From an uncultured candidate division Zixibacteria bacterium (GTDB lineage Bacteria; Zixibacteria; MSB-5A5; UBA10806), in contig CAWFQL010000003.1 of assembly GCA_963817915.1 (NCBI GenBank), positions 57,414 through 121,413 on the forward strand: a stretch of 64,000 nt of DNA, written 5' to 3'. A model generated the notes under the pieces. It ran no database searches, was not told the DNA's origin, and was given only the letters and a program-made list of their open reading frames with translations. Numbering within the stretch: position 1 is the first letter of the stretch; the number at the start of each line of letters is the position of its first letter. Below are positions 1 through 64,000 of the stretch, one piece after another. The position numbers and the translations under genes were made by a program.

Positions 1-575
1 CTCTCCCGATATTTATGCGGTCGTAGACAGAACACCACGGCTTTAGCCGTGGATGAATGAGCCTTGAGGCGGTATATTATGGTGTATGGAAGTAATCAAG
101 TCATCCCACAGCATGTATTGTTTGCATTACCACGTGGTTTGGGTATGCAAATACCGCCGAAAGATCCTGAAGCCTGGTGTCTGTTCATATATACGGAAGA
201 CTCTTCCGGGACTTCTTCGGGGAATGCCTGGGGTAACGATGGAGACAATTGGCTTTGATAATGATCATTTGCATATGCTGATGACGATTCCGCCGAAGTA
301 TAGTATTTCGGATGTCATGGGCAGTTTAAAAAGCCAATTGGCGTCAAGAATGCGGAAGTTTTTTCCATGGCTGGCCAAAGTGTACTGGAACGAAAACATA
401 GTCTGGTCACCGGGGTATTTTGTGAGTAGCGTCGGTCTGGATGAGCAGACAATCCGGAACTATGTGGAGTTTCAAGGACACCAGGATTCAGGACAACTCC
501 GTCAGGAGTTGTGAAAACCGCGAAGCGCAAGGCGTAAGCCATCAGTACCCCGGCTTTAGCCGGGGGTATCTATAT
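1..575 (+). mobile_element. IS200/IS605-family insertion sequence with a single TnpA ORF. The left boundary may lie outside the window.
   Basis: Subterminal hairpins in the same orientation: ccacggc-ttta-gccgtgg at ~32-49 and ccccggc-ttta-gccgggg at ~549-566. These flank a 142-aa HuH Y1 transposase ORF. The element abuts a truncated gene at 571. Confidence 0.6.
86..514 (+). CDS. tnpA: IS200-like Y1 (HuH) transposase TnpA
   Basis: 142 aa. Motifs HYHVVWVCKYRR and HLHMLMTIPPKYSISDVMGSLKS, and a C-terminal Y..S.VG segment, are typical of the IS200 TnpA family. Size is typical (~140 aa). Confidence 0.8.
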   Translation: MEVIKSSHSMYCLHYHVVWVCKYRRKILKPGVCSYIRKTLPGLLRGMPGVTMETIGFDNDHLHMLMTIPPKYSISDVMGSLKSQLASRMRKFFPWLAKVYWNENIVWSPGYFVSSVGLDEQTIRNYVEFQGHQDSGQLRQEL

Positions 576-912
576 TCAGAATGTCAACCCCGATGGCTCG
601 CTGGGCGATATAGCGATAGGAATCGATGGGCCGGACGCGAATATTCCAAATCAGTTTGAGCTATCGCAAAATTATCCCAATCCATTCAACGCCTCGACTA
701 TGATTCGCTATTATCTGCCTAAAACATCGGATGTCAAAATCGGTATCTATGATCAGCTTGGCCGCTTGGTCGCCGAATTTTCATCCGCAAGCGAGAACGC
801 CGGATATCACAGCGTCACATGGAATGCGTCAGAACTCGCGTCAGGAATTTACTTCTATAAAATAAATGCAGGTGATTATAGTGATACCAAACGAATGGTG
901 TTGCTGAAATAA
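571..912 (+). pseudogene. Orphan 3' fragment of a gene for a T9SS-secreted protein (C-terminal sorting domain only), apparently truncated by the IS insertion
   Basis: The frame is open from the IS right end: ...NVNPDGSLGDIAIGIDGPDANIPNQFELSQNYPNPFNASTMIRYYLPK...GIYFYKINAGDYSDTKRMVLLK*. This is the canonical Por/T9SS C-terminal domain, also seen intact at 27.3 kb and 44.6 kb. No upstream body or start codon is present. Confidence 0.65.
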
Positions 913-913
913 A

Positions 914-1024
914 GTAGGGCGGAACCCCCGCGGTTCCGCCAAAATGCCGCAAAAAAAGTCCGAACCACTGGGGTTCGGACTACCATAAATATTTCCGTAG
1001 GGGCTCAAAATTTTGAGCCCCTAC
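914..1024. repeat. Three consecutive GTAG-type REP-like hairpins (a BIME-like cluster)
   Basis: gtagggcggaac-ccccgcgg-ttccgcc (914-940). gtccgaacc-actgg-ggttcggactac (958-983), which on the other strand is GTAG+hairpin. gtaggggctcaaaattttgagcccctac (997-1024). Copies of each module recur at 18.1-19.4 kb and 28.87 kb. Confidence 0.7.
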
Positions 1025-1027
1025 AAT

Positions 1028-1237
1028 TTATTCCTTCACTACTAGCACATGTATCGCCTTGACGATTAATTTAACATTATCGCCTTTTTTGAGTCCGAGC
1101 TCATCGAGCGAATCGACCGTCATTACAGAGCCCATAACTGATTTGGCGGGGATTTCGAGCTTGACCTGCCCCATGATATCGCCCTTTTTAATCTCAACCA
1201 CTTTTCCAATTAATTGATTTCTCGCGCCGTATTTCAT
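1028..1237 (-). CDS. Molbindin / TOBE (Mop) domain protein, 69 aa
   Basis: Small single-domain protein whose pattern (GKVVEIKKGDIMGQVKLEI...VKLIVKA) matches the Mop/TOBE molybdate-binding fold. Confidence 0.5.
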   Translation of the reverse strand: MKYGARNQLIGKVVEIKKGDIMGQVKLEIPAKSVMGSVMTVDSLDELGLKKGDNVKLIVKAIHVLVVKE

Positions 1238-1261
1238 AATGTCCTCCGTTTGAAATTTTAT

Positions 1262-1350
1262 TGCGTGTCACAGTTTACTGTGACCGCAATCCATCTTGTC
1301 GCGGTCAAAGCTTATCCGCCGCTTGTCTGGCACGCAAGCATTGACTCGCG
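1262..1350. repeat. ~70-90-nt nested-hairpin element (family F), copy 1 of 3
   Basis: gcgtgtc-acag-TTTA-ctgt-gaccgcaa...gcggtcaaagc...gacacgcaa. Other copies at 28793-28860 and 28918-28990. The inner stem shows compensatory changes between copies (gtcacag/ctgtgac versus gtcgcag/ctgcgac). Confidence 0.6.
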
Positions 1351-1376
1351 ACTAAATTATTTTGGTTTTATAATTT

Positions 1377-2084
1377 TTAGTCTATCAATCTCGCAATGAA
1401 GAAAGCCGCGGCCGATGCCAATCCGCCGATAAGCATTGTCTGAAACGCACCTCGAAATGGGTTAAGCCCCGTGAATCTTCCCTTAATATAACCGAATACA
1501 AAGAGCGCCGTCAGTGTAACGCCGATAGAAACATATAGCGCGGTCGTCAAATTTCTGAGCACAATATATGATGCCAGCGGAACAAGACCTCCGATGATAT
1601 ATGACATCGCGATAGTAAATGCGCTGCGAGCGGCGCGTTTGGGATCCGGCGCTTCGAGGCCGAGCTCGAAACGCATCATGAAATCAACCCACCGTTTGGG
1701 CTCGGCGCAAATAGCTTCAACTACCGGAGCCATCTGTTCTTCATTCATGCCGTAGCCTCTGAAGACATCGGCGACTTCTTCGATTTCGCGATCGCGAAGT
1801 TTTTCGATTTCCAGGTATTCTCTGGCCTCCTCGGATTTATAATGCTCCATATCGGTCTTCGCGGCCAGATATCCGCCCAGCCCCATCGCTATCGATCCCG
1901 CCGCTATTTCAGCAAATCCCGCTGTTACAACAATCCCTGTCGGATTGGGACTGGCTGCCACCGCTCCGGTCAGGCCGGCCGCCAGAGCGAACGGCACAGT
2001 CAATCCATCGGACATCCCTATGACTATATCGCGAACAGTCGCGCTTGCCATAAAATGAGATTCAATATGTGGTGCCGCCGGCAT
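1377..2084 (-). CDS. VIT1/CCC1-family iron/manganese transporter
   Basis: 235 aa, with an N-terminal cytosolic ferritin-like region followed by TM helices (MSDGLTVPFALAAGLTGA, GLGGYLAAKTD). The architecture and motifs are those of the VIT family. Confidence 0.6.
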   Translation of the reverse strand: MPAAPHIESHFMASATVRDIVIGMSDGLTVPFALAAGLTGAVAASPNPTGIVVTAGFAEIAAGSIAMGLGGYLAAKTDMEHYKSEEAREYLEIEKLRDREIEEVADVFRGYGMNEEQMAPVVEAICAEPKRWVDFMMRFELGLEAPDPKRAARSAFTIAMSYIIGGLVPLASYIVLRNLTTALYVSIGVTLTALFVFGYIKGRFTGLNPFRGAFQTMLIGGLASAAAFFIARLID

Positions 2085-2104
2085 GATTCGCTCCTTTTAT
2101 TCTT

Positions 2105-2200
2105 TATACAACAGTAGGACAGGAGTCGCAGACTCCTGCCAAAACCACGTTTCTACAATGGCAGGAGTGTTCCACTCCTGCCCTACAAAATTGTGCCGCA
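2105..2200. repeat. REP-like hairpins (caggagt...actcctgcc family)
   Basis: gtaggacaggagtcgcagactcctgcc and ggcaggagtgttccactcctgccctac. A related copy is at 6662-6690. Confidence 0.55.
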
Positions 2201-2218
2201 TATACAGTATTTCTAATC

Positions 2219-3628
2219 TCATAATTTGGCCAACGCCTTCAATATCGCGTCCGTGATCGGATCGAAATGTTTCTTGACCAGATGGCCGCCGGGAAGCTGA
2301 ATACAATCGACCATGGTCGTATCGAGGTCCTTATCCCTGCAGATTACGTCGTCGTCATCCGCTCCATAGAAGCAAAGAATTTTTATCCCTTTGAGCCTTT
2401 TAAATTCGGGCTTGGTAGGAGTCGATTTATCGCTGGGTGAATTACCGAACCAATTGGACACGTGGAATTCAAAATCTGCTTCATGCGCGGGGCCGATGAG
2501 TGCTATCAATTTTATTTTATCTTTTAAATCTGCCGGAAGACGATTTACCATGAATGGCAATACGTCGGCCCCCATAGAATAACCGATTAATATTATTTTC
2601 TCCTTTTTCCAGGCTGTCGAATAATACGACAAAACCCTGCCCAGATCTAACGACGCCTCTTCAGGTGTCTTCTTATGCCAGAAATATTTCAGCGAATTCC
2701 ATCCGATAACAGAAATCCCGCTATCGGCCAGTGAATTCGAGATCCCCTTGTCGGTCACTCCCCAGCCGCCATCGCCTGTGATATGAACTGCCATGACGTT
2801 TTTAGTCGTATCATCCGCGATCACCTCTACCAATGGCAGGTCTTTCACCGCGACATCTTCCACCGGTGGCGGTGTAATCTGCTGAGTGAATGTTACCTTC
2901 TTGTAGGCTTCCTTAAATTGCGGCATCCAATTTCGCTCGACTGAAAAACCATGCCCGACCTTGGGCAATTGAATGATCTCGCCGTTTTTCACCTGCCCTA
3001 CAAATTTATCGGTTTCAGCGGGATCGCAGACTTGATCTATATCTCCCTGCAACGCTACCCATGGCACTTCCAGAGATTTCGCCGGCAAAAAACTGTACCC
3101 CTTCCCTTTGGGGCCGGCAGTCCATTCGAGACCAATACCGGGACAGAATTGCTTAGTCACCGGCAAGTCGGGGCAGAAACCCAGACTGATGGCGCCTTTG
3201 AATGTGTTAGTCGGAGCCTGGACAAGCGAGGCATATACTAAAGTCGCGCCCGATGAATACCCGACGAGGATCGGTGTCACATAATTTGGAAATTTGTAAT
3301 TCTCCTGCACGAATTTACTCAATATCTCGAAATCCCCGGCCGGATATGAGCATTTCTCCGATGATTTATCGAGCTCGCCGAGATAATGAGTGATATTAAC
3401 TCCAACGACCATGGCGTCGAGCGATGACAGCGAACGAGCCATATCGACTACTCCAAGATTCCAGCCGCCATCGCCTGATACAAAAAGTACTAAATTCGAC
3501 GGAGTGGGGTTATTGTAATAGGTATAAATATTGCCGAATCGTCCGAATTTCAATGTATCCTCGGTCGCGAGTGATAAATTGAATAAAATAATCGTAGTTA
3601 GTGAAATCAGCAGACATATCTTTTTCAT
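2219..3628 (-). CDS. AcvB/VirJ-family two-domain alpha/beta hydrolase, a putative aminoacyl-phosphatidylglycerol hydrolase. Secreted or periplasmic.
   Basis: Signal peptide MKKICLLISLTTIILFNLSLA; the probable start is the internal Met at 3628, while the ORF extends to 3670. Two tandem alpha/beta-hydrolase-like halves (HITGDGGWGVTDK...; LVGYSSGATL; ILIGYSMGADV), as in Agrobacterium AcvB and Pseudomonas PA0919. It sits next to MprF-like genes. Confidence 0.6.
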   Translation of the reverse strand: MKKICLLISLTTIILFNLSLATEDTLKFGRFGNIYTYYNNPTPSNLVLFVSGDGGWNLGVVDMARSLSSLDAMVVGVNITHYLGELDKSSEKCSYPAGDFEILSKFVQENYKFPNYVTPILVGYSSGATLVYASLVQAPTNTFKGAISLGFCPDLPVTKQFCPGIGLEWTAGPKGKGYSFLPAKSLEVPWVALQGDIDQVCDPAETDKFVGQVKNGEIIQLPKVGHGFSVERNWMPQFKEAYKKVTFTQQITPPPVEDVAVKDLPLVEVIADDTTKNVMAVHITGDGGWGVTDKGISNSLADSGISVIGWNSLKYFWHKKTPEEASLDLGRVLSYYSTAWKKEKIILIGYSMGADVLPFMVNRLPADLKDKIKLIALIGPAHEADFEFHVSNWFGNSPSDKSTPTKPEFKRLKGIKILCFYGADDDDVICRDKDLDTTMVDCIQLPGGHLVKKHFDPITDAILKALAKL

Positions 3629-3671
3629 TTTGGTCACGCCCCCGTATAAATTGAATTGCAAAAAATACAAA

Positions 3672-4727
3672 TCACACTTCTATTTTACGCTTCAAAAGCT
3701 TCGATATCTCCAATCGAATATCTTTTAATTTCATCCCCGTCTCCGATATCGCCCATAACCCCAATATCCAAAGCGGAATTGTCAGAATAATAAACACTAC
3801 TATCGAAAAGCCGGTTGCAGTTGTTTTATCGATTCCGAAAATAGTCAATCCCACAACGCAGAAAAATTGATAGGAACCGATATTCGATGGAGCGTTGGGG
3901 ATGGCAGTCCCGAGATGCACAATCATCATCACCGCAGCCCCGGCCCATAGCGAGACTTCAAGACCATAAGCCCTCATTACCAGCCAGAACGCCAGGATTT
4001 GGAATATCAATACAAATGCCGAGGCTATCAATGCGAAATAAAAATCACTTTTTAGCCCTATCTGCTTGATACCCGCGGCGATTTTTGAAATAAACCCAAT
4101 CGCTCTCTTTAATATTCCGGCCTTTCCAATGACTGCTGATTTGTTTTGTGCCAGCTCGCGTTGCTTTCTGAACACAAGGTAAATAAAAAGAATCACTGCC
4201 AAAATTACGACTATCCCCAAAATGTCGGCGGCCTTCAAGAGATTTTTCGGGAGCTCGACAAACAGCGCGGTCAATCCGATTCCAAATGCCAGCCAGATTC
4301 CGTCATGAAACCGCTCGATCACCATCGATGGCACAATCGAAAGTATGTCCTTTGACATCCAGCGCGAAACCAGATAGGCACGGACGAGCTCGCCTGCCCG
4401 CAATGGTATTATCTCATTAGTAAAAAGTCCGGCATAGATCGCCTGAGTTGTTTTGATTGTTGATATTTCCCCGAGTGGTTTCATTAAAATCCGCCATCGA
4501 AGTCCCTGGCTCAAATAGCTGAAAATATCAAAAAACACAGCCAGTATTATCAAGCTCCATTGGATATTCGGTATCTGAGAAAATAACCGTTCAACATGAA
4601 TATCATGAAAAACCCACACCAGACATGCGGCGGCGAAAAGATATCCTAATATCTGTTTTAGACGATAATTTTTGGATGATGAAGGCCTATCTCTATCAAT
4701 GGCGGAGGATGATTCGTCATTTTTCAT
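3672..4727 (-). CDS. Lysylphosphatidylglycerol-synthase TM-region (flippase-like, UPF0104) membrane protein
   Basis: 351 aa, polytopic membrane protein, with a basic N-terminus followed by ~8 TM helices. It has the MprF N-terminal flippase-domain architecture and is adjacent to a synthase-type MprF. Confidence 0.5.
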   Translation of the reverse strand: MKNDESSSAIDRDRPSSSKNYRLKQILGYLFAAACLVWVFHDIHVERLFSQIPNIQWSLIILAVFFDIFSYLSQGLRWRILMKPLGEISTIKTTQAIYAGLFTNEIIPLRAGELVRAYLVSRWMSKDILSIVPSMVIERFHDGIWLAFGIGLTALFVELPKNLLKAADILGIVVILAVILFIYLVFRKQRELAQNKSAVIGKAGILKRAIGFISKIAAGIKQIGLKSDFYFALIASAFVLIFQILAFWLVMRAYGLEVSLWAGAAVMMIVHLGTAIPNAPSNIGSYQFFCVVGLTIFGIDKTTATGFSIVVFIILTIPLWILGLWAISETGMKLKDIRLEISKLLKRKIEV

Positions 4728-4741
4728 TATATAAATTTCGT

Positions 4742-6436
4742 TTAATTCCGGTTCTTTTTTACGATTCGTAGTATCAACGGAACACCGATCGGTTTTTTGA
4801 CTTCGGATAATTCCCGAAGAGCAATCGCCAGTCTCGTCAAGTCGAGATAGCCTCTATAAATCGAATAACGCGGCTCCCAGGTATTAGCGAATTTAGCCTT
4901 ATAATTCAGAAGCCCCTTGTAGCTGAAAAGGAAGTTCAGATGCTGGAAGAAATAATGAATAGCCTTTTCCTCAGGAGATGCTTGCTCATTTTCCCTGAAA
5001 CCAGACATCGGAGCCATGCCGAGATTGAAACGTTCATACCCCTGTTCTTTCGAATGAAGAAAAAGCTTTATGAAAAGATAATCCATAATGCCGTTGGGTG
5101 ATGATTTCCTGCGTCGCATGAGATCATTCGTCACTTCTCCTTTGAGGTAAGAAGGTATCAGATTTACAAACCCCTGAATCTTACCGTCAATATCTTCCGC
5201 TGTCAAAACCGGTGTCGAGCGGATATATTCGGTTTCGAACATTCCCAATGTGAAGTGCCGCTCCCGACGACCTGAAATCTGAAGCCATTCATCGGAGACT
5301 TCTTTAACTCTGGCGATTATCTCGTCCGGCACAGGTGGCTGATAGAAATGAGAGTGTATCCCGGCTTCTTCCATTTTTCGAACCGTGTGACGAATTTCTT
5401 TCTTAGCTTTTTCCAATGTAAATTGCTTGAGGTCCACTATGCCGTCATCGCCGATTTTGATCTTCCTGAATCCGAGCTTTTCGAAGATCGGAAGATAATC
5501 CGGCAGGGTTTGATGAAAGCATGTTCCCCAATCATTCTCCTGACAATAAGTTGAAAAACCGCGAATAATCTCTTCGATCTCATCCTCCGGCCCCACGGGA
5601 TCGCCCAATGCTATGGCAAAATTATTGGCCACTCCATAAGCGACTACACTCTTCTGGGATTTTGAAAAATAATATGATTTATCCGGCCAGAATTTGAAAT
5701 AGTCCATCGATGATCGGCCATATTGTTCAACAATCGTTCTTGTTTGCGAAATTTCATTCGGCAGAGTCCTGAATCTATAAATGACGGGCCGAAACAACGC
5801 ATACAAAGAATAAATAATCGTAATAGAAGATAAGAAATAAAGCGAATCGAGAAACCATTTGGCGTAACGAGTCCGGGGAATTAGAGTAGAATCGCCGATC
5901 CATGTCAGATATAGAAATGTTTCCTTAATCGCCTCGCCGATATGGAAATTAATCTCAAAATGATTTTTATCCAAAAACCAGAATGCCGCAATGCCATATC
6001 CAAATGCCAGTAAGACCGCGATTCCAAACCTCGCCAGCCCCCAGCGAATATCCGGTATGCTGCTTTTGACAACAAAACTTTTTCTGGCGAGAATCAATAC
6101 CAGCAAAAGCACAAGCGAAACCGAAGCCTCTTCGTAGTCAAGACCTTTGGTGAGATGAAATATGATCGAAAAGATCGATAAAATCAATACTGTCAAAAAT
6201 GCGCGTTTCTTTCGACGGTAAATATTTATCGCCGAAACCACCAGCGCCATTCCAATTGCCATTGTCAGGAATTTCGAAAGATGTATGAATTCCAGCGCGA
6301 AAAACTCTTTCAATATTGCATGCCGTTCCGGCAGGCTGGGGCCGATTAATGAAATGAAGTTGATCAGCCCGCTTCCCAGAGTAAATAGGGCAACGAGCTT
6401 TACCAGGATCATGCTTGGCTTAAGTTCTATTTTCAT
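4742..6436 (-). CDS. mprF: MprF-like aminoacyl-phosphatidylglycerol synthase: TM region plus C-terminal DUF2156 synthase domain
   Basis: 564 aa. N-terminal ~6 TM helices, then a soluble C-terminal domain (…GDPVGPEDEIEEIIRGF…FETEYIRSTPVL…LNYKAKFANTWEPRYSIY) that matches the MprF synthase (LPG_synthase_C) domain. Confidence 0.65.
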   Translation of the reverse strand: MKIELKPSMILVKLVALFTLGSGLINFISLIGPSLPERHAILKEFFALEFIHLSKFLTMAIGMALVVSAINIYRRKKRAFLTVLILSIFSIIFHLTKGLDYEEASVSLVLLLVLILARKSFVVKSSIPDIRWGLARFGIAVLLAFGYGIAAFWFLDKNHFEINFHIGEAIKETFLYLTWIGDSTLIPRTRYAKWFLDSLYFLSSITIIYSLYALFRPVIYRFRTLPNEISQTRTIVEQYGRSSMDYFKFWPDKSYYFSKSQKSVVAYGVANNFAIALGDPVGPEDEIEEIIRGFSTYCQENDWGTCFHQTLPDYLPIFEKLGFRKIKIGDDGIVDLKQFTLEKAKKEIRHTVRKMEEAGIHSHFYQPPVPDEIIARVKEVSDEWLQISGRRERHFTLGMFETEYIRSTPVLTAEDIDGKIQGFVNLIPSYLKGEVTNDLMRRRKSSPNGIMDYLFIKLFLHSKEQGYERFNLGMAPMSGFRENEQASPEEKAIHYFFQHLNFLFSYKGLLNYKAKFANTWEPRYSIYRGYLDLTRLAIALRELSEVKKPIGVPLILRIVKKNRN

Positions 6437-6599
6437 ATTTCATCGCTTTTATACTAAATTCGCCCGCATATCTCAATAGTTGCCCGGGGTATCAACCCCA
6501 GCTTCTTATACGTTTCATAGCCTGAATAATTATATGACGCTTTTATATCCAGTCAAGTCGATTAAATAGAAGAAATCCATCAAACTCCTATTAAACACT

Positions 6600-6735
6600 C
6601 TGGGATATCAACTGCGCTTTCCGGTCGCCCGACCCGACATAAAACAATTAGCCCTGCATACCAAAAGTAGGCCAGGAGTTGGAACACTCCTGCTATCAAA
6701 GAGCTGTCGGGTCGCCTGACCCGACAGCTTAGTTC
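6600..6735. repeat. Palindromic repeats (gtcgggtcgcctgacccgac family plus a caggagt hairpin)
   Basis: cggtcgcccgacccgac (6615). gtaggccaggagttggaacactcctgc (6662). ctgtcgggtcgcctgacccgacag (6703-6727). The same 20-bp palindrome recurs at 15.9-16.3 kb, 18.04 kb and 18.23 kb. Confidence 0.7.
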
Positions 6736-6810
6736 GAAATCAAAAAACGCCCTTGGGAAATTCAAGTGCTATCGGGTTGCCTCATCCGACAGGAAATTTC
6801 CGAAAGCATA

Positions 6811-9372
6811 TTATGGTTGCTTGGGAGTGAGCAGAAAATTCAGATTTTCCAATGCCGCATTGGTTTCCGATGGGGTTATTTCCATCTCGATAAACCCCGG
6901 CTCGGAAATATACCCAAATTTTATCAGCTGTTCGGAGTTTATATAAATTTTGTATTTTCCCGGTACCAGCCCCTGATAGTAATACTCGCCATTGCTGAAT
7001 GCTGTCACCTCGCTGACAGCTTCTGTGGCCGTATTCATTATCTCCACCTTGAATCCGCCGACTCCAGTCTTGCCCTGGGCTGCTTCCTTTTCTATAAATC
7101 CGCTGATATCGCTGACCACCACGAGCGGAACCTCGACCCCGGTAACAATATTGGGATCGCATAATATCTTATAATTCTCATGCGCCGGCTTCAGGCTGGG
7201 GTTATCGATACTATTTAAATCTATTTGTACCAAATAATAATCGTATGGCCTCAGGCCTTCATAGTAATACACCTTACCCGATGACGCGGCCTTTTCTCTG
7301 CCGCTAACTATTTTTGCTTTGATACCTGAAATAATTTCTTCGTTTTTGTCCCTGACTCCGTCGAAATCATCATCGCGGAAGGGCTTTATTAACGCCGACC
7401 CGAATCCAACGCCGTTTCTACGGTCGAATCTAATCGCTCCGCCTTCGCTGTCATACCGAACCGAACCTTTCTGCACCTGGCTCATCGATGTTGTACTGCC
7501 CGTAGAAAGAACTCTCGATGTAAAATTAGCGAATCCCGTAAAAAGATTGAAGGTCAACATATAGAGATTAGACTTGGAGCTCTCGTTCCGTTCAAATGAT
7601 AACGACAGCTGGCCTGTCCGAAAAACCCTTCGACCCATTACGATACCATAGCTTGCCATTCTATTCTGCATATGATCGAATACAAACTTGAATTTCGGCT
7701 GTACCCACGGGATTAACGAAGTGGAAAGCAAGGCCTGACTGGTCAAATCCTGCGAAGAGCGATTGGGGAATATCGATATCTTATATCTACCCGAATAACT
7801 GAACTGAAATCTATTAAACGAAAGATTGAATCCGTAATTCATATTGATATTATCGAGATTGCGGAATTTATCCCAATTGACATTATATCGAAATCCCAAA
7901 TATCGCCCGCCTATTTTCAATGGCGCCGAGAATGCCATTTGAACACTATGCTGCTGCCCAAATCTGTTTTGGAATTTACTTTCATAATATTTCGTATATC
8001 CCGCGCTGATATTTAAAATCGAAAGCTTGCTGTAGTTAAGCGCCAGGCCGGCAGATTTATTGGGAGCAAAAGATCCGTTAACCGTGAGATTGCCTCCCAT
8101 CTGGTAGGTGGCGTCAGTCCCGAATGATGGCTTTTCATTGTTTCGCGATTCGATCGGCAGATCGGAGCTGACCCCCAATGTCAATTTATCGCTTATGCCG
8201 TAATATGAAGTAGCCTGAGCGTATTTGCTGTTTTCATCCGGAATTGTAGCTGTGCCCGCGGCTACGGAGTATTCGAAATTATTCTTTGGGACCAGATTAT
8301 ACGGAATTCTGATATATTTTTCCTCCGTTCGTATTTCGCCATTGGGGCCGTACATTTTGAGGGATATTACCGATGCCCCATAGTAAATATCCACATTGAA
8401 ATTGTAATCGCCATTATGATCAGTCGCCTGAAAATCTGTGAGCTTCTGGTCGATATACAATTCGACTTCCCAGCCTTCGCCCAGATGATCCGCGAGATTT
8501 AATGTCTGAAAATATTTTCTCTCGACCTGAGGTTTATTGGTAATCATTCCGCCTTTCAGACCCCTTGAGAAAAGCCCGCTGGTATTGATATTTCCAAGGT
8601 CCGCCTGAGTCAGATAATGATTATCATTGAAAAAGTAATGCCATTTATAAATCATCTGATTGGATTGAATACCCGTGACACTATTGCCGCCGCCGGTCAC
8701 GCTGATATCTCCACCGAGAACAATGCCGCCGGCGTTGAAATCAAAATATTGTCCTCCGCCTCCCAAGGGGCTTGCCGATACCGCCCAATCTACAACTCCG
8801 CCATTAAAAATATCCCGTTTTCGGGGAATTACCTTAACATCCCGCGGCGCCGCGGCCTTGGCCTGAATGCTTTCGTGCTCTAATTTTCGTTTTAATTTTT
8901 GGTACGATGGAAATTCCTTGTTCAATGGGAGATAAACCCGCAAAGCTGAAAATTTGAAATCCATCTTCAAGCCGAAATACTCGTCAAATAGATCAATCCT
9001 CAGATAAAGATCCCGTGAATTCAAATAATAGTCCCATATTCTCAACGGTTTTATCTTGCCGGCGATTTTGGCTTCGGAATTAATCAGGTCAAGTTGATAA
9101 CGCTGATTTGTATTGATGATATAACCCGCGTATCTCAATTTTAGCGAATCATATTCGATATGCAGATCGAGAAGCCCGAATATTTCATTCAACGGCAGAT
9201 AGACCGTAGAGCCGTCATACTGGACAAATAAGTCAGTCCTGATAAGTTGGGGAACATCGAAACCGACAACGATCTCTTCATATGTTTTCTCCTGCGCCAA
9301 CACCAAAGGCGCGGAGAAAAAAAACGATATCAGAACGACCAAGACTAAGTTTCGGTTAATCATTGCAATCAT
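6811..9372 (-). CDS. Outer-membrane fimbrial usher-like protein, last gene of the chaperone-usher pilus operon
   Basis: 853 aa with a signal peptide (MIAMINRNLVLVVLISFFFSAPLVLAQE), a beta-rich central region and C-terminal beta-sandwich-like segments (GFKVEIMNT...GEYYYQGLVPGKYKIYI). Size and operon position (after pilins and chaperone) match ushers. Homology is inferred from architecture and context, not verified by alignment. Confidence 0.55.
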   Translation of the reverse strand: MIAMINRNLVLVVLISFFFSAPLVLAQEKTYEEIVVGFDVPQLIRTDLFVQYDGSTVYLPLNEIFGLLDLHIEYDSLKLRYAGYIINTNQRYQLDLINSEAKIAGKIKPLRIWDYYLNSRDLYLRIDLFDEYFGLKMDFKFSALRVYLPLNKEFPSYQKLKRKLEHESIQAKAAAPRDVKVIPRKRDIFNGGVVDWAVSASPLGGGGQYFDFNAGGIVLGGDISVTGGGNSVTGIQSNQMIYKWHYFFNDNHYLTQADLGNINTSGLFSRGLKGGMITNKPQVERKYFQTLNLADHLGEGWEVELYIDQKLTDFQATDHNGDYNFNVDIYYGASVISLKMYGPNGEIRTEEKYIRIPYNLVPKNNFEYSVAAGTATIPDENSKYAQATSYYGISDKLTLGVSSDLPIESRNNEKPSFGTDATYQMGGNLTVNGSFAPNKSAGLALNYSKLSILNISAGYTKYYESKFQNRFGQQHSVQMAFSAPLKIGGRYLGFRYNVNWDKFRNLDNINMNYGFNLSFNRFQFSYSGRYKISIFPNRSSQDLTSQALLSTSLIPWVQPKFKFVFDHMQNRMASYGIVMGRRVFRTGQLSLSFERNESSKSNLYMLTFNLFTGFANFTSRVLSTGSTTSMSQVQKGSVRYDSEGGAIRFDRRNGVGFGSALIKPFRDDDFDGVRDKNEEIISGIKAKIVSGREKAASSGKVYYYEGLRPYDYYLVQIDLNSIDNPSLKPAHENYKILCDPNIVTGVEVPLVVVSDISGFIEKEAAQGKTGVGGFKVEIMNTATEAVSEVTAFSNGEYYYQGLVPGKYKIYINSEQLIKFGYISEPGFIEMEITPSETNAALENLNFLLTPKQP

Positions 9373-9411
9373 AACGCTCTTAATAGAATTGCTATTTCCC
9401 CCAAAAATAAA

Positions 9412-10278
9412 TTATTCGACTCGGGCAATCACCGAAATTTTATTTCCCGTAACCATATCTTCCGCGGCAATATCCGTGCGGCCTTCGGTCCCGATCGTAA
9501 TCTCAACTCGATATGGAATCGATTTTTTGTCAAAAGCTATCGGGATAACTCTTCTCAGCTTCCGATATACAGCCAGATCTACCTGATTGCTGCCCATCTC
9601 ATTATTGTCCGAATCGAATAATCGTATTTTGAGGACTCCGATATAGGAAACATTGCCTCTGTTGAGCATATCGGTTGTCACCCATACTTTGCCGTTCGCA
9701 AGCTGGGCTAAGGCCTTGACAAGTTGAATTTCCGAATTGAGATTTCCTTTTCGATATTTGAGCATAATCGCCGTCTGGGTGACCAGGCTAAGCTTCGTTG
9801 AAATCTGCCCGTTTTCATTTGCGGCGGGCTCTCCGGATTTGGCTTCTTGTGAACGAATAACAATTCTTGCCCAGTATTCGCCTTCAGTCAAATCCGAAGG
9901 AGGGGTTGCTATGATCCTGATGACCTGCGAACCGCTGGGGGGCAGCACGATCTTTCTTGGGAACGCTTTTACCCATCCCATTGCTGAACGCTCGTCGGTA
10001 ACATTGGAATCCTGCAATGTCATAGTGACATTGCCGAGACTATCGGATTCCGGCAGCCCAAAACCGAAAAAGATCGTCACCTCTGCCGCGGTGGCCGATG
10101 GGTTCTGCAATGTCAAACGACCCGTGCGGCTTTTCTCGGACAAAATTACGACTGTCGGCGCAACCAGCACTCCGGCCATCAAATTGACAGCCAACGATAG
10201 TTCAATAATCAAAATGCTTATAAAGACAAATCTTTTGCCGCCGCGCTTGAGCTCGCCGCTTGTTTTCATTTTTCTCAT
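9412..10278 (-). CDS. PapD-like periplasmic pilus chaperone
   Basis: 288 aa with a signal/anchor sequence. N-terminal sequence (APTVVILSEKSRTGRLTLQNPSATAAEVTIFF, PRKIVLPPSGSQVIRIIAT) fits the conserved chaperone beta-strands (…RVIY…; …ivtPPlfrl.pg..q.lRi…). Sits between the pilins and the usher. Confidence 0.55.
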   Translation of the reverse strand: MRKMKTSGELKRGGKRFVFISILIIELSLAVNLMAGVLVAPTVVILSEKSRTGRLTLQNPSATAAEVTIFFGFGLPESDSLGNVTMTLQDSNVTDERSAMGWVKAFPRKIVLPPSGSQVIRIIATPPSDLTEGEYWARIVIRSQEAKSGEPAANENGQISTKLSLVTQTAIMLKYRKGNLNSEIQLVKALAQLANGKVWVTTDMLNRGNVSYIGVLKIRLFDSDNNEMGSNQVDLAVYRKLRRVIPIAFDKKSIPYRVEITIGTEGRTDIAAEDMVTGNKISVIARVE

Positions 10279-10326
10279 TTTATCGCTCCGTTATTTCGCT
10301 ATGAATTAGCCGATTATTATCAAATC

Positions 10327-10929
10327 CTAAAGACCATTGTATGAGACTATAAGCACGATATTGCCGGAGTAACTTCCAGCCTTCTGATTAGCGGATGGAA
10401 TCACCTTGCCTCCGAGATATACCTTCGTATTGCTGCCGGTGCTTCCGATTACCGCTCCAGCCGGTAGATTGAATGGATTCTGATCGATCCAGCCATCGGC
10501 ACCTATCATCGTCGAAGGCGTCGCGGTATTCGATGTATCCACCGCCGCGCTTGTGATCCCGAATGCTATCGTCATTCGATCCGACCCGTCGGCCAACGAT
10601 AGATATTCGGGCAGTACCAGTTGCAAATTCACTCCCGATCCCGCCTGGCCAGCTACAGTGAAAATAGCCGTGGAATCGTCATCATTTCTGCCGACAGTTT
10701 TGGGAATTCCCTGGAATATATTGCCAAAATCCAATGCCTGTGTCGCCGTTACCGTAAGAGCCGCCTGCACTGTCGCGGTGGCCTGCCCAGTCGCCACATC
10801 CTGAGCTAAAGCGGCCACTGTGCTCACTAATATCGAAGCCAGAACAAATGCAAATAACCCTGCTAATCGCTGTTTTCGATTAACGCCAATAACTGATAAA
10901 TTTTTCATAGATCTTTTCACTGCTTTCAC
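10327..10929 (-). CDS. SCPU-domain (Csu-type, sigma/archaic chaperone-usher) pilin paralog 5 of 5
   Basis: 200 aa with signal peptide. Conserved blocks shared by all five paralogs: A.LDFG.IFQGIPK, LPEYL.L.DGSDR, NPF..PAG, YLGGKV.PS.NQKAG.YSG.IVL.VSYN. The LNFG-like and C-terminal G.Y.g.ivLtV.Y motifs are hallmarks of the spore-coat-protein-U/CsuA/B fold. Confidence 0.6.
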   Translation of the reverse strand: MKAVKRSMKNLSVIGVNRKQRLAGLFAFVLASILVSTVAALAQDVATGQATATVQAALTVTATQALDFGNIFQGIPKTVGRNDDDSTAIFTVAGQAGSGVNLQLVLPEYLSLADGSDRMTIAFGITSAAVDTSNTATPSTMIGADGWIDQNPFNLPAGAVIGSTGSNTKVYLGGKVIPSANQKAGSYSGNIVLIVSYNGL

Positions 10930-10940
10930 ATTCCCAATTC

Positions 10941-11501
10941 TTAGCTGCCGTTGTATGAGATAGTCATGACTATATCGCCCGAATAATTTCCAGCCTTTTG
11001 ATTAATCGATGGATTTACTTTTCCTCCCAGATAGATATTGGTGCCCGCGGAGCCGATAACAGTGCCTGCCGGAGGGGCATAAGGGTTGGTATTTTGCCAG
11101 CCACGCGAGGCATTCATGGTTGTCGGATCCGCCGCGCCGGTCGTATCGATAGAGACGTCGGTTGCTCTGAAAGCAATTGGAAGCCTATCGCTGCCATCGG
11201 AGAGCGCCAGATATTCCGGAAGCTGTATAAGAATCTCAATACCCGATCCGCTTTGTCCCGTGATAGTAAAAATCGCCGCGTTGGCAGTATTGTTTGCAAT
11301 TGACTTAGGGATACCCTGGAAAACTTCGCCGAAATTCAATGCGCCGACCGCTGTTACCACGATATTCGATAAGACTGTAGCGTTGGCGTTACCGACCGCT
11401 ATTTCCTGTGAGTTGGCTGTTTTAATTGAAATGAACAACCCCAAAATCAGTACAATTTGTACGAGCGAAACCTGAGTAAATCCGGCGATTTTTTTAAACA
11501 T
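10941..11501 (-). CDS. SCPU-domain pilin paralog 4 of 5
   Basis: 186 aa with signal peptide. ~55% identical to the 10327-10929 paralog by eye (ALNFGEVFQGIPK, LPEYLALSDGSDR, GNYSGDIVMTISYNG). Confidence 0.6.
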   Translation of the reverse strand: MFKKIAGFTQVSLVQIVLILGLFISIKTANSQEIAVGNANATVLSNIVVTAVGALNFGEVFQGIPKSIANNTANAAIFTITGQSGSGIEILIQLPEYLALSDGSDRLPIAFRATDVSIDTTGAADPTTMNASRGWQNTNPYAPPAGTVIGSAGTNIYLGGKVNPSINQKAGNYSGDIVMTISYNGS

Positions 11502-11639
11502 CTCTTTAAAGCCAAAAACCTGTTAATAAATGAAACACTAAACCCTATCTTTTTATCGTCATCCTGTGCAAAAAATTAACAATCGGGGAAGTATTTTGGG
11601 GTAATTGTGAAAATAGGAAGACGCATAAAAAACCAAATA

Positions 11640-11676
11640 AAAAAAGAGAGGGAATTCAATTTCCCCTCTCTCTAAT
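11640..11676 (-). terminator. Intrinsic terminator inside the pilus operon, after the third pilin gene
   Basis: Minus-strand hairpin agagaggg-gaaattgaattc-cctctct followed by a TTTTTTaTTTggTTTTTT run. It starts ~15 nt downstream of the stop of CDS 11691-12260. Confidence 0.6.
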
Positions 11677-11690
11677 CTTTAATCTGTATT

Positions 11691-12260
11691 CTACTGATTA
11701 TTGTAAGCGACCATAAGGACTATTTCCGCGCCGTATGTGCCCGCGGTCTGATTGGTCGATGGCCATACTCTGCCGCCGAGATACACATGGGTACCCGCTG
11801 GACCGATGACGGAAGAAGCCGCCGGAATAGCATATGGATTTTGGTCAACAAATCCATCGCCAGCCACCATCGCTTCAGGTGTTGCCGGGGTGAGTGTATC
11901 GACTGCGGCGTCGGTAGCCGTAAATGAAATCGGCATACGGTCATGACCATTAGCGAGAACAATGTATTCCGGAAGAATAAATTGAAGATTGATACCTGCC
12001 TGCTGTCCGGCGATATCAAATATAGCCGCGGAATCAGCGCCAGCGCCCGATGACGGAATGCTTTTGGGGACACCCTGCCACAATGTTCCAAAGTCCAATG
12101 GAGCTGTTGCTGTAACCACTATCAATGGAACTACTGTTCCTGTTGCTGTTCCGGTGGCAACATCCTGAGCGAATGTTACACCGGATGAAATCGCCAGTAT
12201 TAATCCAACAAGGATTAATATCATCCCTGATTTCCGGAAACTTTCTTGTCTCAATTTCAT
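11691..12260 (-). CDS. SCPU-domain pilin paralog 3 of 5. Candidate major subunit because the terminator follows it.
   Basis: 189 aa with signal peptide (MILILVGLILAISSGVTFA). Motifs PLDFGTLWQGVPK, LPEYIVLANGHDR, GTYGAEIVLMVAYNN. Confidence 0.6.
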   Translation of the reverse strand: MKLRQESFRKSGMILILVGLILAISSGVTFAQDVATGTATGTVVPLIVVTATAPLDFGTLWQGVPKSIPSSGAGADSAAIFDIAGQQAGINLQFILPEYIVLANGHDRMPISFTATDAAVDTLTPATPEAMVAGDGFVDQNPYAIPAASSVIGPAGTHVYLGGRVWPSTNQTAGTYGAEIVLMVAYNNQ

Positions 12261-12433
12261 CTCATCCTCCTGATGTATTTGTTTTTCATAATCATCATTC
12301 TTTAGTTTTTTTTGAAATTCCTATAGAGACAAATCGGCTATAAAGTTGCAGTTTTTATCAGAAGGGGATGAATTTTGATTTATTTACAAATAATATGATT
12401 CAGATGTGAACAGTCACGAACCCCGAATATTGG

Positions 12434-12970
12434 TCAATTACCGGTATAGGTTACTGTTAATACTATCAATGCTGAATAGTCCCCGGGTTTTTGGGCCAGC
12501 CCGGGCACAACTGTCCCCCCCAGCCAAAGGCTAAGTCCATTAGCGCCAAGCCGATAGATTATCGTATGCCAGGGATCGATATTGTTAACCGGAGGATTCG
12601 ATTGATTGGGGGTAGAACTCGAATCCAGCGCGCAATCGGTGGAAGAAAAAATCAACTGCATATTGCCGCCGGTCGTATGGAGATACGTAGGTAATGCGAA
12701 ATCCAACGTTATCTCAGCATTGGGGGTGCCGGTAATAAAAAATTCGGCAGCGTCTCCCGCCGATGTCTTGCTGATAGCCTTGGGTACGCCGGGAAATACC
12801 GGGCCGAAAACGAGATTGTTATTTATCGTTATTGTCTGCGCGTAAGAAATATCGGATGAACACAGAACAATAATCGCCAGGGCCGGAAACACCCAAAAGC
12901 CTTTGGATAATTGCCCCGCTTCAAATCTGATTTTGTCTCTCATCGCGTGTATTAATATTTTAAAAATCAC
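12434..12970 (-). CDS. SCPU-domain pilin paralog 2 of 5 (divergent)
   Basis: 178 aa. FGPVFPGVPK, ITLDFALPTYL, LWLGGTVVPGLAQKPGDYSALIVLTVTYTGN. Its C-terminal block is shared with the 13029-13565 paralog. Confidence 0.55.
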   Translation of the reverse strand: MIFKILIHAMRDKIRFEAGQLSKGFWVFPALAIIVLCSSDISYAQTITINNNLVFGPVFPGVPKAISKTSAGDAAEFFITGTPNAEITLDFALPTYLHTTGGNMQLIFSSTDCALDSSSTPNQSNPPVNNIDPWHTIIYRLGANGLSLWLGGTVVPGLAQKPGDYSALIVLTVTYTGN

Positions 12971-13028
12971 GCGTTGTCAAAGCATTAGGCGCCAATTCGG
13001 CGAAATCATTTCTGCCGGCTCAGTCTTT

Positions 13029-13565
13029 CTAATTGCCGGTATAAGTGACTGTCAAAATAATATCTCCCCGGTAACTGCCGCTTGTCTGCGAACGTCTCGG
13101 AAAAACAGTGCCGCCAATCCACACGGCCATGGTGCCGTCAGTCCCAAGATTTCTGACATTGATGCCGTGGGGATTGAGAATTCCCGCCGGAGTTAGCTGG
13201 CCGAGCCCGAGGCCATTTTCATAAGACGCATCGATGCTGTTAAAACCGATTCGCATGGCCGAAATGCCCCCGACCAGGTAGATTGAATCAGGCAATGAAA
13301 AATCGAGTATAATTTCAGCCGCTGAACTGCCTGTTATCTGCCATTCGCCCGCGTAACCGATTGTGGTCTTATTGATCGTCTTATTAACGCCGGGCATGAC
13401 ATACTCGAAATTCAGATTATTGGTGCCGATTACTGACATGCTCGGTAATACTACCGCTATCGCCTGTACGCTGGCGGTCTCCTGGGCACTTGTAATCATT
13501 GGAGACACTACCGCTACCAGGCAGATCATGCCAACAAGCCATGATGACCAGTTTCTGCAAGACAT
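13029..13565 (-). CDS. SCPU-domain pilin paralog 1 of 5 (first gene of the operon)
   Basis: 178 aa with signal peptide. IILDFSLPDSIYL, VWIGGTVFPRRSQTSGSYRGDIILTVTYTGN. Confidence 0.55.
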   Translation of the reverse strand: MSCRNWSSWLVGMICLVAVVSPMITSAQETASVQAIAVVLPSMSVIGTNNLNFEYVMPGVNKTINKTTIGYAGEWQITGSSAAEIILDFSLPDSIYLVGGISAMRIGFNSIDASYENGLGLGQLTPAGILNPHGINVRNLGTDGTMAVWIGGTVFPRRSQTSGSYRGDIILTVTYTGN

Positions 13566-13738
13566 AAACCCCTCCTTGCTTAAGCCTATGAAGTTTTCGT
13601 TTCACATAGGGAAAAAGCAAGAAGGATGCCAGACGTTATGCCTGCATATCTTTAAGTTGTTTAACGGGTTACGGGCGGCTGTTCGAAGGTGCTTTAGGCC
13701 AAGTATGGGGTTATCCCCATACCTCTATAACTTAACCC

Positions 13739-14896
13739 TCAATCGAAACTTAGCTTGATATTTACTATCTCAGGACGATTACCAATTCTGACCGGCGGGC
13801 CCCAGGTGCCTACTCCGCACGACACATAGAAATTCGTACTTCCCTTGAGCCAGTAGCCCCAGCTGATTTCGTAAACTTTTTCGGTGATATAGTTCAATGG
13901 CCAAATCTGCCCGTGATGAGTATGGCCGGATATCTGAAGATCAACACCATTATCCGATACTTCCTGCAAATTAAACGGCTGATGATCAAGCATGATTATC
14001 GGATAATTTTTGTCAACCTGATCCATAAGCTCTTGAATCTTTTTTCGTTGGATTCCGGAAAATCCCCCCTTGGAACGATCCTCTCTGCCCACGAGATAGA
14101 AAAGATTATCTACCATCGCCACGCTATCCCGAAGCATAGTAATGCCATGATCCGAAAGATACTTGCAGGCTTTTTCAGCGCCTCCAATATACTCATGATT
14201 GCCAGTTATGGCATAAACTCCAAGCGGCGCTTTGATCTGCTTCAATGCCTCTCCGATATTCTCCCTGATAACCGGCCCCAGGTCCTCATCGACAATATCA
14301 CCGGGCAGAAAAACTATATCGGGCTTGAGATCATTGATCATTTTTATATAGCGATCGACTCTCTTCTTGCCAATAATCGCCCCGATATGAATATCCGACG
14401 CGCTGACTATATTCAATGTCCTTGGCCCATCGACCTTCTTGGCGATATGCAAAGTTAGAGTCTTTACCCTCGGGAATGTGGCATTCAGATGGCCAATTGC
14501 CAGCAGCAGTGTTACCAGCGATAACGCGCCGATTGCGATGACCAATTTTGTTTTAGCATAATCCGCCTTTATGACCGACGGATAATACGGGACAAAATGA
14601 TTCACAAGCCGGGCCAAATCGAGAAGAACTACAGTCAAAAAGAAATACAGCAACGCCGCCAGCCAGAATGACCCGATCCAAACAAAAATATCGCTGACAG
14701 GGGAAAGCCACACTCGTTCGAGAACTCTACCCCCGATAAATGACAATGAGACTATGAGAAACAAAACAATATAGTATGGCTTCAATGTCGAACCGTTCGG
14801 CAACGCCTGCCATCCACGGATAAAAATATAAAAATTAATCAGCCCATAGAGCGCAAAAAAAATCGTGAAGAATACAATTATAGCCGATATTTTCAT
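13739..14896 (-). CDS. Membrane-anchored metallophosphoesterase (calcineurin-like)
   Basis: 385 aa. N-terminal ~5 TM helices, then a phosphoesterase domain with the canonical motifs SDIHIG, GDIVDED, GNHEY and GHTHHGQ. Confidence 0.75.
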   Translation of the reverse strand: MKISAIIVFFTIFFALYGLINFYIFIRGWQALPNGSTLKPYYIVLFLIVSLSFIGGRVLERVWLSPVSDIFVWIGSFWLAALLYFFLTVVLLDLARLVNHFVPYYPSVIKADYAKTKLVIAIGALSLVTLLLAIGHLNATFPRVKTLTLHIAKKVDGPRTLNIVSASDIHIGAIIGKKRVDRYIKMINDLKPDIVFLPGDIVDEDLGPVIRENIGEALKQIKAPLGVYAITGNHEYIGGAEKACKYLSDHGITMLRDSVAMVDNLFYLVGREDRSKGGFSGIQRKKIQELMDQVDKNYPIIMLDHQPFNLQEVSDNGVDLQISGHTHHGQIWPLNYITEKVYEISWGYWLKGSTNFYVSCGVGTWGPPVRIGNRPEIVNIKLSFD

Positions 14897-15157
14897 TTTA
14901 GTTATTCCGTTTCCACTTCATCTTTCCATTTATTACTTTCACACCTAAATACCAAATAACCCATATACGTAATTTAGTTGCAATGGTTCATAATGTCTAA
15001 TCTTATAAAGACGTTTTGTGGCATGCTTGCGTGAAATGCTAACTATCCCGTTGTGCCAGATCGTAGTCCGCCATAGACGAACGTGATCTGGCACCTAAGA
15101 AGCCTGTTTTCCCTGAAAAGGCTTGCTTAATCAGCGTCAAGATGATTAAAATCAAAT

Positions 15158-15670
15158 GTGGATAGGACTATTAGAAACGACAAGAAACATCCGAAAAGAT
15201 CAACAGTCTTTCTCGGGATAATCGGCCAGAAGAAAAGCGGCAAGACGACTCTGGTCGAAAAGCTCGCCTCCGAATTCAAATCACGAGGTCTGACAGTCGG
15301 GACAGTCAAATATTCCTCGCACGATTTGGAATTCGATTCCCCCGGCAAGGATACCGAACGCCACAGGCGGGCGGGTTCGTCCATATCGTTGATAAAGGCC
15401 TCGAAAAATTGCGCCATCTTCTCGGAATCCGAATATCTAACCCAGGAAATGATTACCGAAATATTCAAACCCTGCGATATCGTCTTTATCGAGGGTGATA
15501 CCAAATCCGAGAACCCCAAAATCTATGTTTCCGATGGCCAACCCGTGCGGTCCGGCATCGGCGGCGAGATTATCGCATTCTGGGGTGAAACAGGGCAAAA
15601 GGATAAGCCTTGGTTTGTTGATATCAAGTCAATGACAGATTTTATTTGCGATAATCTTTCAATAAAATAA
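15158..15670 (+). CDS. mobB: Molybdopterin-guanine dinucleotide biosynthesis protein MobB-like P-loop protein
   Basis: 170 aa. Walker A GIIGQKKSGKTTLVEKL. The length and layout are typical of MobB. Confidence 0.55.
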   Translation: MDRTIRNDKKHPKRSTVFLGIIGQKKSGKTTLVEKLASEFKSRGLTVGTVKYSSHDLEFDSPGKDTERHRRAGSSISLIKASKNCAIFSESEYLTQEMITEIFKPCDIVFIEGDTKSENPKIYVSDGQPVRSGIGGEIIAFWGETGQKDKPWFVDIKSMTDFICDNLSIK

Positions 15671-15698
15671 TTCTTCATAAATATGTGGAGGAGCAATA

Positions 15699-15869
15699 AT
15701 GGGCAAAGAACCTGAAATATCAGTTGAGCTTACAGTTAATGGCGAAAAGATTGAGATGAACGAATTCGTTCACAAGGTCACCGGCAACGTAATCAATGGT
15801 ATCCTAAAATCACTCCGTCTCGAAAAACCGCCTCAATCCGCTGTGATTACATTAAAATACAAATCTTAG
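15699..15869 (+). CDS. Small hypothetical protein (56 aa), not in the ORF track
   Basis: atg at 15699 preceded by the Shine-Dalgarno-like sequence tgtggaggag. Translation MGKEPEISVELTVNGEKIEMNEFVHKVTGNVINGILKSLRLEKPPQSAVITLKYKS. Follows mobB with a 28-nt gap. Confidence 0.3.
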   Translation: MGKEPEISVELTVNGEKIEMNEFVHKVTGNVINGILKSLRLEKPPQSAVITLKYKS

Positions 15870-15924
15870 ATCATTTGGCCATGCCTCAGGATTGGAGGTT
15901 TTTTTAGACATCCTGAGGCTTTAT

Positions 15925-16400
15925 TAAAGGTGAGGTCGGGTCGCCTGACCCGACCGACATTGAGTCTCACCTAGTGATGTCGAGTCGCAGTACCTGACCA
16001 GAATCTTCTCCCCGATTTTTGTCGATTATTCTATTTTAATTGAATATTAAAAGTGAGGTCGGGTCGCCTGACCCGACCGACATTGAGTCTCACCTAGTGA
16101 TGTCGAGTCGCAGTACCTGACCAGAATCTTCTCCCCGATTTTTGTCGATTATTCTATTTTAATTGAATATTAAAAGTGAGGCCGGGTCGCCTGACCCGAC
16201 CGACATTGAGTCTCACTTAGTGTCGTTGAATCGCAGAACCCGACTAGAATCTTCCCCCCCGATTTATGTCGATTTTTCTATTTTAATTGAATATTAAAAG
16301 TGAGGTCGGGTCGCCTGACCCGACCGACATTGAGTCTCACCTAGTGATGTCGAGTCGCAGTACCTGACCAGAATCTTCTCCCCGATTTTTGTCGATTATT
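15925..16400. repeat. Tandem array: 4 copies of a ~122-bp non-coding unit
   Basis: The unit is (a/g)gtgaggtcgggtcgcctgacccgaccgacattgagtctcacctagtgatgtcgagtcgcagtacctgaccagaatcttctccccgatttttgtcgattattctattttaattgaatattaaa. Copies begin at ~15928, 16052, 16173 and 16297. Copy 3 diverges (ggccggg, cacttagtgtcgttgaatcgcagaacccgactag, ccccccc). Each unit carries the 20-bp gtcgggtc-gcct-gacccgac palindrome. Confidence 0.85.
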
Positions 16401-16496
16401 CTATTTTAATTGAATATCCCAAATTAATATGCTAATATTGCCGGTCTTATAGAAGGTGGTGGGAAGGGGATTAAATCTTAAAAATAGGGGCCAGGC

Positions 16497-18017
16497 ATGA
16501 ATGCTCAAAAAAGAGAAAATTTATTAAATGAACTATATGGCTATATAAAAGAAGTCACTACTCTCGGCGGCTGCATCGCGCTGCTTGACTGGGACGAGCG
16601 AGTCTATATGCCGCACATGGGCTCCGAAAATCGCGGCAATCAGGTCGCGCTTTTAGCAGGGATCATCCACGATAAATTCACCTCGCCGCGGGTCGGTGAT
16701 ATTCTCAATGAGCTAATAGCCGATGGATTGGATATTAAAGAGGACACGGTTGATTCGGCCAATGTCCGCGAGTTGAAACGAGCCTACGATAAGCAGTTCA
16801 AAATCCCGAAATCATTGATCGAAGAAATAAGCCGTACCGCCACGAGGGCGCAGGGAGTTTGGCAGGACGCCCGTGAAAAATCGGATTTCGCCATGTTTCA
16901 GCCCTGGATGGAAAAAATGGTCGGCCTCAAACGGCAACAAGCCGAGGCGGTCGGATATGTTAAATATCCCTATAACGCTTTATTAGATGATTTCGAACAG
17001 GGAGCCTCCACCGATGATATCACCAAAGTATTCGCCGGTCTGCGCGACGAGCTTGTAGATCTCATTGCCAAAATAAAAAATTCCGGCAAATCACCCGATA
17101 CCTCGATAATCCTGCGAGATTATCCAGTCGAACGGCAGGCACATTTCGGCACTGAAGCTGCCAAGGCAATCGGCTACGATCTTGCCGCCGGACGAATCGA
17201 TATCACCGCCCATCCGTTCTGCACAACTATCGGCCCCGGCGATGTCAGAATCACGACCCGTTATAATCCCAATCATTTCCCGCAGGCATTTTTCGGTATC
17301 ATGCACGAAACCGGCCACGCCATGTACGACCAGGGCCTGCCAATCGAGCATCATGGCACCCCCTGCGGCGAAACAGTCTCGCTGGGAATTCATGAATCGC
17401 AATCGCGAATGTGGGAAAATCTCGTGGGACGAAGCCGGGCGTTCTGGAAACATTTCTACCCCAAGGCACAAGCGCTCTTCCCTGAAGCCCTGAAAAATAT
17501 TTCGCTCGATCAATTTTATTTCGCCATCAATGACGTCAGGCCATCGATGATCCGTATCGAGGCCGACGAGGCCACATATAATCTCCATATCCTGCTTCGA
17601 TTCGAAATGGAGACCGCGTTCTTCCACGACGAAATCAAAATCTCGGATGTCCCCGCCGCCTGGAATGAGAAATTCAAAAAGTATTTCGGTTTAGTCCCCA
17701 AGAATGACGCCGAGGGATGCCTGCAGGATGTTCACTGGTCCGCCGGCTTGATCGGATATTTCCCGACCTACACGCTTGGCAATCTTTATTCAGCTCAATT
17801 CTATGAAACAGCCCAAAAGAGCATCGGAAATCTGGATGATAAATTCGCAAGGGGCGATTTTAGCGATCTCTTGAAATGGTTGCGCGAGAATATCCATCAA
17901 CACGGCCAACGGTACCGTCCCGAGCAATTGGTGATGCGGGCCACCGGCAAGCCGCTTTCCCATCAGCCCTTGATGAATTACCTCAAGACCAAATTCGGCG
18001 AGCTCTACGGGATATAA
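16497..18017 (+). CDS. M32 carboxypeptidase (carboxypeptidase Taq family)
   Basis: 506 aa. HEXXH zinc motif HETGHAMYDQG and the IRIEADEATYNLHILLRFE segment diagnostic of M32. Confidence 0.8.
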   Translation: MNAQKRENLLNELYGYIKEVTTLGGCIALLDWDERVYMPHMGSENRGNQVALLAGIIHDKFTSPRVGDILNELIADGLDIKEDTVDSANVRELKRAYDKQFKIPKSLIEEISRTATRAQGVWQDAREKSDFAMFQPWMEKMVGLKRQQAEAVGYVKYPYNALLDDFEQGASTDDITKVFAGLRDELVDLIAKIKNSGKSPDTSIILRDYPVERQAHFGTEAAKAIGYDLAAGRIDITAHPFCTTIGPGDVRITTRYNPNHFPQAFFGIMHETGHAMYDQGLPIEHHGTPCGETVSLGIHESQSRMWENLVGRSRAFWKHFYPKAQALFPEALKNISLDQFYFAINDVRPSMIRIEADEATYNLHILLRFEMETAFFHDEIKISDVPAAWNEKFKKYFGLVPKNDAEGCLQDVHWSAGLIGYFPTYTLGNLYSAQFYETAQKSIGNLDDKFARGDFSDLLKWLRENIHQHGQRYRPEQLVMRATGKPLSHQPLMNYLKTKFGELYGI

Positions 18018-18034
18018 ATTTTGATTTTGTGTGG

Positions 18035-18255
18035 TCGGGTCGCCTGACCCGACCACAGCTTTGTCATTATCGTAGGGATTTGATTCATCAAACCCCAGAG
18101 CCTGTCATTCCGCACTCGATGCGGAATCTTGCGCGCTCCTAATTGTAGGGCGGAACTCCTGAGTTCCGCCTATTTGTAATCGGCCCAAAAAAGTCCGAAC
18201 CTCGGGGGTTCGGACCTACTAGCTTTTGTGAGGTCAGGTCGCCTGCGACCTGACG
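18035..18255. repeat. BIME-like cluster of about 6 palindromic units
   Basis: gtggtcgggtcgcctgacccgaccac. gtagggatttgattcatcaaacccc. cattccgcactcgatgcggaat. gtagggcggaactcctgagttccgcc. gtccgaacctcgggggttcggacctac. gtgaggtcaggtcgcctgcgacctgacgacc. Confidence 0.7.
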
Positions 18256-18261
18256 ACCGAT

Positions 18262-18885
18262 CTATTTCCGAATCAGCTTTCTAATATCGTCCTGATCGCC
18301 AACCAAAAACGTATGCGGTGTCTTTATCGCTGAATTCAAAAAATGATCATCGCTTTTGAGCTCTTCCCGAAATTCATCGATCGGCAAAATGGTTGGATTG
18401 ATTGTACGGCCCAATAGCTCCTCAGCCTTGCCCACCGCGCTGGCGAATTCGCTGAATTTCAATTTGCCGATAATCGTCAGATCGATATCCTTATGATCCG
18501 TTTCTTCGTCATAGGATGGCAGGCCATCGATATACGCGATCTTGATTTTCTGCTTCATCGGTTTCAACGCCGACTTCAAAATCTCCGCCACACCGAATGT
18601 CTTATACACGATGCCGCGAAGCTCCTTGTAAATCGGGTTGCCCGCGTTGACCGAATAGAATGTCTGCCGCCCGCGGACCTCGGCATTGAGTACTCCGGTC
18701 GAGACCAGCGATTTCAATTCTCTCTGAATCGCTCCCTGACGGGTTCCTGTCGCCCTGGCAACTTCCGAGAAGTAATAATGTTTGTCGCTATTGAGGAAGA
18801 ATAACGACATCACTTTTTTCCTTGTACTGCCGAATAATGATTCAATCATAGCTTGCCTCATAGTCAAATGCCGCTTTAATATCAT
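18262..18885 (-). CDS. Winged-helix (ArsR-like HTH) DNA-binding protein with an uncharacterised C-terminal domain
   Basis: 207 aa. N-terminal HTH pattern FSEVARATGTRQGAIQRELKSLVSTGVL. The C-terminal ~100 aa has no confident assignment. Confidence 0.4.
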   Translation of the reverse strand: MILKRHLTMRQAMIESLFGSTRKKVMSLFFLNSDKHYYFSEVARATGTRQGAIQRELKSLVSTGVLNAEVRGRQTFYSVNAGNPIYKELRGIVYKTFGVAEILKSALKPMKQKIKIAYIDGLPSYDEETDHKDIDLTIIGKLKFSEFASAVGKAEELLGRTINPTILPIDEFREELKSDDHFLNSAIKTPHTFLVGDQDDIRKLIRK

Positions 18886-18944
18886 GCTTACCCATTTCGG
18901 GTATTTTTATACCCAATTTAGGTATTTCCGTCAAGCAGAAGATT

Positions 18945-19355
18945 GCACCTTATTCTGATGTAGTCGTAGGGCGGAACCCCCGTGGTTCCGCCATTCCGAG
19001 TGCGGTCGGGTCTCCGCACCCGACCGAAAACCCCGATATCACCGTAGGGGTTTGATTCATCAAACCCATCTTTGGAAAATCTCAAACATTTCGCAGGGGC
19101 GTTTGAAAAAACGCCCATTTGCTGGGCGGCAGGCGTCCCGCCTGCCCCTTGTATAGAAGGCAAAAAAAGAGTCCGAACCGCGGGGGTTCGGACCTACTGT
19201 AAAACCGTCATTCCGCATCCGTCGGTCGCCGGACTGCAAGGCAGCACCGATGTGGAATCCGCGCGCTCCTAATCGTAGGGCGGAACTCCTGAGTTCCGCC
19301 TATTTGTTTTAGGCAAAAAAAGAGTCCGAACCGCTGGGGTTCGGACCTACCGTAT
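18945..19355. repeat. Dense BIME-like cluster of about 9 GTAG-type palindromic units
   Basis: Units in order: gtagggcggaac-ccccgtgg-ttccgcc. gtcgggtctccgcacccgac. gtaggggtttgattcatcaaaccc. ggggcgtttgaaaaaacgccc. ggcggcaggcgtcccgcctgcccc. gtccgaaccgcgggggttcggacctac. cattccgcatccg...gatgtggaatc. gtagggcggaactcctgagttccgcc. gtccgaaccgctggggttcggacctac. Confidence 0.75.
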
Positions 19356-19381
19356 CGAATGAGTAAATTGGGGGCATGATA

Positions 19382-21637
19382 TCAACTGTCAAATCTCTGC
19401 TTAATGTATTCCTGTGTCTGCTTCGCTGTTAGTTCTGTAGTGGAGGGGCCGGTTCGAATGTAAAACCTTTCAATATCTCCGTCTTTTACAAACTCTGCCT
19501 TAGTCGCCCTACCGCATTTAATGATCATCACTCTGCTATCATCGTAATCTTCAAAGTGAACATGAATTTGGGTCATAGCCAGTGGCCCTATTCTGCTCTT
19601 GACTATATTAACTAAATGCAAGCTCATCTTATCTTCATCGGGGAATCCATCCGCTTTAATATCCGCCGAACCGCCATCATCGTGCACACCAATAATCAAA
19701 GTGCCCCCGTTTGTATTGAGGAATCCTGCGATTGTCTTTAGCATTGATAGTTCAATCCGCTGGTCAGGGCTCCCAGTATGCAGATTTGTTCTTAAGGTCG
19801 CCTTGAATTCGACAGCTTCGGATTCGCCGTTTTCTATTATTTGGCTCAAATCTAGTTCTTTTAATTTAGTGTCCAGGTTTATATCTGCGACTAGTGTTTC
19901 ATACCCTTCACGAATAATTTCAGCCATCAGTTCGCGTCTTTTGACCAGGAAATCATTATATTCTAAGTGTTCCCAGTTTTCGGGTAGCGCGTGCCAATGA
20001 TACATTTCAGATAGTTCATTGTGACCAAATCTAGAATTGAATTCGGCTAAATATTCGGCGGGTGGTTGTATAGAAATTTTTGCATTATCACCCCATTCTA
20101 CGTAGGAGTAATTTGCAATTTGATTGGTTTCTCGAATACCCTTAATATTGATTTCCTTTAGATATTCCTTCGGAAATAGATGATGTCTTTCGACTGCTGA
20201 ACGATTTCCTTGCATTGCCGGGTCAAACAAATCAGCTACTTTGATTTTTGAAAATAACGCTCGAGCGTCTAGAAGTACAAGTGCGGCTTCAAAAGCAAAC
20301 AATGAGGGGCTTCGTGAAGAGGATGTAGCCAAATCGTTTGGCAAAGTGACAATCCAGTAGTCAGATGTTAGAGTAATTTCGCAAATGCTTTCAAGTATCC
20401 GGATGAACTGATCGCCCTCTTTTATTTCCCTGAACCGCGCAAGATCAAACTCCATAGCTGATTCCGGAGAGCCAGTGAACCGGCCGGTGACGCTGGACAT
20501 AAAGAACCAGCGGGCAATAACTCGCCGAAGCTTGAATTCATTTATGCAGTATTCCGTGCGGCCGATCAAGTAAAGAATGTATGAGAATAATAAGTTGTTT
20601 TGGGAACTGATCATCTTACCGCTTCTGAAACCGGCCTGCCTGATACAATTCATGAAATCATGCCAATACTGCAAGTTCAGAACACGACTTTGGGCTTTCT
20701 TTAGAACGTCAAATTGCGCATTCCTTCGCTCTTCGCTAAATTGCTCAGTCTCAAGGTCCTTACCCCGAAGGATAGAATATACATATTGTAGGCGGGCTCG
20801 CTTAAACGCAACTCCGACACTAACTCGGAGGAGCTGATCAGGGCCTGGTTCTATAAAATAGTTGAACGGAGAAGCATCAACCTTTGAGGGTCGCTTGGAA
20901 GCCAGACAAAACTTCTCAAGTTCCTTGCGCCCATCGTCCCAAAATACAGACATTAGAGTCAGAATAAAGTCCGCCTGGTTCAGAGGCGTTCCTTTACTAT
21001 TGATGCGCACAAAGACATCTGAAACATTTTCTTCAGAGATGTTCGGAGCCAATTCAAGAGCGGTGAAAGGAAAGCTCAAAAGTCCATTAAGTTTGGTGAT
21101 AGTCCTCTGAATTCTCCTTTTCTCGTCATCTTCGATTTCTCTGGATTCACTCAATCCAGCTAGGTATTTTTCGACTACTTCAAAGAGATCCGTTTTTTTG
21201 TTCCATAATAAAGAGATATCAGGTATAAATGTTTTATCGCGACGTATCGCGGCGTCGGCAACCTCAAACTTTTCTTCAAGCGGATTGAAGGCTATATATA
21301 TTTGTTCCTTTTCATAATTCTCTCTTATTACAGGAATGCCTTTTACAACAGCATAAAGCGAAGTCAGCCGCTGCTGACCATCAACTATGACAAGGCGTGG
21401 CGATTTTTGTTTATTCTCAGCTCCAATAGTGCGCGAGTCTGCCGCCAAACCGTTTTGCCAAAACAAAAAATATCCCACTGGATACCCTCGATACATCGAA
21501 TCGAAAAGATCCCTAATTTTGGCGTTCTTCCAGACAAACGGTCGCTGAATATCAGGTAAACCAATTTCGCCGAGGGCTATATATTCCATTAGCTTGGATA
21601 AGTCGTAGTCGACCTTTGCGAATAGGGTATCACTCAT
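19382..21637 (-). CDS. GmrSD-like type IV restriction protein (DUF262 + DUF1524) fused to a C-terminal AlbA_2/Schlafen-like domain
   Basis: 751 aa. N-terminal DUF262/ParB-like motif LVIVDGQQRLTSL. Middle His-Me/HNH-like DUF1524 motif (ERHHLFPKEYLK). C-terminal ~150 aa has GESEAVEFKATL...KTIAGFLNTNGGTLIIGVHDDG, a close match to the AlbA_2 (Schlafen-type) signature. GC is visibly lower than in neighbouring genes. Confidence 0.7.
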   Translation of the reverse strand: MSDTLFAKVDYDLSKLMEYIALGEIGLPDIQRPFVWKNAKIRDLFDSMYRGYPVGYFLFWQNGLAADSRTIGAENKQKSPRLVIVDGQQRLTSLYAVVKGIPVIRENYEKEQIYIAFNPLEEKFEVADAAIRRDKTFIPDISLLWNKKTDLFEVVEKYLAGLSESREIEDDEKRRIQRTITKLNGLLSFPFTALELAPNISEENVSDVFVRINSKGTPLNQADFILTLMSVFWDDGRKELEKFCLASKRPSKVDASPFNYFIEPGPDQLLRVSVGVAFKRARLQYVYSILRGKDLETEQFSEERRNAQFDVLKKAQSRVLNLQYWHDFMNCIRQAGFRSGKMISSQNNLLFSYILYLIGRTEYCINEFKLRRVIARWFFMSSVTGRFTGSPESAMEFDLARFREIKEGDQFIRILESICEITLTSDYWIVTLPNDLATSSSRSPSLFAFEAALVLLDARALFSKIKVADLFDPAMQGNRSAVERHHLFPKEYLKEINIKGIRETNQIANYSYVEWGDNAKISIQPPAEYLAEFNSRFGHNELSEMYHWHALPENWEHLEYNDFLVKRRELMAEIIREGYETLVADINLDTKLKELDLSQIIENGESEAVEFKATLRTNLHTGSPDQRIELSMLKTIAGFLNTNGGTLIIGVHDDGGSADIKADGFPDEDKMSLHLVNIVKSRIGPLAMTQIHVHFEDYDDSRVMIIKCGRATKAEFVKDGDIERFYIRTGPSTTELTAKQTQEYIKQRFDS

Positions 21638-21884
21638 TTTGTTATCTCCCCAGTTTCCATTAGGCTTGGTTAATTATTTCCAAAGTGTTATCAACCTTAT
21701 TAAAGGATTAGGCCGCATCCTTCACTTAAGAAGGTCGCTTCCTATTTGTTACTCCATCCCTCTTTCCCATAATAATAGACCTCTTCCCCCAAATTGTCAA
21801 TATATTCCAAAAACTCAAACGGCCGGAATCGCTTCCGGCCGTCGGAGAATGAAATGTCGCTGTTGTTATGTTATTGATTCTTGT

Positions 21885-22075
21885 GTTGTCGGGCCGCCCA
21901 ACCCGACGCCACTAATATGTCATGTCTTTAATTTTTTCCTGCGAGTCACAGTCTATCCGCCAGTGGCGGAGCTTGCCGTGACTGCATCCAATTTTGGTTT
22001 GCGATCAGGGTAAACCCTGACGCGCAGCAATTCCATTTTTTCGTAGAGACGCAAAATCTTGCGTCTCTACATAGT
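21885..22075. repeat. Palindromic repeats flanking the right side of the defence gene
   Basis: gtcgggccgcccaacccgac (variant of the 20-bp palindrome). A gtcacag...cgtgactgc inverted repeat. A perfect GTAG hairpin gtagagacgcaaaatcttgcgtctctac at 22046-22073. Confidence 0.6.
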
Positions 22076-22081
22076 GAATTA

Positions 22082-22606
22082 TCAGGATATAGAGCTGAGC
22101 GTCTTCTCGCCCGGTTTCCATTCCACCTGGCAGAGCTCGCCGGTCTGTAATGCCGCCAACGATCTGAGCGTCTCGCTCACCGAACGGCCGGTGTCGATAT
22201 CGGATACCACCATCCAGCGCAGTACGCCTTCTGGATCGATAATAAATGTGCCGCGTAGCGCCTTGCCGTCGTCCATCAAAATATTATAATTGTCCGATAC
22301 CTTCTTCGATAAATCCGAAAGCAATGGATAGTTGATTTGGCCGAGATCGCCATTGATCCAGGCCTGATGAGAATATACCGAATCCACCGACGCGCCCAAT
22401 ACTACCGCGTTGAGCCTTTCGAAATCGCCATGCCGACGAGAAAATTCACGAATCTCGGTCGGGCATACGAATGTGAAATCGAGCGGATAAAAGAATAATG
22501 TTACCCATTTTCCGCGATAATCCGATAAACTGAATTCGCTGAATTCCCCATTGTGAATACCCTGAAGCTTGAAATCCGGCGCTTTTTGTCCTACCTTGAG
22601 ACTCAT
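22082..22606 (-). CDS. Typical 2-Cys peroxiredoxin (AhpC/Prx1 family)
   Basis: 174 aa. Peroxidatic Cys in FTFVCPTEI and resolving Cys in GELCQVEWKPGEKTL. Confidence 0.8.
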   Translation of the reverse strand: MSLKVGQKAPDFKLQGIHNGEFSEFSLSDYRGKWVTLFFYPLDFTFVCPTEIREFSRRHGDFERLNAVVLGASVDSVYSHQAWINGDLGQINYPLLSDLSKKVSDNYNILMDDGKALRGTFIIDPEGVLRWMVVSDIDTGRSVSETLRSLAALQTGELCQVEWKPGEKTLSSIS

Positions 22607-23049
22607 TTGTCCTCCAAATTGCTATTTTGACATTGTTTACATATACCCATTAATTGTAATGATCCTTCTAAAATCGTATATCCCTCCATCGCCATGTCGG
22701 GCATCAATGATCTGACATCCCGTGGCAATCCGATATCATAAATCCTGTTGCAATTGACACAAATGAAATGCGCGTGCGGCTCGGTGTTGCCATCGTATCG
22801 GTATGTGTTTGAAACCGGATTCACCTTGCGCGCAAATCCAACCTTTTCTAAAAACTCGAGATTTTTATAGACAGTCGCCAACGACACTGTGGGATAATAT
22901 TCCTTCATGGTGTTATAAATATCCTCAGGCGACGGATGAGCCTTAGACCCCCGAAGCAATCCTAACACGGCTAACCTTTGCTCTGTCAACTGGATACCAT
23001 TCTCTTTGCAGTAGTGAATAAAATCGTCAATTCTTGAATCTTTTACCAT
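22603..23049 (-). CDS. Fur-family metalloregulator, PerR-like by context
   Basis: 148 aa. HAHFICVNCNRIYD and a C-terminal CKQC metal site. Its stop overlaps the peroxiredoxin start (ATGA), so it forms an operon with the peroxiredoxin. Confidence 0.75.
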   Translation of the reverse strand: MVKDSRIDDFIHYCKENGIQLTEQRLAVLGLLRGSKAHPSPEDIYNTMKEYYPTVSLATVYKNLEFLEKVGFARKVNPVSNTYRYDGNTEPHAHFICVNCNRIYDIGLPRDVRSLMPDMAMEGYTILEGSLQLMGICKQCQNSNLEDK

Positions 23050-23132
23050 CGTTCCTCCAATACATATTCCTGAACGATAATAATTATTGAATAGTTTCTG
23101 TTATTATAGAATTTTTTTGAAATTGATTAAAA

Positions 23133-23501
23133 TTATGCGATTGCTTTGGACTTGAAAAGCTGGATTAATTCCCTGATGTGATTCATAAGGCAATTAGCGC
23201 CGCAAGGTTCAAGGTTGGAGATATTAAGGCAATGGCCCTTGCAGCCTTCTTTTCCTCTATTCAATTCATGATAAATTGGACCATGGTACAGATCGATAAA
23301 ATTGATCACCTCTATGGCCATTGTCGTGCCGCAACCGGAGGAAATATGATTAAACAAAAAGAGGCCTTCTTCAGGAATATAAAAATCGGGTTGGAATCCT
23401 ATTATCGCGACCTCGGGCGAGATGATAAATTCTCGTCTATTCGTCCAGGATTGCCTGCAATAAGTACAAACTTTGAAAGGTGCCGCGACTAAAGCTTCCA
23501 T
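23133..23501 (-). CDS. Hypothetical Cys-rich protein (122 aa)
   Basis: ORF only. Motifs CTYC, SSGCG, CKGHC and CGANC. It is co-directional with perR-prx and 83 bp upstream of it. An overlapping plus-strand ORF (23178-23492) makes the strand assignment uncertain. Confidence 0.3.
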   Translation of the reverse strand: MEALVAAPFKVCTYCRQSWTNRREFIISPEVAIIGFQPDFYIPEEGLFLFNHISSGCGTTMAIEVINFIDLYHGPIYHELNRGKEGCKGHCLNISNLEPCGANCLMNHIRELIQLFKSKAIA

Positions 23502-23512
23502 CGATTACTTTC

Positions 23513-24373
23513 CTATATATTCAGGACGCTTTTCCAGGTGGATTTGGCCAATTTCTGAAATTCGGAATCATCCGGATCTTCTTCCCTGATAAACGGCGCG
23601 ATTGTCTTAAAGAAATGCGCTTTATCAAGCGAAAGCTCCGGTACCACTCGCTCGGAATTAATTAATGCCGCCTGCTCCAGATCATGCTCCATTCCAAGCT
23701 GAGAGAGATAATATCCATGCGATGATTCTTTAAGCATCAATAATATATCCCGATGATAGCTGTCGAAAAGATACTTGGCGGTCCGTGACGCGTCGTTGAC
23801 AGCCAATTCTGTTTTTGATCTTTTGAGGATTTCATTTATAAACATGCCGGCGCAAACCGAATCTTCAAGCGCGAATCTTCCCATCTTCCCGGAGCATATC
23901 AATACGATCCTCCCATGGAGTTCGATCGAATCGAGCACGGCACTGATATTGTTGAATGATCCAATCAGCGCGCGCGCGGCTTCCATTGATGCCAACAATG
24001 CCTTCGAGCAATTGGTTGACGAATATATCAACTCTTTTCCACGAACAATATCGGGCGCATATTCCGATGGTGAATTGCCGAGCTGAAATCCTTCGACACG
24101 TAAACCGTTTCGTTCGCCGCAGAGCAGATACTCATCTGGATGAAGCTTCGCGGCCTTCTGCTTTGCCGCCTCGATTTCGGCTACAGGCATAATTTTAAGG
24201 GCGCCGTTTTTGAGCGCCCTTATTAACGTTGTCGATCCTCTGAGGACATCGATTACAATCGCGGTCGTGTCCCGCAATTCGAGTCCCACAAGTTCCGCCG
24301 GAGTAAACGCGGTGATTATTTCTAAATCGCCCGAATGACTATTCATGCTTATATATATCGGACGCTTTGACAA
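23513..24373 (-). CDS. 2-phosphosulfolactate phosphatase (ComB) family protein
   Basis: 286 aa. TTAIVIDVLRGSTTLIRAL and the overall pattern match the ComB family. Confidence 0.55.
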   Translation of the reverse strand: MSKRPIYISMNSHSGDLEIITAFTPAELVGLELRDTTAIVIDVLRGSTTLIRALKNGALKIMPVAEIEAAKQKAAKLHPDEYLLCGERNGLRVEGFQLGNSPSEYAPDIVRGKELIYSSTNCSKALLASMEAARALIGSFNNISAVLDSIELHGRIVLICSGKMGRFALEDSVCAGMFINEILKRSKTELAVNDASRTAKYLFDSYHRDILLMLKESSHGYYLSQLGMEHDLEQAALINSERVVPELSLDKAHFFKTIAPFIREEDPDDSEFQKLAKSTWKSVLNI

Positions 24374-24388
24374 TCTTTTGATGTCAAA

Positions 24389-25483
24389 TCATCGATGGCT
24401 GCCCTTTTTGTAGAATGGCGCCTTGACTACCTCCGCGATCGCGACCTTACCCCTGATATCAATGCCGATTTCATTGCCTATTTTCGAATATTCCGATGGC
24501 ACGTATCCGGCGCCGATACCTTTGTCAAGCATGGGCGAGAATGTGCCCGATGTCACTTCGCCGACTTTTTTGTCGCCTATTACGATTGGATGATGCTGTC
24601 TTGGAAATCCCTTTTCCTTCAATTCGAATGCCACCAATTTTCGGCTTGTGCCCTGTTCTTTGGCCTTGAGCAATGGGGCACGTCCAACGAAATCACCCTT
24701 ATCGAATTTTACTACCCATCCCAGACCGGCTTCAATCGGGTTAGTGGTTTTGTCGATATCATTGCCGTAAAGGGCATATTTCATTTCGAGGCGTAGCGTA
24801 TCTCTGGCGCCCAAACCGATCGGTTCGACATCGAATTCCTTGGCGGCATCGGCGGTGGCATTCCACATTTTTTCAGCATGCTTGGGAGCGAAATAAAGCT
24901 CGAAGCCATCCTCGCCCGTGTAGCCGGTGCGTGAAAATAGCATCTCGACTCCGGCAATCCGCGCAGTGCCAGACCAATAGTACTTCATCGATGCCAAATC
25001 GTAATCGGTTAGTTTTGTCATTACTTTTTCGGCATCGGGGCCCTGAATGGCGAGCAGGGCATTCTCGTCGGAAAGATTCTCGAGTTTGATGTCATCGCTT
25101 TTCTTTAGCGATTGAAAATAGGCGAAGTCCTTGTCGATATTGGAAGCGTTAACAACCAAAAAGAAGATATCGCCGAGATTGTAAACCAAGAGATCATCGA
25201 CAATACCGCCATCGGGGTAGCACAGGCAAGTGTACATCACCTGGCCGACCTCGAGCTTATCGACATCATTGGTAACACAACGCTGGATAAATTGTTTGGC
25301 GCCATGCCCGGACACGGTGAATTCACCCATGTGCGAAAGATCGAAAAGCCCTACGGAATTGCGCACTTTCTTGTGCTCTTCGGTTATCGAACGATACTGA
25401 ATCGGCATGTAATAGCCGGCGAACTCGACAAGCTTGCCACCAAGCTTTTGATGGATATCATAAAACGCAGTCTTTTTAATCAT
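24389..25483 (-). CDS. gcvT: Glycine cleavage system T protein (aminomethyltransferase)
   Basis: 364 aa. N-terminus TAFYDIHQKLGGKLVEFAGYYMPIQY...GLFDLSHMGEF is canonical for GcvT. Confidence 0.85.
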   Translation of the reverse strand: MIKKTAFYDIHQKLGGKLVEFAGYYMPIQYRSITEEHKKVRNSVGLFDLSHMGEFTVSGHGAKQFIQRCVTNDVDKLEVGQVMYTCLCYPDGGIVDDLLVYNLGDIFFLVVNASNIDKDFAYFQSLKKSDDIKLENLSDENALLAIQGPDAEKVMTKLTDYDLASMKYYWSGTARIAGVEMLFSRTGYTGEDGFELYFAPKHAEKMWNATADAAKEFDVEPIGLGARDTLRLEMKYALYGNDIDKTTNPIEAGLGWVVKFDKGDFVGRAPLLKAKEQGTSRKLVAFELKEKGFPRQHHPIVIGDKKVGEVTSGTFSPMLDKGIGAGYVPSEYSKIGNEIGIDIRGKVAIAEVVKAPFYKKGSHR

Positions 25484-25891
25484 TAGATTTTTTCTCCTAT
25501 AAAAATCATACTTGCACGCGAATATACATTGTTTTTCATTAGAGTTCCAGAGTGAAATTGAAAATATGGAAATTCGATTGCGATTCGAGAATAATTGCTA
25601 TTTAGCATGATCCGTATTGGCTGCCTAAGCCAGATATGCTATTTTATATAGGAAGGGGGTTTGTGAGCAGAAAATTTCTTGATTTTGACATTTATCCTTC
25701 ACAAATCCTTAAATAAGATGGCCAAACGACATTTTTGGAAAAGCTAAAATTAACATATCGTTCGATTAATAATTACACTAAAGCAATACCTATATATAAT
25801 ACAAAACGGATTAAAAAGCCATTGACATCCATTAAGGCAATATTATATTTATATGCATGCTTAGATAATAGCATTTAGAATTTTATCCCGG

Positions 25892-27532
25892 TTGACCTTT
25901 GGCGCGGGAGGATTACTGACCAAATTAGCGTTTGCCATAACTATCAGCTTAATTATTAATTTCAATGTCTTTGCCCAAGTGGATACATCCTGGGTTCGGG
26001 CATATAATCAGTTTGAAGGCGGAACAGATTGTCCAGTTGCAATTGATGTCGATAATGCCGGAAACGTATATGTGACTGGGGCTAGCCGTGCGGCTACGGG
26101 AGGCGCCAATTTTAATACAATTAAATATAATTCTAATGGAGATACTTCCTGGTTACGGTCATATGGTGGTGGTGGAAATTATGATGATAGTCCCGTGGCA
26201 TTAAAAGTTGATGCTGTGGGTAATGTATATGTGGCTGGGTTTGTCGTATATTACCCTGGAGGGTATGATTATATAATAATCAAATATCTTTCTAATGGCG
26301 ATATCGACTGGATAAGACCATACGAAAATGGAAACATCTACGGTGTTGGTCAATCACTTGTTTTGGGGGGATCTGGAAACATATATTTAACTGGATATGC
26401 AACGGAACCCCATGACAATTGGGATTTGCTGTTAATCAAATATAGGCCTGATGGTGACACTGCTTGGATCAGATCATATAATGGTCCTGCTAATGGCTAT
26501 GAGGCTGGGCAATCAATGTGCGTTGATAATAATGAAAATATAATTATCACCGGCATTATCCAAGATTCACTGACGAGATTTGCCGATATCTTAACAGTTA
26601 AATTTGATTCTTCGGGAAATCAGCTATGGGCCGCAAGGTATAATGGTGCAACGGATTTCTACGATAGCGGCAGATATATTGCGGTCGATAGAGACGGTGC
26701 AGTGTATGTCGCCGCCATTAGCCCTCAGTACAATTCCAACGATGATATCCTCTTGATAAAATATAATGCCGATGGCGATACTGTCTGGACCCGCTTATAT
26801 GATGGGTCTGCACATATGGGTGATTTTGTCACTGGTCTGGGAATAGACTATGAGGGAAATATAATTATTTCCGGACTATTCATGGACGGGTCGCACGAAG
26901 CTTATGACGGAAAGATTATCACGCTGAAATATGATTCTGAAGGAAATATTATCTGGCAGCGCATTTACGGTGAGACTCGTTTGACTTATCCTATTCCTTC
27001 AAGTATGTGTCTTGACGCTGCCGGCAATATTTATATTACCGGCAAAACAGGTCAAGGGCTGCTTGCATTAAAATATTATTCTAATGGCGATTCCGCATGG
27101 TCATGGACTTACATCCCCCACTCATATGGCGGGGCCATTGTCGTCGACGCATTTTCGAATGTTTATTTAACCGGACGCACCTCCGAGTTAGAAGGACAAT
27201 CGCATTACTTAACAATCAAGCTTGTACAAACTGCTTTGGGAACAGATGATTATACAGTTATTTCCAATATCGATTACAATCTCAATTCCAATTACCCCAA
27301 CCCCTTTAATCCATCGACTACTATCAAGTATTCTCTCTCTCAACAATCAAATATTTGTTTATCAGTCTATAATCTGCTAGGCCAAAAGGTAGCAACTTTA
27401 TTTGATGGAAGCGCAGAGGCGGGGGAATACAGTTTAATCTGGAATGCCCGCGATATGCCGTCGGGCATATACTTTGCAAGACTGACAGCCGCTGGCAAAA
27501 CAAGCAACATTAAAATGGTACTAATGAAATAG
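25892..27532 (+). CDS. T9SS-secreted beta-propeller (SBBP-repeat) protein
   Basis: 546 aa with signal peptide. Repeated GN(V/I)Y(V/L)TG / DxxGNxxWxxxY modules (SBBP-type), then the Por C-terminal sorting domain NYPNPFNPSTTIKYSL...GIYFARLTAAGKTSNIKMVLMK. The gene and its upstream spacer are AT-rich. Confidence 0.75.
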   Translation: MTFGAGGLLTKLAFAITISLIINFNVFAQVDTSWVRAYNQFEGGTDCPVAIDVDNAGNVYVTGASRAATGGANFNTIKYNSNGDTSWLRSYGGGGNYDDSPVALKVDAVGNVYVAGFVVYYPGGYDYIIIKYLSNGDIDWIRPYENGNIYGVGQSLVLGGSGNIYLTGYATEPHDNWDLLLIKYRPDGDTAWIRSYNGPANGYEAGQSMCVDNNENIIITGIIQDSLTRFADILTVKFDSSGNQLWAARYNGATDFYDSGRYIAVDRDGAVYVAAISPQYNSNDDILLIKYNADGDTVWTRLYDGSAHMGDFVTGLGIDYEGNIIISGLFMDGSHEAYDGKIITLKYDSEGNIIWQRIYGETRLTYPIPSSMCLDAAGNIYITGKTGQGLLALKYYSNGDSAWSWTYIPHSYGGAIVVDAFSNVYLTGRTSELEGQSHYLTIKLVQTALGTDDYTVISNIDYNLNSNYPNPFNPSTTIKYSLSQQSNICLSVYNLLGQKVATLFDGSAEAGEYSLIWNARDMPSGIYFARLTAAGKTSNIKMVLMK

Positions 27533-27710
27533 CATTTGGCATAATTTGCGCTATTGTTTGCCCAACCCGAAAAATTGTACTTATCAATTAGAAAATCTTC
27601 GGCGTGTTTTTATATCTAGTCATGATTAGCCCAATATATTAGAGCGTTTCCACTCATTGTTTAATGCATAATAAAATTCCGCGGTTAATATCCCTTGACA
27701 TCTCATCATA

Positions 27711-28779
27711 TTGCAGGCATTTTCATCAATAAATTTGGGGGTATATTTAATGGCGAATCCGAAAAACATATCTAACCTGCTGGCGTTCAGAATGGCGTCG
27801 CATACGCTTCGCAATATGATAACCAAAAAGCCGATCTGCATAGCGTTGGAAGTAACCCACAACTGCACCGCCAACTGCCGCCATTGCGATAAGGGACCGA
27901 AAGTCGATGACCATGCGGTCGGGGCGTTAGAATATAAAAAGATTTGCGATGAGCTGTCGCCATCGATGATTCAAATCGCCGGTGGGGAGCCGTTGAAACG
28001 GGCCGAACTGCCCGAAATAGTCAGGGCATTATACAATCCCGATAAAATCCCGTTTCTGGTCGTAGTCACCAACGCGTCCTTATTGACCAAAGAAAAATAT
28101 CTCGAACTGCGCGAGGCTGGGATAAAGCAATTCTCGATCTCGCTCGATTTCCCCGATAGCCGCCACGATGATTTCCGCCGAATTCCCGGACTGTTTGACC
28201 ATTTGAATAAATTGATACCGGAATTAATCGCCATGGGCAATGGCGATGTTACAGTCAATACCTGCATCACGAGGGTTAATTATCCCTATCTCATGGATAT
28301 AATCAAGAAAGTGGCATCATGGGAGGCCAAGCTCAATTTCTCGGCCTATACCGATTTACGCACTCATGACGAGCAATACAATTTGAGGCATCCCGAAGAC
28401 ACGGTCACAATTCGACAAAATTATCGATCAGATATATTCCGATGAGACAGCGGCAAGTTGTGTGATGACATCGCAAAAGGTCATGCGTCGTTTCAATAGA
28501 TTCTATAAAGAGAAATGCTATATCCCCAATTGCCAGACCGGATACAAATTTCTGATTGTCAATCCCGATGGCACCCTGACGCCTTGCGCCATGTTCATCA
28601 AGGATCGTTATAAGAGCCAGAAGGAATTGATCGAAAAATTCGTCAAAAAGACCGATTGCGGGGGATGCTATATCTCGATCCGCGCCAATACCGAAAAATC
28701 ACTGTGGGAACTCTTAACCGATAATCTGCGTGCCTACAAACTCGGCCTGAAAAGCGCCGCGAAATATGGGACAAGGTGA
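27711..28779 (+). pseudogene. Radical SAM / SPASM-domain protein split by a frameshift into 27711-28445 and 28462-28779
   Basis: The first ORF carries the CxxxCxxC cluster (HNCTANCRHCDKG). The second ORF has a Cys-rich SPASM-like tail (CYIPNCQTGY...PCAMF...CGGCYIS). The second frame is open upstream back to ~28405 (…FDKIIDQIYSDETAASCV…), so a single +/-1 shift near 28400-28445 separates the halves. Combined length ~350 aa fits anSME/PqqE-like maturases. Confidence 0.6.
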
Positions 28780-28792
28780 TTTTGCTGTCTGC

Positions 28793-29098
28793 TGCGTGTC
28801 GCAGTTTACTGCGACCGCAAGCCATGCATCAGCGGTCAAAGCAAGCTTTGACACGCAACGAAAGTTTTCCGTAGTGGCTCAAAATTTTGAGCCCTCTTAT
28901 GCAGTAGTGGTTTGTTTTGCCGCGTGTCACAGTTTACTGTGACCGCAAACCATGAATCAAACGGTCAAAGCAAGCTTTGACACAAAAGGAAATCATTTTC
29001 TTCTTATCATTCCGCACCCACCACAGCGGGTCTAAATCGGCTTGATGCGGAATCTAGCCTTGAAATAACTCGCAAGATTCCTGCTTTCGCAGGAATGA
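28793..29098. repeat. Repeat cluster: two family-F structured elements plus GTAG, cattccgca and cctgctttcgcagg hairpins
   Basis: Family F copies at 28793-28860 and 28918-28990. gtagtggctcaaaattttgagccctc. tcattccgcaccc...gatgcggaatc. attcctgctttcgcaggaat. Confidence 0.7.
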
Positions 29099-29101
29099 CA
29101 A

Positions 29102-30580
29102 TCACTCCCCGGAATCGTATTCCTTCTTCGCTTGTTGCGCTAATCTATATAATTCCCAGTACGGCGGGCGATAGCCGTTGGTAGTCTGAAATTGATCGGC
29201 GAGCTGAAGGACGCGCGCTTTGATTTTCGCGTGCATCGATGATAGGTACTTATTCCGCAAGGCGCTTTCGGCATTCATGCCTTCGGGTACCGGGCCGATC
29301 TTATTGAATCGATTCAATATCCAGCAATAGAGCTTCATCACTCTGCCAACCGGCAATAGGAAACTATTGTATTTCAATCGTTCGCCTTTGTCCGCGCCTT
29401 CCAGCAAGGCATCGATAACCGCATTGTCGACATGATCCTTATATAACGTTTCGATATCGCGCCATTCTGCCACAACCTTGACCTGCGGATCGTATTCCAA
29501 ATCCGATGGCGCCTGCGTATCGAAGTGAGTCACCCCGAATGCCGCAAGCCACGAGACCACACCCGGCGATGATATATGTGTCAGCTTCGACCACAATGTT
29601 ATGCCCGCCTTTTTATATGGATCATAGACCACCTCAGAACAGAACATTTTTTTATCATCATTGGAATCCATAGCGAAATCGTAGGGGATATGCCTGTTTT
29701 TGGCATCGTCCAGCATCGCTTTTGCGACTTTATGAGGAAGCATCGGATCGGCCTTTAATTGGGGCAAATCATGCCGAAGCCTAAGCACCATTACACGGAG
29801 CTTTTTGTCATTGAGATAATCCTGCAATGACGCTATCGCGACACCTTTTTCAATATGCGATTCGATTATCGAGGCGATACTTGTCGCCGAATCCACATAG
29901 ACCAAGGCGGCATGCGAGAAATTGCCTTGAAAATTATTTCCTCTGGCAATCAAAGCCGATGTTGGCGCGCCGCCCCGCGATATCAAAATATCGCCGCTGT
30001 GGATTGTCACGCCCAATATGCGAGTGAAGGGTGTCGCCGATGGTTCATCCGAACATTGCAGTAATGGCGCTAGCGAATCCGGAGACCGTTGAAGCATGAT
30101 CTCTTCCAGTGCCGCCCTGGCCCCGTATAGCAGACGATAAATCGATATTTGCGCCGCGGTCGAACTCATGTCCCAATTCAATGATTGCGTTTTGATCACA
30201 TTTCTGAGCCTGACTACGAATGATTGATAATCATTAAAATGCTCCGGAAACGCCCCAATCATCACTGCCGACGAAAAAGCATTTTCTTCAAGCCGTGTAA
30301 ATAACGGTGAATCTGCCGTCGCGTTAAAAGTTGAAATGGAATCAAGTAAACTGTTTCCGTTATTCAGGCTCCAGATAATCGTCGGCGCCAATTTCTCTGA
30401 TCCGATCGATTTGCATTTCAGGAATTGCTTTTCGAGCTCTTGCCAACGGTCATCTTGCTTCCATTCGAATGGCTGTTTTTCGCTGCCCTTTTCAATTACT
30501 GTTTCAGGGATGGGGATCAACAGGACAAGATATAATAGAGCCAAAGAGATTAGGCCGATTTTTGCGATTTTCCGAATCAC
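29102..30580 (-). CDS. Hypothetical signal-anchored protein (492 aa). Possibly a permuted papain-fold hydrolase, which is very tentative.
   Basis: N-terminal TM or signal sequence (IAKIGLISLALLYLVLLIPI). Conserved-looking H (NFSHAALVYVD) and C (FCSEVVYDPY) residues in an order reminiscent of the YiiX/permuted-papain families. No firm family assignment is possible. Confidence 0.25.
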   Translation of the reverse strand: MIRKIAKIGLISLALLYLVLLIPIPETVIEKGSEKQPFEWKQDDRWQELEKQFLKCKSIGSEKLAPTIIWSLNNGNSLLDSISTFNATADSPLFTRLEENAFSSAVMIGAFPEHFNDYQSFVVRLRNVIKTQSLNWDMSSTAAQISIYRLLYGARAALEEIMLQRSPDSLAPLLQCSDEPSATPFTRILGVTIHSGDILISRGGAPTSALIARGNNFQGNFSHAALVYVDSATSIASIIESHIEKGVAIASLQDYLNDKKLRVMVLRLRHDLPQLKADPMLPHKVAKAMLDDAKNRHIPYDFAMDSNDDKKMFCSEVVYDPYKKAGITLWSKLTHISSPGVVSWLAAFGVTHFDTQAPSDLEYDPQVKVVAEWRDIETLYKDHVDNAVIDALLEGADKGERLKYNSFLLPVGRVMKLYCWILNRFNKIGPVPEGMNAESALRNKYLSSMHAKIKARVLQLADQFQTTNGYRPPYWELYRLAQQAKKEYDSGE

Positions 30581-30973
30581 GCAATATCATATATAATGAA
30601 TTCAATTCAGACAAGCGAATATCTGATATCGACCCGAAGGTAATTTTGAAATACAAGTTTAAGCAAATTAGAGGGTTAAGTCAGTTCGTAGTCCCGACAT
30701 GAAATGTCGGGCGTGAACTGACTTTTTGGGAGCGCAAATAGGCGGCAGGTCACGTCCGGCGGCTGCCGGACTACGACTTGCCGCAACGGAAAAATCTATC
30801 CTGACAAGCGAATATCCGGTTTTGACTTGAGGGCAATTTTCTCCATACAATTTCAAATGAAAACCAAACCATAAGACGTCTCTATTTAAAGGCTTTCCGA
30901 TTTTATTGAATAATTTATGCGATCAGGTGTATTGCTATTCTGAAATATAAAATTTTATGAAGGGAGTTTTACA

Positions 30974-33028
30974 ATGTTTTCGTTAGGATTAATTTTGGAG
31001 CTGGTGATAGCGGCGATAATTATCTTCGTCGTCTTTATATTGCCATCGATCAGGAATATCGGTCCGACAGAAGTCGGATTGGTCATCAAAAGATTTTCAG
31101 TGAAGAAGCTGCCGGATGATAACCCCATAGCGTTCAGGGGCGAGGCGGGCTACCAGGCGGATCTGCTTATGCCGGGATTCAGATTCAAATTCTGGGTGCT
31201 TTATAGTGTGGAGAAATTTCCCTGGGTGCAGGTGCCCGCCGGCGAAATCGGGGTTGTGATCGCGCAGGTCGGACAGCCTTTGCCGACAGGAGCCAAATCG
31301 GCCATCTATAAAAAAGAGCATGGCGATTTTACTCGGCTCAGAGAATTTGTCACCAATGGCGGCCAAAAAGGCGTGCAGCGTCCGGTCCTGGCTCCTGGTA
31401 CATTGGCGCCGATTCATCCGGTCGGCTTTATGGTCATAACAAAAGAAAAGGTTTACGGCGTGCCGGTTGCGCCCGAGTACAAACGATTGGCTGACAAAGG
31501 CCAGCTAATTCCGATGTCATTCGGGCTTGAGCCTGATAAGCTCGATGTTACCCGTATTCAACCTCGAAAAGTGTCACTGCTTCCGCCCGGTGTCGATGAC
31601 CCCAAGATCGATCGCGCCAGAATCGACGAACGAGCTCGAATAGTCGATATGGTCGGCATCGTGACCGTCTATGAAGGTCAGCCGTTGGAGTCCGGTGATA
31701 TCGCCAGTCGTTTGGGTGGATTCAAGGATATCGAAGAACTCGAAAGCCAGCCCAATATCACCGATTTCCAATTGCAGGAAAAACTGCTTGGGAGCAAGAA
31801 TCATCTTCATAATAACTATCAGGACTTTCAGGCATTCTTAGACAATGGCGGCAAAATCGGGCTTCAATATGATCCATTGCTTTACGGCGCGTACACCATA
31901 AATCCATTTCTCGTGTCGGTCGAGTTAGTGCCGATGTTGGTTGTTGAGCAAGGGCAAGTGGCCGTTATTAAATCCTATGTCGGCTTGCCGACCAAAGACA
32001 CATCGGGAATCGAATTCAAGTATGGCTCGCTGGTCCGCCCCGGAAGGAGAGGTATCTGGCAGGAGGCGCTCAGGACGGGCAAGTATCCGATTAATCCGCA
32101 TTGCTATGTCGCCGAAATCGTGCCGACAGCGATTTTAACATTGAACTGGGCCGAGGCGGTTTCGCAAGCGCATAATCTTGACCGCAATCTCAAACAGATC
32201 ACTGCCAAGAGCAAAGAAGGATTTATTTTTGATATCGATTTGCAGGTGCAGATTCATGTGCCCGATACCAAGGCTCCGCGCGTAATATCGATGGTCGGTA
32301 CGATGCAGAATCTTGTCAATGAGGTCTTGCAGGCGGCTGTCGGCAATCATTTCCGCGACAAGATTCAGAGCATGCCGGCGGTATCATTTATAGAGACCCG
32401 TCAGATGGTGCAGGAGGATGCCTTCAGGCATATTTCGAATAAGCTTTCGGAATATCAGGTAGAAACCAAAGGCGTCTATATCCAGGATGTCATATTGCCG
32501 GAGGCATTGGTCGCGGTGCTGACACAGAGAGAAATCGCCAATCAGCAAATCGATACATTCAAGAAGCAAAGAGAATCGCAGGAGCAGCGTATTCTCATGG
32601 AAAATACCAAAGGCACTGCCGATATGCAGGCCGAATTGGCGAAATCGAAAGTTGAAATCAGCATCAAGGGCAATAGAGCCGATGCCCGCAAGGCCGAGGC
32701 CGATGGCGAATCGACCTATATCGAAAAGACCGGTACTGCTCAAGGCGCCAAAGTAAAAGCTATTGGATTAGCCCGAGCCGAGGCGTTCGAACGGCAAGTA
32801 TCGGCGTTGGGCCAGGTGCCGACCGCGATTGTCAATACGATTACCGCTCTGGCTGAGAATGGCGTCAAGATAATGCCGGATACATTGGTAACCGGTGGTG
32901 GCGGCGCACTCGATGGAGCATTGGCATCGCTGATGGCGTATTTGCGTCCACAACAATCTTCCGCACCAACCGTGTCCAAGAAAAAGCAGGCCGCATCAGA
33001 AAGCGCCGAAGGCAAAGATTCAATGTAA
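30974..33028 (+). CDS. Flotillin-like SPFH/band-7 domain membrane protein
   Basis: 684 aa. N-terminal TM, an SPFH domain, and a long coiled-coil/Ala-Glu-rich region (REIANQQIDTFKKQRESQEQRILMENTKG...AELAKSKVEI) as in FloA/YqiK flotillins. Confidence 0.55.
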   Translation: MFSLGLILELVIAAIIIFVVFILPSIRNIGPTEVGLVIKRFSVKKLPDDNPIAFRGEAGYQADLLMPGFRFKFWVLYSVEKFPWVQVPAGEIGVVIAQVGQPLPTGAKSAIYKKEHGDFTRLREFVTNGGQKGVQRPVLAPGTLAPIHPVGFMVITKEKVYGVPVAPEYKRLADKGQLIPMSFGLEPDKLDVTRIQPRKVSLLPPGVDDPKIDRARIDERARIVDMVGIVTVYEGQPLESGDIASRLGGFKDIEELESQPNITDFQLQEKLLGSKNHLHNNYQDFQAFLDNGGKIGLQYDPLLYGAYTINPFLVSVELVPMLVVEQGQVAVIKSYVGLPTKDTSGIEFKYGSLVRPGRRGIWQEALRTGKYPINPHCYVAEIVPTAILTLNWAEAVSQAHNLDRNLKQITAKSKEGFIFDIDLQVQIHVPDTKAPRVISMVGTMQNLVNEVLQAAVGNHFRDKIQSMPAVSFIETRQMVQEDAFRHISNKLSEYQVETKGVYIQDVILPEALVAVLTQREIANQQIDTFKKQRESQEQRILMENTKGTADMQAELAKSKVEISIKGNRADARKAEADGESTYIEKTGTAQGAKVKAIGLARAEAFERQVSALGQVPTAIVNTITALAENGVKIMPDTLVTGGGGALDGALASLMAYLRPQQSSAPTVSKKKQAASESAEGKDSM

Positions 33029-33690
33029 AACGGGCAATTGCCAATTGACCACAAGGGGGACGATATGTCCCCCTTTTTTATCGCTTCAATATATAAATAA
33101 TCTAAATGCGATATGTATAGTATATGTAAGTATATGTAAACACTTTACATATTCATGTATGTGTGCCAATTACGGGAATTCATCGCTAAATCGCTCTAAT
33201 TTAATTCGATTCTCTAAAATTATTTATTAATAAAATCAATTCCTAATAGTGTGCTGTCGATAATAATAGACGGAGTAGCAATCACAGGGTGTTAAATTAA
33301 AACAATACAATTCCCATGAGTATTAATAGACTCTCCCAACCCTGTTTTTAATTCATTATCTAAATGTGGTTTATGTCCACATCAAATCTATGGCACTTTT
33401 TACTGTATGGGATGGTTTAACAGCTATGAGGTCGAATCTGGACAAAAATTGCATTTGTCCGAATCCGATTTTTCCGCTATAATCTTAATGGGACGATAAT
33501 TTTAATCCAGGGGGTATTCCTGCAGGTAAGACGTGACGCTACTGGGGCCGAGGGGAAATCAAGGTACAGATTACTTATAAGAATTGTCCATATTGTCGCA
33601 TTAATAATATTCGCGGTCTTCCTCTTCCAGGGCATTTCTTATTATCTGGCGCCGTTTTCCCAAAGGCCTCATTTAGAAGATTATAGGATT

Positions 33691-34425
33691 TTGCGACCGG
33701 CGGCGATCTATGGCCATACGTTCGGAGTCGTAGGCTCGTTCTTTATGATTTGCATGTTGTCGTATACTCTAAGGAAAAGGATCAAGCTATTCAAGAATTG
33801 GGGATCGATCGGCAAATGGCTCGACATTCATATATTTCTCGGTATCTATGGTCCATTGCTTGTGATTTTGCATTCGACCTTCAAGGTGCAGGGATTGGTT
33901 GCTGTCAGCTTCTGGTCGATGGTTGCGGTCGCGACGAGCGGAATATTCGGTCGATATCTATATCTACAGATCCCGAGGAATATCCACGGCGACGAACTCA
34001 GCGTCAAGGAGCTCGATGAAATGAGCCAGGGGTATTACGATAAATTGAAAAATGAATTTGGCTTTACCGATGAAACATTAAAGAGCCTGAAAGAGCATAG
34101 TACTTCTGGAATAGATAAGAGCGTAGGTCCGGCAATGGTACTCTGGATACTTATTAAGGACGATATAAAGCATATATTCTCGGGGCGAAAGGAACAGAGA
34201 AAATTGGCGTCGAAGCTGAATATACCGCGCGAAGCAATATCTCGATTTCTTAAATCTAACCGCCGTCAAAATCTTCTCGAGCGAAGAATAGCCCTTATGA
34301 ATGGGGTTCAGCAGATGTTTCATTACTGGCATGTAATTCATAAGCCGTTCGCGTTCGTAATGTACATAGTAATGTTAGTGCATATAGTAGTGGCAGTCTG
34401 GACAGGATACAAATGGATATTCTAA
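33691..34425 (+). CDS. Integral membrane protein with conserved His in TM helices, possibly a b-type haem-binding subunit (DUF4405-like). First gene of the cytochrome cluster.
   Basis: 244 aa starting at a TTG. The frame is open upstream to 33430 without ATG/GTG/TTG, so the start is uncertain. TM helices carry His (YGHTFGVVGSFF; LDIHIFLGIYGPLLVILHS; FHYWHVIHKPFAFVMYIVMLVHIV). Its stop overlaps the next cytochrome start (ATGGATATTCTAA). Confidence 0.4.
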   Translation: MRPAAIYGHTFGVVGSFFMICMLSYTLRKRIKLFKNWGSIGKWLDIHIFLGIYGPLLVILHSTFKVQGLVAVSFWSMVAVATSGIFGRYLYLQIPRNIHGDELSVKELDEMSQGYYDKLKNEFGFTDETLKSLKEHSTSGIDKSVGPAMVLWILIKDDIKHIFSGRKEQRKLASKLNIPREAISRFLKSNRRQNLLERRIALMNGVQQMFHYWHVIHKPFAFVMYIVMLVHIVVAVWTGYKWIF

Positions 34426-36164
34426 GACATATTATTCGAAGAGATATCGGTCGATCAACTGTAGTTACTGCGGTCCGCTGGATAAAAATTCTTGTATATA
34501 TTCTACTGGTATCATTTATTCTGGCATCTTCAGACGCCTTCGCGCAACTCTCACCCGGTAAATTATCAAAAGCGCATTCTGACCTCGAAGGTGTTGAGCA
34601 CTGTAGTCAATGTCATGACTTTCAAGAGAAGTTATCGTCGGACAAATGCTTGACCTGTCACAAGACGCTTGGTGAACGAATAAAAGGCAGCAAAGGGTTG
34701 CACAGCAGACCAGAGTATTCACAATGTCAGACATGTCATATCGAGCACCAGGGACGCGATTTTCAGTTGGTTTACTGGAAAGATGGAGAGCAGAATTTCG
34801 ATCATACATTGACAGGATATACATTAGAAAATAAGCATGTCGGCCTTAAATGCCGCAAGTGCCATTTGCCGCAGAATATTAAGAATAAAGAAATTATGAT
34901 AAGCGATAAGACAAATCAGGATCACACTTACCTCGGGCTTGATAAGGAATGTAATACTTGTCATATCGATAAGCATCGAGGTCAGTTCAAGGATTCCTGC
35001 CAGAAATGCCATAATACGACCGGTTGGAAGCCTTTATCGGGATTCGATCATTCTAAGACAAATTACATTTTGACCGGCAAGCATATTGATGTTAAATGCG
35101 GCAAATGCCATCCTGAGATAGTCGACAATCGTTCATTGGAAGATAGCTCGTACGCTAAATTTGCCGGAGTGGCCTACAAACAATGTCTCGATTGCCATCA
35201 GGATATTCATAAAGGAAAATTCGGCCAGACCTGCGAAACATGCCACAATACCGGCGGCTGGATGAGTATCGCCCATAACAAATTTGATCACAATAAAACC
35301 AATTATCCATTATTGGGAAAGCATATCACTGTAATTTGCGAGAAATGCCACAAACCGGGAAAACCGCTCAAGGGATTGAAATATAATAACTGCGCGGATT
35401 GTCATAGCGATTATCACGTTGGGCAGTTTGCGAAAGCGGCGACAAGTCTAAAGTGCGAAAAATGTCACACAGTTTTTGGTTACTCGCCTTCTAAGTATAC
35501 TATCGCCAACCATGATACCAGCGGATATCCGTTGGCGGGAAGCCATTTGGCAGTGCCCTGTATTTTGTGCCATATGAAAATTAAAATGGCCGATGGTAGC
35601 GATAATGTCAGATTCAAGTATGATTCTGCTCATTGCAAGGATTGCCATAAGAATCCGCATAAGGACCAGGTCGATAAATATCTGAAGGGGGATGGATGTG
35701 AATTTTGCCATAAGGTCGATAGTTGGAAGAAATCGACTTATGATCACGCCAAGGCGAAATTCGCTCTCGAAGGCAAACATATTAAAGCGGATTGTGTCGT
35801 CTGCCATAAACCAGTAAATGGTGAGAAGTCGGTTTATCAATTCGCGGGCTTGCCGAAAACCTGTCAGGAATGTCATAAGGATATTCATCAGGGCCAATTT
35901 GCCAAGGCAGTTAAGGTGAAAAAGACCGAGCAGATGCTGACCGACTGCACTCGTTGCCATACTCCGAATTCATGGAAGGCCGAGAAATTTGACCATGCTC
36001 GCGATTCAGTATTCAAGCTCGATGGCGCCCATCTCAAGGTAGTATGCGGCGGCTGTCACAAGAAGAAGAAGATTGATGATGTTGAATACGCGGTTTATAA
36101 GCCATTGGAAGTAACTTGCAGCTCATGTCACGCCGGCAAGAATTTTCAGAGTACCGGGGGATAG
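34413..36164 (+). CDS. Multiheme c-type cytochrome, ~20 CxxCH
   Basis: 583 aa. Signal peptide VRWIKILVYILLVSFILASSDAFA. I count 20 CxxCH haem-binding motifs (CSQCH, CLTCH, CQTCH, CRKCH, CNTCH, CQKCH, CGKCH, CLDCH, CETCH, CEKCH, CADCH, CEKCH, CILCH, CKDCH, CEFCH, CVVCH, CQECH, CTRCH, CGGCH, CSSCH). Confidence 0.85.
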   Translation: MDILRHIIRRDIGRSTVVTAVRWIKILVYILLVSFILASSDAFAQLSPGKLSKAHSDLEGVEHCSQCHDFQEKLSSDKCLTCHKTLGERIKGSKGLHSRPEYSQCQTCHIEHQGRDFQLVYWKDGEQNFDHTLTGYTLENKHVGLKCRKCHLPQNIKNKEIMISDKTNQDHTYLGLDKECNTCHIDKHRGQFKDSCQKCHNTTGWKPLSGFDHSKTNYILTGKHIDVKCGKCHPEIVDNRSLEDSSYAKFAGVAYKQCLDCHQDIHKGKFGQTCETCHNTGGWMSIAHNKFDHNKTNYPLLGKHITVICEKCHKPGKPLKGLKYNNCADCHSDYHVGQFAKAATSLKCEKCHTVFGYSPSKYTIANHDTSGYPLAGSHLAVPCILCHMKIKMADGSDNVRFKYDSAHCKDCHKNPHKDQVDKYLKGDGCEFCHKVDSWKKSTYDHAKAKFALEGKHIKADCVVCHKPVNGEKSVYQFAGLPKTCQECHKDIHQGQFAKAVKVKKTEQMLTDCTRCHTPNSWKAEKFDHARDSVFKLDGAHLKVVCGGCHKKKKIDDVEYAVYKPLEVTCSSCHAGKNFQSTGG

Positions 36165-36166
36165 GT

Positions 36167-39100
36167 ATGAAAAAGTTTTTTGCGATAATATCTGCCATAG
36201 CTGTTGTGTTGTGCGGTGTACTTGTTTTCAGTCAGGAGCCGACAGCAAATCCGCATGGCAAATTAAAATGGGAATGCAGCGCGTGCCATAGCACCGATTC
36301 CTGGAAAATTACCAAAGCTCCAACCGGATTCAAGCATGCGGATACAGGGTTTGCCTTGCGGGGAGCGCACGATGTTACGGACTGCAGCGATTGCCACAAG
36401 GATTTGACATTTTCCCATATCGGCACGGCTTGCATAGATTGTCATACGGATATTCATCGCGGGCAATTTGGCAATTATTGCGAAAAATGCCATCTGCCCG
36501 ATAGCTGGCAAAATCGCCAGGAGCAGTTAGGCTTGCATTCATCGCGCGGATTTCCATTGATCGGTATTCATTCGATAGCTGATTGCGGCGCATGTCATGT
36601 AGGCCAGCAGCGAAATGAGTATTCCGGTACTCCGATTGAATGTATTGGCTGTCATCAGGGTAATTACGCCTCCACTACCAACCCTAATCATGTGCTTGCT
36701 AAATTCAACACGGACTGCCGCGAATGTCATAACGAATCCGCGAGTTCATGGAAAAATGCTACCTATGCGCATCCGTCGATATTCGAAATCCATGGAGCGC
36801 ATGTTGGTCTCGAATGTGTCAGATGCCATGCAGACTAGCGTTCGCGGGCACGCCAAGGGAATGTGTCGGCTGTCATTTGCCGGCTTATCAAACGGCTAAT
36901 AACCCGCCGCATGCCGTGCCGGTATTCCCGGAAGATTGCGTCATGTGTCATAACGATATTCAATGGATGGGAGCGACATTCAACCATCTTCAGGCCACAG
37001 GCTACGAATTACTCGGAGCTCATGCGACGGTGCATTGCAACGATTGCCATACCAATAATAATTATGTCAATATTCCTAACCAGTGTTTTGGGTGCCATCA
37101 GAATAATTATAATGAAGCGGCTAATCCCAATCACCAAACAAATAATTTCGATCACGATTGTACCGTCTGCCATAACTTTAATGGCTGGTCTCCTTCGACA
37201 TTCAATCATAGCGCAACCCGATTCGCTCTTACCGGAGTGCATCTAACAACACAATGCGTAGCCTGCCATACCAACGGCTACCAGAGTACTCCGATGGATT
37301 GTTACAGTTGCCATCAAAACAATTATAATTCGGCGACAAATCCCAATCATGCGACCAATAATTTCAATCACGATTGCACGCAATGCCATAATACCGCCGG
37401 ATGGTCGCCATCGACATTTAATCATAGCCAGACCAGGTTCACATTAACCGGCGCGCATTTGACTATCCAGTGTGTTGCCTGCCATGCTAATGGCTACCAG
37501 AATACACCGCTGGATTGTTATAGCTGCCACGTTAATAATTTTAACGGAGTGACTGATCCCAACCACGTGACCAATAATTTCAGCCACGATTGCACCCAAT
37601 GCCATTCTACGGTCTCATGGTCAGGCGGAACATTCAATCATAGTCAGACGCAGTTCCCGTTGACCGGCGCCCACGCTACAATACAATGTATAGCATGCCA
37701 CGCCAATGGTTACCAAAACACGCCGACGGATTGCTATAGTTGTCATTTGAACGATTTTAATGGGGCGACTAATCCCAATCATGTCACCAATAATTTCGGC
37801 CATGATTGCACCCAATGCCATTCCAATACAGCCTGGTCGCCTTCGACATTCAATCATAGCCAGACACAATTCCCACTTGACGGGCGCTCATGCGACAAGG
37901 CAGTGTATTGAATGCCATGCCAATGGCTACCAGAACACTCCATCAGACTGCTATAGCTGTCATCAAAGCAATTTTAATGGTGCGACCAATCCTAATCATG
38001 TGACCAATAATTTCAGTCATGATTGTACGCAATGTCATTCGACTTCCGTCTGGATACCATCGACTTTTGATCATAATCAAACCAGATTTCCATTAACCGG
38101 TGCCCATATATCTCGGCAATGCGTTGATTGCCATGCTAATGGTTACCAGAATACCCCATTTGATTGCTATAGCTGCCATCAAAGCAATTTTAACGGCGTT
38201 AGCGATCCTAATCACGTCACCAATAACTTCAGCCATGATTGCACGTTATGCCATTCGACTTCAGGCTGGTCACCGGCGACTTTCGACCATAACTCGACCA
38301 GATTCCCATTAACCGGACGGCACATTGGCCTAAATTGTGTTGCCTGTCATGCCAATGGTTATCAGAATACTCCATATGATTGCTATAGCTGTCACGTAAA
38401 TGATTATAATGACGTAAATGATCCGGACCATAGGGCCAATAATTACAGCCATGATTGCACGCAATGTCATAATACATCGGGATGGGGTAATGGTACATTC
38501 AATCATAATCCGACGAGATTTCCATTGACCGGGGCGCACGTGAGCCTGCCATGTATTTCATGTCATGCCAATGGTTATCAGAATACGCCTTACGATTGCT
38601 ATGGATGTCATCAGACTAATTATAATATGGTCCCGGACCCAAACCACGTGCAAAATAATTTTAATCATGACTGTACGCAATGCCATAATACTTCAGCCTG
38701 GACACCGGCATCATATGATCATAGCCAAACAAGATTCCCGTTGACCGGTGCCCATGTTGGACAGACATGTGTTGCCTGTCATGCCAATGGCTATAATAAC
38801 ACGCCATTTGACTGCTTTAGCTGCCACACAGGTAATTATAATTCGGCTACTGATCCCAACCATGTGACCAATAATTTTGACCATGACTGTACGCGATGTC
38901 ATACATACTAGGTCTGGTCGCCTTCGACATTCAGCCATGGCTCGACAAGATTCCCGTTAACCGGCGCGCATGTTCCTCTTCAATGTATTTCTTGTCACGC
39001 CAACGGATATCAGAATACACCGTTGGATTGCTACAGTTGCCATGTGGGCAATTATAATTCGGTTACCGACCCCAACCATGTGACCAATAATTTCGACCAT

Positions 39101-40670
39101 GATTGTACCCAGTGTCATACGACATCGGTCTGGAATCCATCGACATTTAATCACAGCTCGACCAGGTTCCCCTTAACTGGCGCGCACAATACGCTGCAAT
39201 GCATTTCGTGTCATGCCAACGGATACCAGAATACGCCGTTGGATTGTTACAGTTGCCATGTCGGTAATTATAATTCCGTTCCGGATCCTAATCACGTTAC
39301 CAATAATTTCAGCCATGATTGCACTCAATGCCATACAACTGCGGGCTGGACTCCGGCGAATTACAATCATAGTCAAACGAGATTTCCGTTAACTGGGGCG
39401 CATGTAAATCTTGCCTGCGTGGCCTGCCATGCCAATGGCTATCAGAATACGCCGTTCGATTGCTATAGCTGCCATCAGAATAACTACAATGGCGTCGTCG
39501 ATCCCAATCACAACACCAATAATTTCAGCCACGACTGCACAGTATGTCACACTACATCCGGATGGACACCTGTATCGTTCAATCACGGATTGACGCAATT
39601 CCCGTTAACCGGGGCGCATGTAAATCTTGCCTGTGTTGCTTGTCACGCCAATGGATACCAAAATACGCCTATGGATTGCTATAGCTGTCACCAGAGCAAT
39701 TATAATGGTGTTACGGATCCTAATCATGTCACCAATAATTTCAGCCATGACTGTACTATCTGTCATACGACCACAGCCTGGAATCCTTCGACATTCAATC
39801 ACGGGCAAACCCAATTCCCGTTAACCGGCGCGCATGTGAGTCTTGCCTGCATATCCTGTCACGCCAATGGGTACCAAAATACGCCTATGGATTGCTATAG
39901 CTGTCATCAGGGCAATTATAACGGTGTTACGGATCCTAATCATGTCACCAATAATTTCAGTCACGACTGCACCGTATGTCATACTACTTCAGCCTGGACT
40001 GCCCGCGACATTTAATCATGGCACGACCAGATTCCCGTTGACCGGTGCGCATGTAAGCCTGGCCTGTATAGCCTGCCATGCCAATGGCTATCAGAATACG
40101 CCTTTCGATTGCTATAGTTGTCATCAAAGCAATTTCAATGGTGTCGTAGATCCAAACCACGTCACCAATAATTTCAGCCATGACTGCACCGTATGTCATT
40201 CTACTTCGGCTTGGTCGCCGGCGTCATTCAACCATAATCAAACACAGTTCCCATTGACCGGAGCGCATACTACACTGCAATGTGTCGCCTGCCACGCCAA
40301 TGGATACCAAAATACCCCGACTGCTTGTGTCAGCTGCCATCAGGCCGATTATAATGGCGCCACAAATCCGAATCATACCGCTCAGGGATTTCCCACGCAA
40401 TGCCAGCAGTGTCATACAACCGCTAATTGGACGCAATTAACTTATAACCATAATACTCAATATTTCCCAATTACTACCGGAAGGCATGCTACCGTTTGGT
40501 CAACCTGTGCTACCTGCCATAATATTCCTGGAAATCTTGCGCATTTCGAATGTATCCTCTGCCATGAGCACAACCGCTCTGACACAGATTCACAGCATCA
40601 GGGTAGGTCGGGTTATCAATATCTAAGCACTGCGTGCTACGCTTGCCATCCCAGAGGCAATGCCGGTTAG
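36167..40670 (+). pseudogene. Giant multiheme cytochrome c (~1500 aa, ~60 CxxCH) made of ~16 tandem 72-aa tri-haem modules. The reading frame is interrupted at four or more positions.
   Basis: ATG at 36167 with signal peptide (MKKFFAIISAIAVVLCGVLVFS). The first ~220 aa carry 8 CxxCH. From ~36.9 kb a 216-bp module repeats: FNHSQTRFPLTGAHxxLxCxACHANGYQNTPxDCYSCHxxNYNGVTDPNHVTNNFSHDCTQCHxTxxWxPST. The track shows it as five ORFs (36116-36838, 36748-37911, 37760-38911, 39023-40015, 39843-40670). Breaks: a frame change near 36838; a +1 frame change near 37875 (ccgttgacc versus ccacttgacg); an in-frame TAG at 38909-38911 where paralogous modules have Ser/Ala; a frame change near 39995 (actccggcgaca versus actgcccgcgaca). 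The C-terminal tail is shared with the next gene (…CHxHxxxxTDSxHQ…YxxxxxACYxCH). Confidence 0.7.
36990..40420 (+). repeat. Coding tandem repeat: ~16 copies of a 216-bp unit (three haem sites per unit)
   Basis: Adjacent units are nearly identical at DNA level (e.g. 39400-39615 versus 39616-39831). The period is defined by recurrence of DCYSCH, HDCTQCH and ACHANGYQNTP codons. Confidence 0.8.
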
Positions 40671-40679
40671 GTGTAGTAT

Positions 40680-41483
40680 ATGTCTGGCATGCGTATAATA
40701 CTCATTATGGCAATTAGCCTTGCCACGGGAGTTCCCTGCTATTCACAGGAGAATCCTCATCGAGACTCCAAGCTCGATTGCCAGGAATGTCATACCGCTT
40801 CAAGTTGGACCGATATCAAGTTTGATCATCAGAAGACCGGTTTTGTGCTCGATGGAAATCATTTGGAGGTTCCCTGCGTCTCATGTCATTCATTGGTTGA
40901 TTTCAATATAGTTTCAAAGGAGTGTGTTTTTTGTCATGTTGATATTCATCAGGGGAAATTGGCCCGTACTTGCGAACAGTGCCATTCGACAAGGGGATGG
41001 AATATTTTCAATACAACAAGAGCGCATGCGAATACGACATTCCCTCTGATTGGCGCGCACGCAAAGCTCGATTGCCGTTCCTGCCATCTAAGCGAAATTG
41101 AAGGAGAGTATTCATTGCTTAAATCGGAATGTATATCTTGCCACGAGGCCGACTTTAATAATGCCCAAAATCCGTCCCATTCGGCATTGGGATTCGGGAC
41201 TCGCTGCAATGATTGCCATACGCTTTTATCCTGGCGCCCCGCCGATTTTTCACAGCATAATTCGTATTTTCCTATATATAGCGGGGCACATGCCGGAAAA
41301 TGGCGGAGTTGTTATGATTGTCATCCGACTCCGGGTGATTACGGAATCAGTACCATGACCTGTTTTTCCTGCCATGTTCATGACCAAGGGTCGACAGATT
41401 CTCGGCACCAAGAGGTCGCAGGATACGTTTATCAAAGCAGCGCCTGCTATAATTGTCATTCAAGCGGAAGCGCTGGAGGCTGA
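40680..41483 (+). CDS. Multiheme c-type cytochrome, 10 CxxCH
   Basis: 267 aa with signal peptide. CQECH, CVSCH, CVFCH, CEQCH, CRSCH, CISCH, CNDCH, CYDCH, CFSCH, CYNCH. Its C-terminal tail is homologous to the tail of the giant cytochrome. Confidence 0.85.
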   Translation: MSGMRIILIMAISLATGVPCYSQENPHRDSKLDCQECHTASSWTDIKFDHQKTGFVLDGNHLEVPCVSCHSLVDFNIVSKECVFCHVDIHQGKLARTCEQCHSTRGWNIFNTTRAHANTTFPLIGAHAKLDCRSCHLSEIEGEYSLLKSECISCHEADFNNAQNPSHSALGFGTRCNDCHTLLSWRPADFSQHNSYFPIYSGAHAGKWRSCYDCHPTPGDYGISTMTCFSCHVHDQGSTDSRHQEVAGYVYQSSACYNCHSSGSAGG

Positions 41484-41493
41484 GAGGTCTAAT

Positions 41494-43104
41494 ATGAAGG
41501 GATTATTAGTCAAAATCCTTGCAACGATAATATTCGCGCTTATTTTCCGGGTTGGAGCGTCGGCCGCTATCCATGTCCAATATCTTTCCCAGGAAGCGGT
41601 CTATATCGATGCCGGAATCGAAGACAGCCTTTCAATCGGCGATCAACTCGAGATCAGAAAAGGCGACAGCCTTATTGCTCAATTAGAAATTATCTTCGCG
41701 TCCGAGCATTCGGCTTCCTGCAAGATACTTAATTCGACAGGTACAATCGAAATCGGGGCTACCGTAAATATCACTTCAAGGGCGATCGTGGCCAAGCCGG
41801 CCCCGGCAGATTCTGTTGCGGATACGACTGCGAAAAAACTTGAGCCTGCGCCAATTGCAGTTGCGCCAAAGCCTAAGAAAAATTCTACCCATTTCAGCGG
41901 GACTATTGCCTTGCAGACTTATAATTGGAACGATATCACTTCATCGAATCTTGATTTCTCCCAGCCGTCGGCGAGAATAAATATTACCGCCCTGAAACTC
42001 TGGGGCACCGAGCTTTCATTTACGCTAAGATCGACCATCCGCAATGAACGAAGGACCCGCAGCTATAGCAGCTCTGTTCCCAAAAGCGAATGGCGCAATA
42101 GGGTATACCAACTTTCAATAGGGTATTCGGATGACAACGGGCCATTCGGGTTTGAATTCGGCAGAATAATCTCGAATAAAATCAGCGGTATCGGATATAT
42201 AGATGGAATCCTTGTCCATCGCAGGGTGAGCAAATTGGTCAATATGGGAGTATTTGTAGGGACTCAACCCCAATGGCAATATTCCGATTTTCAAACTTCG
42301 ATCCAGAAATACGGATTTTATACTAATTACGCGCGAGGCGAATATGCCAAATCTCGTTATGAAGTGACCCTGGCGGCCGCGGGCGAATATCATAGCAATA
42401 TCGTCAGCCGTGAATTCATTTATCTTCAGAATAATCTCATTATTAAGGGCGATTGGAATATTTTTCAGAGCGCGGAATTGGATCTTAATCGCGGATGGCG
42501 TAAAGAAAAATCGAAAATAGGCACATCTCTAACTAACTTCTACCTTTCCACCAGGAAACGAGTTACTGGCTGGCTTTCGGCGAGCCTGAGCTTTGATTCC
42601 CGTAAAAACTATTGGACCTATGAAATTCGTTCGATGGCCGAGCAGCTTTTCGATAGCAATGTCCGGCGCGGAGGCAGAGCGGATATTTCGCTGAGACTGC
42701 CTGGCAATTTCCAGCTTCTCGCGGGATTTGGCTTGCGGAAACGGGCCACGGAATCGGGCTCTACCTATTCTTATTCTGGGGCATTGAATAAATCCAATAT
42801 CCTCAATTCAAAGCTGGACATAAATATTCAGATGTCGGGATTTACCAACCCGCTTACAAACGGGTATAATGTATCCACGACTCTCGGTCGCTATTTCGGC
42901 AGGGGGAACTACCTGAGTATTGGATACAGCGGATACGTATATTCGATCCAAAATGGCGGTCCAACCCGCAGTAATACCGCATATCAGCTAAGCTCAATGA
43001 TAAGCATTATCAGATCCGTATATTTTTCCGGTCAATATGAATACGACACTGGGGATGATACCAAAGGCCATCGAATAGTAGCGGAACTCGGTTATCGTTT
43101 CTAA
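41494..43104 (+). CDS. Outer-membrane beta-barrel protein, candidate porin partner of the cytochromes (Pcc/MtrB-like role)
   Basis: ATG at 41494 preceded by ggaggctgagaggtc. The listed ORF starts earlier but overlaps the previous gene. Signal peptide MKGLLVKILATIIFALIFRVGASAA. ~510-aa mature, beta-rich, alternating-hydrophobic sequence ending in the OMP signature ...AELGYRF with a terminal Phe. The barrel assignment rests on composition and terminus only. Confidence 0.5.
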   Translation: MKGLLVKILATIIFALIFRVGASAAIHVQYLSQEAVYIDAGIEDSLSIGDQLEIRKGDSLIAQLEIIFASEHSASCKILNSTGTIEIGATVNITSRAIVAKPAPADSVADTTAKKLEPAPIAVAPKPKKNSTHFSGTIALQTYNWNDITSSNLDFSQPSARINITALKLWGTELSFTLRSTIRNERRTRSYSSSVPKSEWRNRVYQLSIGYSDDNGPFGFEFGRIISNKISGIGYIDGILVHRRVSKLVNMGVFVGTQPQWQYSDFQTSIQKYGFYTNYARGEYAKSRYEVTLAAAGEYHSNIVSREFIYLQNNLIIKGDWNIFQSAELDLNRGWRKEKSKIGTSLTNFYLSTRKRVTGWLSASLSFDSRKNYWTYEIRSMAEQLFDSNVRRGGRADISLRLPGNFQLLAGFGLRKRATESGSTYSYSGALNKSNILNSKLDINIQMSGFTNPLTNGYNVSTTLGRYFGRGNYLSIGYSGYVYSIQNGGPTRSNTAYQLSSMISIIRSVYFSGQYEYDTGDDTKGHRIVAELGYRF

Positions 43105-43152
43105 AGTTGATATTCATAGAGATGTTTAGAATTCAGGATTTTGTGAGGTAAT

Positions 43153-44487
43153 ATGGAATCAGACGCAATCTGGATATTCACGGTAATACTCATAGTAAGT
43201 ATTTCCGCCCCATATTTTATAAAATTTCGCAAACGCCAGAAAATGGATATCGAACGGCGGAAAGAGGCGGAAATCTTGGGCATCAGCAAGCCTTCCAGCC
43301 AATATCCGATGATCGACTCCACTCTCTGTATTGGCTGCCGCACCTGTGTCGATGCTTGTCCCGAGCATGATGTGCTCGGTATCGTATTCGGCAAGGCAAT
43401 GGTTATAAACGGCCAGCGTTGTGTTGGACATGGCTACTGCGAACTCGTGTGTCCTGTTGGAGCATTGAAAGTGGGACTCGGCGATATCAAAACTCGTCCC
43501 GATATTCCAGTCGTAGATGACAATAACCAATCCAATATTCCGGGCCTTTTTATCGCCGGTGAATTGGCCGGTCTTTCGTTGATCAGAAATGCTATAGATC
43601 AGGGAAGACGGGTTATAGAAAAAATAGCCGAAAATAATAATCGCTCAGCCAATGAAAATATTTACGATGTCATAATAATTGGAGCTGGTCCGGCGGGGCT
43701 TACTGCCTCACTTAATGCGATCAAAAACAAACTTTCTTACCTTCTAATCGACCAGCAGGCTCCGGGTGGTACGATTCTTCAATATCCCCGACATAAATTG
43801 GTAATGACCCAGCCTGTGGAAATTCCCCTTTATGGCTGGCTCAAGAAAGAAGAGTATGCCAAGGAAGACCTGCTGGATATATGGAATAAAATATTGAATG
43901 ACTTCAAGATCAATGTTCGAGTGGGTGAGAAGATCGAATCTGTCAGAAAAGAAGCGGAAGTATTCAAGGTTAAATCGCTTGCGGCCGAGTATTCCGCAAA
44001 TCATGTGGTGTTATCGATGGGTCGCCGGGGCACTCCCCGAAAACTTGGCGTAACCGGTGAAGATCTTCCCAAGACTCTCTATCAGCTGCTCGACGCGCAA
44101 TCGTATAATAACAATCATATTCTTGTTGTGGGCGGCGGCGATAGCGCTATCGAAGCGGCAGTTGGTCTTGCGCATCAGACCGGAAATAAAATCACGATTT
44201 CTTATAGAAAAAGCACATTTGCCCGTGTTAAGAAGAAAAATGAAGATCTTGTCAAAAAAGCTATCGCTGAAAAGAAAGTCAGAGCTATTTTCAATTCGGA
44301 AGTTCTCGAAATCAGAGATAAGAATGTCAAACTAAAAGTAGGAGAAGACATAGTCGAAATACTCAACGATTTTGTCTTCGTGTTTATCGGCGGCGAGCCT
44401 CCTATCAAAATGCTTAAGGAGATGGGCATATTATTCGGCGGCGAAGCGCCGGTTATCGAAGTTCCGCCTGTCCCGGCAATGTCTTAA
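43153..44487 (+). CDS. Membrane-anchored fusion of a 2x[4Fe-4S] ferredoxin and an FAD/NAD(P)-dependent oxidoreductase (thioredoxin-reductase-like)
   Basis: 444 aa. N-terminal TM helix. CIGCRTCVDACP and CVGHGYCELVCP ferredoxin motifs. Dinucleotide-binding motifs DVIIIGAGPAGL and ILVVGGGDSAIEAA. Confidence 0.7.
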   Translation: MESDAIWIFTVILIVSISAPYFIKFRKRQKMDIERRKEAEILGISKPSSQYPMIDSTLCIGCRTCVDACPEHDVLGIVFGKAMVINGQRCVGHGYCELVCPVGALKVGLGDIKTRPDIPVVDDNNQSNIPGLFIAGELAGLSLIRNAIDQGRRVIEKIAENNNRSANENIYDVIIIGAGPAGLTASLNAIKNKLSYLLIDQQAPGGTILQYPRHKLVMTQPVEIPLYGWLKKEEYAKEDLLDIWNKILNDFKINVRVGEKIESVRKEAEVFKVKSLAAEYSANHVVLSMGRRGTPRKLGVTGEDLPKTLYQLLDAQSYNNNHILVVGGGDSAIEAAVGLAHQTGNKITISYRKSTFARVKKKNEDLVKKAIAEKKVRAIFNSEVLEIRDKNVKLKVGEDIVEILNDFVFVFIGGEPPIKMLKEMGILFGGEAPVIEVPPVPAMS

Positions 44488-44555
44488 GACAATCCTCAAT
44501 TTTGCATATAAAAAAGGCGGCACTCAGGCCGCCTTTGAAAAAAATCTGTCTTCAT

Positions 44556-47500
44556 TTACTTCAACAATAACATCTTGTTGGTTTTGGTGAAATTAGCGGT
44601 TTCGATTTTGTAGAAATAAAGCCCGGTCGCGACTTTTCGGCCCGATTCATCCTTGCCATCCCAAACAACCTGCTTATAGCCGGCAGCCTGTCTTTGATCC
44701 ACAAGGTTTTTCACCTTCTGACCCATAATATTGAATACTACAATTCTCACTTCGGAATCGACCGCGAGCCCATAAGAAATCGTGGTTGAAGGATTGAATG
44801 GGTTCGGATAGTTTTGCGATAGGAAGAACTTCTTCGGAGCGGTGATATCATCGTTCAACCCTGTGATTGTCAGCGCCTTTCCAGAGCCGGCGGTTGATCC
44901 GAATGATTCGGCGGTTAGATTTCCTTCGGAGAATAGAGCGCTAACGTAATACCAATAAAGATTAGTATCGGCAAGATCAATATCCGAATAGCTCGTTGCC
45001 TGAATCGGAGAATCGTTCAGCTTCGAAAAATCACCATTGGGCCAACGGCTTCTGTAAATATTAAATCCGGCGAGATTAGGATTCGTTAATGTATCCCAGC
45101 GAACCTCGATTAAATTAGAAATATTGTTCGATGCTGAAAGACTGGATGGTATCGGGCATCGAGTGAGATGTAATGTCTCCGTCTCGATAAGCTGGTTGGC
45201 TACCACCTGGATACTTTCCTGATAGGCAGGGTAATATCCAAGGGCTTCGGCGGTGAGGCTTATTGTTCCGGGCGGTACTTCTTTAATAAAGAACCTGCCA
45301 TCGCTGGCTGAAATTCTCCTTTGACCTGTGCTCGCATGAATTTGAGCGTCGCCATTCTGGCCGCTTCCATCAAGATCGACACTTCCCCTTACTGAGCCGC
45401 GTCCGGTACTGGTGGTAATCAGCGTGACTGCGCCGTCAATCAAGGTCGCTCCTCCCGGAGCGTAATAATTGTCGTGCGTAAATTCCAGCCCGCGTTGTTC
45501 ATCGTAGCTCTCGAATCCTACGGACGCGTAACCCTCTCCAGAGTCGGTGTTATTAACATCTCTGTAAATAAAAAGGATATCGGAATCGCCTGTAAGGCTC
45601 GGATAATAGGCTGGATCCATAATAACCATCTGGAATGTTTCGTACTGGAAGGTATTCGTATTGGTTAATTTCAACCACTCTATATAAAATTTATGGTTCA
45701 CCGAATCATACCATTTGTAAACACCTAAGTGCGTTCCGTCAATTCTGAGATCATCCCAGAACGGCGAAATCTGTCCGCGCGCGTTACCCGGGTCAGGAAT
45801 TGGCCAATTGAAGAAGTTGGCCCAGTAATTTCCCTGCATATCCATTGGAGTAGTATCCAACGCTGCGAAACCATTGATACAAACTATCATCGCCCCGTAA
45901 TCTTGGCCATAATACTTCATGTTGAATGGCAATGTCACGAGAACCGATTTGTCATCCAACTCGGATCCATAATTCAAACGAGTACCCTGCCCGCCGCTAT
46001 CCGGGCTGATTTCAACCCATTGATAAGTCGGCATCATTGCGTATGCGCTGTCCATACGATCATACATGTAATAGCCATAGGAATCCGGCCCAACCGGGTC
46101 CCTTGACGAAATTCGTCCAACTGTTAGTGTAAATGGAATCGATGACTTTGAACCCGAAAGGGTTGATATATGAAGAGTCAGATTTAATTTTTTGCCCTTA
46201 AAGGCAGTCGAATCGCATGTGATACTGACGAGAGAACTGGAATTGTCGCCGGAGCCGCCGATTGAAATATCACCGAAATTGGCAATTGATCCAACGGCAT
46301 TCGCATAATCATCATCGGTTGTCACAATACCGGTAACACCCTGGGCATTAAGCGATCCGCTATTGGATAAAAATATCTTGAGATTGGCTGTTTGACCCGG
46401 ACCGATAAGGCTGTCACCCTCGGGGATTATAGCTCTGGTGACTGCGAATTTTGGAGCCTTTACCGGGAATTCGATCATAGTTTGCCAGCTGTCATTATTT
46501 TGGTCTCTGATTGTCAATTTCTGCCTGACAGTTTGACCATCGGAAGCGGCGGGATTTACATATACCACAAATGGCGCTTCTGATGCTCTCGATTCGCCCG
46601 GCGCCAGATTGCCGTAATTGCGAATACCGTCATAGACAACAGAATTCCCATCGGTTGATTCCAACTGCGCGGATACATTCGTAGCTGAAATATCCGTACC
46701 GAAATTCTTGATTGAGACATTTAATTCGATTGTCTCGCCAGGCGCGGCTAAATGATCGCCGTCTCCGTGAGAAAAGCCGTCGGTATCATCATCGATATAA
46801 ATGGAGTCCAATCCTACTGCCAGATCGGATGTCGCTATTTCCACATTGGTTTGGTAAGGAATAAGATTTTGTCCGGAAACGGTAAGCTTCATTGAGCCGG
46901 GAGTATTGGCGTCAAATATTAGCGTGACATTTCCCGATTCATCGGTTTTATCGACACTGAATACTTCTTCGGTTGTCCCAATAGTTTTGATCAATGTCAC
47001 ATATGCGCCTGAAATCGCGTTGCCCGCTGAATCTATCACTGAAGCATTAAAGCTGTTTGTTCCCAGTGCCACAGTATCGAGATGTGTAACGTTTATGCTT
47101 ATTGGAATTTTAGTGCGTAATTCAAGTTCAGGATCGCCCAGCATATTATATGTATTGAAATATTGTTGTATCATTCCTCCCGGGGCGGTCTGTCTTGGGA
47201 ATGTCCAGTAATCCTGAAGCTTTCCTCTCACTGCCGCGGCGGCAAAATGATAGACATTCTCTTCAAATATCCCGAAGAAATAGCCGACCATAATGGGGTT
47301 ATTCCATCTGGTATGGGTGTCGTGATCGGAAACCCCATAAAACGCCGGTCCGCCTTTCAAGCTATCAGGACTACGTCCCATTCTAATCCAGGTCTCGCCA
47401 AAACATTCACCGCCGAAATCACCGGTGCCGCAAGTCAATGGAGACAGAACGCCAAGTTTTTGATTGTCCTGTAAATTGAGCAAATCGTAACTCGTCATCG

Positions 47501-48872
47501 ATGGGCCGGCCCAGCCGTCAGTTCCTCCAGCCCCGCGATATTGAATAAAACCGATTCCAGCGTTGAAAAGAGAAGGCAGCCTCCAGCCGGAATCGAATAC
47601 GGTGTCAACTCGGACAAAACCATGCCTGAGCTGAAGCTGACGGACCCAGAGAGTAGTCAATCTTGACGATTCATAATACACATAAGCCACCGAGAGCCCT
47701 CTGATCCAATGCTCCGGATCGCGCATGAGCGGATACTTTTCATACTTGAGAATCTTTGAAAGTGCCACTCTGGCCTGGGACATAGAGTCTACCGACATGC
47801 GAGCGATAAAGATATCCGGGATATAATCCGAACCATCTACGCACGCGTATTTATTATCGGACGCGTAAATGTTGCTTCCGACAATATAGGGATAATCCGG
47901 CACGACAAACATATGATCGCGATCACCGACTATCATAACATACTCCGGAGGAATCTCCCAGGAAGCGTAAGCTGTGTCAAGAAAGGCCTTTATCTGTTCC
48001 TTACTTGGAGACCCGGTTGGTCTAATTTCGGTTGTAGGAACAATTCTGACCGGATACCCCTTTTGATGCTTCCATTGAGCCACTGCTTTTACAGTATCAA
48101 CCAGTGTCGGTCTGCATATTATAACGTATCCCCCGCGCTTAACTTCAACATTATCCATTGCCTGGTCGAAATTGGCGAACATAGCCTTATAAATTGGATA
48201 AAATCCCTCGGATAGATATCTATGATGGACTGTCTTGGGATTGATTACTTCGCCATCATAGCTGATATCAACAGAAATGTCCCGGTATACGCGCAATACC
48301 TTTTGAACAGGATTATACTGCGCCGGATAGAGTGCAATCCGCACAAAACGAACATCGCGCATAATCTGCGGATCGGAAGCCTCCGCAAGATTGCCGGGAT
48401 AAAACGCATCTCTTGCGTAAGTCTGCAGGTCAATTGTGAATGGTACGGCTGACGCACCGGGAGTTTCCGAAGGGGATGGCTGAACCGGGGCAAGTTCGAT
48501 ATTCGGCAAATCATCATAACCGGAATATGTGACTGTCAATCTTACTCCTGCCTGGTCGGGGATGATTATGTTGGCTGTCAACGCTGGAAGATCGGGCTTA
48601 CCATCTTCAGCCAATTCGCTTGGCGTAATAAATTCGCCAACCGGCAGGTCAAGTTTCTTATAATTGCTGCCGCCAAGAGAAATATCGTTTAGTGCCACAG
48701 CCGGCAAATTCAAATTCAACGAGGTTTTGGAACCCAAGTTCCTCACCTCTAATTTCGACGATTCCGCCGAAATATCTGATAGAACGCGGATGTTTTGAGA
48801 GGATAATGACTGCGAAATCATTAAAAACAGCAGAAACACAGTCAAGATGCACGCTTTAGCCTTGATACTCAT
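44556..48872 (-). CDS. Gingipain-like cysteine peptidase (peptidase C25) with multiple beta-sandwich domains and a T9SS C-terminal sorting domain
   Basis: ORF extends to 48998. The probable start is ATG at 48872 (ggaggtcaaATG), giving signal peptide MSIKAKACILTVFLLFLMISQSL. C25 catalytic-domain blocks: YVMIVGDRDHMFVVPDY, YASDNKYACVDGSDYIPDIFIARMSVDS, GAGGTDGWAGPSM, LSPLTCGTGDFGGECFGETWIRMG. The C-terminus NYPNPFNPSTTISYGL...GLYFYKIETANFTKTNKMLLLK is a Por C-terminal domain. Confidence 0.75.
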   Translation of the reverse strand: MSIKAKACILTVFLLFLMISQSLSSQNIRVLSDISAESSKLEVRNLGSKTSLNLNLPAVALNDISLGGSNYKKLDLPVGEFITPSELAEDGKPDLPALTANIIIPDQAGVRLTVTYSGYDDLPNIELAPVQPSPSETPGASAVPFTIDLQTYARDAFYPGNLAEASDPQIMRDVRFVRIALYPAQYNPVQKVLRVYRDISVDISYDGEVINPKTVHHRYLSEGFYPIYKAMFANFDQAMDNVEVKRGGYVIICRPTLVDTVKAVAQWKHQKGYPVRIVPTTEIRPTGSPSKEQIKAFLDTAYASWEIPPEYVMIVGDRDHMFVVPDYPYIVGSNIYASDNKYACVDGSDYIPDIFIARMSVDSMSQARVALSKILKYEKYPLMRDPEHWIRGLSVAYVYYESSRLTTLWVRQLQLRHGFVRVDTVFDSGWRLPSLFNAGIGFIQYRGAGGTDGWAGPSMTSYDLLNLQDNQKLGVLSPLTCGTGDFGGECFGETWIRMGRSPDSLKGGPAFYGVSDHDTHTRWNNPIMVGYFFGIFEENVYHFAAAAVRGKLQDYWTFPRQTAPGGMIQQYFNTYNMLGDPELELRTKIPISINVTHLDTVALGTNSFNASVIDSAGNAISGAYVTLIKTIGTTEEVFSVDKTDESGNVTLIFDANTPGSMKLTVSGQNLIPYQTNVEIATSDLAVGLDSIYIDDDTDGFSHGDGDHLAAPGETIELNVSIKNFGTDISATNVSAQLESTDGNSVVYDGIRNYGNLAPGESRASEAPFVVYVNPAASDGQTVRQKLTIRDQNNDSWQTMIEFPVKAPKFAVTRAIIPEGDSLIGPGQTANLKIFLSNSGSLNAQGVTGIVTTDDDYANAVGSIANFGDISIGGSGDNSSSLVSITCDSTAFKGKKLNLTLHISTLSGSKSSIPFTLTVGRISSRDPVGPDSYGYYMYDRMDSAYAMMPTYQWVEISPDSGGQGTRLNYGSELDDKSVLVTLPFNMKYYGQDYGAMIVCINGFAALDTTPMDMQGNYWANFFNWPIPDPGNARGQISPFWDDLRIDGTHLGVYKWYDSVNHKFYIEWLKLTNTNTFQYETFQMVIMDPAYYPSLTGDSDILFIYRDVNNTDSGEGYASVGFESYDEQRGLEFTHDNYYAPGGATLIDGAVTLITTSTGRGSVRGSVDLDGSGQNGDAQIHASTGQRRISASDGRFFIKEVPPGTISLTAEALGYYPAYQESIQVVANQLIETETLHLTRCPIPSSLSASNNISNLIEVRWDTLTNPNLAGFNIYRSRWPNGDFSKLNDSPIQATSYSDIDLADTNLYWYYVSALFSEGNLTAESFGSTAGSGKALTITGLNDDITAPKKFFLSQNYPNPFNPSTTISYGLAVDSEVRIVVFNIMGQKVKNLVDQRQAAGYKQVVWDGKDESGRKVATGLYFYKIETANFTKTNKMLLLK

Positions 48873-49245
48873 TTGACCTCCACTAAGCCTTAAAAAAATA
48901 AACATAAACATATCCCATAATTTTAGGCGAGAATATCCCCCCAGCGATTTCTCGTTTACCAATGGATTAAACAACTTAATCCGCTTGGCTCGTTCCACTA
49001 ATATAATCGATAATTTTTTACTTAGTAAATTATGTCATTGAAATTTTGATTTAAATTGGGAAATTCTCAAAATTTGCAACCCCATTTTTGAGACTATTAT
49101 TGAGTGGGCCGCCCACGTTAACCTGATGAATATTTTGCGGTTATGGAAATTATTGGCGGTTCATTTAATGCGGTGATAATTATACGAAATAGAAATGGGG
49201 CGAATAATGTTCGCCCCGAATTACTCCGACTATTGAAAAATCAGA

Positions 49246-50490
49246 CTATCTTATATATCGAAATATCGCGACTTCGCTTGTGGCTGCCACAAATAAATAT
49301 GGCCAATGAGATCGCACATCTCTGACATTTGTGCCAACAGTCTGAGTTTGAATTAATCTCAGGCTATCCGGCAAAGTGTAGACAAATGAGTAAATTTTTC
49401 CCGATTCCGAGCCGGCAAACAATGTCGAATCGCCAACATCAACAGTGTTGAATATTTCTCCGTTTACGAAGCGATCCAGAAAACGAGGTGTTGTTGGATG
49501 CGATATAGAAAGTGCCAATACCCCCCCGGTGCCGTCCGCGATAAACGCGAAACTATCGACCACGGCAACGCCCTTCGCGAGACTCAATCCGGAATAAGTG
49601 CATAGTATCTGGGCTGATGTAGGGCTGGTACAATCGACAATATAAAAATTGCTGTTACCCACAATAAATGCCGTATCGTGGCGGGCGACGACTTTATTCA
49701 GGAGATCTGACGTGAATGCAAGATAGGCAATTGATCTCAAAGTATCGGGATCGCTTCTATTTACTATCGAAAAACCATCGTTTTCCGCTATGAATAAATA
49801 ATGGCCGGATACGGCAACATCGTTGGCGAATGTCTGAGTGACATATCGCCCTTTACTTATCAGCGTATCGCCATTGCTCGCATCAAGTCTTAATACTCCC
49901 TGACCCTTATCCGCGATAAACAATTCGAATCCATTTACATCCGCTCTCAGAGCGCTGCCCGGCGTATCGTAACGGCCCAAAAATGACGGCGAACCAAGAT
50001 AGCGTATATCATAGGTCATGACCCCGGCATCACCATCAGTCAAAAACAGAAGTCCTCCATATTCGGCCACGCCGCGCGCGTCCGCGGGACTAATAGTCAC
50101 AGAGGAAAGCTTGGTGAATAAATGTGAGTATGATAGACTGACATTGATTATCTGTGAATTATAAGTCGAATCAGCCGTATGACCGACAGCCAAAAGAATA
50201 TGATTCGTACCAGATGAATGTTGATAGATATTCCAGAAATAATAGTATGGGGCAATTGAATCGCTCGCGACAGAATCGCCGTCGATAAAGAAATCGACTC
50301 GTCTCATCGTATAGCCCGAACCCACCGCGGCAGTTATATACACGGGGTCCGCTAAAACAGAATTATTCGCCGGCGAAGTTATCGAAATTGCCAATTGTTC
50401 TCCCGGGGCAGTTGTCTTGTTCTTGCAGGAGAGCAAAATCGGGATAACGGCCAAGGATAATATGGAAATTATGAGAATGTTCTTTTTCAT
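49246..50490 (-). CDS. Lipoprotein with an N-terminal Ig-like region and LVIVD-type beta-propeller repeats
   Basis: 414 aa. Lipobox ILLSC. Repeated YLFIAENDGFSIVNRSDP, LLFLTDGDAGVMTYDI and ELFIADKGQGVLRLD-type blocks resembling LVIVD repeats. AT-rich. Confidence 0.4.
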   Translation of the reverse strand: MKKNILIISILSLAVIPILLSCKNKTTAPGEQLAISITSPANNSVLADPVYITAAVGSGYTMRRVDFFIDGDSVASDSIAPYYYFWNIYQHSSGTNHILLAVGHTADSTYNSQIINVSLSYSHLFTKLSSVTISPADARGVAEYGGLLFLTDGDAGVMTYDIRYLGSPSFLGRYDTPGSALRADVNGFELFIADKGQGVLRLDASNGDTLISKGRYVTQTFANDVAVSGHYLFIAENDGFSIVNRSDPDTLRSIAYLAFTSDLLNKVVARHDTAFIVGNSNFYIVDCTSPTSAQILCTYSGLSLAKGVAVVDSFAFIADGTGGVLALSISHPTTPRFLDRFVNGEIFNTVDVGDSTLFAGSESGKIYSFVYTLPDSLRLIQTQTVGTNVRDVRSHWPYLFVAATSEVAIFRYIR

Positions 50491-50529
50491 CTATCTACCC
50501 CTATTATTATCGGAATAATTTTATGATAT

Positions 50530-51960
50530 TCAATCTCTCTTTTTGCCGTTATCAGCGAAAACCACTGCGTTTTCAGGGGCAGATTCTCTTGCCCTATGAT
50601 AAACAATGGCCAGGAATATTATAGGTACCAGCTCACCATCTATAACGCCATCCATTATTATGGTTCCAACTTCAAAGATTGATCTAAATATTAGCGCTAT
50701 CAAGGTGGCCGCGATTCCCAAAATTACCAAATCTCGTGGATTCCTTTTAAGCAATGGGGACAATTTTAGAGATCTTCGTCCGAATGCCAGCAAGAATCCG
50801 AGGGCGCAGGCGGCTGCGATGAAGCCCTTTTCGGCAAAATTGGTAAGTATATAATTATGAGCGCCCCCTCCGCCAATTTGCAATGAGACTCCCCGGGCAA
50901 ACGAGGGAGGGATGAAATAAAATGTTAAATCGTTGAATCGCCTTGCCCCCACGCCAAAAATCGGAGCCTCCTTTATCATTTCTATAGCTGCAACCCATAG
51001 GGAGGTCCGATTGGAAGTACCTTGTTGAATCCGGAATAGCCACTGAAACGTCGGTACGGTCATAATTATTATTGCAAATATCATTATAATGGCCATTAGC
51101 AGGAAAATCATTTTTTTTCTCGCTGGATGAAACCACAATACAACGGCGAGACCTACAGCAAGTCCGATTATACTGGAGCGGGATAATGATGAGAAAAAAG
51201 CGGGCAATAAAACAATTAATATTATTCCGGAAAGAGTTTTAATCCATTTTTCCCGAGACAAAAATATAAAAGCAAAATAGATTGGAAGCGACAACAAAAT
51301 ATTATAGCCAACACTATTGGCATTTCCGAATATTGTATAAACTCTATTCGTAAAAACAGTGCCGCTCGAAACATATTTGCCAAATCCATACCTTAAGAGA
51401 AAATCATATGCTGAAATTGCATTGGCCAATGAAAATAAGGACAATATTATTATAAAAGGCCAAAACATTTTCTTATTGCCGAATTGGTCAAAAACAATAA
51501 TTGAAACTGCGAACAGGAATAAATATCGCACAAATTGCTTTAATGCCGCTGAACTTGGCCCCACGTACGCAATTGATAAAAACGACCAAATTATAAAGAC
51601 GACAAATAGCACTAATATTTCTTTAGGGTAAGATATCTTATATAAATCCTTATTTAGCCAGCCGAAGAACCAGATGATAATAACAATGGAGGAAAGTCCG
51701 TAAATAATAAATGAAGACAATGGAGCCCTGACGACAAAACTCGTAATAGCAACTAAAATATAAGCCTGAAAACCGAAAGTGAAATTCCATAATAGACAGA
51801 AAATAACAATTGATCCCAGCAAACCTGCAAAAGCATAAATCGGATTTGAAATGGCAAAAATTGCAGCTAAAGCGTTTATTATGAAAAATGTGGCAAAGAG
51901 CTGATTTTTCCTCTCCTGAAATACTTCCGGGAATATTGTTTGCCTTAGATCAATATTCAT
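50530..51960 (-). CDS. O-antigen ligase / Wzy-like polytopic membrane protein
   Basis: 476 aa with ~11 TM helices. Central periplasmic loop RSSIIGLAVGLAVVLWF..., typical of the O-antigen ligase (Wzy_C) family. AT-rich, which is typical of surface-polysaccharide loci. Confidence 0.45.
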   Translation of the reverse strand: MNIDLRQTIFPEVFQERKNQLFATFFIINALAAIFAISNPIYAFAGLLGSIVIFCLLWNFTFGFQAYILVAITSFVVRAPLSSFIIYGLSSIVIIIWFFGWLNKDLYKISYPKEILVLFVVFIIWSFLSIAYVGPSSAALKQFVRYLFLFAVSIIVFDQFGNKKMFWPFIIILSLFSLANAISAYDFLLRYGFGKYVSSGTVFTNRVYTIFGNANSVGYNILLSLPIYFAFIFLSREKWIKTLSGIILIVLLPAFFSSLSRSSIIGLAVGLAVVLWFHPARKKMIFLLMAIIMIFAIIIMTVPTFQWLFRIQQGTSNRTSLWVAAIEMIKEAPIFGVGARRFNDLTFYFIPPSFARGVSLQIGGGGAHNYILTNFAEKGFIAAACALGFLLAFGRRSLKLSPLLKRNPRDLVILGIAATLIALIFRSIFEVGTIIMDGVIDGELVPIIFLAIVYHRARESAPENAVVFADNGKKRD

Positions 51961-51999
51961 TAACGTAATTTCCGAATTCTCATATTATATCTCATCCGT

Positions 52000-52569
52000 C
52001 TATTTGCTCTGATGCTGCCAGCAGCGGTCGGAGGCCGGCTCGGCCCATCTCCTGCAACGGGTACCGCCTTGGGTTATCGCCACGCACCTTCGACGTGCTA
52101 CCTTGCTTTTCAATGTATCCGTCGCTATTTGCGAGGGAGAACCGCTGCTCAAACGATAAAGCTGAAATACAATGAGCGAATCGGATTTATCAAGCAACTG
52201 TTTTTGAGATATAAAGAATGTACGGCCATTGGAACGAGCCTTAAAGAAAAGCTCCCCATCAAATACATACACCGAGTCGCCCTTATTCAAATACATCGTA
52301 TCAGCATTGCCCGACACTGAATCAGCATTGGCTGCTAAAGCTATTACGGGAATAGCGCCTAAAGTATCAATCCGGCTAACCGTATCTGATGGCGGACCCT
52401 GCGCGAACGATAAACCGACAATGATCACTATGAAAAAGAAAATATCTCTTACTAATCTCATTCTGCTATTAAAATATAAATTGGAAGCCGAAATACCAAT
52501 AGTTTTCTTGAGTCTAATGAATAATTGGAATCGGCCAATATTTTGATTGACCGCGGGCAAGGATGTCAT
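52000..52569 (-). CDS. Hypothetical signal-anchored protein with a basic Cys-containing C-terminus
   Basis: 189 aa ORF. TM FFFIVIIVGLSFAQG. C-terminus RRRCVAITQGGTRCRRWAEPASDRCWQHQSK. No family recognised. Confidence 0.3.
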   Translation of the reverse strand: MTSLPAVNQNIGRFQLFIRLKKTIGISASNLYFNSRMRLVRDIFFFIVIIVGLSFAQGPPSDTVSRIDTLGAIPVIALAANADSVSGNADTMYLNKGDSVYVFDGELFFKARSNGRTFFISQKQLLDKSDSLIVFQLYRLSSGSPSQIATDTLKSKVARRRCVAITQGGTRCRRWAEPASDRCWQHQSK

Positions 52570-52626
52570 TTATTTGAATTTTAACAATATCAACGCCGAT
52601 TTCATCAAGGCAGCGAAAGGATAACC

Positions 52627-53142
52627 ATGATCAATTATAAAATAATCGCAACTCCGATAGGTGATATGATTGCGGCCGAACATAATGGAAAACTCTGTCG
52701 GCTCGATTTCTCCGATAATGAAAATATTTTATCGCATTTAAAAGCGATCGAATTAACTTTCGGGGATTCAGTTGCCATGTCGGATTCCACTATCCTGAAT
52801 GAGACATCAAATCAATTAAAACTGTATTTTGAGAAAAAGCTTGAATCATTTGATCTGCCCTTATTTTGGACAGGCACCGATTTTCAAAAATCGGTATGGC
52901 CACAATTGACCAAAATTCCTTACGGAACGACTGTCAATTATGGATTAATCGCCGAAAGAATCGGCAAGCCTAAATCATCGCGCGCCGTAGGCATGGCCAA
53001 TCACAATAATCCGATTCCGATTGTTGTGCCCTGCCACAGGGTAATTGGCAAAAATGGCGCTCTGGTCGGCTATGGCGGCGGCCTGTGGCGAAAAAAATGG
53101 CTCCTCGAACACGAGGGAGCCATTTCAAGTCATTTGCTCTGA
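52627..53142 (+). CDS. ogt: Methylated-DNA-protein-cysteine methyltransferase
   Basis: 171 aa. Active-site IPIVVPCHRVIGKNGALVGYGGGL. Confidence 0.85.
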   Translation: MINYKIIATPIGDMIAAEHNGKLCRLDFSDNENILSHLKAIELTFGDSVAMSDSTILNETSNQLKLYFEKKLESFDLPLFWTGTDFQKSVWPQLTKIPYGTTVNYGLIAERIGKPKSSRAVGMANHNNPIPIVVPCHRVIGKNGALVGYGGGLWRKKWLLEHEGAISSHLL

Positions 53143-53155
53143 TATTTTTTAATCG

Positions 53156-54052
53156 CTAAACTACACCATAAACCTGGGGCGGTGTAAGCATATCCGGAAA
53201 TTTCGCTATTAGAGATTTTCGCACCTCGTAGCACAAATGACAGGCATCGACAAATCCCGATGAAGTATCAAAATTAAATTCCTTTGCCAACTTGTAAGGT
53301 CCGCCCTTGATTAATAGGCCTACAATAGGATCTGATTCGGGCTTATATTTTTCAAATATTTCCTTTAATGGAAATTTGTAAATATTTCCTATTACCAATC
53401 CCTGGCAAATATGGATATTTCCAAATGGGTCGAGATGCACCCTACCCGGTTTTATCAAATCCTCCTCGGGACATTCGATAAATTTCGATGCTGCCTGCCT
53501 GGGGTAATCTTTAGCCAATTTATCTACCGCCCTGCCCTTAAAAAGCGGCTTGCCGCCGATAAGAGCGCCGTCTTTATCTTTCCTCGTTTCGATATTTATA
53601 GGCGCGTCATCAATTGAAATATAACTGCAGGTGATATCCAAGCTCTTCGCCGCTTTAAACGCTATCTCTGCTAGATTGGTTTTTTTGCTGTCAAAATGGT
53701 ATAGATCGTTGGAAATAGAAATATCCTCGATGCCGAGTTCTTTCAATGGCCTCAGCCAAAGCTCCGCGTCTTTTACCGAAGTCGCCCAATAAGAATTGCT
53801 GACAATACCAACTCGAAGTCCCATTTCACGGGCTAATTTTATCGATTGAAGCATTAACGGGTAATACATGAACGGCTCCCCGCCCTCGAAATACACACTG
53901 TCAATTGACCTGATTTCCTTAATTTGCATTAGCGCGAATTCCATATTTTCAAGAGTGAAAACCCCATCGGAGAACGGCCCGCAATATAGAAAGCAATGAT
54001 CGCATTCGAAGGTGCATTGATATGTCAGGAGAAAATGGATGCTATTTAGCAT
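53156..54052 (-). CDS. Radical SAM domain protein of unknown specificity
   Basis: 298 aa. N-terminal CxxxCxxC (LLTYQCTFECDHCF). The following glycine-rich SAM motif is compatible with the family (VYFEGGEPF). Confidence 0.6.
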   Translation of the reverse strand: MLNSIHFLLTYQCTFECDHCFLYCGPFSDGVFTLENMEFALMQIKEIRSIDSVYFEGGEPFMYYPLMLQSIKLAREMGLRVGIVSNSYWATSVKDAELWLRPLKELGIEDISISNDLYHFDSKKTNLAEIAFKAAKSLDITCSYISIDDAPINIETRKDKDGALIGGKPLFKGRAVDKLAKDYPRQAASKFIECPEEDLIKPGRVHLDPFGNIHICQGLVIGNIYKFPLKEIFEKYKPESDPIVGLLIKGGPYKLAKEFNFDTSSGFVDACHLCYEVRKSLIAKFPDMLTPPQVYGVV

Positions 54053-54195
54053 TGTATCCTCGTTATTATTAAATCAATGATCATGATAAGCGCAATATTT
54101 ATTGTTAATTAACTGCCGGGAAATTCGCTTATCCGGGCAATTATAATTGAATATTCCATCATTTCTGTGGTAATATCAATTGGAGGATAAATTCT

Positions 54196-54606
54196 ATGTC
54201 TAACGGAGGCGCAATTGCCGCGTCGACCGCGGCCGGGATTGCCGCTGAACTGATGCGGCAAGAGGAGGAAGAAATGACCGCTTATGATAAAGATGATCTT
54301 GATGGATGGGAATTTAAGATAATCCGTTCCAATACCGGTAAATTCAAAAAAAGTGAAGCGATCAAAACACTGTGTCAGGAAGAATCAAAGGCCGGGTGGG
54401 AGATGGTCGAAAAATTCGACGATAACCGTATCCGTTTCAAACGGCGAATCGAGAATCGCAACCGCGACGCGCAATCGCAGATTGATCCTTATCGCACTCG
54501 CGTCGGAATTGGCGATGCCAAGCTGGCATTTGTAATCATCGCGTCTATTGCCGCGGCTGTTGGAATTGTGGCGCTCTTAGCTGTTACCCTCGGCAATAAA
54601 AACTAA
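54196..54606 (+). CDS. Hypothetical protein with a C-terminal TM anchor
   Basis: 136 aa ORF preceded by ggagg. C-terminal LAFVIIASIAAAVGIVALLAVTL helix. No family recognised. Confidence 0.3.
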   Translation: MSNGGAIAASTAAGIAAELMRQEEEEMTAYDKDDLDGWEFKIIRSNTGKFKKSEAIKTLCQEESKAGWEMVEKFDDNRIRFKRRIENRNRDAQSQIDPYRTRVGIGDAKLAFVIIASIAAAVGIVALLAVTLGNKN

Positions 54607-54687
54607 GACGACAAATTCATCCCAATAAATAAAAAAAAGAGGCCGAAAAGTTCGGCCTCTCATTCTATCTATCTAATAAATCAATAT

Positions 54688-55812
54688 CTACTGTGCGGTG
54701 TTGACAACATTATCATGGCATTGACGGCATCCGGCTGTTCTCATTTCCTCTGAGTTGTCCGCTGGATTCCATCTCATACCAAATGCGTTGGTGGAGCCGT
54801 GCGCCTGATGGCACGAGAGGCAAAAGACCTCGTTATTATAAGCTACCTGGGATGCTGCATTGAAATCATGCGCTTCCCTGACCAGGAATGGCATACGTCC
54901 AACTGAAAATTCCGAGCCCTGACCATTATACCAATTTGTACTATCGGCTGTGTAAACCGGATCGCCGGGTAAGCCGCTAATCGGGCGATATGCGCCATAT
55001 TCGGTATTCGAGACTGGATGGCGGTTCCAATGGAAATCGAGATCGGGGTTTGTATATCGTCCACCATTTGTACCAGCATCCAATAATGTGTGATGGCAAT
55101 CGATACAGATATTGGTTACCTCACGCCAGGTTGGTTCGCCACCTGCATCGCCGGGCTCGCCGTACTTTACATTATCCTGCTGATATTTCTGAAGGCCTGT
55201 CGCGCCGGGATTCACAAATGCGACAATCGGAGGCTCGCCGCCGGGCCATGATGCCCATTGCAGATTGCGATAATAACCGGTGCCGTGAGGAGCATGACAA
55301 TCAACGCAATCAACAGTTGCGGTCCTGAATTCTCCTCCAAAATGACATCTCAGACAAAGGTCGCCTGGAGCAGTCCCAATATTATGGCCATTGTCGTTGA
55401 TAGCGCCGGGATCGCCGAATTGTCCCGCGGCCCGAAGGGTGCCGCCGTTGACATCGGAGCCCACAACGTCAGGGACATTAACTTTGTCTTGATGACAATT
55501 AAGACACAATGCCAACGCGCTCGTGGCTTTCAAAAGCTTGTTTGTCGGCGGTTCCATGACAAATGGATAAGTGAAGGGGTCCTGATAGCCATAATTATGC
55601 TGCATCGAGCCATGCATGACATGGCAATCGGAACAGACCAGGTCGGCGCCATTATGATAGCCGGGCGAAAATGGCGGCGTATCGAGAAGCATCCCGGGAT
55701 TATGTCCGCCGCTTCCGGGTCTATGAATATCAATACCGTCCATCGGTCCGCCCGCCAACGCTACGGCGCTGACCAGGAAGAAAACAACTGTGATGAGTTT
55801 ACCCATACCCAT
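54688..55812 (-). CDS. Multiheme c-type cytochrome, 7 CxxCH
   Basis: Start at internal ATG 55812 (aaggaaggtATGggtATG). Signal peptide MGMGKLITVVFFLVSAVALAGG. CSDCH, CLNCH, CLRCH, CVDCH, CIDCH, CLSCH, CRQCH. Confidence 0.8.
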   Translation of the reverse strand: MGMGKLITVVFFLVSAVALAGGPMDGIDIHRPGSGGHNPGMLLDTPPFSPGYHNGADLVCSDCHVMHGSMQHNYGYQDPFTYPFVMEPPTNKLLKATSALALCLNCHQDKVNVPDVVGSDVNGGTLRAAGQFGDPGAINDNGHNIGTAPGDLCLRCHFGGEFRTATVDCVDCHAPHGTGYYRNLQWASWPGGEPPIVAFVNPGATGLQKYQQDNVKYGEPGDAGGEPTWREVTNICIDCHHTLLDAGTNGGRYTNPDLDFHWNRHPVSNTEYGAYRPISGLPGDPVYTADSTNWYNGQGSEFSVGRMPFLVREAHDFNAASQVAYNNEVFCLSCHQAHGSTNAFGMRWNPADNSEEMRTAGCRQCHDNVVNTAQ

Positions 55813-55946
55813 ACCTTCCTTATCCGGAAATTTATTGGAAAAGAAATCCTTATTCTTCAACCAATTAATTATCATTATCTTTTCCCCATCAAATACATGC
55901 TATCAAAAAAGCCGCAATATCCTAAGCTTGCCCTTTTGCCCCGTTA

Positions 55947-55960
55947 GTGAATTTGTTCAC
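55947..55960. promoter_or_regulatory. Candidate operator: 14-bp inverted repeat GTGAAtttgTTCAC upstream of the cytochrome gene
   Basis: Perfect 5-bp arms with a 4-bp spacer, located ~135 bp upstream of the 55812 start on the coding side. Confidence 0.3.
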
Positions 55961-56219
55961 AAACTACGTCTTAAATAAACGGGGAAGACCCCTTTATTAT
56001 CGGTAATAATTTACCGCCAATTTAATCCATGTCAAGTATTATTCTTAATGCTAACCGTTATTTTTGTGATAAGTAAAAATGGGCAAGGGACGCGCTATTC
56101 GGCAGAAGCTCTTATTAGCTGCAGCTATTCACAACTGACCCTTATGGCTGGATTATTTGAAGACAGTCGATGACGCTTCCCGCCCAATTAAGCGGTTGTT
56201 TTGATAATCAGGAATATTT

Positions 56220-56581
56220 CTAATTAACAGACAGGCATTTGAAAACCTGTTCGCTGGTGCCATCCTCAAATGATATTTTCCCTTCCATAATCGTCTTGAT
56301 GCTATCCACCGAAATCATTTCAGGGTTGTAGCTAAAGATGGCCTTATGCTCAGTCGCGAAAGTCTCAATACCATAAATACCCGGAATGCTATCGTATAAT
56401 GATGAAAAGAAGGTTGCTGTGCCTTTGCATTTGAGCCCTTCAACCACAAATATGGTTTTGGCCCCGGCCTTCGCGTCAAATGTCTTATTAGTTGTAGGCT
56501 GAACAAATGCGGTTTGAGATGATACCCGCCGACTAAAGCGGAAATTACGAAAATCGGTATTATTATTTTTGGAATTTCCAT
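56220..56581 (-). CDS. Small protein downstream of the NapH-like gene. A signal-anchor N-terminus in one frame and a ferredoxin-fold (HMA-like) domain in an adjacent frame suggest a frameshifted small secreted protein.
   Basis: ATG at 56581 preceded by taaggag gives MEIPKIIIPIFVISALVGGYH..., then low-quality sequence. The -1/+1 frame, which is the tail of track ORF 56220-57125, reads ...TIFVVEGLKCKGTATFFSSLYDSIPGIYGIETFATEHKAIFSYNPEMISVDSIKTIMEG..., resembling the beta-alpha-beta-beta-alpha-beta HMA fold. The frame switch would lie near gtcggcggg (~56525). Confidence 0.3.
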
Positions 56582-56590
56582 ATCTACTCC

Positions 56591-57367
56591 TTATAAGATT
56601 GCCCGAAGTTTCAAGACGTCCTTTTCTTTGCAGGAATCCATGCATTCGAGGCAATTGGTGCAATCCTTGTGTCTTATGACCTGGTGTTGATGAACTGGAA
56701 TATCGTGAATGCAAGCTTGAGAGCATTTCCCGCATGATGTACAACTGGAATTGTCTCGCGTGATTTTTACCAGTCCGAGCCTGCTGAAGGGATCGAATAT
56801 CGCTCCCATGGGGCAGAGATAACGGCAAAATGCCATCGGGATAACAAAAACCCCGACCACAATAACGCCCGTGACTAAAATTGAAATCAATCCGGCGCTG
56901 CCGTGTCCAAAGCCGGAGAATATCAGGTAAAAGGGATCGTATCCCCGCAAGACCAATTCGCCTGTCTTGTAAGTAAAATATAGCGCGAATATCAGAACAG
57001 GATAACGGATGAATTTCAGAGCGGAATCGATTTTGCGATTTATCCGGGGCCGCTTTTTCCAGGTGACTCCACCCAGCCTTCCAAGCAATTCGCTCAAAAA
57101 CCCAATCGGACAAGCCCAGCCGCAAAATGATTTTTTGACAATCAAAACAAGCGCGAGCATTGCCAGCATCAGCGAAAGATTGAGAGGTCCGAGGGCGCAG
57201 GAAAATTCACCAGCCTTAATGAGTCCCCAAAGGCTTTCCGCTCCCCCGAAGGGACAGTAATCCTCAAAGGATCGGCTTCCAAAGCCCAGCGCCAAATAGA
57301 TAACTATCCCTAATATCAATGTCATTAAGGTGTAGCGAATGTATCTGCTCTTGATCGAAGTCATCAA
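56591..57367 (-). CDS. NapH/MauN/CcoG-like polyferredoxin-type iron-sulfur membrane protein
   Basis: 258 aa, 4-6 TM helices. Cys motifs CGWACPIG and CRYLCPMG in the membrane region. C-terminal CxxCxxC...C clusters (CTSCGKCSQAC; CTNCLECMDSC). Confidence 0.7.
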   Translation of the reverse strand: MMTSIKSRYIRYTLMTLILGIVIYLALGFGSRSFEDYCPFGGAESLWGLIKAGEFSCALGPLNLSLMLAMLALVLIVKKSFCGWACPIGFLSELLGRLGGVTWKKRPRINRKIDSALKFIRYPVLIFALYFTYKTGELVLRGYDPFYLIFSGFGHGSAGLISILVTGVIVVGVFVIPMAFCRYLCPMGAIFDPFSRLGLVKITRDNSSCTSCGKCSQACIHDIPVHQHQVIRHKDCTNCLECMDSCKEKDVLKLRAIL

Positions 57368-57547
57368 ATTATCCCCTTATTAAGTTGCCGGCCTCCGCAC
57401 CTTTTTGAATTCCGCAAAGCGGAAAATTATTTCAACGTATATGTGTTATGGATGTTCCATAAGGGTGGAAAATAATACTATCAATTCCCACCCGACAGCA
57501 GGGTAGCTTGGTGAAGTTAGATTTTTCGCGACGCGAAGAAATCGAAT

Positions 57548-58933
57548 CTACAAATTCTGCCCGATATGCCTCTTGATGAATTTCCCGTGGCCAATTTCGC
57601 CGACGAATTTGCCCTTTTGAGCCACTATTTTCCCGCGGCTGATAGTCGTATCGGGGTAGCCGGTCAGCTTGAAATTCTCGAATGGCGACCAGTCGCAATT
57701 GGTCTGCAGATTCTTATGAGACAATGTCACTTTTCTCAGCGGATCGAAAATCACCAGATCAGCATCGGAGCCGACTGCGATCGTGCCTTTCTCAGGGTAT
57801 AGTCCCATCAGCTTGGCGGGATTGGTGCAGAGATTTTTCACAAGCTGTGATTCAGTGATCCGTTTCTTGCCAACTCCATAGCTGTACATCAACGGTAGCA
57901 ACGTTTCCACACCAGGCAGTCCGAATGGGATTTTCGTGAAATCACCCTGCCACATTGCCTTTTGCTTGGTCGTAAACGTGCAGGTATCGGTCGCGATAGT
58001 CGAAATATCACCATCGGCAATCGCCTGCCATAATCTATCGGAATCTACTTTTTTCTTAATCTGCGGGCAGGTCGCGTAGAGATGGCCGTTCGGTTTTTTG
58101 AAAACTGAATTGTCTAAAAGCAGATACTGCGGGCAGGTCTCGGCATAGACATTCAGGCCGCGCGCCTTGGCCTTTTTGATAATCTCAGCGCCTTCGGCCG
58201 TTGACATATGTACGATATACAATTTGCCATTAGTCGCTTCGGCCCAGGTAACCGCGCGCTGGATTGCCTCGGCCTCGACATAATTAGGCCTTGAAAGCAC
58301 ATGGGCATAGGCGCCATGTTTTTTCATATCTTTCGGATTATGGAAACGGTTGATCAGCAAATCCAAAACCCTGACCGATTCAGCATGCACTCCGACCATT
58401 CCGCCGAAAGAGCCCGTCTCCTCCAATGCGTCAAAAAGCGCGTCGTCGTCGCTGATCATCCCTTCCTTGGCGTAAATCATAAACATCTTGAATGTGGTAA
58501 AACCATCGGCGGCGAGCTTCTTTAATTCGCCTTTGGTTTTGTCATTCCAGTCTGTTGGCACGGCATGCAATGAATAATCGATAGCGACTTTGCCATCAGC
58601 TTCGGCCATTCTGGAATCGACTGCCTCTCTGATAGTCTTGCCTTTTTTCTGAATGGCGAAATCGATAACGGTAGTTACTCCGCCGCAGGCTGCCGCCTTA
58701 GTGCCGTTCTCGAAATCGTCCGCAGACACTGTTCCGCAAAATGGCAACTGCAAGTGGACATGAACATCGATCGCGCCCGGGAAGATGACCATTCCTTTGG
58801 CGTCGATTGTCTTCTTAGCATCGCCGGGAAGCGACTGCGCTATGGCCTTGATTCTCCCTTTTTCGATACCGATATCGGCTCTGTAGCTTCCCTCGGTCGT
58901 GACAATTTTTCCGCCGGTAATTTTTAGATCCAT
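57548..58933 (-). CDS. Dihydropyrimidinase / D-hydantoinase (cyclic amidohydrolase)
   Basis: Start at ATG 58933 (ggaggaacaATG; the ORF extends to 58951). MDLKITGGKIVT...GAIDVHVHLQLPFCGTVSADDFENGTKAAACGGVTTVIDF is canonical for the family. Confidence 0.85.
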   Translation of the reverse strand: MDLKITGGKIVTTEGSYRADIGIEKGRIKAIAQSLPGDAKKTIDAKGMVIFPGAIDVHVHLQLPFCGTVSADDFENGTKAAACGGVTTVIDFAIQKKGKTIREAVDSRMAEADGKVAIDYSLHAVPTDWNDKTKGELKKLAADGFTTFKMFMIYAKEGMISDDDALFDALEETGSFGGMVGVHAESVRVLDLLINRFHNPKDMKKHGAYAHVLSRPNYVEAEAIQRAVTWAEATNGKLYIVHMSTAEGAEIIKKAKARGLNVYAETCPQYLLLDNSVFKKPNGHLYATCPQIKKKVDSDRLWQAIADGDISTIATDTCTFTTKQKAMWQGDFTKIPFGLPGVETLLPLMYSYGVGKKRITESQLVKNLCTNPAKLMGLYPEKGTIAVGSDADLVIFDPLRKVTLSHKNLQTNCDWSPFENFKLTGYPDTTISRGKIVAQKGKFVGEIGHGKFIKRHIGQNL

Positions 58934-58958
58934 TGTTCCTCCATTGGTCAAATTGCTA

Positions 58959-60186
58959 TTATGCCGCCACTAACGAAACACAGTCCCAAACAGGGCATAC
59001 CTGAACACAAAGCGAGCATCCTGTGCATTTCTGCTTGTCGACTTTCGGAATCCTGTCCGCGCCGGATGATATCGCCTGATAGCCGGCGTCGCGGCAAGAG
59101 ACCACGCAGCGATCGCATTTTACGCAGGCTGATTCGTTGATCGATGAGACCAATCGCTTTTTTCGTTCGAGCCCTATATGGTCGGTTAGTTTCGGCAATG
59201 ATTTTCCAACAAAATCCTTTATCGTTCCGAAGTCATGGTCTTCCATGAATCCGGAAAGCCCTTCTTTCAATTCATCGATAATCCCGAAACCGCGAAACAT
59301 GACCGCCGTGCAGATTTGTAACGACGATGCTCCCAGCAGAATAAATTCCGCGGCATCGCTCCAGGTCTCGATTCCCGCCGATACCCGAAATAGGTACATG
59401 CAATTCCGAGGCTATATTAGCCACCGCCTTCAACGCGATCGGCTTGATGGCCGGACCGGAATATCCGCCGTGAGTACTCTTGCCGAAGACATTCGGGTAG
59501 GGAGTCAATGTTTCCAAATCGATACCCGTGATAACGGCTACAGTATTAATCGCCGAAATTGCATCGGCGCCGCCATCGACAGCCGCGCGAGCCGGGACTC
59601 GGATATCGGTTATATTGGGTGTCATCTTGGCAATCACCGGAATCGTGCAGGCCTGCTTTACCCATGATGTCGCCGTCTTGACGATTTCCGGATTCTGTCC
59701 GATAGCGGCCCCCATCCCTTTTTCGGGCATTCCATGGGGACATGAGAAATTGAGCTCCAGCATATCTGCTCCAGCCGCCTGGCACATCCTAGCCAACTCC
59801 TGCCAGCCGGTCTTGTCTTTGCCGCCCGCCATGATACTGGCGATTAGCAGATGCTTGGGATAGCTTTTCTTGATATCCTCGATCTCTTTCAGCCAGATAT
59901 TCAACGGCCTATCGGTTATCAATTCGATATTTTGAAGGCCATACAGCTTTTTGGCCTCATCGCTTTTTCCGGGGAACGACAGCGATGCCAGCCGCGGAGT
60001 GACATTGGCCATGAGATCGCGGTCATGCCCCAATGTCTTAGTGACCGCCCCGCCCCATCCGGCCTCGAACGCTCTTTTGATCATCTCGCCCGTTCCGGTC
60101 GGCGGCGCGGATGATAGCATGAACGGGTTCATCATTTCGAAGCCGCAGAAATTGGTTTTGAGATCTATCTTTTTTGCGATTCTCAT
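58959..60186 (-). pseudogene. preA: preA-like NAD-dependent dihydropyrimidine dehydrogenase subunit (DHOD-like TIM barrel plus 2x[4Fe-4S]), carrying a single-base frameshift
   Basis: Track ORFs 59272-60186 (…SCPHGMP…LHVPISGIGG) and 58959-59399 (IETWSDAAEFILLGASSLQICTAVM…CVKCDRCVVSC…CTGCSLCVQVCP) overlap. A contiguous PreA needs …GIGGIETW…. The sequence has ggcgggAatcgagacctgg, one extra base after GGCGGG (~59395). Confidence 0.75.
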
Positions 60187-61512
60187 GTCGATCCTCCCTT
60201 GCCGGATCCTTGTGTTGTCCGATTTTTCAGGTATTCGTCTATTCCATGAGCCGCGCGTCTTCCCTCGGCCACAGCCTGAACCGCCGTCGCCCCGCCATTG
60301 ACCGCATCGCCTCCCGCGTAAATGCCCGGCATGGATGTCGCGCCTGTTTCTTTATCTATAACAACCAGGCCGCGTGAATCTGTTTTTATTTTATCGATTT
60401 CTTTAAATGTCGCTCCCTGGCCTATTGCCAGAAGAACATCATCCACCATTATTTCCTCGTCGGAGCCATCTATAATGACAGGTATAGGACGGCCTGATTT
60501 GTCGGGTTCGCCCGGTTTGGTCTTTTTGAATATCGCCTTGATTTCGCCGTCATGTATCTGGAATTTCGAGGGTGCATAATTGAATTTAAAAATCACGCCG
60601 GATTTTTTCGCCGAATCAATTTCCGATTTGAATGCCGGCATATCCGTCTCGCCGCGCCTGTAATAAATCCTTACATTCACTCCGGAAATTCGTGCGCTTT
60701 GGGCGGCATCGATAGCGGTATTGCCTCCGCCGATGACGATCACATTTTTGCCAAGAGTAATTACAGGCGGCTTATCGTGCAATTCCGCGATCCTGCGATC
60801 CTTGAGAAATGTAACCGCTTGATAAATATGTTCGAGATGAGCGCCTTCGATATCAAGATCAATAGGCTTGTATGCTCCAACTCCGATAAATATGGCATCA
60901 TGTTTTGCTTGAATTTCGGCCAGGCTATTTATTTTGGAATTCGTGATAATCTTGGCTCCCATGGCCTTTATATATTCGATTTCATCGTTGACAATTTCTC
61001 GATTGAGGCGATATGATGGTATCCCGTATGTCAAAATCCCTCCCGGCAGATCTTCAGCTTCGTGGATTTCAACATTATATCCCAGACGGCACAACTCGAA
61101 TGCCGCCGCAAGCCCCGCCGGGCCCGAGCCGATTACTCCGACTGACATTCCGTTAGGCTCATCCGCTGACAGCAGGCTCATGCCTTGTTGCCTGTCATAT
61201 TCGGCAACAAATCTCTGCAATGCCCCAATCTCGATCGGCTTTCTGCATTTTGGTGGTGCAGCGAAATTCGCAAAGCTCGCCGACCGGGCAAATCAAGGCG
61301 CATGTTCCGGCCAGGACATTATATTCGCGGACAGTCTTTATCGCCCCGCGAAAATTTCGCTGGGCTATCTGACGAATGAATTTAACTATATCATTCGATG
61401 CCGGACAGCCATCGCGGCAGGGTGCGTCATTGCACGATAGACAACGCGAAGCCTCGGCCACCGCCTCCTGAGGAGTCAGGAGCGGAGGATGATGATCATT
61501 CTCAGATGCCAT
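60183..61512 (-). pseudogene. preT: preT-like dihydropyrimidine dehydrogenase / GltD-like subunit, carrying a single-base frameshift
   Basis: Track ORFs 61195-61512 (N-terminal Cys clusters CLSCNDAPC...C; GTCALICPVGELCEFRC) and 60183-61220 (VGVIGSGPAGLAAAFEL…GATAVQAVAEGRRAA). The alternate frame reads …KPIEIGALQRFVAEYD across the junction. One extra base near aaaGccgatcgag (~61215) separates the two halves. Confidence 0.75.
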
Positions 61513-61524
61513 TTCAGCCTTGTA

Positions 61525-62820
61525 TTATGCGACCTTTTTAAATACCGAATCGAGAATCGCCAACGCCTTATCAATATCGCCGGTTTCGATATTGAGCGGG
61601 GGAGTGATTCTAAGGACATTGCCGTATAATCCGCCCTTGCCGATTAAAAGTCCGGCTTCTTTCGTCAATTCGAATATCTTCACGACTGTATCGGAGTCGG
61701 GTATCTTCTTATCGCCGACAATCTCGACACCGATCATCAGTCCCATCCCGCGAACATCGCCGATCTTCTTATATTTCTTTTGCATTTGACGAAGCGCGCC
61801 GAAGAAATAATCACCATTCTTGGCAACACGGTCGAGAAGCTTCTCATTCTCCACAACCTCGATTGTCGCCAGCGCCGCTGTGCAAGAAACCGGATTTCCG
61901 CCGAATGTCGAAATCGAAAGGCCGGTCATCGAAGCCGCCACTTCCGGCGTGGCAATTGTCCCGCCGATCGGGAAACCGTTGGCCATACCCTTGGCGAATG
62001 TCATTATCTCCGGCTCTACACCCCAATGCTCTATACCGAACATCTTGCCGCCGGTCCGTCCAAAGCCTGTTTGTACTTCATCGCAAATAAAGACGCCGCC
62101 GTATTTTCGAATTATATCGACAGCGACTTTGAAATATTCTTTCGGGGGGGTAATAAATCCGCCGACACCCTGTATCGGTTCAGCTATAAATCCGGCAATT
62201 TTACCGGATGTGGTTGTCTGAATCATTTCCTCTAAATCGTGGGCGCAGGCCAGATCGCAAGCCGGGTATTCGAGATGGAATGGACATCGATAGCAATACG
62301 GATTATGAAGGTGCTTGATGCCGGGCACGGTGCTTCCCACCTGACGCCATTTGCTATGCGCTGTCAAATTCTGCGCCAGCACCGAACGGCCGCTATAAGC
62401 GTGACGAAGCGCGATTATCTCATCGCAACCGGTGAATTTTTTGGCCGCCAGGACACCTGTTTCATCGGCTTCGGTGCCGGAATTGGTGAAGAAGCTCTGT
62501 TTTAATTTGCCGGGTGTTATCTGCGCAAGTTTCTCCGCCAGCTGAACCTGCGGAATTGTCTGATATAATGTCGATGTATGCTGAAGCTTGCCTATCTGCT
62601 CGGTTACTTTGGAATTCACATGCGGATTCGAATGCCCCAGCATGGTTGTCAATATTCCGCAAAAGAAATCGAGATATTCTTTGCCGTCGTTATCGTACAC
62701 ATATTGATTCTTTCCCGATTTCGCTATTATGGGCTCGGCGTAGTAATTGGCCACACAGGGCATCAGGAATTCTTTATTTTTCTTTCTAATTTCAGAGGAA
62801 TCCATAAGATCATGCTCCAA
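61525..62820 (-). CDS. Class-III aminotransferase (beta-alanine / 3-aminoisobutyrate-type omega-aminotransferase by context)
   Basis: 431 aa. PLP-site region FICDEVQTGFGRTGGKMFG and overall fold-type I layout. Confidence 0.75.
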   Translation of the reverse strand: MEHDLMDSSEIRKKNKEFLMPCVANYYAEPIIAKSGKNQYVYDNDGKEYLDFFCGILTTMLGHSNPHVNSKVTEQIGKLQHTSTLYQTIPQVQLAEKLAQITPGKLKQSFFTNSGTEADETGVLAAKKFTGCDEIIALRHAYSGRSVLAQNLTAHSKWRQVGSTVPGIKHLHNPYCYRCPFHLEYPACDLACAHDLEEMIQTTTSGKIAGFIAEPIQGVGGFITPPKEYFKVAVDIIRKYGGVFICDEVQTGFGRTGGKMFGIEHWGVEPEIMTFAKGMANGFPIGGTIATPEVAASMTGLSISTFGGNPVSCTAALATIEVVENEKLLDRVAKNGDYFFGALRQMQKKYKKIGDVRGMGLMIGVEIVGDKKIPDSDTVVKIFELTKEAGLLIGKGGLYGNVLRITPPLNIETGDIDKALAILDSVFKKVA

Positions 62821-62832
62821 TCTATGTTGTCA

Positions 62833-63711
62833 TTACGGCAATAGCCGTTCCAAATCACCATAAGTTTCCGGTCTGCGGTCACGGTAGAATTGCCAGACAT
62901 TGCGGACTTCCAATATCAAATCGAAATCGATTTCGGCGACTACGACTTCATCGGTATCTCGCTTGGCCTGCGCGATTATCTTGCCGCGCGGATCGCAGAA
63001 ATAGCTTTTGCCGTAGAATTCGCCGATATTCCAGGGCATCTCACGACCGACACGATTAATCGCTCCGATAAAATACCCGTTGGCAACGGCATGCGCCGGT
63101 TGTTCGAGTTCCCATAAATATTCCGAAAGCCCGGCGACTGTCGCCGATGGATTGAATACAATTTCCGCGCCATTCATTCCGAGTATACGCGCGCCTTCCG
63201 GGAAATGACGATCATAGCAGATATAAACTCCGACCATTCCGTATTGAGTCTTGAAAACAGGATATCCCAGATTGCCGGGCTTGAAATAGAATTTTTCCCA
63301 GAATCCCGGCTGTACATGGGGTATATGATTCTTTCTGTATTTTCCGAGATATGTGCCATCGGCGTCGATGACTGCCGCGGTATTATAGTAGACGCCCGCC
63401 ATGACACTCTCATAAATCGGCACCACTATCACCATGCCATGCTTCTTGGCGACTTCCTGCATAAGCTTCGTTGTCGGGCCGTCGGGGATTGGTTCGGTCA
63501 GGGCGTACCATTTTGTGCTTTGCTCCGCCGCGAAATATGGGCCGTAGAAAAGCTCCTGCATGCAGAGGATTTTTACATTTTTGCTGGCCGCCTGCTCGAT
63601 TAGCTTTAAATGTTTTTCTATAGCGTCTTTTTTAATTTTTTCAACCGGGTCATCGATTTTAAATGGAGGGTTTATAGACTGAATCAAACCACAGATTACT
63701 TTCCGTGCCAT
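62833..63711 (-). CDS. Beta-ureidopropionase-like carbon-nitrogen hydrolase (nitrilase superfamily)
   Basis: 292 aa. The Glu-Lys-Cys catalytic-triad context (…ILCMQELF…KYRKNHIP…GVYICYDRHFPE…) matches N-carbamoyl-beta-alanine amidohydrolases. Confidence 0.7.
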   Translation of the reverse strand: MARKVICGLIQSINPPFKIDDPVEKIKKDAIEKHLKLIEQAASKNVKILCMQELFYGPYFAAEQSTKWYALTEPIPDGPTTKLMQEVAKKHGMVIVVPIYESVMAGVYYNTAAVIDADGTYLGKYRKNHIPHVQPGFWEKFYFKPGNLGYPVFKTQYGMVGVYICYDRHFPEGARILGMNGAEIVFNPSATVAGLSEYLWELEQPAHAVANGYFIGAINRVGREMPWNIGEFYGKSYFCDPRGKIIAQAKRDTDEVVVAEIDFDLILEVRNVWQFYRDRRPETYGDLERLLP

Positions 63712-63731
63712 CGTGATATACCCCTTTCTTA

Positions 63732-64000
63732 TTAAAACCAGCGAGAGATAATTACTCTCTTGTCTGTATAGAATTCGACTCCATCTCGTCCGTACGCTTT
63801 CAGGTCGCCGAAGAATGATCTCTTGGTGCCGCCAAACATGAAGAACGCCATAGGCGCGGCAATACCGATATTGACTCCGATCATTGAAATCCCGGCCTCG
63901 TATTTGAATTTGCGGACATCTTTGCCGCTCGATGTGAATATCGCGGTCGCGTTGCCATACTCATTTTCATTAATCAGCTTCAATGCTTCATCGATATTTT
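63732..64000 (-). CDS. C-terminal end of an aldehyde dehydrogenase (methylmalonate-semialdehyde dehydrogenase-like). The gene continues beyond the window.
   Basis: …NATAIFTSSGKDVRKFKYEAGISMIGVNIGIAAPMAFFMFGGTKRSFFGDLKAYGRDGVEFYTDKRVIISRWF* matches the MmsA C-terminus. Confidence 0.6.
   Translation of the reverse strand, partial: NIDEALKLINENEYGNATAIFTSSGKDVRKFKYEAGISMIGVNIGIAAPMAFFMFGGTKRSFFGDLKAYGRDGVEFYTDKRVIISRWF

What the first reader, a model, noticed from the sequence alone, without database searches (positions are those of the whole stretch)
33430..44487. Porin-cytochrome style gene cluster centred on a ~60-haem tandem-repeat cytochrome
Six co-directional, tightly spaced genes, several overlapping or within about 10 nt: a His-rich membrane protein, a 20-haem cytochrome, a ~1500-aa cytochrome with ~16 near-identical tri-haem modules, a 10-haem cytochrome, an outer-membrane beta-barrel ending in Phe, and a membrane ferredoxin-flavoprotein. 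I count ~90 CxxCH sites in 11 kb. The repeat module (…ACHANGYQNTPxDCYSCH…NPNHVTNNFSHDCTQCH…) is unusually regular, which suggests a wire-like polymer of tri-haem units. It looks like a complete extracellular electron transfer conduit (inner-membrane quinol oxidase or b-haem protein -> periplasmic cytochromes -> porin-embedded cytochrome) in a T9SS-bearing lineage. The giant cytochrome is the most unusual gene in the window.
Basis: partly seen in the sequence, partly recalled or inferred. Interest (0 to 1): 0.8.

Follow-up and report, generated by a model that had tools for sequence, protein, structure and literature searches.

The report
Porin-cytochrome operon with broken 61-haem wire
This is a real six-gene operon of a widespread but untested kind that appears built to carry electrons from the cell interior through both membranes along chains of haem groups, but its 61-haem "wire" gene is interrupted four times in this assembly and is mid-sized for its family.

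Summary
Six co-directional genes lie at 33.5-44.5 kb, with 91 CxxCH sites against 2 on the rest of the + strand. They sit between a strong terminator-like hairpin upstream and a second hairpin downstream. The giant cytochrome is not one ORF here: it needs three 1-nt frame corrections and read-through of one TAG. Corrected, it is 1500 aa with 61 haems. Its 72-aa tri-haem units are only 56-88% identical, so repeat collapse is unlikely. The first gene has no ATG/GTG/TTG where its relatives start.

The same gene set recurs in about 55 loci from Zixibacteria, Calditrichota, KSB1, Ignavibacteria, other Bacteroidota and Acidobacteriota. It comprises a ~300-aa membrane protein, a 20- or 23-haem cytochrome, a cytochrome with 3n+7 haems (10 to 109), a barrel protein and a membrane FeS-flavoprotein. 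The barrel gene models as a 22-strand outer-membrane barrel. The membrane protein carries the motif signature published for "PCC3/PCC4" inner-membrane proteins.

Best reading: a PCC3-like trans-envelope electron conduit. I infer, but have not shown, that it is fed from NAD(P)H through the flavoprotein and two b-haems. No function has been tested anywhere. Cytochromes with more than 100 haems were already noted in Bacteroidota. Interest is moderate.

The parts
33053..33075 (+). Terminator-like hairpin closing the upstream SPFH/Band_7 gene. It marks the upstream boundary of the unit.
   Evidence: 10-pair stem with 6 GC pairs, followed by a T run. Band_7 assignment.
33455..33483 (+). Best sigma-70-like promoter match (TTGTCC-17-TATAAT, 10 of 12). 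It lies 31 nt upstream of the expected g1 start.
   Evidence: This is a consensus match only. The number of matches in the region is not above the shuffled expectation.
33514..34425 (+). g1: ~300-aa inner-membrane protein with 5 TM helices, a putative di-haem b transmembrane electron carrier. Motifs: W130-x3-H134-x13-H148 on TM3, S170-G-x-x-G174 on TM4, W300-x3-H304-x13-H318 on TM5 (numbering from 33430). There is no canonical start codon: GTA at 33514 aligns with the Met of relatives, and the frame is open from 33430.
   Evidence: invariant His/Trp/Gly residues in 36 homologues; AF2 model, pLDDT 75.6, helical; weak hits to Ni_hydr_CYTB and DUF4405, below cut-off; motif definition from PMC5566968.
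34413..36164 (+). g2: 583-aa cytochrome with 20 CxxCH and a Sec signal peptide (AFA|Q). It consists of a 3-haem cap, five ~85-aa tri-haem modules and a 2-haem end. It is the candidate periplasm-spanning wire.
   Evidence: Cytochrome_C7 at 1.9e-21, c3_2, CIII. The orthologue has 20 haems in nearly all intact loci and 23 in Bacteroidota-type clusters.
36167..40670 (+). g3: giant cytochrome. After four corrections it is 1500 aa with 61 CxxCH: a signal peptide, a 4-haem N-cap, 18 tri-haem modules (15 canonical 72-aa units from 37201 to 40442) and a 3-haem C-cap. In the window it is split into five ORFs.
   Evidence: Intact orthologues have 16 to 73 haems in the fetched loci and up to 106-109 in the protein collection.
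36836..36838 (+). Lesion 1 in g3: one nucleotide is missing (GAC TA- GCG). The original frame hits TAG and the reading continues in frame 0.
37876..37879 (+). Lesion 2 in g3: one surplus nucleotide (CCA CTT G ACG, where sister units read CCG TTG ACC).
38909..38911 (+). Lesion 3 in g3: an in-frame TAG where the sister unit has TCG (Ser).
   Evidence: TAG is a normal stop codon in this window.
40001..40001 (+). Lesion 4 in g3: a surplus G (TGG ACT G CCC GCG, where the sister unit reads TGG ACT CCG GCG). It is not in a homopolymer.
40680..41483 (+). g4: 267-aa cytochrome with 10 haems. It is a paralogue of g3 with the same N-cap and C-cap and a single module.
   Evidence: 40% identity, E 4e-68, end to end against g3 with 17 modules removed, with all 10 CxxCH in register. 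Pfam hits. It is optional: absent from many loci.
41494..43104 (+). g5: 536-aa outer-membrane protein. It has a signal peptide, a small N-terminal beta domain (residues ~26-95), an Ala/Pro-rich linker and a 22-strand beta-barrel ending in GYRF.
43153..44487 (+). g6: 444-aa membrane-anchored protein. An N-terminal TM helix is followed by KFRKRQK, which places the rest in the cytoplasm. It then has two 4Fe-4S motifs and a thioredoxin-reductase-like FAD/NAD(P)H domain with no CxxC outside the ferredoxin part.
   Evidence: YpdA family 8.7e-51, below cut-off; PDB: Bdr/YpdA, TrxR, TrxR-like ferredoxin-NADP reductases. It is present in 52 of 54 barrel-bearing loci and is the best conserved protein of the set.
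44513..44536 (.). GC-rich hairpin between g6 and the convergent C25 peptidase gene. It marks the downstream boundary of the unit.
   Evidence: 9-pair stem with 6 GC pairs. The scan reports it only on the - strand, where a T run follows it.

Best explanation
The region is one operon for a trans-envelope electron conduit. It has the architecture that He et al. 2017 called PCC3, here in a version typical of the FCB-group phyla.

Proposed path (inferred, not shown):
1. g6, a cytoplasmic membrane-anchored NAD(P)H-FAD-2x[4Fe-4S] protein, passes electrons to g1.
2. g1 carries them across the inner membrane on two b-haems, held by His pairs on TM3 and TM5.
3. g2, a 20-haem chain long enough to cross the periplasm, takes them to the outer membrane.
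4. There a g3/g4-type cytochrome sits in or at the 22-strand barrel g5.
5. g3 continues outside the cell as a single-polypeptide haem wire.

The wire's length is set by the number of 72-aa tri-haem modules. The haem count follows 3n+7, with n = 18 here, n = 1 in the paralogue g4 and n up to 34 elsewhere. From haem spacings in solved multihaem cytochromes (about 0.8-1.0 nm per haem; my own knowledge), 61 haems would span roughly 50-60 nm and 20 haems roughly 16-20 nm.

Net flow is most likely outward, to insoluble or polymeric acceptors such as Fe(III)/Mn(IV) minerals or humic matter. NAD(P)H is a low-potential donor, and the membrane potential favours electron export.

State in this genome: g3 carries three frameshifts and one nonsense codon, and g1 lacks a canonical start. 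As assembled, the long wire cannot be made. I put roughly 55-60% on these lesions being real, meaning recent decay or a defective allele in the population, with the intact g4 possibly still serving as a short version.

Shown: the gene content, the conservation, the haem arithmetic, the barrel fold and the motifs. Inferred: every electron-transfer step, the topology of g3 and the direction of flow.
For: - Haem sites and modules.
- Operon boundaries.
- Conserved gene set in about 55 loci from at least six phylum-level groups. The orthologue of g2 has a fixed 20 or 23 haems, while the g3 orthologue varies from 16 to 109.
- 99 of the 120 best g3 relatives have haem counts equal to 1 mod 3.
- g4 equals g3 with the internal modules removed.
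- g5 is a 22-strand OM barrel.
- g1 has the exact signature given for PCC3/PCC4 inner-membrane proteins: about 300 aa, 5 TM helices, SGxxG on TM4 and two W-x3-H-x13-H motifs on TM3 and TM5 (PMC5566968).
- g6 accompanies the barrel in 52 of 54 loci. The two exceptions are contig ends. It is the most conserved component, and it sits directly next to g1 in Bacteroidota and next to g2 in Acidobacteriota gene orders.
- A distant g1 homologue on a Bradyrhizobium plasmid lies between a FAD_binding_6 + NAD_binding_1 + Fer2 protein and a c3-type cytochrome. That is a different protein family doing the same NAD(P)H-FAD-FeS job.
- g6 resembles TrxR-like ferredoxin-NADP reductases and YpdA, without a redox-active CxxC.
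- More than 20 other genes in the window give full-length Pfam matches in uninterrupted ORFs, so the lesions are specific to this operon.
- A natural nonsense allele of the orthologue exists: L001 and L002 differ by a single C-to-A over 9856 bp.
Against: - No experiment on any member of this cluster type turned up in seven literature searches.
- The weak Pfam hit of g1 is to the quinone-reactive Ni_hydr_CYTB family.
- g3 has no lipobox, no T9SS sorting domain and no evident export route, so its extracellular location is assumed.
- Exporting electrons from NAD(P)H without the quinone pool conserves no energy and depolarises the membrane.
- Four of the five lesions fall in g3 and none in g2, g4, g5 or g6. 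That is uneven for neutral decay of a dead operon (my rough multinomial estimate is p ~0.01), so an artefact specific to the repeat gene remains possible.
Confidence: 0.6

Rival explanations
1. It is the same conduit, but coupled to the quinone pool. g1 would be a quinol:cytochrome c oxidoreductase (or a quinone reductase), as He et al. proposed for the PCC3/PCC4 inner-membrane proteins. g6 would be an accessory or regulatory redox protein, not the electron source.
For: - g1's only database similarity is to the quinone-reactive cytochrome b561 / Ni-hydrogenase cytochrome b family. Pfam PF01292 scores E 3.5e-4, below its cut-off.
- This is the published hypothesis (PMC5566968).
- All characterised EET chains known to me (CymA, ImcH, CbcL) start from quinol.
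Against: - g6 is invariably present and is the most conserved protein of the set.
- It sits directly beside g1 in Bacteroidota gene orders, and next to g2 in the Acidobacteriota ones.
- Distant g1 homologues pair with an unrelated NAD-FAD-[2Fe-2S] protein.
- No quinone-site motif was identified.
Confidence: 0.3
2. The conduit runs inward. It would take electrons from Fe(II), reduced minerals, cathodes or partner cells, as proposed for PCC3 in neutrophilic iron oxidisers.
For: PCC3 was defined in iron-oxidiser genomes and modelled as an uptake route (PMC5566968; PMC9900912). Multihaem chains are reversible in principle.
Against: - If g6/g1 is the inner terminus, inward flow would have to reduce NAD(P)+ against both redox potential and membrane potential (inference from standard potentials).
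- The carriers here are Zixibacteria, Calditrichota, Ignavibacteria, Saprospiraceae and Emticicia. To my knowledge they are mainly organotrophs, not lithotrophic iron oxidisers.
Confidence: 0.12
3. The four g3 lesions and the missing g1 start are assembly or consensus errors. In the living organism g3 would be an intact 1500-aa, 61-haem protein and the conduit would be complete.
For: - In the corrected frame all 61 CxxCH are intact and there is no further stop. That would be surprising for an old pseudogene.
- The lesions are concentrated in the one repetitive gene.
- Orthologous genes are also fragmented in other MAGs: L008 (g2), L010 and L042.
- He et al. report a homopolymer sequencing error that split a PCC3 porin gene.
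Against: - The units share at most 38-nt exact words and are at most 87% identical, so reads should not cross-map.
- One insertion (G at 40001) is not in a homopolymer, and one lesion is a substitution.
- More than 20 other genes in the same 64 kb are intact with full-length domain matches.
- A real nonsense polymorphism exists in the orthologue of another population.
- The g3 fragments and g1, at the starts I tested, are absent from the protein collection that holds g2, g4, g5 and g6 of the same contig. This is only weakly informative.
Confidence: 0.42
4. The giant cytochrome is not an extracellular wire. It would be a periplasmic or surface-attached electron store (a capacitor) that buffers redox swings, and the barrel would have an unrelated transport role.
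For: - A capacitor role has been suggested for >100-haem proteins of activated-sludge Bacteroidota (PMC11495043) and for PCC3 cytochromes (PMC9900912).
- No secretion signal beyond Sec was found on g3.
Against: - A chain of 61 to 109 haems would be far longer than the periplasm is wide (inference from haem spacing).
- The barrel gene is strictly syntenic with the cytochromes across phyla.
- The g2 orthologue keeps a fixed haem number while g3 varies freely. That fits a gap of fixed width (the periplasm) plus an unconstrained outer part.
Confidence: 0.1

Closest known systems
PCC3 porin-cytochrome gene clusters (He et al. 2017, PMC5566968; Gallionellaceae survey, PMC9900912). These are bioinformatic predictions in Alpha-, Beta- and Gammaproteobacteria.
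   Same: - Four shared component types: an OM barrel, a ~20-haem cytochrome (21-27 haems in PCC3, 20 or 23 here), a very large repeat-built cytochrome, and a ~300-aa inner-membrane protein. The large cytochrome has a median of 34 haems and up to 85 in PCC3, against 16-109 here.
- The inner-membrane protein has 5 TM helices, SGxxG on TM4 and two W-x3-H-x13-H motifs on TM3 and TM5.
- The amino-acid-to-haem ratio is low: 24.6 for g3 and 29 for g2, against 22-39 reported.
- Repeats are ~66-72 aa with 3 haems each.
   Different: - The host phyla differ.
- In PCC3 the tri-haem ~66-aa repeats are reported for the 'periplasmic' cytochrome, with haem numbers divisible by 3. Here the expanded protein follows 3n+7.
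- PCC3 porins often have up to ~40 predicted strands, although the L. cholodnii porin has 22. Here there are 22 strands plus an N-terminal domain.
- No FeS-flavoprotein partner is described for PCC3.
- Sequence homology could not be tested here.
MtrCAB (Shewanella) and MtoAB/PioAB porin-cytochrome complexes
   Same: The logic is the same: a multihaem cytochrome threaded through an OM beta-barrel, linking periplasm and exterior. g2 and g4 give weak hits to the DmsE/MtrA decahaem model and to MtrC domain II/IV.
   Different: - There is no MtrB_PioB family hit for g5, and g5 has 22 strands, not the 26 of MtrB.
- Scores to the MtrA and MtrC models are far below cut-off: 52 and 16 bits against 192.
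- There is no lipoprotein cytochrome.
- The proposed inner-membrane entry point differs: CymA/quinol in Shewanella.
Geobacter c7-type polymer cytochromes (GSU1996, GSU0592, GSU2210) and the 'nanowire_3heme' domain
   Same: These are single polypeptides built from tandem ~70-80-aa tri-haem c7-like domains. The Pfam Cytochrome_C7 model matches g2, g3 and g4 above its threshold.
   Different: - No NCBIfam hit to a nanowire-type tri-haem family was found for the g3 modules, and no PDB sequence match has E < 0.5.
- To my knowledge the Geobacter proteins have 12-27 haems, are periplasmic and are not encoded with a barrel, a b-haem protein or a flavoprotein.
NOX / ferric reductase (FRD) systems and the bacterial MsrQ-Fre pair
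   Same: A membrane protein with two b-haems on His pairs of TM3 and TM5 takes electrons from a cytoplasmic NAD(P)H-flavin module and delivers them to the other side of the membrane. This is the logic inferred for g6 + g1. The motif parallel was already noted by He et al..
   Different: - g1 has 5 TM helices, not 6.
- It gives no Pfam Ferric_reduct hit and no significant structural match to NOX or STEAP.
- The flavoprotein is TrxR-like, with two 4Fe-4S clusters, and is a separate membrane-anchored polypeptide.
'Undescribed' >100-haem cytochromes of Saprospiraceae and other Bacteroidota in activated sludge (PMC11495043)
   Same: These are probably the same protein family. The best g3 relatives include 82-106-haem proteins named by NCBI as Saprospiraceae, Saprospirales and Lewinellaceae. 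Two of them (P0253, unnamed host; P0304, Saprospiraceae) sit in the same cluster type.
   Different: That paper lists haem counts only. It does not describe the operon, the 3n+7 rule or the partner proteins. I did not confirm identity with their proteins.

Membership tests
PCC3-type porin-cytochrome cluster (He et al. 2017) | [quoted passage not shown] | tested here: met
   conserved in about 55 loci.
PCC3-type porin-cytochrome cluster (He et al. 2017) | The inner-membrane protein is ~300 aa with 5 TM helices, SGxxG on TM4 and W-x3-H-x13-H on both TM3 and TM5. | tested here: met
   W130/H134/H148, S170-G174 and W300/H304/H318, invariant in the homologues. The motif also holds in the Emticicia and Bacteroidota copies.
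PCC3-type porin-cytochrome cluster (He et al. 2017) | The cytochromes have very many haems, a low amino-acid-to-haem ratio (22-39) and internal repeats. | tested here: met
   g2: 583 aa / 20 haems = 29. g3: 1500 aa / 61 haems = 24.6. 72-aa repeats.
PCC3-type porin-cytochrome cluster (He et al. 2017) | Sequence homology to the reference proteins of Sideroxydans lithotrophicus ES-1 or Leptothrix cholodnii SP-6. | not testable with these tools
   The reference sequences are not held in the paper's supplements. The AFDB library was unavailable.
MtrAB/MtoAB/PioAB family | The barrel belongs to the MtrB_PioB family, and the decahaem belongs to the DmsE/MtrA family above the model cut-off. | tested here: not met
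   g5 has no Pfam or NCBIfam hit. TIGR03508 scores 52 bits for g2 and 16 bits for g4, against a cut-off of 192.
Geobacter c7-polymer 'nanowire' cytochromes (GSU1996 type) | Tandem tri-haem domains recognised by the curated tri-haem nanowire model, or similar in sequence to the solved structure. | tested here: not met
   NCBIfam gives only weak ExtN/ExtO hits for four modules. No PDB sequence hit has E < 0.5. Only the general Pfam Cytochrome_C7 model matches.
Ferric reductase domain (NOX/FRE/STEAP/MsrQ) superfamily | A match to the FRD profile, or the FRD fold with two b-haems on TM3/TM5 His pairs. | tested here: inconclusive
Prokaryotic cytochrome b561 / Ni-hydrogenase cytochrome b (PF01292) | A profile match above the gathering score; a four-helix di-haem b bundle. 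| tested here: inconclusive
Outer-membrane beta-barrel proteins | A closed antiparallel barrel with a C-terminal aromatic residue and a signal peptide. | tested here: met
TrxR-like ferredoxin-NAD(P)+ reductase / YpdA-type flavoproteins | A two-dinucleotide-binding-domain flavoprotein of the TrxR fold that lacks the redox-active CxxC. | tested here: met
   Pyr_redox_3 at 7e-44. PDB hits to Bdr/YpdA at 4.7e-24, to TrxR and to FNR. Direct reading of the sequence shows that the only Cys motifs lie in the two 4Fe-4S sites. The YpdA equivalog score is below its cut-off (172.6 against 339.9), so g6 is a relative, not a YpdA orthologue.

The most novel reading that the evidence does not exclude
This cluster type is a quinone-independent, NOX-like electron export chain. 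NAD(P)H would be oxidised by a membrane-anchored FeS-flavoprotein. Electrons would cross the inner membrane on two b-haems and leave the cell on a single-polypeptide haem wire. Evolution would tune the wire's length by adding or removing 72-aa tri-haem modules: 10 to 109 haems, roughly 8 to 100 nm. That would be a monomeric alternative to the polymerised cytochrome filaments of Geobacter, used by mostly organotrophic FCB-group bacteria as a non-respiratory electron sink. Frequent nonsense and frameshift alleles of the giant gene, seen in this window and in L002, would then reflect on/off variation of a very costly surface structure.
Probability: 0.25. Interest if true: 0.8.

Novelty: new variant of a known kind. 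Interest (0 to 1): 0.5.

Why it matters
If the reading is right, several abundant and mostly uncultured sediment, soil and sludge phyla share one conserved machine for moving electrons out of the cell. These are Zixibacteria, Calditrichota, KSB1, Ignavibacteria, Saprospiraceae and some Acidobacteriota. That bears on who reduces iron, manganese and humic matter in anoxic habitats.

The 3n+7 haem rule and the short paralogue g4 give a natural length series, from 10 to 109 haems. It could be used to study long-range electron transfer in a single polypeptide.

The invariant FeS-flavoprotein suggests an entry point that bypasses the quinone pool. That would be new for porin-cytochrome systems.

A cultured carrier, Emticicia oligotrophica DSM 17448 (plasmid pEMTOL02), makes the question testable.

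For this particular window the value is lower. The giant gene is broken and is mid-sized for its family.

Tried and rejected
- **Repeat collapse or chimeric assembly.** Rejected. The units are 57-87% identical, share at most 38-nt exact words, and the cluster is syntenic in relatives.
- **TAG recoding or read-through as an explanation of the in-frame stop.** Rejected. TAG ends 16 of 48 long ORFs.
- **A compensating double indel instead of a point nonsense mutation at 38909.** Considered. The sister unit reads TCG, so a single C-to-A change is simpler.
- **General poor sequence quality.** Rejected. More than 20 other genes have full-length Pfam matches, and no other split gene was seen.
- **Looking up the window's own contig by protein.** The barrel protein is listed for a 168,128-bp NCBI/ENA contig, but the exact look-up found no record and no names or accessions. 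Its nearest relatives are Zixibacteria-like, at 49-63% identity.
- **Finding PCC3 reference sequences in the paper's supplements.** Only tables and repeat coordinates are held.
- **Rfam and tRNA scans of the window.** Nothing found.
- **Literature searches for a description of this FCB-type cluster.** The searches found PCC3, general porin-cytochrome reports for Ignavibacteria and Zixibacteria (PMC7399161, PMC7005843), and the >100-haem note. None described this operon with its flavoprotein. The library is not exhaustive.
- **A search inside the Desulfuromonadia cytochrome survey.** It gave no relevant passage.

Full report
**1. What is in the sequence**

Between 33.4 and 44.5 kb the + strand carries six tightly packed genes. 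I counted 91 CxxCH motifs in the three + strand frames of this region. The other 53 kb of that strand hold only 2. The whole − strand holds 9, of which 8 belong to a separate cytochrome gene at 54.7-55.9 kb.

Tandem Repeats Finder reports a 216-nt period with 14.9 copies at 37093-40319. A strong terminator-like hairpin at 33053-33075 closes the upstream SPFH gene. Another hairpin at 44513-44536 separates g6 from a convergent peptidase gene. The best promoter-like site lies at 33455-33483. The unit therefore looks like one operon.

**2. The giant gene is broken here**

The 60-haem cytochrome exists only after repair. The reading frame changes three times:
- at about 36836, where one nt is missing and the old frame runs into TAG;
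- at about 37879, where there is one surplus nt;
- at 40001, where there is one surplus G.

There is also an in-frame TAG at 38909-38911. The sister repeat unit has TCG at that position, so one C-to-A change explains the stop. TAG is a normal stop codon in this window, ending 16 of 48 long ORFs.

After repair the protein is 1500 aa with 61 CxxCH and no further stop.

The first gene, g1, is open from 33430 but has no ATG, GTG or TTG until 33691. That late start would remove the first transmembrane helix. Where the closest relative has its Met, the window reads GTA at 33514.

More than twenty other genes in the window give full-length Pfam matches in uninterrupted ORFs. The gaps between genes show no other split gene. 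Sequence quality in general is therefore good, and the lesions are specific to this operon.

**3. The repeats are old, not near-identical**

The 15 canonical 72-aa units are 57-87% identical in DNA and 56-88% in protein. The longest exact word shared by two units is 38 nt. Collapse or expansion of the array by an assembler is therefore unlikely. Cross-mapping of reads is a poor explanation for the frameshifts.

One insertion is outside any homopolymer, and one lesion is a substitution. On the other hand, all 61 haem sites are intact in the repaired frame. Four of the five lesions sit in g3, and none in the 5.4 kb of g2, g4, g5 and g6. I cannot decide between recent real inactivation and artefact. 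I lean to real at about 55-60%.

A real case exists elsewhere. Two JGI contigs (L001, L002) carry the orthologous 9856-bp cluster and differ by a single C-to-A change. It turns TCG into TAG inside the 46-haem gene.

**4. Architecture of the cytochromes**

g3 consists of a signal peptide, a 4-haem N-cap, 18 tri-haem modules (three divergent, fifteen canonical) and a 3-haem C-cap. That gives 3n+7 haems.

g4 has 10 haems. It aligns end to end with g3 once 17 modules are removed: 40% identity, E 4e-68, all ten CxxCH in register. It is the n = 1 form of the same protein.

g2 has 20 haems. It is built from a related ~85-aa tri-haem module: a 3-haem cap, five modules and a 2-haem end (read from the sequence).

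All three match Pfam Cytochrome_C7, c3 and class III models. They are not members of the MtrA/DmsE, MtrC or HmcA families, because their scores fall far below the cut-offs. The modules give no curated tri-haem 'nanowire' hit and no PDB sequence hit.

All three mature N-termini would begin with Gln after a signal-peptidase I site. To my knowledge this is common in Bacteroidota-type exported proteins. None has a lipobox or a T9SS sorting domain.

**5. The barrel**

An AlphaFold2 model of g5, built on 39 homologues, has a mean pLDDT of 81.6. It shows a small N-terminal beta domain, a disordered Ala/Pro linker and 22 strands between residues 133 and 535.

From standard barrel geometry, 22 strands give a Cα diameter of about 4.4 nm (my calculation). 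That is wide enough in principle for a c7-like chain.

**6. Conservation**

The barrel has 131 relatives in the protein collection. The window's own copy is listed on a 168-kb NCBI/ENA contig, and the next relative is only 53% identical. A scan of species-representative genomes returned 50 loci. They come from Zixibacteria, Calditrichota, KSB1, Ignavibacteria, Thermoanaerobaculia/Acidobacteriota and others.

In the loci with enough flanking DNA the order is: inner-membrane protein, 20-haem cytochrome, variable cytochrome, optional 9/10-haem paralogue, barrel, FeS-flavoprotein. The flavoprotein is present in 52 of 54 loci with a barrel. The two exceptions are contig ends. It is the best conserved protein of the set, at 48-68% identity (41% in the Emticicia plasmid copy).

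The variable cytochrome has 16, 19, 22, 25, 28, 31, 34, 37, 43, 46, 52, 58, 67 or 73 haems in these loci.

A search with the repaired g3 found 1895 relatives. The best 120 are 928-2610 aa long and carry up to 106 CxxCH. Ninety-nine of them obey 3n+1, which is the same rule as 3n+7.

The 2610-aa protein and a 2289-aa Saprospiraceae protein lie in the same cluster type with a different gene order: inner-membrane protein, flavoprotein, 23-haem cytochrome, giant cytochrome, barrel, GW-domain protein. In the first of these a ResB/CcsA cytochrome c maturation gene follows. The first of these is open further upstream and really has 109 sites.

A cultured bacterium, Emticicia oligotrophica DSM 17448, carries the cluster on plasmid pEMTOL02, with 23- and 40-haem cytochromes.

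**7. The inner-membrane end**

g1 has five predicted helices. The invariant residues are W130-x3-H134-x13-H148 on TM3, S170-G-x-x-G174 on TM4 and W300-x3-H304-x13-H318 on TM5. Two His pairs 14 residues apart on two helices is the classic arrangement for two b-haems stacked across a membrane.

He et al. 2017 give exactly this signature for the conserved inner-membrane proteins of their PCC3 and PCC4 clusters: about 300 aa, five helices, SGxxG on TM4 and two W-x3-H-x13-H motifs on TM3 and TM5. They note the parallel with the ferric reductase/NOX domain, while proposing a quinone-reactive role.

g6 has an N-terminal helix followed by a basic stretch, which places the rest in the cytoplasm. Then come two 4Fe-4S motifs and a TrxR-like FAD/NAD(P)H domain. 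That domain lacks the redox-active CxxC. It is closest to YpdA/Bdr, thioredoxin reductases and TrxR-like ferredoxin-NADP reductases.

A distant g1 homologue on a Bradyrhizobium plasmid lies between a c3-type cytochrome and a protein with FAD_binding_6, NAD_binding_1 and 2Fe-2S domains. That protein belongs to a different family but has the same NAD(P)H-FAD-FeS logic. Similar triplets recur on Sphingobium and other plasmids. This recurrent partnership is my main reason to propose that g1 takes electrons from a cytoplasmic NAD(P)H-linked protein, not (or not only) from quinol.

**8. How it most likely works**

The inferred path is: NAD(P)H to g6 (FAD, two 4Fe-4S), to g1 (two b-haems across the inner membrane), to g2 (20 c-haems across the periplasm), to a g3/g4-type cytochrome held in the g5 barrel, and out along the g3 modules.

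The fixed haem number of g2 fits a gap of fixed width. The free variation of g3 fits a part with no such constraint, that is, outside the cell.

Outward flow is favoured by the low potential of NAD(P)H and by the membrane potential. Such a path would conserve no energy itself. It would act as an electron sink for organotrophs. None of these steps has been shown.

The main rivals are a quinol-coupled entry, inward electron uptake as proposed for PCC3 in iron oxidisers, and a capacitor role.

**9. Comparison with what is known**

The closest described system is PCC3. It is known only from comparative genomics of Proteobacteria (PMC5566968, PMC9900912). Four architectural features match.

Homology to the reference proteins could not be tested. 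The flavoprotein partner, the 3n+7 rule and the host phyla are not part of the published description.

Porin-cytochrome clusters have been reported in general terms for Ignavibacteria and Zixibacteria (PMC7399161, PMC7005843). Cytochromes with more than 100 haems have been noted as 'undescribed' in Saprospiraceae (PMC11495043). I found no paper that describes this operon as such, but the library is incomplete.

**10. Verdict**

The porin-cytochrome interpretation is well supported at the level of architecture and conservation.

The claims of completeness, near-identity of the modules and exceptional size are not supported. The window holds a mid-sized and apparently disrupted member of a widespread, uncharacterised, PCC3-like family. 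I rate it a new variant of a known kind, with moderate interest.

Noticed in passing
window 54688-55875 (- strand) and 56591-57367 (- strand): A second multihaem cytochrome of 395 aa with 8 CxxCH, matching Paired_CXXCH_1 and an MtrC-like domain. A Fer4_5 polyferredoxin-type protein lies next to it. Together they may form another membrane redox module, unrelated to the main cluster.
   Followed up: partly
L001 7554 versus L002 5213 (JGI metagenomes 3300069122 and 3300067036): The orthologous 9856-bp cluster is identical in two samples except for one C-to-A change. It turns a Ser codon (TCG) into TAG in the 46-haem gene, splitting it into 22 + 24 haems. This looks like a natural nonsense polymorphism.
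   Followed up: yes
L054 (Emticicia oligotrophica DSM 17448 plasmid pEMTOL02, record 78197-90781): A cultured Bacteroidota strain carries the cluster on a plasmid. The order is ccsA, inner-membrane protein, FeS-flavoprotein, 23-haem and 40-haem cytochromes, barrel, GW-domain protein. It is a possible experimental model.
   Followed up: partly
L056 8743-16833 (ENA ERZ25074583, 8.05-Mb contig): The gene was called as 2610 aa with 106 CxxCH. The frame is open further upstream and holds a signal peptide and three more CxxCH, so the true count is 109. This is among the highest haem counts I met: the literature I read cites 85 (He et al. 2017) and 112 (PMC11495043).
   Followed up: partly
L055 (Bradyrhizobium sp. 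BTAi1 plasmid pBBta01, record 145891-149163) and Sphingobium/Legionella/Alteromonas plasmids: Short homologues of the inner-membrane protein are annotated 'iron reductase' or hypothetical. On the Bradyrhizobium plasmid one sits in a three-gene module with an NAD-FAD-[2Fe-2S] protein and a small c3-type cytochrome, with no barrel gene. On the Sphingobium/Sphingomonas plasmids a 2Fe-2S protein is annotated under the match. The contexts on the Legionella and Alteromonas plasmids were not examined.
   Followed up: partly
window 19382-21637 (- strand): A 751-aa protein with a GmrSD N-terminal domain and a Schlafen/AlbA_2 domain. It looks like a type IV restriction or defence gene.
   Followed up: no
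window 44556-48998 (- strand) and 25892-27532 (+ strand): A 1480-aa gingipain-like C25 peptidase with a C-terminal Ig-like tail, and a beta-propeller protein with a Por_Secre_tail domain. Both confirm a T9SS-bearing lineage.
   Followed up: partly
window 1-1376: There is no long ORF in any frame, only many short ones, and no Rfam or tRNA hit. The stretch is unexplained. It may be non-coding, or it may be the degraded end of a gene that runs off the window.
   Followed up: partly
window 2219-6436 (- strand): An MprF-like pair (LPG_synthase_TM and LPG_synthase_C as two separate ORFs) lies next to a VirJ-type hydrolase. This suggests an aminoacyl-phosphatidylglycerol synthesis and turnover module.
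   Followed up: no
L008 3213-4926, L010 7254-9868, L042 731-6193: Orthologous cytochrome genes in other MAGs are also split across frames: g2 in L008, and g3 in L010 and L042. Fragmentation of these genes therefore recurs in public assemblies, whatever its cause.
   Followed up: no

Follow-up and report, generated by a model that had tools for sequence, protein, structure and literature searches.

The 64-kb window, that is, the whole stretch of DNA that was analysed, carries a giant multihaem cytochrome c gene whose reading frame is printed in pieces, and the question that this locus raises is whether the interruptions belong to the DNA of the organism or were written into the sequence during assembly. 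The gene and the repeat array inside it are located as follows.

36167 to 40670, plus strand: giant multihaem cytochrome c gene, about 1500 codons when reconstructed, with 61 CxxCH motifs, in five pieces in the window.
37093 to 40319, plus strand: tandem array of 216-nt modules (72 codons, three haems), 14.9 copies with 73% matches according to TRF.

The gene opens with ATG at 36167 (MKKFF...) and closes with a stop codon at 40668-40670; its N-terminus, judged by eye from the sequence, is hydrophobic and resembles a signal peptide. When the frame was repaired, the N-terminal 642 aa matched Pfam Cytochrome_C7 with 91.9 bits (cut-off 24.8), and matches to related models also exceeded their cut-offs (Cytochrom_c3_2, 49.5 bits; MtrC/MtrF II-IV, 48.9 bits; Cytochrom_CIII, 44.7 bits). 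Across the array, the CxxCH motifs follow one another at 96/45/75 nt, start to start. By these matches the product is a predicted multihaem cytochrome c of the c7/c3 type. Homologues at E ≤ 1e-10 number 1863; many have 1400-2600 aa, in a family that ranges from 928 to 2610 aa, and no solved structure was detectable by sequence at E ≤ 0.01.

An earlier, sequence-only reading of this DNA had proposed that the frame is broken at four or more points. Four breaks are indeed present, namely frame changes at 36836-37, about 37873-80 and about 39996-40001 and an in-frame TAG at 38909-11, and the lesion sites number exactly four, with none beyond.

36836 to 36838, plus strand: lesion 1, frame (position mod 3) changing from 2 to 1, net +2 nt or -1 nt.
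37870 to 37880, plus strand: lesion 2, frame changing from 1 to 2, net +1 nt in CCACTTGACGGGCGCT.
38903 to 38911, plus strand: lesion 3, TAG at 38909-38911 in ACA TAC TAG GTC (ACTAG), module length unchanged.
39996 to 40001, plus strand: lesion 4, frame changing from 2 to 0, net +1 nt in TGGACTGCCCGCG.

The CxxCH spacing is 47, 97 and 97 nt at the three frameshifts (lesions 1, 2 and 4), against 45, 96 and 96 nt, and around the TAG it is the normal 96 nt. For lesion 1 the 45-nt reference is found in the closest orthologue, P0001, and in every module; the lesion creates a TAG at 36836-38 (GAC TAG CGT, inside ACTAG), which ends the first piece, and removal of 2 nt gives CH-ADSFAGTPRE-C or CH-ADAFAGTPRE-C, to be compared with ASSYAGTPPE in P0017. 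According to the module alignment, lesion 2 minus one base reads FPL(T/D)GAH, and lesion 4 without the G yields the consensus W-T-P-A-T-F-N-H.

The TAG of lesion 3 (protein context CHTY-stop-VW) lies where Ser, Ala or Thr stand in sister modules and orthologues. It had been said to replace a Ser or Ala codon conserved in all sister modules, which is an overstatement, the 15 sister motifs having Ser in eight cases, Ala in three, Thr in two, and Val and Asn in one each. A stop codon that arises by substitution had been taken as atypical of indel errors; that argument, too, is weakened. The Tyr just before the TAG is rare (6 of 2052 family motifs at that position), and a +1/-1 pair 7 nt apart is all that separates the observed ACA TAC TAG GTC from the canonical ACT ACT AGY GTC (TTSV, found in the next module too); a single pair of this kind is the explanation that we offer for the TAG together with its rare neighbour. 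Both lesion TAGs lie in ACTAG, and no tetranucleotide is avoided more strongly in this genome than CTAG (20 observed, against 246 expected from a zero-order and 70 from a Markov model), with only 3.9% of TAGs preceded by C; the lesions therefore look unlike sequence shaped by this genome. GGWCT or GACT adjoins several lesions, and ACTAG holds two. A methylation or error-motif origin was considered and kept as a lead only, the pattern being post hoc and drawn from eight sites, with 18 other CTAG sites free of lesions.

The array itself had been described as near-identical and as containing all of the breaks, and neither description agrees with the data. In addition to the 73% matches given by TRF, the identity between module pairs is 54-76% with a median of 69%, and exact repeats within the array extend to 38 nt at most, three pairs alone being 31 nt or longer; break 1 (36836) lies about 250 nt upstream of the array, in the non-repeated N-terminal part. 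Because the modules are too diverged, collapse of the repeats, or ambiguous placing of accurate reads, is unlikely, and whole-module shuffling keeps the frame because 216 = 72 x 3. Repeat collapse or a mis-join between modules was excluded as a source of the breaks, since exact sharing does not exceed 38 nt and an in-register mis-join is frame-neutral. A divergence of this order also makes repeat ambiguity a poor explanation for a hot spot of errors.

Apart from the lesions, the gene appears to be in good order. All 61 haem motifs are kept at regular spacing and there is no larger deletion; among conserved module columns, 5 of 285 deviate, as compared with 0-8 per 152-285 (0-2.8%) in five intact homologues, a test that would hardly reveal a very young pseudogene (low power, P about 0.1 by estimate). 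The comparison with orthologues that the sequence-only reading had called for gave an intact reference: P0001 (63% identity, same operon order) is a single open frame of 1423 codons, colinear end to end, with sense codons at the four sites. It has one module fewer, and module number varies among orthologues. With the frame restored, the gene would encode a normal, functional-looking cytochrome c of about 20 three-haem c7/c3-type modules.

Lesions of the same kind are not specific to the cytochrome gene, as three more were found elsewhere in the window.

59364 to 59379, minus strand: +1 frameshift in preA (gene 58959-60186).
61236 to 61257, minus strand: +1 frameshift in a preT/GltD-like gene (60183-61512).
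28389 to 28445, plus strand: probable +1 frameshift in a radical-SAM/SPASM gene (27711-28779).

In preA, the DHO_dh profile is split over two overlapping ORFs (profile positions 2-248 and 248-291), and the repaired PreA, 408 aa long, gives one unbroken match of 546 bits to the PreA equivalog NF006183 and aligns colinearly with homologues of the same length at 73-77% identity. Fer4_20 and Pyr_redox_2 occupy overlapping ORFs in different frames in the preT-like gene, whose repaired protein follows TIGR01316 in one stretch (residues 13-428). The radical-SAM gene has Radical_SAM and a weak SPASM match in overlapping ORFs, and its repaired protein spans the junction in single stretches on several radical-SAM/SPASM models. 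Two further candidates were dismissed: an in-frame stop joining 9412-10290 and 6811-9372, where the downstream gene carries a signal peptide of its own, and a split MprF-like gene at 3672-6436, where the reversed domain order denotes two genes. Broken genes thus number 4 out of about 55 in the window, the three extra frameshifts lying in unrelated, non-repetitive, otherwise intact genes, and all six frameshifts are net insertions of 1-2 nt (five of +1; break 1 of +2, possibly -1).

The giant gene is part of a conserved cluster, the other members of which are listed here.

33430 to 34425, plus strand: first operon gene, a membrane protein with weak cytochrome b-like similarity, orthologue of a 306-aa gene in the related locus L001.
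34413 to 36164, plus strand: upstream multihaem cytochrome, 583 aa, 20 CxxCH motifs, intact in the window.
40680 to 41483, plus strand: downstream multihaem cytochrome, 267 aa, 10 CxxCH motifs.
41380 to 43104, plus strand: putative outer-membrane beta-barrel (porin) partner, 574 aa, C-terminus ...ELGYRF.
43153 to 44487, plus strand: ferredoxin-domain / FAD-dependent pyridine nucleotide-disulphide oxidoreductase, with which the conserved cluster ends.

The conserved part of the first gene begins at 33583, and no ATG, GTG or TTG stands upstream of that part. The 574-aa putative barrel gene has no Pfam match, and its orthologues hold the same operon position in L001 and in a second related locus, L004. 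A membrane protein, a 20-haem cytochrome, the giant cytochrome, a 10-haem cytochrome, a putative barrel and a ferredoxin/flavin oxidoreductase would together have the architecture of a porin-cytochrome conduit, which suggests a role in extracellular electron transfer.

Three orthologous loci were fetched, all from one ENA analysis series and with Flye-style contig names, and each has 1-nt breaks in the operon. In L001 (ERZ25039554 contig_21850), the upstream cytochrome is split into 162 + 412 aa by a +1 change, while in L004 (ERZ25039502 contig_308328) an extra G splits the giant gene into 1260 + 249 aa and the barrel gene is also split (360 + 159 aa). The third locus, L003 (ERZ25039480 contig_21258), shows about ten frame changes within a 2.6-kb part of the giant gene with nearly all motifs kept, the spacings being 76, 175, 74, 98, 149, 76, 97, 98 and 98 nt against a regular 99/48/75. 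The changes in L001 and L004 are net insertions, and those in L003 are of both signs. These three loci and the window contig probably come from the same pipeline. A Logan contig from run ERR12037368 matches 41238-51174 of the window, with identical gene lengths and spacing, and it starts just downstream of the giant gene; the organism therefore exists with this sequence in a region where no lesion was called. No independent assembly covering 36-41 kb was found, and exact-product look-ups gave no match for the neighbouring 267-, 583- and 684-aa genes, the first fragment or two distant genes. Searches with the N-terminal fragment of the giant gene and with repaired PreA returned 100% matches only to the source's own 223-aa and 304-aa fragments, respectively, so that in these searches no intact identical copy of either gene is on record. 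A one-genome-per-species scan gave only a hit of 27% identity, the source genome and its close relatives lying outside that collection, and a literature search on the run and analysis accessions gave no match.

Taking these observations together, we hold, with a probability of roughly 70%, that the four interruptions are consensus or polishing errors and not features of the DNA of the organism. The errors would be those of an error-prone, probably long-read, metagenome assembly consensus, in which three sites gained one or two extra bases and the TAG came from a minor local scramble. This reading is favoured because single-copy genes with no relation to the cytochrome, on the same contig, also carry one-base frameshifts (preA, preT-like and radical-SAM/SPASM) and because the sibling assemblies carry similar lesions; in the giant gene itself the changes are 1-2 nt net, in an ORF otherwise intact and colinear with its homologues. 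Since four lineages are broken in different genes of one operon and the haem motifs are preserved, a shared technical cause is far likelier than natural decay that struck each of them independently. The sequence-only reading had also suspected assembly or polishing, but its reason, the repeats, was wrong for modules of about 69% identity. We infer a long-read origin for the source contig, and expect that the extra bases would find no support in accurate reads. Against this explanation stand the density of the lesions, 4 in 4.5 kb of the cytochrome gene versus 3 confirmed in about 59 kb, which is about tenfold and has P about 0.002 under a uniform lesion rate (our own Poisson arithmetic), and the fact that no lesion lies in a long homopolymer and that many coding runs of 7-8 nt elsewhere stay in frame. 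The homopolymer picture here is unlike the classical nanopore error pattern.

The clustering of the lesions, four in one gene and two in the adjacent pathway genes preT and preA, with about 50 kb of other coding sequence unbroken, resembles that of real pseudogenes, and a recently inactivated gene has to be weighed: the cytochrome, preT/preA pyrimidine-degradation and radical-SAM genes would have been lost separately and would be accumulating small lesions. Maturation of c-type cytochromes requires Sec export. If the breaks were real, export would be limited to the first 223 residues (8 haem motifs), and pieces 2-5 could not receive periplasmic haem because they are without a signal peptide. 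The disruption of a frame that is a single 1423-aa ORF in P0001, the position of the lesions outside homopolymers, the module identity of about 69%, at which repeat-driven misassembly is not expected, and the fast turnover of cytochrome repertoires, multihaem cytochromes reportedly showing rapid evolution and loss (PMC12977616), all agree with inactivation. Other signs of neutral decay (lost residues, larger deletions, more stops) were not seen, in a test that has low power if the gene died very recently; with 4 broken genes in about 55, the window would carry several times as many pseudogenes as is usual, and the sibling assemblies are broken likewise in other operon genes, including the ten or so changes in 2.6 kb. 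The six net insertions also run counter to a natural bias of bacterial indels toward deletion, which Mira, Ochman and Moran reportedly described in 2001; this argument is weak because L003 shows both signs. On balance we regard recent inactivation as an improbable alternative, as we do a variant in which the lesions are real, the giant arrays of this lineage are natural hot spots of small insertions, the genes that hold them are repeatedly switched off or lost in relatives, and preT and preA decay in parallel. Such hot spots, if the lesions were real, would account for the broken operons of the window, L001, L003 and L004 alike.

An artefact with a biological cause would arise if alleles or module numbers of several strains had been interleaved in the consensus, each strain being intact and the printed sequence occurring in none. 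Strain mixture would explain why the cytochrome gene is damaged most heavily, and it is in line with the enrichment of lesions in a fast-evolving array (our own Poisson estimate), with the 9-nt scramble at the TAG, which resembles a local misalignment, and with the differences in module number among orthologues (one fewer in P0001; 928 to 2610 aa in the family). No second allele was found in any collection, all proteins of the window being singletons at 90% identity, and the preA, preT and radical-SAM lesions are left unexplained; we consider it very unlikely. Programmed recoding, in which the breaks are bypassed by frameshifting or TAG read-through, and phase variation, in which they are switched, are scarcely credible. 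All that favours them is that several breaks fall together in one gene that is repetitive and surface-related, and the slipped-strand or recombinational switching that had been thought plausible finds no substrate: within 40 nt of any lesion there is no homopolymer of at least 5, simple sequence repeat, slippery heptamer (X XXY YYZ) or SD-like element; flanking inverted repeats are only at chance level (17-19 nt, 79-94% complementarity); the operon has no recombinase gene; and lesions of 1-2 nt contrast with 216-nt modules, whose recombination keeps the frame. The shifts, moreover, go in different directions, and the orthologue P0001 is read in a single frame. TAG is an ordinary stop in the window, ending 16 of 55 long ORFs, including the giant gene, and there is no tRNA gene in the 64 kb.

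Consensus error as the preferred reading has a known counterpart in the indel errors of long-read-only metagenomes (truncated or split genes, as IDEEL-type tests measure them), which likewise show isolated 1-2 nt changes in conserved intact genes, in several unrelated genes per contig, with sibling Flye-style assemblies alike; here, in contrast, the lesions lie outside long homopolymers and are concentrated in one gene, and the platform is an inferred one. Ordinary bacterial pseudogenes share the disruption of the frame relative to an intact orthologue and the presence of several lesions in one gene, but the loss of conserved residues and the deletions are missing here, where there are only insertions of 1-2 nt. 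As to the protein, the Geobacter cytochrome c7-type polymers GSU1996 and GSU2210 have 12 and 27 haems, respectively. They resemble the giant cytochrome in their tandem three-haem modules of about 70 residues, in agreement with the Cytochrome_C7 match, and differ in having 4-9 modules against about 20, and the giant cytochrome is without a sequence-detectable structure. Porin-cytochrome clusters of Ignavibacteria, Burkholderiales and others have large cytochromes with 24-49 haem motifs next to porin-like genes (PMC7399161); they share with this cluster the dense CxxCH motifs, smaller multihaem neighbours, a putative barrel and a motif number that varies among relatives, whereas the 61 motifs found here exceed those of that paper and the barrel here has no Pfam match.

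Were the breaks real, they would document the ongoing loss of an extracellular electron-transfer conduit, a result of modest interest. As a biological feature they are probably not real, and the repaired gene is, as far as its sequence tells, intact, with 61 haems, and belongs to a large family. The locus is then mainly a quality warning: in this contig, as in related public assemblies, cytochrome genes of the largest size appear as rows of fragments, so that automatic annotation would overlook proteins with 60 or more haems or count too few of them, and might take them for pseudogenes.

The giant multihaem cytochrome c gene is printed as a series of open reading frames on the forward strand, from an ATG at 36167 to a stop codon at 40668-40670. 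Its start, MKKFFAIISAIAVVLCGVLVFSQE, resembles a signal peptide as read from the sequence, and once the frames are joined the gene encodes approximately 1500 residues with 61 CxxCH haem-binding motifs. The breaks, and the tandem array of 216-nt modules within the gene, are as follows.

Lesions and tandem array of the giant gene
36836-37, forward strand: lesion 1, frame (position mod 3) changes from 2 to 1
37093-40319, forward strand: tandem array (TRF, period 216, 14.9 copies)
within 37870-80, forward strand: lesion 2, frame changes from 1 to 2
38909-11, forward strand: lesion 3, in-frame TAG
within 39996-40001, forward strand: lesion 4, frame changes from 2 to 0

The start-to-start distance between haem motifs served as an internal ruler. 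The array keeps a spacing of 96/45/75 nt throughout, the three frameshifts show values of 47, 97 and 97 nt, and the distance that spans the TAG is the normal 96 nt. By this measure the gene has four lesion sites and no more, and at each of them the sequence is altered by a net 1-2 bases or by a local substitution or scramble. The breaks are real in the printed sequence, and the sequence-only reading, which had reported frame breaks and an in-frame TAG, was right in its core on the evidence of both frames and motif spacing. It had also described the array as near-identical and as containing all the breaks; however, TRF gives 73% matches, module pairs are 54-76% identical (median 69%), no exact repeat exceeds 38 nt, and the array starts approximately 250 nt downstream of the first break.

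After repair, the N-terminal 642 residues score 91.9 bits against the Pfam family Cytochrome_C7, above the cut-off, and also match Cytochrom_c3_2, the MtrC/MtrF II-IV domain and Cytochrom_CIII, each above its cut-off; no solved structure for the product was detectable by sequence. A database search returned 1863 homologues at E <= 1e-10, and single ORFs of 1400-2600 aa are numerous among them; the homologues with a named source come from Ignavibacteria, Calditrichaeota, Zixibacteria, Bacteroidota and Saprospirales. The nearest relative, P0001 (63% identity, 1423 aa), is encoded on a 1.9-Mb contig with the gene order of the window; it has one module less and aligns colinearly with the giant gene all the way from the signal peptide to the C-terminus.

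Genes of the operon, in order
gene 1: membrane protein with weak cytochrome-b similarity
gene 2: cytochrome of 583 aa, 20 motifs
gene 3: the giant gene, 61 CxxCH motifs
gene 4: cytochrome of 267 aa, 10 motifs
gene 5: protein of 574 aa with C-terminus ...GYRF, without a Pfam match
gene 6: ferredoxin/flavin oxidoreductase

The product of gene 5 is likely an outer-membrane barrel. Porin-cytochrome clusters with very large cytochromes have been described in Ignavibacteria and others (PMC7399161); the operon appears to share their layout, a resemblance that suggests a porin-cytochrome function. Once repaired, the giant gene would be unremarkable except for its great size, as part of a cytochrome cluster of a known kind. 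Gene 1 (region 33430-33691) is conserved with its orthologue in the related locus L001 from 33583 on, and no ATG, GTG or TTG is found for it between the upstream stop at 33430 and 33691; an out-of-frame ATG lies 5 nt past a TATAAT box (approximately 33476-33488). Either one more 1-nt lesion or a start codon of a non-canonical kind could account for this.

Three other genes of the window also carry a frameshift, which in one of them is probable.

Lesions outside the giant gene
28389-28445, forward strand: probable +1 frameshift in a radical-SAM/SPASM gene (27711-28779)
59364-79, reverse strand: net +1 frameshift in preA, with DHO_dh profile positions 2-248 and 248-291 in two overlapping ORFs
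61236-57, reverse strand: net +1 frameshift in the preT/GltD-like gene that adjoins preA

When one base is removed at 59364-79, preA encodes 408 aa that match the PreA equivalog in a single stretch (546 bits) and align colinearly with homologues of the same 408-aa length (73-77% identity), whose GIGGIENW corresponds to GIGGIETW at the junction. The preA and preT-like genes span 58959-61512 on the reverse strand, within an otherwise intact pyrimidine-degradation cluster that includes a dihydropyrimidinase-like amidohydrolase, a class-III aminotransferase and a CN-hydrolase. In the radical-SAM/SPASM gene, the radical-SAM part and the SPASM-like C-terminal part occupy different, overlapping frames. 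By ORF tiling and Pfam coverage the remaining genes of the window, approximately 50, look whole, apart from two oddities: the first operon gene, with no canonical start codon upstream of its conserved part, and a possibly split small gene at 56.2-56.6 kb. At the latter (56220-56620, reverse strand), a small ORF with a hydrophobic N-terminus lies downstream of a polyferredoxin-like gene (56591-57367), a second frame encodes an alpha/beta-looking domain of 96 residues (AKTIFVVEGLKCKG...), and a 328-codon overlapping open frame is unusual for 47% GC; this may be another frameshift.

The composition around the stop codons sets the lesions apart. CTAG is the most avoided tetranucleotide of the window, with 20 sites observed against 246 expected at zero order and 70 by a Markov estimate (observed/expected 0.08 and 0.28), and only 3.9% of TAGs are preceded by C. 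Both lesion TAGs lie in ACTAG, the CTAGs at 36835 and 38908 being two of the 20 sites, so that from their sequence the lesions look foreign to this genome. The codon before the TAG at 38909 encodes Tyr, seen there in 6 of 2052 family motifs. This TAG had been regarded as a substitution untypical of homopolymer-indel errors; it is present, but may itself be a pair of indel errors, since a gained base and a dropped base at a distance of 7 nt would be enough to make the observed ACA TAC TAG GTC out of ACT ACT AGY GTC (TTSV, the reading of the next module).

As for the other CTAG sites, five are in a possibly foreign stretch, the GmrSD/Schlafen-like gene at 19382-21637, and four in an intergenic tandem repeat at 15887-16417, made of four 123-nt units that each carry the palindrome GGTCGGGTCGCCTGACCCGACC; copies two apart are 99% identical. 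Sets of REP-like hairpins (GGCGGAAC...GTTCCGCC, GTCCGAACC...GGTTCGGAC and GGTCGGGTC...GACCCGACC) recur at 18029-18253 and 18961-19354, to either side of a small gene (18262-18885). At 68-912, an IS200-like Y1 transposase (68-511) is directly followed by a 124-codon ORF that encodes a type IX secretion C-terminal sorting domain and nothing else; the insertion may have disrupted a gene and left this part of it. Five consecutive small paralogues with DUF4402 domains (10327-13565, reverse strand) lie upstream of a large gene (6811-9372) with an SdrD_B/CarboxypepD_reg C-terminus.

The collections searched hold no independent assembly of 36-41 kb. The sole other contig of the same organism (Logan, 9.9 kb, run ERR12037368) starts at 41238, and over 10 kb (41238-51174) its gene lengths and spacings are exactly those of the window. 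The most telling evidence is from the three orthologous loci retrieved, L001 (ERZ25039554), L003 (ERZ25039480) and L004 (ERZ25039502). They come from one ENA analysis series with Flye-style contig names (contig_N), and each has one-base breaks in this operon, in differing genes. In L001 an extra base in CTTGGGACTC divides the upstream cytochrome into 162 + 412 aa (L001 8765). In L004 an extra G (CCGAA[G]CCAC) divides the giant gene into 1260 + 249 aa, and the putative barrel gene is in two parts of 360 + 159 aa (breaks at 7751 and approximately 9800). The L003 giant gene changes frame approximately 10 times in 2.6 kb (L003 9600-12250), with motif spacings of 76, 175, 74, 98, 149, 76, 97, 98 and 98 nt against a regular 99/48/75. 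A common technical cause is much more plausible than separate natural decay, in four lineages, of different genes of one operon with the haem motifs kept. We infer that the window contig was built in the same way, because of these relatives, its sources (NCBI and ENA, 168-kb contig) and its passage through the 123-nt repeat with its 99% identical copies.

Taken together, this indirect evidence makes it most probable that the breaks do not belong to the organism itself, and we put the probability of a consensus or polishing error at about 0.70. On that reading the surplus bases would be TA or AG at 36836-37 and one base each in 37870-80 and 39996-40001, and TAC TAG would stand in place of ACT AGY at 38906-11. 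That the giant gene is a young genuine pseudogene is unlikely. The points in favor of this reading are that lesions are approximately 10 times as dense in the cytochrome gene as elsewhere in the window (0.49 expected, 4 seen; P ~0.002 by our own Poisson arithmetic), the lesions lie outside homopolymers while many coding runs of 7-8 nt remain in frame, module divergence takes away repeat ambiguity as an easy explanation, and two of the other lesions hit neighboring genes of a single pathway. Rapid turnover of multihaem cytochromes has also been reported (PMC12977616). Apart from its four lesions the gene shows no decay, with 61 of 61 haem motifs and their spacing retained, and at the 19 module columns at least 90% conserved among five homologues the window deviates in 5 of 285 cells, against 0-2.8% in those homologues. 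By our own estimate, of modest power (P ~0.1 or somewhat lower), neutral decay yielding three non-homopolymer indels should have hit several haem motifs. A consensus of mixed strains, itself a kind of artefact, could explain why lesions of technical origin gather in an array that evolves fast, but the collections searched show no second allele, and we consider this reading improbable.

Least credible of all is that the breaks function through recoding or phase variation, the latter having been thought plausible in the sequence-only reading. The 40 nt on either side of each lesion contain no homopolymer of at least 5, simple sequence repeat, slippery heptamer or SD-like element; inverted repeats in the region reach only 17-19 nt, at chance level; and recombination between modules would leave the frame unchanged, because 216 = 72 x 3. 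TAG is an ordinary stop here, terminating 16 of 55 long ORFs, the giant gene and its upstream neighbor among them, no tRNA genes were found in the window, and P0001 is a single frame with sense codons at all four lesion sites. The c-type cytochrome maturation pathway ties haem attachment to export, and pieces 2-5 of the giant gene have no signal peptide; therefore, were the breaks real, export and haem attachment could reach no further than the first 223 residues. With an error of consensus or polishing as the preferred reading, the finding is of practical use as a caution: assemblies of this type systematically break up giant cytochrome genes.
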